DNA of 46,480 nt from Octopus bimaculoides (Eukaryota), in contig NC_068982.1 in assembly GCF_001194135.2 (NCBI RefSeq), forward strand, positions 34,638,099 to 34,684,578. Reading direction: 5' to 3'. Position numbers and translations under genes: made by a program. Shown in pieces: positions 1 through 46,480 of the stretch. Below the pieces are notes generated by a model. It was not told the DNA's origin, searched no databases, and was given only the letters and a program-made list of their open reading frames with translations. The number at the start of each line of letters is the position of its first letter. The first letter of the stretch is position 1.

Positions 1-75
1 TATATATACATTTATATCGGACAAAGTATAAATAATGGTCGTTATATTTCCTTTATTGTTGCAAATACGACTTAC

Positions 76-137
76 AGTTGTTTCCGATAATCATTGTTGG
101 TTTGTTCATTGATCGATTTATTCAGTCGGTCCATTGA
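76..137 (-). CDS. Candidate internal exon (62 nt), SMDRLNKSINEQTNNDYRKQL, with annexin-repeat-like spacing
   Basis: Minus-strand acceptor cttttctcaaacAG and donor GTAAGT. Only one frame is open. The spacing L-x3-I-x3-T-x2-DY-x-K-x-L matches the end of an annexin repeat. No partner exon was identified. Confidence 0.3.
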
Positions 138-180
138 CTGTTTGAGAAAAGTCAGACGACCTTAAAGAACTAATTCTATC

Positions 181-259
181 TTTGTCAGAGTCAGAGTATT
201 CTAATGGAAAACAGCAGAATACCGATAAATGTTTTCCAGAATACTCTGATTCTGACGAA
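181..259. repeat. Inverted repeat/hairpin with ~30-bp arms and a 16-nt loop
   Basis: Left arm tttgtcagagtcagagtattct(aat)ggaaaaca versus the reverse complement of the right arm, ttcgtcagaatcagagtattctggaaaaca: two substitutions and a 3-nt bulge. Confidence 0.85.
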
Positions 260-1370
260 TTCTGGGGTCTCTATTATTGATTAGCCCTTTCCCGAAAAAA
301 CTCTCAAAAAACTCTCAAAAAAAAAAAAAAAATTCACCCGTCATTAACTGATGAAATAAATTAGCAGACAAGTACTGGAGTTGGTATATTTTACTATTCC
401 CTCATCCAAAATTTGTGGTCATGTGCATATGTATGAAATCAATTCATTTAATTTAATGTTACATTTTTAATGAGATAGATTAGTTTGGCTCTTTCTAACA
501 AGTAACTCGATTCTAGGCACAATTTCAGCTCAATTAAGAGTCCCTTCACGAAATTTGTTTTGGTTATAAACTTTGCTGAAAACATTTCTTCATAGAGACA
601 AGTAAAGAGAAATGCGAAAGGCACACGATTTGGTTGTGATTAATTCAAAATTGCAGTGTTAAAAACTTCACGTGCCTCATGAATCATAAGAGTACACCTA
701 CTCCGGTTTTAAAACTTCTATTCAGAGCCTTTTAGTTTATCTTCACCGCAAGTATTCTTGAGATAAATTCTTATGCAATGTCAACTTCTAACCGAAAGTA
801 AGTTTACAAGGTTGTCTGTGAGTACATAAGCAATACTTTTGACGAAGGTATATGGGAGACATTGCCGCCTTATTCTGAGCTCTGAAATGCGCTAGAATTT
901 ACTTTTATCTTTCATTCAACCCCTGTTATTTATAAACTAAATACCAGGAATATACTAAGCTTATTCAATATACCATATCAGCTATTTGTTAAATTATGTT
1001 CTCTTATGTGTAGCGAAAAATATGCCCTGCGCACAGATTTATGTGTGTATGAGAACATTCCTATAAATTAAAAATGATCTAAAACAAGTTTTAAAAAGGC
1101 AGATTAACAGACACCTGATGGAATATATGGTCTGAGATAAAAGGGTTTATTAAACAAATTTTTTCAGCTAATTTCTAATTCTTAAAGAATTTTTTCGAAT
1201 AATGTGACTATTCTAATAAATACATATGTATGTATGTACGTACGCATATATGTACCGTTATGGTTATTTCTTGTAGTATTTGGTCAGTCATTACGTGGAT
1301 TCTGGTTCGATTCCAGCGTAGAACTTTGGGAAATGCCTTCAACTGTAGGTTCGGCTAAACCAATATACTG

Positions 1371-1510
1371 ATTTCAAATTTTTGGCACAAGGCTATCAGT
1401 TTCGGGGAGGGAGTAAGTCGATTACCTCGTTCCGATGCTCATCAGGTACTTATTTTATCGAGTCCGAAAGGATGTAAAGGGAAGTAAACCTCGGCGGATA
1501 TTGAACTCTA
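1371..1510 (-). mobile_element. tRNA-derived SINE, family A (partial)
   Basis: Reverse complement of the recurrent core gagttcaaattccgccgaggtcgactttgcctttcatcctttcggggtcgataaaataagtaccag, seen more than 15 times in the window. Confidence 0.75.
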
Positions 1511-1939
1511 AGCATTTTAAGTACTAGGGTTGATTTGTTCGATTAAACCCTCCAAAATGATGCCTCGGCACTGAAACAAGTAAAACATAAGATATAGGTG
1601 TATGCAAATGTGTGTGTGTGTGTGTGTATCTCCTCGATTGCAGTCCTAGTTGTGTAGGGGCTTTCTGTTGTCTAGTACGAGTCTAGGCCTACGTTTAATT
1701 GTACCTAATGTCTTTTATTTAATTTCATGGTTAAGGCATTGTAAGGGTCATATATCTAATTAGATCTCAATCAGCTTTAGTTTATTATTCGTGGCAGTTC
1801 GTCGGGACTTTAGTAGTTACAGGAATTATATTATTGGGTTAGGTGTTAGCTAGTTCTTGCGTTATGATGGGTTTGCCACAAACACACACACACACACACA
1901 CACACATTTGTGTATTGCGTATATATCATTTATCTTCTA

Positions 1940-2053
1940 TCTTTTATTTGCTCCACATATCAGAGAAACCGCTTTTTGCTTAACTTCTAAGTTACTCGGT
2001 ACTCAGATATAACCGTAACACCGGTTGTCAAGCGGTGGTGGGGATCAATCACA

Positions 2054-2147
<94 letters not shown>

Positions 2148-2420
2148 TAAACATTATTATTTCTAAATCTCTCAAAGAGAGATTATTCAGTAACAATTCT
2201 TTAAAGTAAAAACCATTCGCCAACATAATGTGGCTGTTCTGGATGGGACAATTGTTACTGTTGTTTAACCCTGACGAACTTCTTTTAGTTTCCGTGCACC
2301 AAATCCATTCACAAGACTTTCGTCGGCCTGAGGCTTTGGTTGGTCCAAAGTGCCACACAAGTAGGATAGAACCCAGAAAACGTGATTAGGAAACAAACTT
2401 CTTACCACACAGCTACGCTT
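1940..2420 (-). mobile_element. tRNA-derived SINE, family B, with internal (CA)n/(TA)n
   Basis: The blocks accggttgtcaagcggtggtggg and gtttccgt..caaatccattcacaag..cttcttaccacacagc recur at 20155-20560, 39965-40100 and 42495-42715. The tRNA-like head is at the right end, on the minus strand. Confidence 0.8.
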
Positions 2421-2969
2421 GTGTATATATAAATATATATGATGTGTGTTTATTTATGTGCATGTGTGCGTTTACGTGTGTATCTTTAGCCGACTTATAA
2501 ATATTGGTGAGAAAATCGAAAATAAAAGCGAAATAAAACATAACAAACTATAAAAAAATACGATGATTTACGAACGAAATCCTTTGCATCGAATAAAGCA
2601 TGATTTACCACTCCTGTCAAGAATACAGTGAACCAGTGACTAATTTATCCATTGATAACTAACGACATTATTGTTCACAAATTGTGATATATAAATGAAC
2701 AAGCTGACATTCTGAGTTCAAGTATCGCCGGAGTGTCCGACCTTGACCTTCATACTTCCGGTATCGATAAAATAAGGACCACTCATCTTTTGGAGTCGAT
2801 ATCTTAGACTATTCACGCCTCCAGTAAATCAATAGTGATGATCACTTGTTGATGAACGCCTTTGATCATTGAAAGGTCAAGCAGTTGACTTTGTTTATTT
2901 GCACTCGTGCATGGATGAATAATTAGTAAAAATTATATGCCACAAATCATTATTAATAGGAAGGAAAAA

Positions 2970-3210
2970 ATGGCGGCGTTCTGATGAAATTGTCAGAGCG
3001 TTAAAAAAGCGGGGGAGGTTTTCAGGCATTTCTTCCGAATTTTTACAATCTGAGTTCGAATCCCACCGTAGTCAACTTTACCTTTCATCGTTACGGAGTC
3101 GATAAAATAAAGTACCAGCCATGTACGGAGATCAGTAATATCGACTAATTTCTCTCTCGTCCACAAAATTGCTGATTCTGTGTCTATATTAGACACCATT
3201 ATCTAAAACA
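2970..3210 (+). mobile_element. SINE family A
   Basis: Diverged head ggcggcg.. plus the core tctgagttcgaatcccaccgtagtcaactttacctttcatcg..gtcgataaaataaagtaccag. Confidence 0.75.
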
Positions 3211-3264
3211 AGATGTGTAAGAAATAATTCTATGATTCTTATTATATTCATTAAAATTCGAATA

Positions 3265-3470
3265 CTAGTCTTTTCTTTTACCTGTTTAAAACAGTGGACT
3301 GCGGCCTTACTGGGGCATGACCTTTGAACTGTTTAACCAAACATATCAGCCTTAGTACTTATTTTGTCTTTAGAGGTCTAGTACTTATTTTGTCGATCAC
3401 TTTTATCGAAACGTTAAGTTGCGAGGCATAAACACACCAACATCGGTTATCAAGTGATAGCGGGCATCGT
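3265..3470 (-). mobile_element. SINE family B, 3' part
   Basis: gactgcggcc..tgctgg-like block, then cttagtacttatt..gaaacgttaagtt..aaacacaccaacatcggttatcaag; matches 42495-42700. Confidence 0.7.
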
Positions 3471-3589
3471 GTTTTGTTTTATAATATCAGTTTGCTTCTG
3501 TAGCTAACGAAGATTTCATACACACGTTTTTCATACTGTTTTGTTAATATTCTATTTTGAATCCTGGGCATACTACGTCTTTCTCACAG

Positions 3590-3995
3590 AGAACTGGCAG
3601 AATCGTTAGCGTATTCGACAAAATTCTTAGAGACATTTCGTCCGTCTTTACGTTCTGAGTTCAAATTCTACCAAGGTCGACTTTACCTTTCATCCTTTGT
3701 GGGGCGAATAAGTAGCATTTGAAAACTGGGGTCGATGTAATCGATTAGCGCCCACACCCAACCAAAAATTCAGGCCTTGTGCCTTTAGTAGAAAGGATTA
3801 TTACTATCATTGTGAAAGGCGACGAACTGGCAGAATTGTTTGCATGCCGGCTATCGTCGTCTTAACTTGAGTTCAAATTCCACCGAGGTCGATTTTGTCT
3901 TTCATCTTTTCGGGTTCGATAAAATAAGTACCAGTTGAGTACTGGGGTCGATGAAATCGACTTACCCCGTACCCCTTGTGGCAAAATTTGAAATC
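3590..3995 (+). mobile_element. Two head-to-tail SINE family A copies (about 3590-3810 and 3817-3995)
   Basis: Each starts with gaactggcagaat(c/t)gtt, contains gagttcaaattc..gaggtcga..ggggtcgatg(t/a)aatcga, and ends in a short ATT tail. Confidence 0.85.
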
Positions 3996-4039
3996 ATTAA
4001 TATTATTATTTGTCAGGCAGTCATTCTGTTGCCAACATC

Positions 4040-4580
4040 CTCTGAGTGGCGGATTAGGTATGCCGTGGCTCCTAATGCGTAGACACGCTCTTAGGTTACG
4101 CCATCTGCAACGATTTCTGGACGGTGAGCGTGTGTGGCTCTGTTTGTGAGGCTCATCTCTCCGCAGCTCGTCTCCTTGATGGAACTGCAGCCCTGGGTGA
4201 AAAAAGGCTGTCTTCGAGTGAGTTTATTGAAAGGTGGCTTAAAGTTACGAAAATGGCAAGAGCCGGAGAGAAGGAATTGGAGAGGGCACTTGCTCCTGGG
4301 GTCTCAGGGAAATCTCGGATTGTGGGGGTTCCTCGATTATCCCTAGAAGCCTTCTTGTGTAAGGAGATCCACATCTCTATCATCCTCCCCACCCCCTTTT
4401 TTTAAACCTCTTTATGCTATGCCTATGTCTCTTCTTTTTCAGTGTATAGCATGTATACTTATTTTCTTACTTTTTTTAATCATTTTATTATATGTAAACC
4501 CCCACACTTTATGTCTGCCTTTGTATTGTCCTCCTCATCCTTCATCCTTGAGAAAAATAAATGAAATTATTATTATTATA
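4040..4580 (+). mobile_element. L1/Tx1-clade LINE 3' end remnant
   Basis: Frame GEKRLSSSEFIERWLKVTKMAR resembles the F..W ORF2 C-terminus of Tx1-type elements. It is followed by a pyrimidine-rich 3' UTR, AATAAA (~4556) and an (ATT)n tail. Confidence 0.5.
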
Positions 4581-4994
4581 ATTGTAGTTGTTGCTACTGT
4601 TGTTGTTATTGTTGCTGCTGTTGTTATTTATATCAAGGCGGTGCCCCAGCATGGTCACAGTCGACTGTCTGAAACAGAGAAAAGGTAAGAAATATTAGCT
4701 TCTATACTTTTTCTTTTTACATTTCATTCCCGTCATCAAAACTCGTTTATAATGAATCAACGAAAAAGTGCATATTTGGTTACTTGACGAAATAGAAGTA
4801 GCAGCCATATAAATCTAAAACATCAACCAATACATTCTCGGGAAGAAAAAAGATACCTGAGATGGCGTAGTCCGAGATACAGTGTGTCTGAAAAAAGACG
4901 GATATAGTTACATCTGAAACGGTTGCTCGATCAGGGCAAGATAAGCAAATCAAGGAGGGAGCCCACTATGTAGTCAACACTTGCTAGAAATAGT

Positions 4995-5575
4995 GCGAAG
5001 TTTAATTTGATCCACTTTGGAAAAGAGGATACTCTGAAACTACCATATGCCCTTCCCACGAGCGACTCTCTCGTATCATCCAACAGCACCAGAGACCTTG
5101 GAGTAACTGCTGATAGCAATCTAAGCTGGAGTCCCCACATAAACAGCAAGTTTGACTTGGCCCGCAAGATGTGATCCTGGATTCTGAGAACTTTCTGGTC
5201 TAGAGATGCTCACACCATCTTCCTTCTCTACTTTACTTTTGCCCGACTCCACCTTGAATACTGTTGCTCACTGTGGTGTCCCCACACGAAGCAAAGCATT
5301 ATGAAAGCGGAATAATTCCAGAGGTCAATAACAAGAAAGATAGACGGCATGATAGGCATTGACTATAGGGGTCGACTAAAAAAACTCAACCTCTATTCTT
5401 TCCAATGCTGCCGTGAGCGCTACATCATTTCTGTGATGTGGAAAATATTCCATCAATATTGCACAAATGATGTTGGCATCAATTTTAAAATCCACCCAAG
5501 ACCTGGCTCCACGTGCTGTCTGCCCACTACAAAAATTGAACTCAAGACACATAACAACGTTACGACACAGCTACA
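4995..5575 (+). pseudogene. CR1-clade LINE reverse transcriptase C-terminal region, degenerate
   Basis: Frame 3 reads RDLGVTADSNLSWSPHI..WILRTF..RLHLEYCCSLWCPH..FQRSITRKIDGMIGIDYRGRLKKLNLYS with two in-frame stops. These are the DLGV, LEY..W.P and QR..T motifs of CR1/L2 ORF2. Confidence 0.9.
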
Positions 5576-5780
5576 GGGTGGCCCGAAAGTCTTGTTCCCC
5601 CCTACATATTGTTTATTATTGTCTTTATTATCATTATTTTATGTTTTAGCACAACCCCGCTACATGTAATGATTTGGGCCGCTATATCAAGTAAGTACCT
5701 GATAAGACCCTATTTCTTCTAGGGCACTGTTAACCAGCAATCTTACTTGGCCATGTTAAGGGAGTGGTTTCTTCTATAGC

Positions 5781-6140
5781 TCTTGACATTACAGATCCAA
5801 AAGATGAAAAATCAATATGAGAGGTATAGAAAAAATAGCAAAGTACCTGGACCTAGCCATTGAATTACAGAGACTATGGAAATTGCGGGTAAAATGTATC
5901 CCAGTAGTTATAGGTGCATTAGGAACTAACCCTAAAGATTTGAACAGATGAATAGAGGAAAAAGGCATAACACCTAGTTTAGTACAGCTGCAGAAAACAG
6001 TGTTATTAGGGACAGCTAGGATACTTAGGAGGGTTATTGACATCTAAGGTTACTTGTTGTAGCCCGATGCTAGGGTTTTTTTTCATTTCCAACAGTATAA
6101 TCTGTTGTGTGTATATGAAAAAAAACAACAACAACAACAA
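5781..6140 (+). pseudogene. R4/Dong-clade non-LTR element: restriction-like endonuclease C-terminus and 3' end
   Basis: DITDPKD..KYLDLAIELQRLWKLRVKCIPVVIGALGT..LQKTVLLGTARILRRVIDI* (stop at 6045-6047, one internal stop), then a short UTR and a (CAA)n tail. Confidence 0.9.
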
Positions 6141-6199
6141 AAGAAATGAGATAGAGCCAATGCATGTGATAATTATCAGCATAGAGACCTTCCCGAGAT

Positions 6200-6420
6200 A
6201 AAAACAACATTATGACTTTTTTTTTCAATGTAACTAACGAAATAATACACTTGGTATTATTGTACAACCCCAGGTCAACTCTGATCATGCAGACCTATAA
6301 CCAAAGAGGGTTTCAGCTGCGATCATGCCACCTTATTTCATAGGACTTACATTTTTTCAATGTAACCATCTTTTTAAGACGGTAGGATATAATTTGAAGG
6401 AGATTTGGCTATTAAATCTT
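6200..6420 (-). repeat. Dispersed repeat family D (probable SINE/LINE tail)
   Basis: ccccaggtcaactctgatcatgcagacctat is the reverse complement of the tgatcata..gggtgacctgggg block at 29095-29280. Confidence 0.55.
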
Positions 6421-6699
6421 TTAGTAGTCCTATTATTAACTCGAGCGACACAGTTTTATGTGTAGGTTTTCAAATTTTTGTGACTTTTCGAAGTTGCACA
6501 ACCGAAGTTCTATGGAACGAGCTGTTGGGAATTGCATTTAGGTGACAACGTCCTGGCTCTTCTTGTCCCTGTCACTCGCAACTGACGTAGCCAATCGCAC
6601 ATTTTAGGTTCAAATCTTATGACTCAGATGTCCAAGGAACCAGACGTTTCAACTATGAGCACATGTGATTGGCATAAACAAATAGATGGATTGATAAAC

Positions 6700-6727
6700 T
6701 GACAAACAGGCAGATAGACAGACAGAC

Positions 6728-6762
<35 letters not shown>

Positions 6763-6866
6763 CAGATAGATAGTTAAGAAGTAGATGACAGACTTTTGGA
6801 AGGTCATCATATGCATACGTACACACTCACACAGGCATACACATACACATAAATATGTATGTTTCC

Positions 6867-6902
<36 letters not shown>

Positions 6903-7027
6903 ACATATATGTATATATATACAAATGCAGATGCATAAGTACATGTATAAATAAATATATATATATATATTTATTTATATATATATTTATATATGTATGT
7001 ATGTATGTACACACACACACACACACG

Positions 7028-7110
<83 letters not shown>
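6700..7110. repeat. Compound microsatellite: (GACA)n, (GATA)n, (CTTT)n, (TA)n, (CA)n
   Basis: Seen directly. It explains the HTHT/CVCV ORFs at 6785-7333. Confidence 0.95.
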
Positions 7111-7115
<5 letters not shown>

Positions 7116-7772
7116 TTGCGCTATGTTGTCGTTTTGTTACAAACAGCAAAATCTTGAACTTTGTCTGACCCTGCAATATAATAACTGTGCGACTCTTCTA
7201 CCTGCTGAAGTGAGAGTATGCGCATGTCCTTGTTCCAGTGCGCCTGTGTGCGGTCTACGTGTGCGTGTGTGAGCACGAACATGTGTATGTGTATGTGTGC
7301 GTGCGTGCTCGCACGCGTATCTCTGTATCTCATTGTATATGTTTAAGCCCGTTGTATGCCGTTGTACGTAAGTGTGAATATTGTCATGTGATTCGTTGGT
7401 AGTTAGTTAGTTATAAGGTTGAGAAGCAAGACACAGAAGAAAATTTCTAAAGCGGCATTCAGTGATTCGTTTTTGACCAACCACACTAATAGCCTGAAAC
7501 TGCCAGAGCAGTCAGTGGAAAGCAATACAGTGAGTAGGGGTGACATAGCATCCCTTTACCTCGCCACCTCATCATTACCGAAAATCCATTCAGACTGACA
7601 AAGGCAGCCATGCCCACCCATTTCCACCTTCACCTTGCAATGTTTCATTTCCATACCCTTTATACGCCTAACTTCACCTAACCCCCTTAACACTTTTGCT
7701 TATTTTAATTTGGATTCATTTGCTTGTCTTATTTTATTGTTTCTCTTCCTTTTTTCAATTGTTGGATCTGCT

Positions 7773-10050
7773 ACGGCGAGCTGGTAGAACCGTTAGTACG
7801 CCGGACAAAAAGTGCTTAGCGACATTTCCTCCGCCTTTACTCAGAACGAGTTCAAATTCCGCTGAGGTTAACTTTGCCATTCATCTTTTCGGGGTCGATA
7901 AAATAAGTACCATTTGAACACTGGAATCGATGTAATCGACTCATCCCCTCTCCCAAAATTCCTGCCTTTGTGACAAAATTTGAAACCATTATTATTATTA
8001 TTGTGTTTGTTGTCGCTATTTTGTNNNNNNNNNNNNNNNNNNNNNNNNNNNNNNNNNNNNNNNNNNNNNNNNNNNNNNNNNNNNNNNNNNNNNNNNNNNN
8101 NNNNNNNNNNNNNNNNNNNNNNNNNNNNNNNNNNNNNNNNNNNNNNNNNNNNNNNNNNNNNNNNNNNNNNNNNNNNNNNNNNNNNNNNNNNNNNNNNNNN
8201 NNNNNNNNNNNNNNNNNNNNNNNNNNNNNNNNNNNNNNNNNNNNNNNNNNNNNNNNNNNNNNNNNNNNNNNNNNNNNNNNNNNNNNNNNNNNNNNNNNNN
8301 NNNNNNNNNNNNNNNNNNNNNNNNNNNNNNNNNNNNNNNNNNNNNNNNNNNNNNNNNNNNNNNNNNNNNNNNNNNNNNNNNNNNNNNNNNNNNNNNNNNN
8401 NNNNNNNNNNNNNNNNNNNNNNNNNNNNNNNNNNNGTACCAGTTATACACTGGGGTTGATATAATCGACTTAATCCGTTTGTCTGTCCTTGTTTGTCCCC
8501 TCTGTGTGTAGCCCCTTGTGAGCAGTAAAGAAATAAAGAATAAGTACCAGTTGAACATTGGGGTAGATGTAATCGACTCATCCCCTCTCCCAAAATTCCT
8601 GCCTTTGTGACAAAATTTGAAACCATTATTATTATTATTGTGTTTGTTGTCGCTATTTTGTTTTAATTTCTGGTGCCCATCTCCCCCCACCCACCCACCG
8701 TTTGCGATGGTTGAATCATTAGTGCATCGGACAAAATGCTAAGCGGCATTTCTTCCGACTCTTCACGTTCTGAGTTTCAAATTCCGCCGAGGTCGACTTT
8801 ACCTTTCGTCCTTTCGAGGTCGATAAAAGTAGTACCAATTGAACACCCCTCCCCTTTTGGAGAATTTTATTGTTTAAATTATGTTGATTGTTTTGTTATT
8901 TATTTTGTACACTAATATTGCGCTTAACCCCCATTTGTCCTTCATGTCGTATCGTCCCTGTTTATTTTGTTATCCGGCCCTTTGTGGCCAATAAAGAAAA
9001 GATTATTATTATTAATGTGAAGGCAGCTAGATGGCAGAATCGTTAGCACCCCGACAAGATGATCTGCAGAATTTCGTCCGTGTCCACGTTCTGATTTCAA
9101 ATTTCACTGAGGTCGATTTTGTCTTTCATCCTTTCGGGATTTACTAAATAAATACCAGTTGAGGACTGGGGTTGATGTAATCGACTTGCTCCCACCCTCA
9201 AAATTTCAGTCCTTGAGAGAAAAATGTGTTGAGAGATGATATTATTGACTAAATAATTTCAAGGTGGTACCCCAGCATTTCAAGGTGGTACCACAAATTT
9301 CAGTCCTTGTGCCAATCGTGCTTGTACTTGCTATATTATTATAATTTCTGTTTCCCATCTTTCCCGTTTGAAAGATGCAGAATCGGTACAGCATCGGACG
9401 AGATGCTAAGCAACATTTCCTCTGTCTTTACATTCTGCGTTCAAATTGTGCCGGGGTCAACTTTACTCTCCATCCTCTCGCGTCCGATAAAATAAGTAAC
9501 AGCTGAATACTGAAGCCGATGTAATCGACTAGTCCCCTCCACCAAAATTTCAGGCCTTGTACCTTTAGTAGAAAAGATTATTATTATTATTGATAAGGTG
9601 GCGAGCTAGTTAGAGTCGTTAGCGTGCCGGACAAAACGCTAAGCGGCATTTCGCTCGTTTGCACGAGGTCCACTTTGCCTTTCATCCTTTCGGGGTCGAT
9701 AAATAAAGTACCAATGAAACACTGGGGTCGATGTAATCGAGTAGTCTCCTCCCACTAAATTTCAGGCCTTGTGCCGTTAGTAGAAAGGATTATTATTATT
9801 ATTATTGATTTTGCTGTTGCTATTTTATCTTAATTGCTGGTTCCTTTCTTTTTCGCTTGAATCAGCAGAATCGTTAGAGCGCCGAAAAATATAGCCTTAC
9901 TATATTTGTTTCGGCTCTTTACATTCTGAGTTCAAATGTTGCCGATGTCAACGTTTCGTGGTCGATGAAATATAGTACCAGTCAAATACTGGACTCGATG
10001 AAATCGATTTACCTTCTACCCTCAAAATTGGTGGCCTTCTGCTAAAATTA
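7773..10050 (+). mobile_element. Cluster of about 7-8 same-orientation SINE family A copies separated by (ATT)n tails
   Basis: Heads ggcgagct(g/a)g..gaatcgttag at about 7773, 8700, 9022, 9370, 9597 and 9860, plus 3' fragments at 8436-8620. All are on the + strand. Confidence 0.9.
9219..9278 (-). repeat. Exact 60-bp inverted copy of 11311-11370
   Basis: gaaaaatgtgttgagagatgatattattgactaaataatttcaaggtggtaccccagcat equals the reverse complement of 11311-11370 at 60/60 positions. Confidence 0.95.
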
Positions 10051-10174
10051 AGCCGTTAGACAAGAATGATGAAGACTATTCCTGCCTGACAGTTTAAACA
10101 TACTATCATTAACAACATGCTGTATTAAAACCGAGCGAAGCAGTTTATTTAACGTGATACCCCGTATACATTAC

Positions 10175-10300
10175 CTGGGGAGATGCGCCTGCGCCGAGGG
10201 ATGCACCACCACTAGTTGTACAGTATCCCACTCGCGAGGGATCAATGCAAGATGCGTCGAAACGATCGTTGTGAGCAATAAAGTTTCTCGCATATTTCAT
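10175..10300 (-). CDS. Candidate first coding exon, MKYARNFIAHNDRFDASCIDPSRVGYCTTSGGASLGAGASPQ
   Basis: CpG-rich unique island. ATG at 10300 is open for 42 codons to a CAG|GTAATG donor. A second frame from ATG 10293 (MRETLLL..) is also open. No homology recognised. Confidence 0.3.
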
Positions 10301-10378
10301 TTTCTTTCTCTATCATTTGTTATACATGTGTCTGTGTGTTGTGTGTGTGTATATATATATGTATGTATATATATATAT

Positions 10379-10454
<76 letters not shown>

Positions 10455-10633
10455 CTTTTAAGCTCGTTCATGGAAAACGGTTTCAATATGGAAAAATTAT
10501 TATGTACAGAATTGTAAAAATCGACGCTGCTTAACAAAAACCATCGCAGTAAAAAAGCACATGAAAGTTTATTTACAAAAACAAATTACGAACTAATTAT
10601 AGTTCTTAAATCTGACAGAAAGAAGCAAGTTTT

Positions 10634-10705
10634 TACGTTGGTGTAACGGTAGCACACTTGGTTGTGAAAGCAAAGACGTATGAAATTCATGTCCCACGCC
10701 TACAG
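10634..10705 (+). pseudogene. Degenerate tRNA-like sequence (GTG/His-like anticodon position)
   Basis: A box TGGTGTAACGG, D stem gtgt/gcac and loop ttGTGaa are present. The B box and anticodon stem are broken, so this is not a functional tRNA. Confidence 0.3.
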
Positions 10706-11847
10706 GAAAACCTGCTTTTTTTCTGTCGAGGGCTTATATGCCCTATTCGCGGTAATCGCTTATAAGCTTTAAGCTTATAAAATATATTATAGACATGTAT
10801 ATACATATTCATATATATATGTATATGTATGTATGTTTATGTTTACCTGTGCGTATATGTGTATACAAATGTATTTTTTTATATACATACGTATTGTACA
10901 CATATTTATTTTGTGTACATATATATCTATATTATAATGATTGAAGAAGTGTGGGACTGTGTACAGTTTATTTTTTTTCTTCCTACATTATTAAAAAATG
11001 TCATATTACTTTGAAGACATTATGAATGAATATCAAAGAATTTTGAAACTAGAAAGTATATTTGTATATCAAGCATAAATTATAATGCTTAATATTACTC
11101 GATTCGCTTCTGTTTTAAATGTCAACTTCCGTTTGAATTCCGTGTGTAAACAAATAGCTTTTCTTCGCGTTCGTGAAAAATGTAATAAAGCGAAAAAAAA
11201 CAACAGCAACAAAACAAGCGATTAAATTATTTTTAAAAGTGTTACGTAGTGCAAAAACAATAATGCCAATCTAATAGAATTAAGTTTTCAAATTGTGTTA
11301 GACTGCAGTCATGCTGGGGTACCACCTTGAAATTATTTAGTCAATAATATCATCTCTCAACACATTTTTCGCACATTATCAAGAACGCCAAGGAAAGAAA
11401 ATATAAAAATATTAACCGAGGTAAATGAAAAGGGTCCATTTGCTGACAGTTGTGTCTGTAAAAAAATTCTACAGTGATGTGTGACATTCATTTCTCTCTT
11501 TTAACTGAAATATATTTAAGTTTCTTTTTAATTGCTAGGAAAGGGACACTAGAAACACTTAAGACGTCTATAAGTGAATATAATGAAACAACAATATAGC
11601 AAAACTCAAACTCTTCATATTGGTAAATGTAATTCATTAATTCCAACCAGAGCATTTATTTTCAAATTCACTCAAGTGAAGATTAATGAGCATTTTCCCT
11701 TGACAGTCTCATCTCTTTCCCAATTTTCATCATGGTCTTTTTTAAATGTATCATGGATTATTTTACTGATTACAGGATAAACTATAACGGAGGCTTTGTT
11801 CAATTCATGAGCATATTGTCAATTTATTCTATAATTTATGTATCATA

Positions 11848-11939
11848 TCTATATGTATATATATATATATATATATATTATCAATATGCGCAACACATAA
11901 GCCAGCAGAAAACCGCCTAGAGGGCGGTTTTTCTTCTAG
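11848..11939 (+). mobile_element. Putative miniature non-autonomous Helitron
   Basis: Starts A|TCTATAT(AT)n. Ends with the 9-bp hairpin aaaaccgcc-tagag-ggcggtttt (11909-11931) followed by CTAG|T, the canonical Helitron termini. Confidence 0.45.
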
Positions 11940-12037
11940 TATATCTAATTACACGAGCGTGTCTATGTGTTTGCGCGCTCTCCTGTTCGCTTCTTTGAGG
12001 TAACTACTAGTACAGGTATACTTATATTAGCATCAAG

Positions 12038-12083
<46 letters not shown>

Positions 12084-12923
12084 TAATGTGTGTGTGTATA
12101 GATGTCTATATATATGTGTGTGTGTATATATCAAGAATACTTGATGTTAATATAAGTATACGTGTACTAATAGTTACCTCAAAGAAGCGACCGTACGTAT
12201 ACAGAAGCGCGCGCACACACATAGACATTCTCGCGTAATTATATGCTAACACACATTAAACGTCTCCTATACACATTTTATCTTTCTCTAAATTCTAGCA
12301 GAGGAAAGTTTCTTTAGCTTACTGCCGATTCTGACAAGTACAGTATTAACTTTCAAGAACGGCATAACACCTTTTGTTCATTGATAATCTAAGTTGCCAA
12401 TGTGTTTTATTGCAGGTTAAAATCAATGCGATAACATTACAAAAGAGTTCAAGCAGAAACCGTTATCAATATTTTTCAGCCTTGTTCTTCGAAGAAATTT
12501 TATTATTAAAACTCGACTCAACAACTGAATACCACTTGGCTGATATCGCGATATGTACTATTGACTAAGAATTTTTTTTTCTTTTTTCTTTTTTGTACAT
12601 TCCGAGACTGGATGGAAAACACAATTCTAGCTTTATCAGTACAATACCAAATTTAACATCAAGAAACTAACTTTATAATCAATATACCACTTATAAGAAC
12701 ATTGTAATTTCGATAATAATTTTTGAAATAGCATTCTATGTTTAGAAATGGAGTTTAAGTACCCTTAAAATGTAGTCTTTCAATGAATTCCCTTAAAATC
12801 ATCACACACACACACACACACGCACGCTCGTTAGCATAATACGTTCCCTACATGTGTGTGGGTGCGCGTGTGTATGCATATGGATCTCTGTGTATGTTAA
12901 ACATATATGTGTGAATGCCTACA

Positions 12924-13966
12924 TTTACCTTTGCCTTAGCGAAGGCGGAAGTATTGTTTTCAGTCGTGTTTGTTTGCTTGTTTGTTTATTCGTGGACAAG
13001 ATATCTCAAGAACTGTTGGATGGATTCGGATGAAACTTTCAGGGATATTTGGCCTCGTGACTGGAACGAACTGATTCGATTTTGGGATGGAACGAACTGA
13101 TTCGATTTTGGGATCGATCCGGTACCGGACAAGGCTTCTAGATTATTCGTTATATTTACTTTAATTTACAATCTTACATCCGTTCAAGTCTTTCTCTGGT
13201 TATCTCCCTTGAAAGTACGCTCATAGTTTCCACGTAAGCTATGGTGGCGTTGCTGTTTCCAAAGTTTTATTTTCGTTTCTCCATTATTAATTTTACTCGC
13301 GTCTCTATCTCAATAAAAACTGACGGAGAAAGAAATCAAAATACATAAACAAACGGCAGCGAAACCGTTCAGAAAATAAAATAACACTAACATACATATT
13401 CAGAAACAATAATAAATTTAATTTATCCTCGACAATTCTTAGTTTTACCAAATTTGAATATATCGCTCCTGCTTAAAACCTCTTACCTACATTTCTAGCT
13501 CTGCCTTGAAGGAAGCAATAATGTTGTTAAACCTCCGTTAACAGCACCGTATGCAGATCGTTTCAGTTTTCTTTCAAGCACGGATAAATTTTTCACTATA
13601 AACCTTAATGGTCGTAAAGACACTATATCAGTGGATAGACTAAAAAAGGCCTTCATAGGAAAAACTGTCCCTGTTCCCACTGCAGGCGACACACACAGCA
13701 TTACAACCATGGCCTGCACACTCACCTTCACATTCCATGGCTACCATTGGAATCGATCAGGTACCAGACAAGGATGCTGGATTATTTTTCCGTTTTTTTT
13801 TTTACTCAATTTTTGAGAGCGGTCGGGTTCATTTTTAGTATTTTCGTTTGTGAGAGCAGTTGAGTTTATTTCAGATATTCTCATTTTAAAAATCATCCCC
13901 GGCTAATAGTTGAGAGGACTTTGGTGTTGCCTTGGTGGATGTTTGCGCTGTCTGAGTGTTCTTGTT
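12924..13966 (+). mobile_element. Helentron-associated non-autonomous element (HINE/DINE-1-like) with internal cargo
   Basis: 5' ttacc + hairpin gcctt-agcg-aaggc, (GTTT)n core, ggatcgatccgg block and 3' gccttggtggatgtttgcgctgtctgagtg end. There is a 26-bp tandem duplication at 13062-13113. The block gatc(c/a)ggtacc(g/a)gacaagg is repeated at ~13112 and ~13750. Confidence 0.65.
13505..13665 (+). pseudogene. Ty3/Gypsy integrase C-terminal (GPY/F module) fragment
   Basis: Frame 2 reads VKPPLTAPYADRFSFLSSTDKFFTINLNGRKDTISVDRLKKAF, matching the PPL.PPY.GP(F/Y)..L...K.F.I...G..DTVS.DRLKPA consensus. Confidence 0.85.
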
Positions 13967-14277
13967 ATATATACTTTCAAATGCATTCACACACGCACAT
14001 GTGTATGCATGTATGTATGTATGTATGTATGTATGTATGTATGTTCGTATGTGTGTATGTGTATGTATTCATGTATGTATGCATGCATGCATGCATGTAT
14101 GTATGTATAACAAAAATACGTATAGAGAAAATCACATCCTGTAGAATCCACCTTATAAAGCCGACAATTGTTTCTATTGTAGCAACAAATTTAGATATAG
14201 AAAATACTGAAATTGATATTTCCCAAAATACATGTTAGCACGTTTTCAAGGCGATCCAAAATTGGGTTATATATATG

Positions 14278-14310
<33 letters not shown>

Positions 14311-14559
14311 NNNNNNNNNNNNNNNNNNNNNNNNNNNNNNNNNNNNNNNNNNNNNNNNNNNNNNNNNNNNNNNNNNNNNNNNNNNNNNNNNNNNNNNNNN
14401 NNNNNNNNNNNNNNNNNNNNNNNNNNNNNNNNNNNNNNNNNNNNNNNNNNNNNNNNNTATACAATCCAATAATAGTATTCCACATATACAAAAAACAGCC
14501 AGTGATTTTAAATTCTCAAACGGAGGATGTTGCCAATAATATAGCCTGAACAGGATAAG

Positions 14560-14928
14560 CTACCTCTGTTTTGCAGAAAAAAGTGTAGGCGGCCATAAAT
14601 AAAAGTAGATAAGGGATTTTACATACAGTGGACAAGAAGCCTCTTTGCCCCTTCTACACAGCACATTCCTAATATCCAACTCTAATATCCAACATATATT
14701 TTTATTCTCATATTTCCCTTTATACTTCCTGTTACTCTCCCTTTCCAAAATAACTTCTTATATAATGAACTCTACTTGTACTGAAACACTCTCATATCGT
14801 CTCTGATGATGGGATATCTTTTATATCCCTGAAACAGCTGTAAGACTACCTTTCTCTTTATAAATGTCCTAGAAATATCACACTGCCTTGGCCTTGTTAT
14901 CTAATTTTATTTAACATATACCAAAACG

Positions 14929-14930
<2 letters not shown>
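14560..14930 (+). mobile_element. Penelope-like element terminal repeat (pLTR) remnant
   Basis: Pyrimidine-rich tract leading into a minimal hammerhead motif and ending in (AT)n. The assignment rests mainly on the ribozyme motif. Confidence 0.5.
14799..14846 (+). ncRNA. Minimal type I hammerhead ribozyme motif
   Basis: gtct CTGATGA t gggatat-ctttt-atatccc t GAAAC agct GTA agac. Stem I is 4 bp, stem II is 7 bp, and helix III is palindromic (ACAGCTGT). Predicted cleavage after 14842. Confidence 0.75.
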
Positions 14931-14971
<41 letters not shown>

Positions 14972-14989
14972 TGAATTTATGTATGGTTT

Positions 14990-15205
14990 CAAACTTTTGT
15001 ACAAGGCCAGTAATTTTAAGGGAGAGAGTTAGTTAGCTGATACCATCGACTCCAGTACTTGACTGTTTGACTGATGTTTATTGTATTGACCCCGAAAGAA
15101 TGAAGGGCAAAGTTGACCTCGGCAGGATTTGAAGTGAGAATGTAAAGAAATACTGCTATGCATTTTGCCCATCGTGCTAACGGTTCTTCTCTCAGCCCAC
15201 TGCCT
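14990..15205 (-). mobile_element. SINE family A
   Basis: Reverse complement of the family A core (gaccccgaaagaatgaagggcaaagttgacctcggcaggatttgaa). Confidence 0.8.
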
Positions 15206-15336
15206 TAAACAGCCGAAATATTGAAGAATTATGGAAATAGTTCTTCATAGAATTAAAATATTCCTTCATAGAATCAAAACAACCTAGTGAACAACAAGCT
15301 TATCACATCTTTGATTTTTATTCGTCTATTGTGAAA

Positions 15337-15650
15337 GTGCGTGACCAAGTGGTTAGAGTGTTGCACTCACGATCGTAGGATCGTGGTTTCGATTCTCGGC
15401 TTGGGAGGTATGTTGTGTTCTTGAGCAAAACATTTCATTTCGCGTTACTCCAGGTTACTCAGCTGAGTAAACTGAGTTACTGAGACGGACTGTCGTCCTG
15501 TCCAGAGGGAATTTCGTTATCTCGATTACTTATAGGCCTTCTCGCCTAGCCAGCAGAGTGATATCATTTAAAAGCAACAACAATGCAATGAAGCGCACTG
15601 TGACCAGTGGTGTATAACAATATCTGATAGCCTTTGTGATACAGTGATTA
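15337..15650 (+). mobile_element. tRNA-derived SINE family C with conserved central domain
   Basis: tRNA head (gaccaagtggttag A box; gtttcgattc B box), then ttgagcaaaacatttcatttcgcgttactccag..actcagctg. Paralogues at 19890-20140 (-) and 36712-36925 (+). Confidence 0.8.
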
Positions 15651-15704
15651 TTTGTGTATTATTAATGTTAATTCTCTAAACGAGGTATTAACAGTAACTG
15701 CACG

Positions 15705-15819
15705 ATAAAGTGAAGTATATTGCCACTTAAATGTGGCTGACCCCTACTGGGCTAAAAGCAACAGTAACATCCACCCCTAGGGGTCAGCCACATTTAAGTG
15801 GCAATATACTTCACTTTAT
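15705..15819. repeat. Perfect inverted repeat with 42-bp arms and a 31-nt spacer
   Basis: 15705-15746 (ataaagtgaagtatattgccacttaaatgtggctgaccccta) is the exact reverse complement of 15778-15819. Confidence 0.95.
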
Positions 15820-16162
15820 TGTGTATTATTGTTGGCTACGAAAATGGTCGGAGGACGAATTAATAGAGCGTCGAGAAATAGTTTTACTCCTATTAATTAC
15901 GTCGTTCATTCATGTTTTTTGGTTCAAACACCAGTACTTAAAAGTTGCTTTTCGGATTTTCAACATTAACAAAAAAGCTCCCACAGATATTTTTGGTTTT
16001 GTGACATTTTTAGAAATCGATTTTGCTGGAAATCTACGCTGAATCGTTACTATTTATATTCACTGAATAGCGTTTGAATACACAGACCATCTTAGGAGTT
16101 ACTCTGAAGTGTTGATTCACCTGCAGATTGCCTTTGGAATGTAAAAATGTTCCTGCTTCTCT

Positions 16163-16328
16163 TGTATGTATGTATGTATGTATGTATGTATGTATGTATG
16201 TATGTATGTATGTATGTATGTATGTATGCATGCATGCATGTATGTATGTATGTATGTATGTACGTACGTACGTACGTATGTATGCATGTATGTGTGTATG
16301 TATGTATGTATGCATGTATGCATGTATG
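16163..16328. repeat. (ATGT)n tetranucleotide microsatellite with variants
   Basis: Seen directly. The same motif occurs at 14005-14105, 22505-22545 and 44030-44080. Confidence 0.95.
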
Positions 16329-17609
16329 TCATTATTCAGTTTTATTTCAGGATTTTTTGCTAATAATGAAAGAGCCGGTTTCTAACCTAGATCCAAAGCT
16401 TCTGCATTGATATTTCAACATCAACCGGGTATTTATATATATATATGTTTATGTGCAGATTTGTATGCTTTGTTTTATGTATGCAGTTCCATGCATAAAT
16501 TTGCATGTCTAAACATGATTATATGCATCTTATGTNNNNNNNNNNNNNNNNNNNNNNNNNNNNNNNNNNNNNNNNNNNNNNNNNNNNNNNNNNNNNNNNN
16601 NNNNNNNNNNNNNNNNNNNNNNNNNNNNNNNNNNNNNNNNNNNNNNNNNNNNNNNNNNNNNNNNNNNNNNNNNNNNNNNNNNNNNNNNNNNNNNNNNNNN
16701 NNNNNNNNNNNNNNNNNNNNNNNNNNNNNNNNNNNNNNNNNNNNNNNNNNNNNNNNNNNNNNNNNNNNNNNNNNNNNNNNNNNNNNNNNNNNNNNNNNNN
16801 NNNNNNNNNNNNNNNNNNNNNNNNNNNNNNNNNNNNNNNNNNNNNNNNNNNNNNNNNNNNNNNNNNNNNNNNNNNNNNNNNNNNNNNNNNNTATATATAT
16901 ATATATATATATATATGATGTATACATATCTATGATATGGATATACACACACACGTACGCGTGCGCATATGCATGTGCATATGTGTGAATACACGCACAC
17001 AAATGTATATTTGTATGCATGTGTATAAATACATGTTTACGCATATATGTGTGTGTATGGATCGGCTCAACATAGGAATGGACATGTTTAACAGGTTACA
17101 GACATGGAGAGCGGAAAAGAACGTGACAAATTGGAAGATGATACCTCTTCATATATTAAATGTTATATACACATAAATTTGCTTGCAAAAATATACAACT
17201 TTTCATGGACAAGCACGCACACACACACATACACACGCTCATGCACGCACACTCACACACAATGCACATGCACACACGCATAGGCTCGCATGCACAAACA
17301 CATACACGTATACACGCGTATGTGATGATTTCAAGTGTATATACACGTACCTAAAATATATAACGCATAAATTATGTATGTCTATGCCTCAGTGTGAGTG
17401 AAAAAGAGAGAGAAAGAGAAAAAAGAAAGGAAAGTGAAAGAGAACGAAAGAGGGGACAGTGTATTTTTGAGTGTGTGTGAGCGTACGTGCAATTCTAGGG
17501 GGTTTGTAAGAGTGTTTGCGCATAAATTCATGCCGATTCACCCCACTCCACATACATTTATAAATGTATAAACCCTAAACTGTATATCATCTGTATAGAG
17601 ACGTGTGTT

Positions 17610-17680
<71 letters not shown>

Positions 17681-17970
17681 NNNNNNNNNNNNNNNNNNNN
17701 NNNNNNNNNNNNNNNNNNNNNNNNNNNNNNNNNNNNNNNNNNNNNNNNNNNNNNNNNNNNNNNNNNNNNNNNNNNNNNNNNNNNNNNNNNNNNNNNNNNN
17801 NNNNNNNNNNNNNNNNNNNNNNNNNNNNNNNNNNNNNNNNNNNNNNNNNNNNNNNNNNNNNNNNNNNNNNNNNNNNNNNNNNNNNNNNNNNNNNNNNNNN
17901 NNNNNNNNNNNNNNNNNNNNNNNNNNNNNNNNNNNNNNNNNNNNNNNNNNNNNNNNNNNNNNNNNNNNNN

Positions 17971-18004
<34 letters not shown>

Positions 18005-18554
18005 CATACATACATATGATATATATATATACATAAATATATATACACATATATTCATACATTCATATTTATGTATATATATGTATATAAGTATATGTAT
18101 AAATATATGTATATATATATATAAATATATGTATATGTATATATATATATATANNNNNNNNNNTATATATATATATATATATGTGTGTATGTGTGTGTGT
18201 GTGTGTATATATATCTATATGCATATTAGCATATATATACATGTATAAGTATATATGGATTGTATATACATACATATACATATATGGATATATATATATG
18301 TATATATATATATACACACATATAATATATATCAAATGTTTACTAATATACATACATGACTATATACATGTGTATTCAAAGCCCCACATATAGACATGTA
18401 TATATTGTTTATCTACGTCATCTCTTTTTTTGTGGGGGTATTTTAATGCCTCAGTTATTGGCGAAACGCCTTTAAATGCGTAACAGCTGGTAGCTTGTTG
18501 AAAAATCTACTCAATAGCGTAACTTTTTCTTTCGATGCATGTTTATTCACGTGT

Positions 18555-18567
18555 CCACCAGAGGGCA
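18555..18567 (+). promoter_or_regulatory. CTCF-like motif CCACCAGAGGGCA
   Basis: Matches the CCRSYAGRKGGCR core consensus and lies in a CpG-rich non-repetitive island (18420-18780). A single motif match only. Confidence 0.35.
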
Positions 18568-18710
18568 TTCTAGGTTGAGGCCTAAAAATGGAGGCTTTTT
18601 CAACGAATGTACGAATACGTCGTCGTTGTTGGACCAGTAAAGACGGAGCCTTTCAAAAACGTTTCTTTTCGTTGGAGCTAATCTTATCCATATTCCTGTA
18701 TCTAACTCAC

Positions 18711-18719
18711 GTCTTATGC
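18711..18719 (-). CDS. Candidate 9-nt microexon GCATAAGAC
   Basis: Minus strand: ttttctttttattctttatgttacgttttacttctAG|GCATAAGAC|GTGAGTT. It is frame-preserving and open in phases 1 and 2. Confidence 0.4.
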
Positions 18720-18787
18720 CTAGAAGTAAAACGTAACATAAAGAATAAAAAGAAAAGCATTTCTTGATGTCTGCATGTTGCTATATG

Positions 18788-18821
<34 letters not shown>

Positions 18822-19889
18822 TGTGAATTAGACTTGTGGACTTGTGTTTACGTTTGTATACATAGATTTATTCACACATGTACCACGTACACACATATAC
18901 ACTCGCAAAAACACGCACACTCACTCACTGACGCACATATATATATATATATATACTTATATATATANNNNNNNNNNNNNNNNNNNNNNNNNNNNNNNNN
19001 NNNNNNNNNNNNNNNNNNNNNNNNNNNNNNNNNNNNNNNNNNNNNNNNNNNNNNNNNNNNNNNNNNNNNNNNNNNNNNNNNNNNNNNNNNNNNNNNNNNN
19101 NNNNNNNNNNNNNNNNNNNNNNNNNNNNNNNNNNNNNNNNNNNNNNNNNNNNNNNNNNNNNNNNNNNNNNNNNNNNNNNNNNNNNNNNNNNNNNNNNNNN
19201 NNNNNNNNNNNNNNNNNNNNNNNNNNNNNNNNNNNNNNNNNNNNNNNNNNNATATATGCCCTAACTCTTCGAAACGCCTGTGTTAGAATGGGGGTAGCTG
19301 ATGAAGGAGATGTTCTCGATGTGACCTGTGTGTTTTCTGTACTCATTTATCATTTTGTCTACGCTTTGTTTGCAATGTCCTGTACTCAGATATGCATCTA
19401 TATATACAGGTAGATGTACGTATATATGCATATACTCATTTATTATTTGTATTATATATATATATATATATATATATAAATGCAAGTGCCTGTGCGAGTA
19501 TCAATGTGTGTGAATATATATATGTATTTATGAATGTATGTATGTATATTCTATTGGCTGAGAAATGTATAATGAATTAGGGCCTAGAATTTCGTGACGA
19601 GGTAATTATCAAAGAAATATCTGAAGTGTATCTGCACGAAACTTTCTTTTCTTGTTTGTGGTAACTCCCTTACTTATAAAACTATAAATACACACGTACA
19701 TACATTTACACGCACGCACACACACATCCAAAATTATGTATGCCAAACTAGGTATGATTAAATATATACAGGTGTGTATGCATGTAATTATGCACGTGTT
19801 TATGTATATATACATATCTATTCATATAACACACGCACGCATGCCACACAAATGCATTATACTTTATGTACGTATACATAAAAAAAAAC

Positions 19890-20140
19890 TGGTACTCCGT
19901 CAGTTACAACGATGAGTGTTCCAGTTGAACCGATCAACGGAACAGCCTGATCGTGAAATTAACGTGCAAATTTCTGAGCACTCCACAGACATGCATGCCG
20001 TCAACGTAGTTCTCGGGGAGATTCAGCGTGACACAGAATGTGACAAAGTTGGCCCCTTGGATTACAGGTACAATTCATTTTTGCCAGCTGAGTGGACTGG
20101 AGCAACGTGAAATAAAGTGTCTTGCTCAAGGATATAACTG
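19890..20140 (-). mobile_element. SINE family C body
   Basis: tttttgccagctgagtggactggagcaacgtgaaataaagtgtcttgctcaag is the reverse complement of the central domain at 36785-36830. Confidence 0.8.
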
Positions 20141-20154
20141 CTGTTGAAAATCAA

Positions 20155-20560
20155 AGAATTTTCACTCGACTGAATCAACCTCAGTACTTATTTTGTTTTT
20201 AAGCCTTGTACTTTTTCTATCGGCATCTTTTCCCGAATCGCTAAGTTATGAGGACGTAAACACACCAAGACCGGTTGTCAAGTGGTGATAGGAGACAAAC
20301 ACAAAATCATTCACCTACGTGCGCGCGCACACAGAGATACACACAGAGACACATACACACACACGCACACACACATATACACACACGACAGGCTTCTTTC
20401 AGTTTCCATTGACCAGATCCACTCACAAGGCTTTGGTCAGCCTGGGGTTATAACAGAAGGCACTTGCCCAAGGTACCACGCAATGAGATTGAATCTGGAA
20501 CCATGTTGTTGGGAAACAAGTTTCTTATCACACAACCACGCCTGCGCCTACATATCTAAA
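20155..20560 (-). mobile_element. SINE family B, near full length
   Basis: Same block order as 1940-2420. Confidence 0.8.
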
Positions 20561-20579
20561 AATTCTTTCTACTACAGGC

Positions 20580-20775
20580 ATAAAACCTGAAATTTGGTGA
20601 GAAATGGACTTAGTCGATTACATTCACCCCAGTACTTCAATGATAGTTTACTTTATCGATCCCGATAGGATAAAAGGCAAATTCGACCACGGCGAAATTT
20701 TAACTCAGACCTAAAGACGGAGGACATGCTTCTGAGCATTTTGCCCTACGTGCTAAGGACTCTGTTAGCAGTTGC
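20580..20775 (-). mobile_element. SINE family A
   Basis: tagtcgattacattcaccccagtact..tttatcgatcccga..aaggcaaattcgacc. A near-identical fragment recurs at 21151-21201. Confidence 0.75.
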
Positions 20776-20783
20776 CATACATA

Positions 20784-21009
20784 CAGTAATCCTTCGACTA
20801 TCGCGGGTGTTATGTTCCAAAACCCACCGCGATAAATGAAAATCAGCGAAGTAGAAACAGTACTGTACTGTATATATATACTTTTTATTATTTCTATAAT
20901 TTCTATATATTTATTTTATTATAAATGCAAAACAACACCACAGTTGAATCGACGCAAGCTTAAATAATAAACCGTGATAGGTGAACCGTAATATGGCGAG
21001 GGATGACTA
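20784..21009. mobile_element. pogo/Tigger-like MITE
   Basis: TA|CAGTAATCCTTCGACTATCGCGG at the left end and a degenerate inverted ..ggcgagggatgacta at the right. The interior is AT-rich with ccgcgata-type repeats. Confidence 0.7.
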
Positions 21010-21047
21010 TTTTTAAATGTATGTACGGTAAAAATCTACTCGCCTCT

Positions 21048-21068
21048 TTAACGCTTCTGCAAGTCGAC

Positions 21069-21128
<60 letters not shown>

Positions 21129-21150
21129 GGCCGACTTGCAGAGGCGTTAA
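21048..21150. mobile_element. TTAA-flanked MITE whose core is a (CA)n microsatellite
   Basis: TTAA at 21048-51 and 21147-50. The 19-bp TIRs cgcttctgcaagtcgacct / aggccgacttgcagaggcg differ at two positions and enclose pure (AC)n. Confidence 0.7.
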
Positions 21151-21293
21151 GGATAAAGGCAAATTCGACTTCGGCGAAATTTTAGTTCAGACCTGAAGAC
21201 GGAACCATTTTCGGAATCAGTCAATGTTTCCTATGGTGTCTTCCTTAAGACTGACAAGGTGAATTAGGCCCTTTAACCCTCGGCGATGTAGTA

Positions 21294-21348
21294 ATGGGTC
21301 ACTGATGAAGATTAATCAAATCTGAAATCATCAATGATATGACTCCAT
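21294..21348 (+). ncRNA. Type I hammerhead ribozyme motif with complete stems
   Basis: atgg-gtca CTGATGA agatt-aatca-aatct GAA a-tca-tcaa-tga-T A tgac-t-ccat. Stem I is 8 bp with a bulge, stem II is 5 bp, stem III is 4 bp with a tetraloop, and the triplet is AUA. Predicted cleavage after 21339. Confidence 0.8.
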
Positions 21349-21930
21349 CTCGCTTGCCGTAGGAAGCTTATCTCCCTTGTCAGTGGTTAGAAAAGTGTTC
21401 TTACGTGACTAAGAGTTGTTTTGACGCTTATTTCTAGCAATGCTGGTGCTGACTAGCACCCTCACTCACTTTAGTGACGACTATACTCGTAGCCTTTCGG
21501 TTGTAAATTGCGAATAGCCACCTTAATAATGTATATATAGACATATATATACACTACATAGAATTATTATCTGATACTGAAGTTAGTATTATCTGATACT
21601 GAAGTTAGTACATTGGGTAAGGTAGGTAGATATGTTTATTATATCAAAAGTTATTTATTCTGAGTTTCACCTGGGTCTGCTGTGCACTCGAAGAGAGCAG
21701 GTGTATTCTCCTTCACATATACAAATCTTAAGAATTTTCTAATACAGTTCTAATATCATTACATTAGTAATTAAAGGTACTTATCAATCCAGCCACACAG
21801 ATGCACAAACAAGGTTAGTTCATAGTTATAAAATCTGTAAACTCGCTATTTACCCCAAAGTCGTAAAGAGTTTACTTGGGGATGGGGGATAAAATCCAGA
21901 AAAGACTGTCAACTTTTTATATAATAAAAA

Positions 21931-21965
<35 letters not shown>

Positions 21966-21994
21966 TTAGGTATGGCTGAACTTGATTGTTAAGA

Positions 21995-22400
21995 CCGTCT
22001 TAAGATATTGAATCCTTATTCTCTCAAGCGCCGCTGTGAGTGCTACATCATTTGTACAACGTGAAGAATATACCAGCAATATTGTCCAAATGAACATAGC
22101 ATTAGATTCGGAATTCAACCAAAGCTGGGGTCGCGTGCCACATGCCTTCTGCACAATTCAAACTCGCAGCACATAAATTTACTGTAACAAAATTTATTTT
22201 CCTCAAGAGGCCCCGCTCTATTTAACATTATCCCAAAACAAATCGAAGAAAAAGATCCTATCATTTTGAAACGAAACCAGGACAAATTTCTCCAAGGGAT
22301 ACCAGATAAACCACCTATACCTGAATACATCTCAGTCAGCAACAATTCCCTACCTGAATGGGCCATGATACCGTTTAACAGATCCTATCGGGTGGAGCTA
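21995..22400 (+). pseudogene. CR1-clade LINE 3' end, same family as 4995-5575
   Basis: 21995-22180 aligns with 5380-5570 (e.g. gccgctgtgagtgctacatcatt vs gctgccgtgagcgctacatcatt). It then reads RGPALFNIIPKQI..DKFLQGIPDKPPIPEYISVSNNSLPEWA with frameshifts. Confidence 0.85.
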
Positions 22401-23321
22401 TTAAACTAGTCATGGCCTGGGCTAAATTTTTTGGCCGAAACATATCTAAGTTATCCAGATTATATATGCGCACACATACGTATATCATAAATGCATGATA
22501 CATACACACATACATACATACATACATACATACATACATACATACATACATCATAAATACATGATACATATACATACAAACATAAATATATGATGCAGAT
22601 AAATCTATACATACATTTATACATGCACACATGTATATGTATGTATGTATACACCGAGGTGTGTGCGCGCGTGTGTTTGTCCATGTATTTACATTTTGAA
22701 GAAAGCCAAGCATGCATATATAAAAGCTGTCACATCTATAAAAGAGAATTAAAATGAGACAACCTAACAAAATAATGAAAAAAAGGTTCAAATTAGATAT
22801 TGTCCTTAAGAAGGCAATAGGGTGTGGTTCATAAACTGTGTCTATTGCTCTTTTGGAGGAAAAAGAAATAGACGAAAAATGTAATAAAATATAATAGTAA
22901 AATCCGAAAAAGATTTATCAATTTTTAAGGAAGTTCGGTTGCGTCTAACTTAAACACAATTAAAACTTCATCCAATCCTCGTCGTTTATTTTGCTTTGTA
23001 ACCGTATGGTTTCTGCTTGAAAGAATACGCTAGTAGTTTTGACAATTGGAGAATATATCTCCAGTTAAGCCTTTAGCTTCGAAAACGTTATTGTTTACTA
23101 GAACAACAACAACAACAATAACAATAATAATAACGACAAAAAAAAGGAAAAATGAGTAGTTGGAATTTATCCAGTTTTTTTTATATTCTTTCTTTTTTTT
23201 TGTTTGAATCTTCGAATGATATTGTCGAAACTTACGGATTAAAGGGTCGATGAAAACTTCGTTTCACATGTTGAGATCTTAAATATAAGATAAATGTTTG
23301 GTCGCATTTAATTATCCTCAC

Positions 23322-23370
23322 TTAGGAAAGCAAGAGATTATTTCAATGATGAAATACAGACGATAAGGAT
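23322..23370 (-). CDS. Candidate 49-nt hydrophobic exon xPYRLYFIIEIISCFP
   Basis: Acceptor gcccttttctgttAG and donor AA|GTGAGG; one open frame. Confidence 0.25.
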
Positions 23371-23760
23371 CTAACAGAAAAGGGCAGCATCGTATAGAGA
23401 GTGTAATTAGGATGATGTACGTACTTTTTTTTTTTTCGCCTTCATTTCTTCAATGTCAGAAGTTTCTAACAGTAGAAAGAGATTTGATCATAAGGAGGGC
23501 GAAAAGAACGAAATAAATAATTAAATGAAGTAAAATATAAAAAAAACAAACAAAATAAACGAGAGAAAAATAAAGAAAGAAGGAAAGCAAGAAAGAAAGT
23601 CAATACTTGTGTGTAAAAGAGTAGAGAGGTGTGAAGAAATATGATAGACAGATAGAAGGAAAGGGAAGTATTTGGGTTCACATGAGTTATGTGTATGTGT
23701 GTAAGGGTTTATATGGATGTCTGAAAGCGTAGTCTGAAAGTGCGCGTGCGTGGGAGCGCG

Positions 23761-23815
<55 letters not shown>

Positions 23816-24822
23816 GCTGGAAATATTTATTAAAACACATTTTTGTTGTTTGTTTTGTGTTATAGTTTGTAGTGAGAATTGTTTGTTTTGTCATTGAAGA
23901 AAATCTCTTTTATGGCTAATCTTTTTCTTTTTCTTGTTTTTGTCTGGTGTGTGTGTGTGTGAGTGTGTAAGAAAGAGCTTCAAACTATGAAAATGGAATN
24001 NNNNNNNNNNNNNNNNNNNNNNNNNNNNNNNNNNNNNNNNNNNNNNNNNNNNNNNNNNNNNNNNNNNNNNNNNNNNNNNNNNNNNNNNNNNNNNNNNNNN
24101 NNNNNNNNNNNNNNNNNNNNNNNNNNNNNNNNNNNNNNNNNNNNNNNNNNNNNNNNNNNNNNNNNNNNNNNNNNNNNNNNNNNNNNNNNNNNNNNNNNNN
24201 NNNNNNNNNNNNNNNNNNNNNNNNNNNNNNNNNNNNNNNNNNNNNNNNNNNNNNNNNNNNNNNNNNNNNNNNNNNNNNNNNNNNNNNNNNNNNNNNNNNN
24301 NNNNNNNNNNNNNNNNNNNNNNNNNNNNNNNNNNNNNNNNNNNNNNNNNNNNNNNNNNNNNNNNNNNNNNNNNNNNNNNNNNNNNNNNNNNNNNNNNNNN
24401 NNNNNNNNNNNNNNNNNNNNNNNNNNNNNNNNNNNNNNNNNNNNNNNNNNNNNNNNNNNNNNNNNNNNNNNNNNNNNNNNNNNNNNNNNNNNNNNNNNNN
24501 NNNNNNNNNNNNNNNNNNNNNNNNNNNNNNNNNNNNNNNNNNNNNNNNNNNNNNNNNNNNNNNNNNNNNNNNNNNNNNNNNNNNNNNNNNNNNNNNNNNN
24601 NNNNNNNNNNNNNNNNNNNNNNNNNNNNNNNNNNNNNNNNNNNNNNNNNNNNNNNNNNNNNNNNNNNNNNNNNNNNNNNNNNNNNNNNNNNNNNNNNNNN
24701 NNNNNNNNNNNNNNNNNNNNNNNNNNNNNNNNNNNNNNNNNNNNNNNNNNNNNNNNNNNNNNNNNNNNNNNNNNNNNNNNNNNNNNNNNNNNNNNNNNNN
24801 NNNNNNNNNNNNNNNNNNNNNN

Positions 24823-24879
24823 GAATACATACCCAGCTTTTGAATACATACCCAGCTTTTGAATACATACCCAGCTTTT
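24823..24879. repeat. 19-bp minisatellite x3 (gaatacatacccagctttt) abutting an assembly gap
   Basis: Three exact units at 24823, 24842 and 24861. The unit is the last 19 nt of the adjacent RT fragment. Confidence 0.9.
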
Positions 24880-25225
24880 GCTTTCCTCAGAATCAGTGTT
24901 GGTGGTATCAAGCACAGTACAAAGATCAGTGGGGACAGGCAGTCTCCTTGGAAGATGCCCCTCCTAATTTCTACTGTCCCTAAACTTCTTCCGTATGCTG
25001 TCAGGTCCGTCCTCCAATTCGCCATACTTTTTCCAAGCAATCGCCCAACATTCGATGCAATACCAAATAGGTTTATACATTCCATAATCCAAGAATGTGG
25101 GATTATATCGTACGCCTTATGATAGTCGATCCATGACATTGCTAAGTTACTTTTCTTCCTCTTGCAGTCTCTAAGTACAGTTTTGTCTATCTGCACTTAC
25201 GCTTGCAACCCTTCTGCTCATGTGG
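24862..25225 (-). pseudogene. R4/Dong-clade reverse transcriptase fragment (subdomains ~2-4)
   Basis: QKGCKRK..QIDKTVLRDCKRKKSNLAMSWIDYHKAYDIIPHSWIMECI..RRGIFQGDCLSPLIFVLCL, containing the IDYxKAYD and GIFQGDxLSP motifs. Confidence 0.92.
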
Positions 25226-25359
25226 CAGGACTTCATTTTTTTTCTAGATGTTCGTACATTGACTCTGCGAGTATTCCAGTCAATAATTACGAAGATATTG
25301 ATGAAAAAAGTCGGAGAAGGGAAAGAATGAATGGTTAGCCAATTTGAATATTAATAATT

Positions 25360-25800
25360 GTTTTGATTTTTTGGTACAAGGCCAGCGATTTTAGGAGGGG
25401 AAGACAGTCGAGTACATCGCTTCTAATGTTAAGTGGTATTTATTTTATTAACCACAAATGGATGAAAGATAATGTCGATCTTGGCGAAATTTGAACTTAG
25501 AAGGTAAAGAGCTGCATGAAATGCTGCTGAGCATTTTGTCCGACGAACGAAAGAACGATTCTACCAGTTCGCCGTCTTAACAACAACAATAACAACAGCA
25601 ACCACCACCACCACCACCACCACCACCACTACAATAACAACAGCAACAACAATCCTGAAATTTTGGGAATAAGGGTCGATTACATTGACTCCGGTGCTCA
25701 ACACGAAAATAATAAAAGGCAAAGTCGACATCGCCGAAGTTTGAACTCAGAACGTAAAGACACACGGAATGCCACTAAGCACTTTGTCCGGCATGCTAAC
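25360..25800 (-). mobile_element. Two SINE family A copies separated by a (CAA)n/(CCA)n tail
   Basis: The reverse-complement family A core occurs twice (about 25360-25577 and 25635-25800). Confidence 0.75.
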
Positions 25801-25932
25801 GCATAAAATGATGAAGCAATGTTATAATGAAGCAATGTTATAATGAAGCAATGTTATACTACAGCAATGAAATAATTGTAGTAAATTGTTGGTTCAAATT
25901 TTAATGACTGTTATTTAGATCCGAGAACTCAC

Positions 25933-25975
<43 letters not shown>

Positions 25976-26500
25976 GGGGGGGATAGAGAGAGAGAGAGAG
26001 GGAGAGAGAGAGAAAGAGGGAGAGAGAGAGAGGGAGTGTGTGTGTGTGTGTGTGANNNNNNNNNNNNNNNNNNNNNNNNNNNNNNNNNNNNNNNNNNNNN
26101 NNNNNNNNNNNNNNNNNNNNNNNNNNNNNNNNNNNNNNNNNNNNNNNNNNNNNNNNNNNNNNNNNNNNNNNNNNNNNNNNNNNNNNNNNNNNNNNNNNNN
26201 NNNNNNNNNNNNNNNNNNNNNNNNNNNNNNNNNNNNNNNNNNNNNNNNNNNNNNNNNNNNNNNNNNNNNNNNNNNNNNNNNNNNNNNNNNNNNNNNNNNN
26301 NNNNNNNNNNNNNNNNNNNNNNNNNNNNNNNNNNNNNNNNNNNNNNNNNNNNNNNNNNNNNNNNNNNNNNNNNNNNNNNNNNNNNNNNNNNNNNNNNNNN
26401 NNNNNNNNNNNNNNNNNNNNNNNNNNNNNNNNNNNNNNNNNNNNNNNNNNNNNNNNNNNNNNNNNNNNNNNNNNNNNNNNNNNNNNNNNNNNNNNNNNNN

Positions 26501-26537
<37 letters not shown>

Positions 26538-26754
26538 GTATGTGTGTGTATACAGACACACGCATACACACACACACAAACACACACATACATATATACA
26601 CACGCATATTTCCTCTATCTTTTATATTTCCTCTCCAGTCACATTTTTCTCTTTCTTTCTCTCTTTCCCTCTCCCTACGCACACACACATACACACACGC
26701 ACATACATACACACACACACACACATACATACATACATACATACGCATAAACAT

Positions 26755-26797
<43 letters not shown>

Positions 26798-26829
26798 TAT
26801 GTTTACATGTATGTATGTATGCACGTATG

Positions 26830-26861
<32 letters not shown>

Positions 26862-26977
26862 TAGACACACGCATATTTATACACTCCTAATTCATCCATA
26901 CATACTTATATACATGCATACATACATACATACATAAAGGGAGAGAGAGAAAGAAAGAGAGAGAGCGAGAAATAGAG

Positions 26978-27038
<61 letters not shown>

Positions 27039-27662
27039 AAGAGAGAGAGAGAGATAGTGAGATAGAGAGAGAGAGAACATGATGGTAGAAGAAAGAAAAC
27101 AAGCCGGAAGAAGTGGAGAGATTGAAATTGAGTGATTAGTTAAAACAAAACTATAAATATTTGCATATATCATGTCCTCGCATTGTTGTTTTTACTTGTT
27201 TTGTTTTTTCTTTCTTTATTTTTATGAATTATATACATACATACACAAACACATGCACGTGCGCACGCAGACACACGCACACACACAACACGCACACACA
27301 CACACATACACACATTCATATATATATACACGTACATAATCGTACATACATATATGAGAACTTGGTATTAATGTGCGTAAAAGCCACGCTTGGTTACGTA
27401 GGGAGGAGTCACATGTGATTAAGCGAAAAAATGTTTCGCCTTATTTTAAAGCAGGAAACTTGTTAATCTTACCTCTAAGACTGGTTCACATCGCTTATTG
27501 AATTTTCCGAGTGAAATAAATAGCTTCTAAGAAATGTGCGGTCGTGATGAATTTCTCTGTGAGATACCGGAGCAACGAACTGTATAGTTTATATATGTTG
27601 TTCCTGGCTGTTTTAGTTCTTTAGCATCCAGTGTTCTTTTCTTCAATATTTTCATTTATCAG

Positions 27663-27765
27663 ATGGAAGGTAGAACAGCTACAGTAACAAAAGAGAAGTT
27701 AAAGAGTCATTTTTATGACAATTTATCATTCTCTACATCAGAAGTTATATTTCTCAGAAAATGTG
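27663..27765 (+). CDS. Candidate exon MEGRTATVTKEKLKSHFYDNLSFSTSEVIFLRKC(G)
   Basis: Acceptor cttttcttcaatattttcatttatcAG and donor G|GTAAGA. Only frame 0 is open; the exon ends in phase 1. Confidence 0.35.
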
Positions 27766-27781
27766 GTAAGAATAGATGGTA

Positions 27782-27821
<40 letters not shown>

Positions 27822-28333
27822 AAGAGCACTTTCAGTATTTTGGATATCTGAAAAAGGAAGTTGCTTTCAAGCCGTAATTGCCATAAAGATTAGAATCTAA
27901 TACTAGACATAATATGTCTTCCTCTCAAGGAAAGAAAAAAACAAATGCGAGCGTAACTGAACCGAAACAGAAGAGGTTACATGAGGTGGAAATCATTAAA
28001 AGTTTCACCACCGCAACCGCAACAGTTAAACTACCACCAACTAAAATAACACCGATAGCATAATAGCAGTAGTAAAACAGCAGCAACAATATCAACAACT
28101 TCTTCAGCAATTATGGTAACAAAGGCAAGTGCCAATTATTTCTTGCGTTATTACAGACATAAAATAAACTAACAAGTTTGTAAGTTTGTTTTAGAAATAA
28201 TTTGTCCAGAAGATCATAGACTATCCACGTAATAAACAAAAGGTGGAGTATGATAGAAGAAAGGAAAAGCCAACGATGGAACCTCTATATGGACACTCAA
28301 CCTGCTAGGAATGGTAGCAAAATTCTCAAACTT

Positions 28334-28510
28334 TGTAACTGTGGATATACATCTCAAAAACGACACTTTCTGGTGGTTGTGAAAGGAATTGCACGAGACT
28401 CACCGCAAACACCTTTAAAACCCAATACAATACGCATATACAATGATCAGAGACAAACAGAAACTTAACTCCATCTCTTTGTCAGAATTTACTTGGATAC
28501 TAAGGAACTG
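28334..28510 (+). pseudogene. Penelope-like GIY-YIG endonuclease remnant
   Basis: With frameshifts: CNC..LSGGC..LTANTFKTQYNTH..NSISLSEFTWILRN. This parallels the CNC..CPLxGxC / TxNxFKxRYxxH / NxTxLSxxIWxLK pattern of PLE endonucleases. Confidence 0.55.
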
Positions 28511-29094
28511 CAGATCTGAATGTGTCCTAATAACTTGAAACAGCATGGACAGACAACCCATTCACACAAAAAGTCATACTGAGTAAGCTTAATTTCAGAT
28601 GGACGATGCAGGGACAAAGGATGGAATTATTACGGTTTTAATGCATTTGATCTGCGTTATCAGGGCCGAACAGGACTTAAACAACATTAACAGGTGAAGC
28701 ACGGCGTCTTGATTTGTCTCTCGTATTAGTTAAAGAAAAATATGTCAACTAAAATTTGATTTGGAGTTAACACAGGTCTGATTATGATTTAATTTTGTAA
28801 ATGTCCTAACCGTTAGATATACTTTCGCCTACAAACCAGTTCTACAAAAAGACCAGTAAATAAGGAAGTAACAACTTTAGTTTAATTTCAAATGATGAAA
28901 AGAAAAATGTAATGTAGGACTTATCGCTCAGCTGTCGTTAATTTTATTCCGTATTTTTTCTTTCGTTACTAGTTTCAGCTAAATTGACATGATTTTCTTT
29001 TATGAATTTTATTAATTATTATGAATAAAATTTAACATATATAATCTAATGAAATGATTCAGTCACAATATGAGCTAGTGGAGGATGCGCCTGT

Positions 29095-29280
29095 TGGCGG
29101 TCATTCAACCTAGCTAGAAATTACAACCAAGTCTCTCTCAAATAATAGTATATTGGTAAATGGAGTGCTAGACAATGTCCCTGAAACAAAGATGATGCGA
29201 GTTGGACGCTTTTGATCATAGCTTTGATCATAAGTTTCCTGTATCAAGGGTGACCTGGGGCAATGCAATAAAAACAACAA
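29095..29280 (+). repeat. Dispersed repeat family D
   Basis: Paralogue of 6200-6420, ending ..gggtgacctggggcaatgcaataaaaacaacaa. Confidence 0.55.
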
Positions 29281-29491
29281 TTAAACGTTTATTTGATTTT
29301 GATCGTAGAAACTACAAAATATCGTTCTAGCTTAAGAAAAAGGGCATTTTAGAACCGAAATAAAAAAAAAATCGTCTAAAAGTCCTTCAGCAGTCATATT
29401 TTTATCTTTTAATGGTTCTCATGTAAAGCTATATCTCCACCAGGAAATAGGTAACATTTGTCAAAAGCACATTAAACCTCTTCTGTTTCAG

Positions 29492-29694
29492 GATGTCCCC
29501 TTGAATTTGATAATGTAACAAGATTATTTTTCCCACACCGATTACTGTACCATATTGTGCATTTACTTTGTGTTTCTTTCACCATTACCTCGGCAAATAA
29601 GATCAAGGCCATGCTACGTCAACGAGGTCACAATAAGGCCAAAACATTTCAGGAAAAATATATTGTGCTTACTTATGCGCATATCAATTTCTAG
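29492..29694 (+). CDS. Candidate terminal exon, phase-compatible with 27663-27765
   Basis: Acceptor ctcttctgtttcAG; phase-1 frame GCPLEFDNVTRLFFPH..TYAHINF* is open for 66 codons to TAG at 29692-94. Confidence 0.25.
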
Positions 29695-30038
29695 ATAACT
29701 ATTCAACGTAAATATGTTAAAAACACTTCTGCATAAATATGTTAAAATTAAGTTTATTATTTTTCATTCAGCTAGTGTTTTTGAATTAGTCCCGAGAAAG
29801 CCTACACAAACAGATTGAAACAATACACAGAATATTGAGATGCGAATTATATTCCTGATTTGAGAGTTGCAAAATAACTGGGAATTAGAAAATAGATAAG
29901 GTTCTGTTAAAGGAGAAATTCAACAACTTTGATACCTTTAATATCTGTATCTATTTATGCATCTATCTAGTCGCTTACTTATGATTTACATAAGTTTGTG
30001 AAGGAGAAACAGGCTTCTCTATCCAGCTGGCAAGCTAC

Positions 30039-30081
30039 TTCAGGCTGATGACGAGCAAAGACTCAGAAACATGTCCCTGAA
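30039..30081 (+). ncRNA. Minimal type I hammerhead ribozyme motif
   Basis: ttcagg CTGATGA c gag-caaaga-ctc a GAAAC at GTC cctgaa. Stem I is 6 bp, stem II is 3 bp, helix III is palindromic (ACATGT), and the triplet is GUC. Predicted cleavage after 30075. Confidence 0.8.
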
Positions 30082-31028
30082 TGCTGGCTAGGCTGGGTGG
30101 GGGAGCTTGTCTCCCCTTCACAAACTTAAGGACACAGTAATTGTGTCAAGGCCGACAGGAAGCGGTCCAGCTTCCTAGGGCTAAACAGCAGTAGTGTATT
30201 ACCTTATTGGGATTGTCACATTAAGTTGACAATATACTACAACTTTGTCGCTCCACTACTGCTTAAATCTCTCTGAGAGATTTAGAAATATTATATTTCT
30301 AATATATATATNNNNNNNNNNNNNNNNNNNNNNNNNNNNNNNNNNNNNNNNNNNNNNNNNNNNNNNNNNNNNNNNNNNNNNNNNNNNNNNNNNNNNNNNN
30401 NNNNNNNNNNNNNNNNNNNNNNNNNNNNNNNNNNNNNNNNNNNNNNNNNNNNNNNNNNNNNNNNNNNNNNNNNNNNNNNNNNNNNNNNNNNNNNNNNNNN
30501 NNNNNNNNNNNNNNNNNNNNNNNNNNNNNNNNNNNNNNNNNNNNNNNNNNNNNNNNNNNNNNNNNNNNNNNNNNNNNNNNNNNNNNNNNNNNNNNNNNNN
30601 NNNNNNNNNNNNNNNNNNNNNNNNNNNNNNNNNNNNNNNNNNNNNNNNNNNNNNNNNNNNNNNNNNNNNNNNNNNNNNNNNNNNNNNNNNNNNNNNNNNN
30701 NNNNNNNNNNNNNNNNNNNNNNNNNNNNNNNNNNNNNNNNNNNNNNNNNNNNNNNNNNNNNNNNNNNNNNNNNNNNNNNNNNNNNNNNNNNNNNNNNNNN
30801 NNNNNNNNNNNNNNNNNNNNNNNNNNNNNNNNNNNNNNNNNNNNNNNNNNNNNNNNNNNNNNNNNNNNNNNNNNNNNNNNNNNNNNNNNNNNNNNNNNNN
30901 NNNNNNNNNNNNNNNNNNNNNNNNNNNNNNNNNNNNNNNNNNNNNNNNNNNNNNNNNNNNNNNNNNNNNNNNNNNNNNNNNNNNNNCACACACACACACA
31001 CACGCACACATACACACACGCACACACA

Positions 31029-31108
<80 letters not shown>

Positions 31109-31542
31109 AACACACACATTATGGATAGTTAGGGTAAATCTCAGCTGCTTCCTCTTGAAGCACATCTCCTTTTCCCATTATTATAATCTAATATGTGATC
31201 ACAGTTGCTGTTGCATGTTAGTCAAAATGCATATTAAAATTGAGAATTATGGAAATATTGTGTGCAGAGCTATTGCATAACAAAATAAGAAAGTGGAAAA
31301 TTTTTGGTATTATTTATTATCCAATACATGTATTTCATTTGCTAACAGGAATTACAAAGTTTAACATGTTAGATAGACATATAAGGAATTTCCTATTGGA
31401 GATTCTTTAGACAGGGGAAAAAAGTATAATAAGTCCCTACTTTCCTATAGGGGCATTTGAGGGCGCTTAATTACCTGTATGTTACCCTTTTCAAACCAGT
31501 TAAAAAGTTTCTACTTCTTTCAGATCACCTTTGCCAGATAAA

Positions 31543-31800
31543 ATGCTAACTACAAGAAACGAAAAACAAAAAGACATGCAGTTGTTGTTGCCATATATGC
31601 GGAACACAGTGATTTAGAAATTGCTAGCTATCTAAATGTTGCATGATCTTTCGTACACAAAGTTTGGATTGAATTGGAAGTCTGTGTCGGGAATGTTTTA
31701 ACTGTATCAATGAGAATAAAATCATTCTGGACGCTCGGACTCTACGAGGTACCACAGTTCACCTAATGGATTCAAAATATTATCGATGTAAATGTAGAAA
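31543..31800 (+). pseudogene. Tc1/mariner-superfamily transposase N-terminal HTH remnant
   Basis: KRHAVVVAIYAEHSDLEIASYLNVA*SFVHKVWIELE..RSDSTR..PQFT*WIQNIIDVN, with stops and frameshifts. It has the EIA..L.V.RS.V.KV HTH pattern. Confidence 0.6.
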
Positions 31801-32190
31801 ACTATAAAATGTGCTAATTGGAGGATCGTACCTCTCCATAGCAGAATAACATATTCTGTTGTTACCGAGAGGAATTTAACTGTCTCAGATCAAGCATCAT
31901 TAAAGCCCGTTACAATCTGCGTTTTTACTCATGAAGATTGGGAAACATAAAAATAACTCCATTGCGTTTTTTTCTAATTCATTCAGAAGCTAAAGGACGG
32001 TAGATTTGAATATGCCTCCAAAAGCATGACTGTAAAATTATGAACTGTCACATGAAAAAATAAATAAATGAATAATTCTAAAACACGAAAAGTACGATAT
32101 TGTAGGTTAAGGTCGCTTGAAACGTTTCAACTTGAAACTGAAAGTCTGAGATATTCTCCGTTTTTTGTTACCGGACACATTTTCTTTTAG

Positions 32191-32281
32191 ATAACTTCTT
32201 TTCATCCAAAGTATCCGTGAAACAAATAATGTAGACACACCATAATCGTTAGAGAGTAGCCTCTACACTCCCAACAAATCT
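32191..32281 (+). other. Candidate non-coding/UTR exon
   Basis: Acceptor cacattttcttttAG and donor T|GTAAGT, but stops occur in all three frames. Confidence 0.2.
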
Positions 32282-32582
32282 GTAAGTTGTCCTGTACAGA
32301 ACACAAACTAAGTATAAGAGTAGCAATATTATCTGAAAAGTTGAAACACAAATAATTGTCTGACCATTTTCGACCAATAAGAGTCAACTTAAACAATGCT
32401 TCATTTTATTTCATTTAATCGGTGCCTGAACGTGAGTAGTTGGCATGAAGCTCTGAGTGGCAATGGAGGAACTCATCAGCTTCGTTTATGGGAAATGTTT
32501 TGAATAAGCTTATAAAAGCTCCAATTCTGATGTGCCGACTACAGTCTAATGATGCCAACTGGTGATACCAGACTTTTGGGAT

Positions 32583-32774
32583 CACACGCACACACCATCA
32601 ATCTATCTCCGCCAGTCACCAAAATACAATACATTGTCGCTAGCACATTATACCAATGTCAACTCTTGGCTGTCAATATCGGTTGGCACGACACATTACA
32701 ACAAAGTGAGGCAGAGTAGAAAAGACGACAATGTGATTAACACTCAGAAGGGATCAGTTCAAAGCCATCATTAA
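32583..32774 (+). repeat. ~192-bp direct duplication of 35767-35959
   Basis: About five differences (4 substitutions, 1 indel) by eye. Confidence 0.95.
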
Positions 32775-32869
32775 TGTAGGATAAATTTAGTAATAATACT
32801 AAATGGTCATGGATGAAAGTTATAAATATTTTAATGCATTGCTACGCGCGTTTCCACGAATCACGTTTC

Positions 32870-33068
32870 TTAAGATCATAGCCCGTATTCCTGGGATGAT
32901 TACTGTACAGTCCGTAGTATCCATGGACATCGGGTAGATCGTATTCATGCATTCATTTCTTCCGACGATATGGCATTAACGGATGTTTAAGTGAGGGGGT
33001 TGTTTATCAATTTTGACCAATAAAAAGGTTGACTTTAATCATCGAAGGAATACGGACTATGATCTTAA
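32870..33068. mobile_element. Kolobok-like MITE (TTAA TSD, RR termini)
   Basis: TTAA at 32870-73 and 33065-68. TIR gatcatag(c/t)ccgtattcct..gatgatta is about 29 bp, with one mismatch in the outer part and a 2-nt internal mismatch. Confidence 0.65.
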
Positions 33069-33386
33069 GATTCATATTATTACGATACACGTGTATGTGA
33101 GTGTGTGTGTATGTGTGTGTGTGTGTGTGTGTGTGTAACTTTTACATTTGTTTGCTGGAAACGTTTTGAATATGCAAGTAAAGCTCCTATTCTATTACGC
33201 TGGCCACAGTCTAATGATGCTGACTAGTGAACCAGTTTTTTGGAGTTGCATCGAGCTGTACCAATATAATGTAGGATAAATATAGCCATAATAACAATAA
33301 TCATTGGACACATATATATGTACATATGAATAAATGTGCATAAATCCGTCTATCTATCTTTCTAACCATTTCTCTCTCTCTCTCTA

Positions 33387-33419
<33 letters not shown>

Positions 33420-34379
33420 GTATTTTATATATATATATATATATATATATNNNNNNNNNNNNNNNNNNNNNNNNNNNNNNNNNNNNNNNNNNNNNNNNNN
33501 NNNNNNNNNNNNNNNNNNNNNNNNNNNNNNNNNNNNNNNNNNNNNNNNNNNNNNNNNNNNNNNNNNNNNNNNNNNNNNNNNNNNNNNNNNNNNNNNNNNN
33601 NNNNNNNNNNNNNNNNTATATATATATATATATTTACATATACATATATATATATATGTATGCGCACGCACAAATGTGAGAATGTGTGTATGTGTGTGTG
33701 TGTACATATGTACTCATGCACATGTAAGTACAGTAAGAGAAAGTGGTGTGTGGATAAATACGAATGAATTCGCATACGTTTAATGAACGTACACCCAGAC
33801 TAGCTGCATAAATAGATCATGTGGTTAAACCACAGGAGTCTCTCTTCAGGACGAGCCCGAGAACAGCTCTATTTACACTGCGTGGATGAATGTATATTTA
33901 TTAAACAACGCATGAGAACCTACACTATATATGTGTGTGTATGTGCTCCTTCACACATACATAATACATACATACATATACATATATATTCAGATATGCA
34001 TACACATTATATATGCCAGGTCACGCTCCTAGTAAAAAGTAATCCAGTACATGTTGGGTCGTACGCGATAAAATCGACACCTGCACCAGGCCATCCGATG
34101 AATATAGGGTGCCAGTAACCCATTCAGGGCAGGAGCAAAACCCTTCAAAAAGTGGATGAATGCAGAATTGTGCCAATGACTATGTAGTAATAAAGTGAAG
34201 TGATATAGTAACACACTAAGATGGGGAATGATGGCGTTATCGAACGCCGTGAAACATAATACACTTGCGGTCTTTCGCTAAAATGAAGGTATTTTAGCTT
34301 TGTCAGCTCTTTCCTTCAAATAATTAAAAATAAGAGAACATGTATGCATACTTACGTAAGTACATACGTGCACGCGCGC

Positions 34380-34524
<145 letters not shown>

Positions 34525-35094
34525 AATTTTGAATTTTCCATTTGCAAACATATTTAGATATTCAATAGACAGAATTTTTCTAACAGATGAATCTTTAACT
34601 TGTTTATGTACTCTTAGGTGATGCATCAGTTTTGATCCTGTTCAGCCGATCTAATTCGCATTGCATTACATACATGTATTGCAGTAAATTAATTTTTTTG
34701 TTTTGCAATTCATGTTTGCATTAACCTTCAATTCCTTGTCATTCGTGAAACTTTTGGTTGTTCTCTATTCAAATATTTAAATTATCTCACACGTCCCACT
34801 ACGAGTGTCTCCGCCTTTGGTTCTCTGCAAAATTTCTAATTTGAAAGCTTGTCTTTGCTAAGAGACTTTTTTAAAGATTTGGTGGCTGTCTTTCGGTTGC
34901 TGATAATTTGCTAAGCTTTAATTATATTCCATACATGTCACGATTAATGTAAGACTGAAAGCTTCGTTTAGCTGAATATAAGATGCTCTGGTTTATAGGG
35001 TTATAGGAAAGATAAAGCAACCCAACTCCAATCAGCACCTACAGTCCAATGCGATTCTTACAATAGGCTGTTTAACAAACGATTTTAAGTTTAA

Positions 35095-35309
35095 CAGCTC
35101 TTTCTGTTATAAGTTGCAGTGGACTCATAGTTGAATACCTGAGTAACATCTTACAGCTTCACCGGAGCCTCGAATATGAAGTGCAATTTAATTGTAATTA
35201 TTCTCCCCCAAAAAGTTACATTTCATATTCGAGGTTCTGATGAATGTATGGGGTGTTACTGAGGCACTCAACTCTGAGTCCACCGCATCTTATAACGGAA
35301 ACAGCTGTA
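35095..35309. mobile_element. Tc1/mariner-type MITE with ~95-bp diverged inverted arms
   Basis: Right end ..cttataacggaaacagctg|TA mirrors left cagctctttctgttataag. The arms pair throughout (e.g. gcctcgaatatgaa / ttcatattcgaggt) around a ~27-nt centre. Confidence 0.75.
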
Positions 35310-35614
35310 ACCTAATGAGGATCATAAGATAATCGTTTATTCTTTGTCATCTCATTTTCTTATCACCGCTCTGTACTCGGCCAAGGCTTCGTTCTGAAGC
35401 AAATGTATATCGAGGTCTACACCAGATTATTAATCACACAACGCCTTAGCAAAATATTAAAATGCAAACATAAATATATGTACAACATACATCTCTCGCT
35501 CTCTCTCTGTATGTGTATGCATGTGTGTGCGTGAGTGCGTGTGTATAAATACACAAGTATACATACATGCATACATATACATACACACATACATAATATA
35601 CATACACATTTACG

Positions 35615-35764
<150 letters not shown>

Positions 35765-36077
35765 TACACACGCACACACCATCAATCTATCTCCGCCAGT
35801 CACCAAAATACAATACATTGTCGCTAGTACATTATACCGATGTCAACTCTTGGCTGTCAATATCGGTTGGCACGACACATTACAAACAAAGTGAGGCAGA
35901 GTAGAAAAGACGACAATGTGATTAACACTCAGAAGTGATCAGTTCAAGGCCATCATTAACAGAGTTTTTCTCTTGCTTCTCTCTTCATCATTCTGTACAT
36001 CAACTCATACCAAGCTGGCTTTACGTACGCACCTCTGTAATAAGCATGATTGGCTGTAACAGCGTGTGTGTGTGTAT

Positions 36078-36124
<47 letters not shown>

Positions 36125-36643
36125 ATGTATGTGTGTTTGTGTATGAGTGGAAAAGGACGCAGTTTTGGGTGTTTGTGATTGTGAATGTGTCTGAAAATAT
36201 GAACGTTTGTGAGTGAATATGTATGATCGTACGTGCGTGTGTGTGTGGTGTGTGTGTGTGTGTGTGTGTGAGTTTGTATGTGTGTGCGTGCGCGCGCGCA
36301 TGAATATATGCGTGTATACATGTTGCCGTACAAGCAAAAATGTACGTACGCGTGAATGTAAAGTTGTATGTGCGTATGAATCTGCATGATGGTAGATAGG
36401 CAAGGTTGTATGCGTGTATATGCCGTTTTCATACGTGCGTTTATGAGTGTGCGTATATGTATTTAAATGCGTGTTTGTGTGTGTGCAAGTGTGATGGAGC
36501 TAGCGTATGTGTGTGCGCGCACTAGCGGGCTTAATGTATGATGTGCGGGTTTGTGGGAATGTATTTTAGGGAATGTGTGTTTGTCAGTGCATGAGTCGTA
36601 GTTTAGGCTTATGTTTTAGTCATTTCAGGATAAACGCAAAGGT

Positions 36644-36684
<41 letters not shown>

Positions 36685-36711
36685 TCTGATTTTGCGTATC
36701 TTTTTGATTAA

Positions 36712-36925
36712 GGTGTTGGACTCATGAATGTAAGATTGTGGTTTCGATTCCTGAACCGGCTGATGAGTTGCATTCTTGTGCAAAACGCTTCATTTCACGT
36801 TGCTCCAGTCCACTCAGCTGGCAAAAATCCTGCGACGGATTGGCGTTCTTTCCAACGAGGGCCGGAGGAAATATACGCCACAAAATCCGGGAAACCGACC
36901 TTAAAAGCCTATGGCTCGGGAAGAT
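36712..36925 (+). mobile_element. SINE family C
   Basis: tRNA-like head (ggtttcgattcc B box) plus the central domain atttcacgttgctccagtccactcagctggcaaaaat. Confidence 0.8.
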
Positions 36926-37250
36926 CTTTTGGCTTTTTGCTATATACACACACATACAGGTATTTACATACATATACATGTATATATACACACACATATG
37001 CATAAATATATGTGCGTGTGTTTGTGCGTACGTATGTATGCATGTATACGTATTTATATCATTCAGAAGCTAATTGCAAAATCACACACGCACACAGGCA
37101 TACGCAAACGCATGCATGCGAACAGTTGCATGTACGAAGATTTATGGCTGCAGACAAGTACAGCACACACACAGCTAAACATTAACATAATCATATACAC
37201 ATACACTTAATAAAATTTTATGGCATCTCCATACAGAAAAATATATTCAA

Positions 37251-39157
37251 GTAGACTACCCGTGACCCGTTGGGTCACCTGGAAGTCTGAGTTTCCCACC
37301 AACGAAGTTTTGTTTTTGGTTTTGTTTTTTTTCCATGTTATTTCGCATACTTTCAACGAATGTGACATCGAAATCACGCGCAAACGGCTCCTTTCCCCAG
37401 AAAAAGAAAGATTTGGCTGCTATTTCTTGCATGCCCTGCTACCACGTAACAGCTATTTGCTATAAAGGGCTAGAAACAGCAGTTACGTGGTCGCAGGGCG
37501 TGTTAGAAATAGCACCAAAATCTTTGGAGGCGAGATAAGTTGAATGCACTCGAAAGAAACCTATGGAAAAAGAACTATTTCACACCGAGGTTACGAACGG
37601 GTCTTTTACGAAATATTTACCGTATTTTTAAAGTCATTTTCAATTAAAGATATTTTGCCCATCATAATGTGTCTAATGAAAAGGTTAGAGTGTCTTCCCT
37701 TCCAGGNNNNNNNNNNNNNNNNNNNNNNNNNNNNNNNNNNNNNNNNNNNNNNNNNNNNNNNNNNNNNNNNNNNNNNNNNNNNNNNNNNNNNNNNNNNNNN
37801 NNNNNNNNNNNNNNNNNNNNNNNNNNNNNNNNNNNNNNNNNNNNNNNNNNNNNNNNNNNNNNNNNNNNNNNNNNNNNNNNNNNNNNNNNNNNNNNNNNNN
37901 NNNNNNNNNNNNNNNNNNNNNNNNNNNNNNNNNNNNNNNNNNNNNNNNNNNNNNNNNNNNNNNNNNNNNNNNNNNNNNNNNNNNNNNNNNNNNNNNNNNN
38001 NNNNNNNNNNNNNNNNNNNNNNNNNNNNNNNNNNNNNNNNNNNNNNNNNNNNNNNNNNNNNNNNNNNNNNNTGTTCCGCGTGTATTCACATTTCAGTGGC
38101 ACCTTACTTTGAAAGTATTTTCCCCATTATAGGCCGGTTTGGCAATTTAAAAACTTACCCGAAAAAACCGTGCATCTCGGTAACCCGTGAACCGATTTAC
38201 GCAAAACTTATTTTATTCCGTTTGTATTCACATGTGTCTCCAATTCATGACATCTGCTTTTGTCTCTTTCCCTCTGTTTCGCCAGACGCTCAGCTCTCCG
38301 AGTGTCCGATTCCTGATCTCTTCTGCTTCTGTCTGTTTCCCTCTGTTCCACCAGATGCTCAGCCATTGCTTTATCAGTCTCATCGATCCTTTTATTCGCA
38401 TGCCTGTCCCGATCTTGGGTAAATATTTCGTAAATGATCCGTTCGTACTTCGGTGTGAAATAATTTTTTCCACGGGTTTTTTTCGAGTACATTCAACATA
38501 TCTCACCTCCAAACCCACCGCAAGCCACTTTCTTCCGGAAAAGAAAGGGGGAGGGGTTGTGGGGACTTTGGTGTTTCCCGGAAAACTCTGAGTTTCCCAC
38601 CAACGGAGTTTTGTTTCATGGGATTTGCTTTCTTTCTCAGGCTATTTCGCATACTTTCAACGAATGTGACGTCGATATCACGCGTAAACGGCTCCTTTAC
38701 CCAGTAAAGAAAATAATTTGGCTGCTTTTTCTTGCATGTCCTGCTACCACGTAACAGCTATTTCTGGTCCTTTATTGCAAATAGCTGTTACCTGGTAGCA
38801 GGGCGTGTTAGAAGTAGCAGCCAAATCTTTGGAGGTGAGATACGTTGAATTCACTCCAAAAAACCTATGGAAAAAAATTATTTCACACCGTGTTTACGAA
38901 CAGATCTTTAACGAAATATTTACCGTATTTTCAAAGTCATTTTCACTTTATAATATTTTTCAAATATGCCATAAAAAATTTTGTAATGGTATTCACTTGA
39001 AAATAATTCAAAAAGAAATTAAAATATTGTGTTTAAAGAAAACTAAAATATAAATACTTACTGTACAAACAACTTACATTTTTGAAATTACATTCACTTA
39101 AAAATATTTCTAAATGATTAAAATATTGTGTTTCATTGTTAATAGCATATAGATAGA
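37251..39157 (-). mobile_element. Non-autonomous Helitron derivative with internal duplication and inversion
   Basis: Minus strand: 5' A|TCTATCTATAT at 39157. The 3' hairpin gtgaccc-aac-gggtcac (37262-78) is followed by CTAC|T, one base from CTAG. A ~380-bp module is present twice (37287-37660, 38587-38970), and a ~100-bp part of it is inverted at 38415-38515. Confidence 0.65.
38253..38410 (-). pseudogene. STPR-type 23-aa repeat fragment (Helitron RepHel N-terminus-like)
   Basis: 69-bp DNA period (units start at 38253 and 38322). The translation ETDKAMAEHLVEQRETDRSRRDQ / ESDTRRAERLAKQRERDKSRCHE has the E1-R6-R9L10-R14-R20 spacing. Confidence 0.65.
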
Positions 39158-39237
39158 TAACGAATTAAAAGCCATGCTAGTCTAATAAACATTATCGACC
39201 GCACATACTCAAATTATGTGTTTTGTTTGTTCGCCAG

Positions 39238-39444
39238 TTAGCTGCGGTAAAAGGCCTGAAGGACGACTCCCTCATTGCACTGGGCGTCAAAACACCTGAA
39301 ACTCATAGACATGCGAGACAACTCGCCACAGATCCCATTCAGGAGCGATGGATACCGATATTTCACCATTTTTGTGGTTTATCATTCGAACCGGGGACGA
39401 AAAATATATATAAATACATCTCCCCACTAATATCAATATCATAA
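39238..39444 (+). CDS. Candidate exon LAAVKGLKDDSLIALGVKTPETHRHARQLATDPIQERWIPIFHHFCG..
   Basis: Acceptor gttttgtttgttcgccAG in a CpG-rich unique stretch. The frame is open to the stop at 39444. No convincing donor and no homology recognised. Confidence 0.2.
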   Translation, partial: LAAVKGLKDDSLIALGVKTPETHRHARQLATDPIQERWIPIFHHFCGLSFEPGTKNIYKYISPLISIS

Positions 39445-39595
39445 TCCTTTCAAATTTTGGTCCCAAACCTGCAGATTTTGAGGGGTGGGGGAGATTGATC
39501 TAATAGACCCCTGTACTCAACTGCTACTTATTTTATCGACCCCCTAATGGATGAAAAGAAATGATGACTTCGGCAGTATTTGAACTCGGAACACA
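39440..39595 (-). mobile_element. SINE family A
   Basis: ..ctcaactgctacttattttatcgaccccc..ggatgaaaag..cggcagtatttgaactc is the reverse complement of the core. Confidence 0.75.
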
Positions 39596-39911
39596 AAAAT
39601 ATTTCAACATATTTACACAGACATGACAGAAGAAAATAGACACCATATAAAGCATCGTTTTATGTTTATTCTAACTTGTAAAGATTTATATTTTTTAAAT
39701 CCTGTATATACGAGGATCTGTATGTAACGAAACATTTGTAGCGATTAAAAAGCTGCCTAACCGTACTTACTCTTCCTTTTGACTGTTTTACTCTTTACTT
39801 TTTACTTTTCATANNNNNNNNNNNNNNNNNNNNNNNNNNNNNNNNNNNNNNNNNNNNNNNNNNNNNNNNNNNNNNNNNNNNNNNNNNNNNNNNNNNNNNN
39901 NNNNNNNNNNN

Positions 39912-39958
<47 letters not shown>

Positions 39959-39964
39959 TAGATA

Positions 39965-40100
39965 GATTCAGACAGCTTTCGTCAACCAAATCCACCCGTA
40001 AAGCATATGATGACCCGGGGCTATTGTAGACGACACTTGCCCAAGGTGCCGTGTAGTGGGGCTGAACCGGAAACCGTGCGCTTAACCACAGTCATGCCCA
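39965..40100 (-). mobile_element. SINE family B head
   Basis: acacttgcccaaggtgccgtgtagtggggctgaaccggaaacc matches 20455-20520. Confidence 0.75.
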
Positions 40101-40557
40101 CTTCACTCTATATATGTGTGTGAATGCGTGCCTCTGTGTGTGTGTATGTGTGTAGTGTGTATGTGTGTCACTGTTTGTGTGTTTGTGCAAGTGTGTGTAG
40201 TTATCGAGCACTCATGCGTCGTTCTAGATAGGAGAGTCAATCTAACACATATGAAAACGCTATTATTTATTGTTTAACTTGATTCGTGATCTACTTTTCA
40301 AAAACGTTTATACATCCTTATGACGTCAACAACAACAACAACAACAACAACAGCATACACACATACGCACACACACAACACGCACATCAGTTCAAACACG
40401 CTATCTTAAAGGTAATGAATTTGTTTTTGACATTCAGTTTTGTGATTATTTAGGACGTTTTCCTGTTGTGGTCAGTCTTGCCTTCGCATAAGCCACTCTT
40501 TTAAACTTGCATTATAGTTTCTTGTATTATTTGATGTTTGTAAATTACAACACTTAC

Positions 40558-40690
40558 TTTCCGGCCCGCTCAGTTGACGTCTGTTGTACTCGGCGACACA
40601 GGTATCTTGTGCAACCGTGACTCTATCTTATGTTTCTTATTGTGCACCCAAATTGAAGCTCAAGTAACATCCTTTTTAAAATGATGAAAT
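40558..40690 (-). other. Candidate non-coding/UTR exon (133 nt)
   Basis: Acceptor cggcttttacttctttAG and donor AAA|GTAAGT; stops occur in all three frames. Confidence 0.25.
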
Positions 40691-40888
40691 CTAAAGAAGT
40701 AAAAGCCGAAGACATATATACATTGAAAAGAAGTCTTAAACTACAATAGCGTTGCGTTTGTAGTGTTATTACTCCTTGCAGGAGTAATAACTCTATTTCC
40801 CACTTCGGTCTGAATCCATTATCACACTGATGCTCTGATTCTCTATCGTCTCTGCTATTTATGCTCTCCGTTCTTGCCCGTTATTCAC

Positions 40889-40996
40889 CATATTATATAA
40901 TACATCCACAAATAACTTCATAATTCCAACGCTGATATTTTCATATTTACTACCATATAATGGCTTATTCAAAATTTCCTTCACACTCAATTTACC
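40889..40996 (-). CDS. Candidate symmetrical 108-nt exon GKLSVKEILNKPLYGSKYENISVGIMKLFVDVLYNM
   Basis: Acceptor gtttattttctttggttttAG, donor ATG|GTGAAT, phase 0-0, open throughout. Confidence 0.35.
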
Positions 40997-41213
40997 CTAA
41001 AACCAAAGAAAATAAACCCCACTCTCAAAAGTCTACGTAATGAGTTACAGTTTTTAACACATCGTTGAACCCATGATGTAATACTGGAAATTGAGCTACG
41101 GAAAGTTTACAACTTAAATGTTGAAACTCAAGACAGATATTCAGCACCATTAGATATCAAACTGAGTAACGATATATTATCACTGACGGATTTTATACTT
41201 TCATGCATTTCAC

Positions 41214-41266
<53 letters not shown>

Positions 41267-41357
41267 TTTTCTATCTATCTATCTTAAAATACATACACAC
41301 ATACATGCATACGCACGTTTATACAAACACATACACATAGATATAGATCTAAACATG

Positions 41358-41401
<44 letters not shown>

Positions 41402-41473
41402 AACACACACACACACACACACACATGTATATATTCTTTTGCTAGCCTTAGCAAAATATGGATAAATAAATAA

Positions 41474-41507
<34 letters not shown>

Positions 41508-42369
41508 GCGCTCGCGTGGTCCATCGGTTTGTGCATGTGTGCATGTGTGGTGCATCTGTTTGTATGTGTGTGCGCGCGTGCGTGCATGTATATGTATATA
41601 TATATATATATACACACACACATATATATATACACACATACTCACATACACACACACACATATATATACATATATACATATATGCATACATACACATAAA
41701 TAAGTTAGTCTCCAAAAGTATATCAGAATTCAATACACAGTTCCTGTTTTTAGACAGAGTGAATAAGTAATACCAAGTAGCTAAAATAGTGAAGGTGATG
41801 ACATTAATTTTGAATTATTCTTAGATTGATAGTTTGAAGAATATTATAGACAGGAAGGGGAAGAAATGCCACAAGGCTGCAATCTGATTTTGGTGCATCA
41901 TTAATAAATATTCCCAGAGAAAAATATAGTGTTTCATGCATACATGTTAATGGGAGAGATGGAAAATGCAAACGCTGATACATGGTGATGCAAAGAGAGG
42001 GTGAGAGAGAGAGAGGGAGAGAGAGGGAGAATGAGCGAGAGAGAAAGAGTCACAGAGAGAGAGATAGAGAGACTGTGAAAAGGAAGTGGGTGAGAGAGTG
42101 GAATAACTTTACATATACAGTCAGATACCGGATAAAGTATAATCAAGCTCCTGGATGGACTAATGCACACACGGAAACCAGCACTAACGTACACACACAC
42201 GCACACACACACACACACACAAGGACAAAGTGGCGCACAAACGCGCAGTTTATATGTGCGTATGTGCTTGTCTCTGTGACATGTATATATCAGACAATGT
42301 ATTCATGTATATAAATATATACATACATACACACACACGCGCGCGCGCACACGCGCACAAACACACACA

Positions 42370-42452
<83 letters not shown>

Positions 42453-42494
42453 TATGTATGTATATGCGCATACATATATATATATATATATATG

Positions 42495-42715
42495 TTGTTT
42501 TCTTCTTTTACTTGTTTCAGTTACGTGACTGTGGCCTTGCTGGAGCATCGCCTTCAAAGGTTTTAGTCGAACAATTCGACGCCAGGACTTTTTTTTGAGT
42601 ATTTATTCTATCGGTGTATTTTGCCGAACCGCTATTTTTCAGGGATGTAAACACATCAACACCGGTTGTCAAGCGGTGGTGGGGGACAAACACAGAAACA
42701 AACACACACACATAA
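42495..42715 (-). mobile_element. SINE family B, 3' part
   Basis: cttttacttgtttcagt..gactgtggccttgctggagcatcgcc..accggttgtcaagcggtggtggggg. Confidence 0.85.
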
Positions 42716-43151
42716 TATATATATATATATATATATATANNNNNNNNNNNNNNNNNNNNNNNNNNNNNNNNNNNNNNNNNNNNNNNNNNNNNNNNNNNNN
42801 NNNNNNNNNNNNNNNNNNNNNNNNNNNNNNNNNNNNNNNNNNNNNNNNNNNNNNNNNNNNNNNNNNNNNNNNNNNNNNNNNNNNNNNNNNNNNNNNNNNN
42901 NNNNNNNNNNNNNNNNNNNNNNNNNNNNNNNNNNNNNNNNNNNNNNNNNNNNNNNNNNNNNNNNNNNNNNNNNNNNNNNNNNNNNNNNNNNNNNNNNNNN
43001 NNNNNNNNNNNNNNNNNNNNNNNNNNNNNNNNNNNNTATATATATATATATATATATATATGCATGTATCTCTACATTCATACATACGCACGTGCGCACA
43101 CACACACACGTGCGCACGCATGTTGTGTGAATACATACACACATACACACG

Positions 43152-43185
<34 letters not shown>

Positions 43186-43807
43186 CACATATATATATAT
43201 ATAAACATACATACATATACATATATACATACTTGTATATATACGTGCATACATATATACATAATACACACATACATACCTGTATATATTCCATCATGCA
43301 TATTTTTGCATACATAATTTTTGGTGTATATATGTGTGTGGGGGGATGGGTGGATGTGAGTGTGTGTGTGCTTGCGTTTGTATAGATGTGTGTGTGTGTG
43401 TGTGTAACTTGTAACAACGAAGATATTAAAGAGGAAATATGCGTACGTGCGTGCGTGCTCCCTTGCTCGAACGTGCGTGCGCGAGAGGGAAAGTTCGTTC
43501 GTTCGTTCGTTCGTTCGTTTGAGAAAGAGAGGTTTAAGAGAGACGAGAACGGTGGGAGTAAACACAGACGTGGCAAGAAGGGGTTATAATGATGTTGCTC
43601 CGGCATTGCAGGCGGAGTCAGAGGGGCGAACGAAAGGGTAAAAGCAAAATGAAAGAATTGTTCGTCAGTGATGCAGTTGAGCGCGTCTCTTAGAGCGCGA
43701 CACCAGCAATGAGTCAGGCAGAATAAGATGGAAGATGTCAACTGGCATTCAATAACAAGTCGATTCTTAGTCAGAGAGAGAGAGAGAGAGAGAGACGACA
43801 GACAGAC

Positions 43808-43848
<41 letters not shown>

Positions 43849-44142
43849 GCGAGGGAGGTGGAGAGATAGAAAGAGGATACACCGCTATCTCCTCTTTGTC
43901 CCTACGAAAAATGCCTAAGCACTGCTGCGAATTGGCTCGTTGCATAGTTTTCATCTTGCTCATTGTAAGGGGTAGGGGAGTGAAGAGGACGACTGTCAAC
44001 AATTGTGCTGTTTTTATATCTTTGTATATACATGTATGTATGTATGTATGTATGTATGTATGTATGTATGTATGTATGTGTGTGTATATGCATACATACA
44101 CACACACACATATATAACTATGTATGGATGTTATGTATATAA

Positions 44143-44176
<34 letters not shown>

Positions 44177-44325
44177 NNNNNNNNNNATATATATATATAT
44201 ATATATATATATAGATATATGCAATATACATATGCATATGTATACACATATACACATGTGTGTATAGATTTATGAATGTATTTATATTTGTGTATATATA
44301 TATATATATACATACATACATGTCT

Positions 44326-44379
<54 letters not shown>

Positions 44380-44888
44380 TGCAAAGAATATATATGCATG
44401 TATACACACATATATGTACACATATACATATATATGTATATATACGCATACCTATAAATACATAGGGACACTGACCCCCCCCCCACATATACATTTACGA
44501 AATATCTATCTGTGTTTGTGTCTGTCTGTACATATGGTTACACACATACACTCACACACATACAGACGCACATACACACACACATATATGTGTGTGAGTG
44601 TGTGTGTATATATGAACGTATACTTACACATGCACTTACATGCACACACACCTACATAGACACACATTCACATGCATACGCACGCTTACGCACACACAAA
44701 AACATATACACACATACATACACGCCCAGTTGTTTTTTAGTGGGTATTTTGTTTTTCTGTTAGATACTTAACACAGATAAAATATTTTCATATGCCACAA
44801 AAATGTCTGACTAAGGTTTAATTCGGCAGCCATTGATGTCGAAATCATTACTTTGATATAAGGTAGTCTTATAAATACTATCACTCCC

Positions 44889-45007
<119 letters not shown>

Positions 45008-45210
45008 CGTGTGTGTACACGTGTGTGTATGCGTGTGTGTGTATGAGCATGGATATTGTGCTTGCGCGGATGCGTGTGCATGCATCAGTCGGTATATATG
45101 TCACTTTTGTCGCGATCTGTACATATGTGTGTGTATGTATGAGTATAGGAGAGTGTATTTTAGGTGTACATATATGTGTTTGTGTGTGTGCGTGTGTGTA
45201 TCTCTGTCTG

Positions 45211-45257
<47 letters not shown>

Positions 45258-45999
45258 TTATTTGTGTGTGTACTTATACTTACGCACTTATATGCACACA
45301 CTACCTACACTCACATGCGCACATAGACACTCATATATATATGTACATACATATATTTACAAACATATATGAATATTTATACATACATACATACTTACAT
45401 ACATACCTACATACATACCTACATACATACATACATACATACATACATACATACTTACATACATAAGTAAGCATGTGAATATGTGAATACGTTCTGTAAG
45501 TATGAATGTATACGTGCGCACGTGTATGCGTTTGTAAATGTAATTACGCGTGGGAATATACGTACGTATGTGTAGGAATTTATGTATGTATGCATGTATG
45601 TATGTATTCATATATATATTCATATATGTATGTGCATATGAACGTGAGAGAGCGCGTGTGTATGTGTAGGTATTGGTACATTTTCATTGGTGTGTGAATG
45701 TGTGCGTGTCAGTCTAAGTGTGTATGTATGGGAATGCGTGTATCTGCACATCCAAACGCGTGTGCGTTCGGTTCGTGTGTGCTTTTTCCGTTTGTGTCTC
45801 CGCGTACGCGCGCACGTGAGTGCATGTGTTTGCGCGTATTTCCGCACGTGCCTACGTATATGGTGCGTGTGTGGATGGGGCGGGTGGTTTTTCGGTGATG
45901 AACCAGACCAGACCAGACTCAATAACAAACAAATAAATAAAGGAAAATACCGAAAATATGTGAAAGAATTCACTGAAAAGAATGATAGCATTGACAATG

Positions 46000-46480
46000 A
46001 GAGCAGTGGCGGAGGCGGTGGTGATACGGTGATGGTATTTGCGATGGTGGCGGGTGCGTGGGAGGTAGTAGTAGTGGTGGTAGTGGTGGTGGTGGTGGTG
46101 ACGGTGGGGTGGGGGTTTGAAAGTGATGGTTTCGGTGTTGGTGATCGTTGTGGTAACGGTGAAGATGATAATTATGGCAGTGAAGTTGTTGATGGTACTT
46201 GTGATGGTGGTGGTGGTGGTGGTGGCAATGGTTGTAGTGATGGTATTTAAGATGGTGGAGGACAATGGTGGGTGATGGTAAGTTGATAGTGGTAGTAGTG
46301 GTGGTGGTGGTGATGATGGAGGTAGGGATGGTGTTGGTGCTGGTGGTGTTAGTGGTAGTGTTGGTGGTGGTGGTGCTGATGTCAGTAGTGATGGTTTTGG
46401 TGGAGTCGTTGCTGTTGGTGGTGGTGTTGGTGGTGGTGTTGGTTGTGGTGGTGTTGGTGGTGGTGGTGTTGGTGGTGGTG
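46000..46480. repeat. Degenerate (GGT)n trinucleotide low-complexity tract running off the window end
   Basis: ggtggtggt with gat/gtt/agt variants. Confidence 0.9.

What the first reader, a model, noticed from the sequence alone, without database searches (positions are those of the whole stretch)
29991..30301. Retrozyme-like structured element: hammerhead capping a ~50-bp rod plus five to six further hairpins
Seen: 29991-30035 pairs with 30083-30128 (36 Watson-Crick pairs, 6 G-U, 3 mismatches, 1 bulge) and continues into hammerhead stem I (ttcagg/cctgaa). G-U pairs outnumber A-C mismatches 6 to 2 on the ribozyme strand. Downstream hairpins are gacaca/tgtgtc (30131-47), aggaagc/gcttcct (30157-76), agcagtagtg/cactactgct (30187-96/30254-63) enclosing attgtca/tgacaat (30212-33), taaatctct/agagattta (30264-84) and agaaata/tatttct (30284-300). 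Known: animal retrozymes are a few hundred nt, non-coding, highly paired, often tandem, and their palindromic helix III works in dimers. Inference: an RNA-level-selected, viroid-like element. The 675-N gap immediately downstream could hide a tandem copy supplying the second ribozyme half.
Basis: partly seen in the sequence, partly recalled or inferred. Interest (0 to 1): 0.88.

Follow-up and report, generated by a model that had tools for sequence, protein, structure and literature searches.

The report
Solitary hammerhead ribozyme retroelement relic
This is a real animal-type hammerhead ribozyme motif at the tip of a long RNA hairpin. It is most likely a lone, probably inactive copy of a well-known class of small ribozyme-carrying retroelements (retrozymes), not a new kind of element.

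Summary
29991-30035 pairs with 30083-30128 exactly as described, and the rod runs into helix I of a hammerhead at 30039-30081. The 311 nt fold far better than shuffles on both strands (z -8.8 and -8.5).

The motif is a canonical metazoan type I hammerhead:
- All core bases are intact, with a 6-bp helix I, a UAC bulge and a CAAAGA loop 2.
- Helix III (GAAACAUGUC) is identical to a published axolotl retrozyme ribozyme that cleaves well only as a dimer.
- The base pair of helix II is a C·A mismatch.
- Rfam scores it below threshold.

Published retrozymes also place their ribozyme at the tip of a helix-I-extended rod, so the layout is ordinary for the class.

The "single 311-nt viroid-like unit" reading is only partly supported:
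- The last 125 nt (30177-30301) belong to a separate hairpin-rich interspersed repeat. It occurs without any hammerhead at 2150-2290 and 15655-15835.
- There is no tandem unit upstream and no second copy in the window.
- No Penelope-like element (PLE) ORF lies nearby.
- 11 of 14 assembly gaps abut microsatellites, so the 675-N gap more likely hides (TA)n/(CA)n than a second ribozyme.
- The 6:2 G·U to A·C excess is not significant (p = 0.145).

Verdict: a new member of a known kind, of modest interest.

The parts
29991..30035 (+). 5' arm of the rod that extends hammerhead helix I
   Evidence: Pairs with 30083-30128: 36 WC, 6 G·U, 3 mismatches and 1 bulge. Upstream 29860-29990 is unstructured, z -0.8.
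30036..30044 (+). UAC bulge (loop 1, 30036-38) and 5' strand of helix I (UUCAGG, 30039-44)
   Evidence: The 6-bp helix I followed by an internal loop matches the canonical metazoan type I layout described in PMC4209133.
30045..30051 (+). Hammerhead core box C3-A9 (CUGAUGA)
   Evidence: Sequence, HH9 alignment and descriptor scan.
30052..30065 (+). Helix II and loop 2: C10.1, GAG, CAAAGA, CUC, A11.1. The basal pair is a C·A mismatch.
   Evidence: Flagged as a non-standard pair in the HH9 alignment. The axolotl HHR_Amex2 has a U·U mismatch at the same place (PMC7229834).
30066..30075 (+). Core GAAA (30066-69), helix III palindrome ACAUGU (30069-74) and C17 (30075). The predicted cleavage is between 30075 and 30076.
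   Evidence: GAAACAUGUC is identical to the axolotl Ax330 retrozyme ribozyme. As a monomer, helix III is 1 bp plus a CAUG tetraloop, so efficient cleavage would need a dimer.
30076..30081 (+). 3' strand of helix I (CCUGAA)
30082..30128 (+). 3' arm of the rod (U30082 lies opposite the UAC bulge)
30129..30176 (+). Two small hairpins (GACACA/UGUGUC and AGGAAGC/GCUUCCU). Unique in the window and probably the 3' part of the hammerhead-bearing unit.
   Evidence: z -3.2. nhmmer finds no other copy.
30177..30301 (+). Copy of a separate hairpin-rich interspersed repeat that ends in (TA)n. It has an outer 10-bp stem, an inner hairpin and two tail hairpins.
   Evidence: Homologous to 2150-2290(-) and 15655-15835(-): blastn E 6.5e-8 and nhmmer E 1e-5 to 7e-5. 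Both other copies begin at the equivalent of 30177-30182 and lack a hammerhead. z is -3.6 on + and -4.6 on -.
30302..31108 (.). (AT)5, a 675-N gap, then (CA)50(TA)12: a compound microsatellite at the 3' end of the element
   Evidence: 11 of 14 gaps in the window abut microsatellites.

Best explanation
29991-30176 is a lone genomic copy of a hammerhead-carrying, non-coding retroelement. It belongs to the animal "non-LTR retrozyme" kind, which is related to the terminal repeats of Penelope-like elements (PLEs). It abuts a copy of an unrelated hairpin-rich interspersed repeat (30177-30301) and a (TA)n/(CA)n microsatellite.

Shown here:
- On the + strand RNA, 30039-30081 has every conserved base and the helix sizes of a canonical metazoan type I hammerhead.
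- Its helix I continues into a 42-bp rod, as in validated retrozymes.
- The ribozyme-competent fold is only 2.8 kcal/mol above the MFE.

Inferred mechanism for the family:
1. Read-through transcription produces the RNA.
2. Two ribozymes pair through the ACAUGU palindrome to build a stable helix III.
3. Cleavage after C30075 gives 2',3'-cyclic phosphate and 5'-OH ends.
4. A tRNA ligase circularises unit-length RNA from tandem arrays.
5. A PLE-type reverse transcriptase copies it back into AT-rich or (TA)n DNA.

Inferred for this copy: it has no partner ribozyme in view, and the basal pair of helix II is C·A instead of G-C. It is therefore most likely a dispersed, weakly cleaving or inactive relic, not a source of circular RNA.
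For: - Core and helices.
- The descriptor is expected 0.003-0.012 times per window.
- The Rfam HH9 local hit has E = 4e-4.
- Helix III is identical to axolotl Ax330, and axolotl Ax353 has a mismatch at the base of helix II.
- Published retrozymes fold with 23-31 pairs enclosing the ribozyme core.
- The element is non-coding.
- GC is 44% and the fold z is -8.8.
- The active-like fold is -71.0 against an MFE of -73.8.
- The 3' end lies at (TA)n, fitting the AT-rich/(TA)n targeting of PLEs.
- Dispersed monomers are a described state of retrozymes.
- No partner was found.
Against: - No paralogue of the rod or ribozyme could be obtained, so family membership rests on architecture alone.
- The Rfam score is far below gathering.
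- The conserved G10.1-C11.1 pair is absent.
- The rod is longer and more perfect (48 enclosing pairs) than in the four published examples.
- Long DNA-level palindromes are common in this window.
- The strand asymmetry (6 G·U to 2 A·C) is not significant.
- The downstream side is hidden by a gap.
Confidence: 0.55

Rival explanations
1. It is the first unit of a tandem retrozyme array that continues into the 675-N gap. A second ribozyme there would allow dimeric cleavage and circular RNA production.
For: Retrozymes are typically tandem and are hard to assemble from short reads. The helix III palindrome implies dimeric action. The gap starts only 236 nt after the cleavage site.
Against: There is no unit upstream. 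The sequence before the gap is the 3' end of a different repeat family followed by (AT)5, and (CA)50(TA)12 follows the gap. 11 of 14 gaps in the window abut microsatellites.
Confidence: 0.12
2. It is a 5'-truncated insertion or solo terminal repeat (pLTR) of an autonomous Penelope-like element, not a non-autonomous retrozyme.
For: PLEs carry hammerheads near their 3' ends, target (TA)n or AT-rich DNA and leave truncated and inverted copies. Retrozymes and pLTRs are phylogenetically intermingled. A PLE-style minimal hammerhead-like motif lies at 14803-14850.
Against: This ribozyme is the canonical form (6-bp helix I, 4-position helix II, loop-loop motifs), not the minimal PLE form (7-8-bp helix II, 4-5-bp helix I). 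No Pfam domain of any kind appears in six frames of 27400-29990 and 31110-33400.
Confidence: 0.15
3. It is an exapted, single-copy cis-acting hammerhead in a host transcript, like the conserved intronic HH9/HH10 ribozymes of amniotes.
For: The best Rfam match is HH9. It is a single copy in the window. All 13 core bases and the whole of helix I are intact although the element looks old.
Against: The score is 22.8 against a gathering score of 52. There is a C·A mismatch at the base of helix II. The motif is embedded among repeats and microsatellites. No gene context could be established, and no orthologues were available.
Confidence: 0.07
4. It is a DNA-level inverted repeat (foldback or MITE-like) whose centre resembles a hammerhead by chance or decay, with no RNA-level role.
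For: The window holds several long palindromes with stronger z-scores. The - strand also folds with z -6.0. The G·U to A·C ratio gives p = 0.145. The arms start and end with TA.
Against: A hammerhead descriptor hit is expected 0.003 times per window. Helix I is in exact register with the rod. The bulge, loop 2 and helix III match canonical animal ribozymes base for base. The other palindromes are near-perfect and lack G·U pairs, unlike this one.
Confidence: 0.06

Closest known systems
Animal non-LTR retrozymes (Cervera & de la Pena 2020, PMC7229834), especially the axolotl Rtz_331 unit with HHR_Amex1
   Same: - A type I hammerhead with 6-bp helix I and the CAAAxA-type loop 2.
- Helix III GAAACAUGUC is identical.
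- The ribozyme sits at the tip of a rod made by flanking sequence.
- The element is non-coding, below 50% GC, and falls in the 170-400-nt size range.
   Different: - No tandem repeat is visible, and there is a single copy in the window.
- The base of helix II is C·A.
- The rod is longer and more regular.
- The 3' third is a different interspersed repeat.
- Expression and circularity are unknown.
Minimal hammerheads in the pseudo-LTRs of Penelope-like elements (Cervera & de la Pena 2014, PMC4209133)
   Same: - A type I hammerhead with a palindromic, dimer-type helix III.
- It is associated with retroelements that insert at AT-rich or (TA)n DNA.
- It has an extra or unpaired nucleotide at the 5' base of helix II.
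   Different: - PLE motifs have a 7-8-bp helix II and a 4-5-bp helix I with no loop-loop motif, and they keep G10.1-C11.1.
- This motif has canonical helix sizes.
- No RT/GIY-YIG ORF lies within about 2.5 kb.
Rfam RF02275 Hammerhead_HH9 (conserved intronic hammerhead of amniotes)
   Same: It is the best-scoring Rfam family. The core, the helix I length, the internal loop and the CAAAAA-like loop 2 all correspond.
   Different: The score is 22.8 bits against a gathering score of 52. Helix III is much shorter, there is a mismatch in helix II, and no evidence of orthologous conservation.
Schistosoma Sm-alpha SINE-like hammerhead element and newt satellite 2 (from my own knowledge and citations in PMC4209133)
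   Same: Short, non-coding, dispersed or tandem repeats that carry a canonical type I hammerhead with a UAC bulge and a weak helix III.
   Different: Those are high-copy families with demonstrated cleavage. Copy number and activity are unknown here.
Hammerhead viroids and viroid-like circular RNAs
   Same: A highly paired RNA with a hammerhead whose weak helix III favours cleavage in multimers.
   Different: Those are autonomous RNA replicons, usually with ribozymes in both polarities. This is a DNA-encoded, single-polarity motif in an animal genome, with no ribozyme on the - strand.

Membership tests
Hammerhead ribozyme, canonical metazoan type I | Conserved core C3 U4 G5 A6 N7 G8 A9 / G12 A13 A14 / A15.1-U16.1 / H17 | tested here: met
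   CUGAUGA 30045-51, GAAA 30066-69, U30074 and C30075.
Hammerhead ribozyme, canonical metazoan type I | Type I topology with 6-bp helix I, about 4-bp helix II, loop 1/loop 2 motifs, and a 1-2-bp helix III with a palindromic loop | tested here: met
   Helix I is 6/6 bp with a UAC bulge, loop 2 is CAAAGA and helix III is A-CAUG-U. The definition comes from PMC4209133.
Hammerhead ribozyme, canonical metazoan type I | G10.1-C11.1 pair at the base of helix II | tested here: not met
   C30052·A30065 is marked non-standard in the cmscan alignment. A natural precedent for a mismatch at this position is U·U in HHR_Amex2.
Hammerhead ribozyme, canonical metazoan type I | Reaches the gathering score of an Rfam hammerhead model | tested here: not met
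   No gathering hit in the window. HH9 scores 22.8 bits against 52.
Hammerhead ribozyme, canonical metazoan type I | Self-cleavage at H17 | not testable with these tools
   Needs in vitro transcription of monomer and dimer constructs.
Animal non-LTR retrozyme | Head-to-tail tandem repeats of 150-450 bp, each with one hammerhead | tested here: inconclusive
   There is no unit upstream (score 45 against shuffles 35.7±6.3) and no second copy in the window. Downstream is hidden by the gap, which is probably microsatellite.
Animal non-LTR retrozyme | Non-coding, GC below 50%, highly self-paired RNA with the ribozyme in a rod | tested here: met
   The longest open frame is 48 aa and has no homologues. 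GC is 44% and z is -8.8. Validated retrozymes have the same layout.
Animal non-LTR retrozyme | Multi-copy family in the genome, expressed as linear and circular RNA | not testable with these tools
   No eukaryotic genome or transcriptome of the source was reachable. Pattern scans of metagenome and viral collections found nothing.
Penelope-like element pseudo-LTR | Flanks an ORF with reverse transcriptase and GIY-YIG endonuclease | tested here: not met
   No Pfam hit in six frames of 27400-29990 and 31110-33400.
Penelope-like element pseudo-LTR | Minimal hammerhead: long helix II (6-8 bp), short helix I (4-5 bp), little or no helix III | tested here: not met
   Helix II has 4 positions and helix I has 6 bp, continuing into a rod.
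Penelope-like element pseudo-LTR | Insertion at AT-rich or (TA)n targets | tested here: met
   The 3' end abuts (AT)n. The abutting sequence belongs to the separate 3' repeat, so this is only weak support.
HH9/HH10-type exapted hammerhead | Conserved at an orthologous, usually intronic, position across species | not testable with these tools
   No related genomes were available. The one contig fetched (L001) is from another species and has no related sequence.

The most novel reading that the evidence does not exclude
The hammerhead rod (29991-30176) and the 3' hairpin/(TA)n module (30177-30301) together form a previously undescribed composite retrozyme family in this genome, which from memory is probably an octopod cephalopod. 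The ribozyme unit would have captured the 3' tail of an abundant microsatellite-targeting interspersed repeat and would use that tail for mobilisation, not a PLE terminal repeat.

A further untested twist: all three A·C mismatches (30005, 30008 and the base of helix II at 30065) place the A opposite a C. That is the geometry favoured by A-to-I editing, which would close them.
Probability: 0.1. Interest if true: 0.55.

Novelty: new member of a known kind. Interest (0 to 1): 0.3.

Why it matters
It adds one more lineage to the list of animals whose genomes carry canonical type I hammerheads of the retrozyme kind. If my recognition of the repeats is right, that lineage is a cephalopod. The papers I could search name no hammerhead retrozyme in cephalopods.

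It also shows how such a motif sits next to other hairpin-rich repeats, which a sequence-only reading can merge into one "viroid-like" element.

In itself the locus is probably inert. It becomes useful only as a seed for a genome-wide search that could define the family, its copy number and its partner retrotransposon.

Tried and rejected
1. Paralogues through proteins. A concatenate of all open frames of 29880-30311 was searched against 5.8 billion proteins and gave no hit at E <= 10.
2. Exact-pattern scans of the metagenome and viral collections. I used the ribozyme core plus helix II and the tail hairpin, and found nothing.
3. Organism identification.
   - The LINE RT fragment 24822-25196(-) gave only unnamed ENA hits at <= 69% identity.
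   - The one contig fetched is from another species.
   - A window ORF is not on record.
   - A text search for the SINE sequence in papers found nothing.
   - The octopod assignment therefore rests on my memory of the SINE/microsatellite composite repeat and was not tested.
4. Cryptic tandem unit upstream. Short direct repeats at a spacing of about 315 bp suggested one, but the local alignment is no better than shuffles. Rejected.
5. tRNA-like head. ARAGORN finds none in the window.
6. Covariation in the 3' module. With only three copies, the outer stem shows 3 compensatory pairs, but the whole structure does not exceed the shuffles (167/500).
7. A covariance model from four published retrozyme hammerheads plus the HH9 consensus. 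MAFFT misaligned the 3' half, so I dropped it.
8. Rfam weak hits to miRNA families (MIR7996, mir-878). These reflect only the hairpin shape.

Full report
**Setting**

The window is a draft animal-type assembly with 33% GC and 14 N-gaps, and it is saturated with (TA)n, (CA)n, (GA)n and (ATAC)n microsatellites. It carries fragments of LINE reverse transcriptase. It also carries a tRNA-SINE-like repeat with an internal microsatellite, which I recognise from memory as typical of octopod cephalopods. That identification could not be tested.

A UAC/U internal loop and the 6-bp stem ttcagg/cctgaa follow.
- The 311 nt fold at -131.2 kcal/mol (z -8.8) on the + strand and -116.4 (z -8.5) on the - strand.
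- The rod with its tip gives z -8.4 on + and -6.0 on -.
- The six downstream hairpins are all in the MFE structure.
- The sequence just upstream (29860-29990) is unstructured, z -0.8. The structured region therefore starts at about 29991.

**The hammerhead is real and canonical**

- 30045-30075 reads CUGAUGA-C-GAG-CAAAGA-CUC-A-GAAA-CAUG-U-C. All conserved core positions are present, and C17 is at 30075.
- Rfam finds nothing at gathering thresholds. A narrow scan aligns 30030-30090 end to end with Hammerhead_HH9 at 22.8 bits, E = 4e-4 for that search.
- My own structural descriptor requires CUGANGA, at least 3 bp in helix II, GAAA, U-H and helix I. It is expected 0.003 times (helix I >= 6) to 0.012 times (helix I >= 4) per window in 2000 shuffles, so the match is not chance.
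- Cervera and de la Pena define canonical metazoan type I hammerheads this way: helix I of 6 bp, helix II of 4 bp, interacting loops, and a helix III of 1-2 bp capped by a small palindromic loop that forces dimeric action. This motif fits that definition. It does not fit the minimal PLE form, which has a 7-8-bp helix II and a 4-5-bp helix I.
- Helix III, GAAACAUGUC, is identical to that of the cloned axolotl retrozyme Ax330. Ax330 cleaves 6% in an hour as a monomer but efficiently as a dimer.
- The one departure is the base of helix II, which is C30052·A30065 instead of G-C. The axolotl HHR_Amex2 has a U·U mismatch there and still cleaves, slowly. From established hammerhead biochemistry, loss of G10.1 should lower activity. 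I therefore rate this copy as weakly active at best.

**The rod is the normal retrozyme layout**

I folded the four experimentally validated retrozyme clones (coral, mussel and two axolotl) from the paper's supplement. In each, 23-31 predicted pairs enclose the ribozyme core, meaning the flanks extend helix I. Here 48 pairs do so. The arrangement is the same but longer and more regular. The ribozyme-competent secondary structure costs only 2.8 kcal/mol relative to the MFE. The element is non-coding and has 44% GC, as described for animal retrozymes.

**The 311 nt are not one unit**

- The last 125 nt (30177-30301) are homologous to 2150-2290(-) and to 15655-15835(-).
- Both other copies start at the equivalent of 30177-30182, and neither has a hammerhead or rod.
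- At 2.1 kb the module sits exactly between the 3' end of a SINE body and that SINE's microsatellite.
- At 15.7 kb the module is duplicated in inverted orientation into a perfect 57-bp palindrome, z -17.9.
- This is therefore a separate, hairpin-rich interspersed repeat that ends in or targets (TA)n.
- Its outer stem is kept in all three copies with three compensatory pairs. With three sequences, though, the structure as a whole does not beat the shuffles, and it folds at least as well on the - strand.
- The hammerhead-bearing unit proper is thus 29991-30176, about 186 nt.
- It remains open whether the two modules travel together as a composite retrozyme or merely lie side by side.

**No partner ribozyme is in view**

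- blastn and nhmmer find no second copy of the rod or ribozyme in the window.
- The upstream 390 nt do not resemble the element.
- The gap is preceded by (AT)5 and followed by (CA)50(TA)12. 11 of 14 gaps in this window abut microsatellites. The simplest reading is an unresolved compound microsatellite, not a hidden tandem unit.
- No protein domain of any kind is detectable within about 2.5 kb on either side, so the motif is not attached to a PLE ORF.

**RNA-level selection is not demonstrated**

- The 6:2 excess of G·U over A·C gives a one-sided binomial p of 0.145.
- Both strands fold far better than shuffles.
- The window holds several other long, near-perfect palindromes. A high z-score alone is therefore weak evidence in this genome.
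- What argues for an RNA-level origin is the exact register between the rod and helix I, and the base-for-base match of the bulge, loop 2 and helix III to known active ribozymes.

**Interpretation**

The most likely reading (0.55) is a dispersed, solitary copy of a non-LTR retrozyme-type element, probably inert. Such monomers are a described state of these families, and retrozymes are now regarded as non-autonomous derivatives of PLE terminal repeats. PLE enzymes nick AT-rich DNA, and several clades prefer (TA)n. That is compatible with the microsatellite at the 3' side.

The rivals are:
- the first unit of an array hidden in the gap (0.12);
- a truncated PLE terminal repeat (0.15);
- an exapted HH9-like cis ribozyme (0.07);
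- a DNA-level foldback with a fortuitous core (0.06).

**An untested idea**

All three A·C mismatches, including the one at the base of helix II, place the A opposite a C. That is the context preferred by adenosine deaminases acting on long double-stranded RNA. In a cephalopod host, editing would close them.

**Verdict**

This is a new member of a known kind, of modest interest. Its main value is as a seed for a genome-wide search.

Noticed in passing
window 14799-14850 (+): A second hammerhead-like motif of the PLE "minimal" style: GUCU-CUGAUGA-U-GGGAUAU-CUUUU-AUAUCCC-U-GAAAC-AGCUGU-A-AGAC. It has a 7-bp helix II with U·U at its base, the palindrome ACAGCUGU in place of helix III, and a 4-bp helix I. 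It gets no Rfam hammerhead hit.
   Followed up: partly
window 21296-21345 (+): A third descriptor hit: GGGUCA-CUGAUGA-AGAUU-AAUCA-AAUCU-GAAA-UCAUCAAUGAU-A-UGACUC, with a 6-bp helix I, a 5-bp helix II and a 4-5-bp helix III. Rfam gives only weak C/D-box snoRNA-like hits (snoU2_19 at 23.9 bits against 39), so its nature is unclear.
   Followed up: partly
window 15688-15835: A near-perfect 57-bp palindrome (-95.5 kcal/mol, z -17.9). It is an inverted duplication of the same repeat family as 30177-30301.
   Followed up: partly
window 37283-37656 and 38584-38959; hairpins 37400-37532 and 38706-38836: Two 84.5%-identical direct copies of another repeat. Each contains a hairpin of about 45 bp (z about -11), and there are further inverted fragments between them.
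   Followed up: no
window 1950-2420 (-) and 20150-20545 (-): A composite repeat made of a tRNA-SINE-like body, an internal (TA)n/(TG)n microsatellite and a second conserved half (…ccaccaccgcttgacaaccggtg…). From memory this is typical of octopod genomes. The 2.1-kb copy has the 125-nt hairpin module inserted exactly at the start of its microsatellite.
   Followed up: partly
window 11943-12244 and 35094-35308: Two further long imperfect palindromes: self-inverted blastn hits of 302 and 215 bp at 74-76% identity.
   Followed up: no
all 14 N-gaps, e.g. 14311, 17681, 26056, 33451, 42740: 11 of 14 gaps are bordered by (TA)n or other microsatellites. The gaps in this assembly therefore mark unresolved simple repeats.
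   Followed up: yes
window 24822-25196 (-), 4934-5700 (+), 13499-13813 (+): Retrotransposon debris. It includes a LINE RT fragment interrupted by a gap (homologues carry PF00078) and a LINE C-terminal region. One ORF ends in a retroviral-integrase-like …SVDRLKKAF motif, which is my reading and was not searched.
   Followed up: partly
window 1362-1508, 3591-4010, 7778-8024, 8539-8846, 9032-9844, 14983-15187, 20587-20764, 25373-25801, 39438-39592: A very abundant repeat family of about 150-370 bp, with at least nine copies in 46 kb at 68-96% identity. It is unrelated to the hammerhead element.
   Followed up: no
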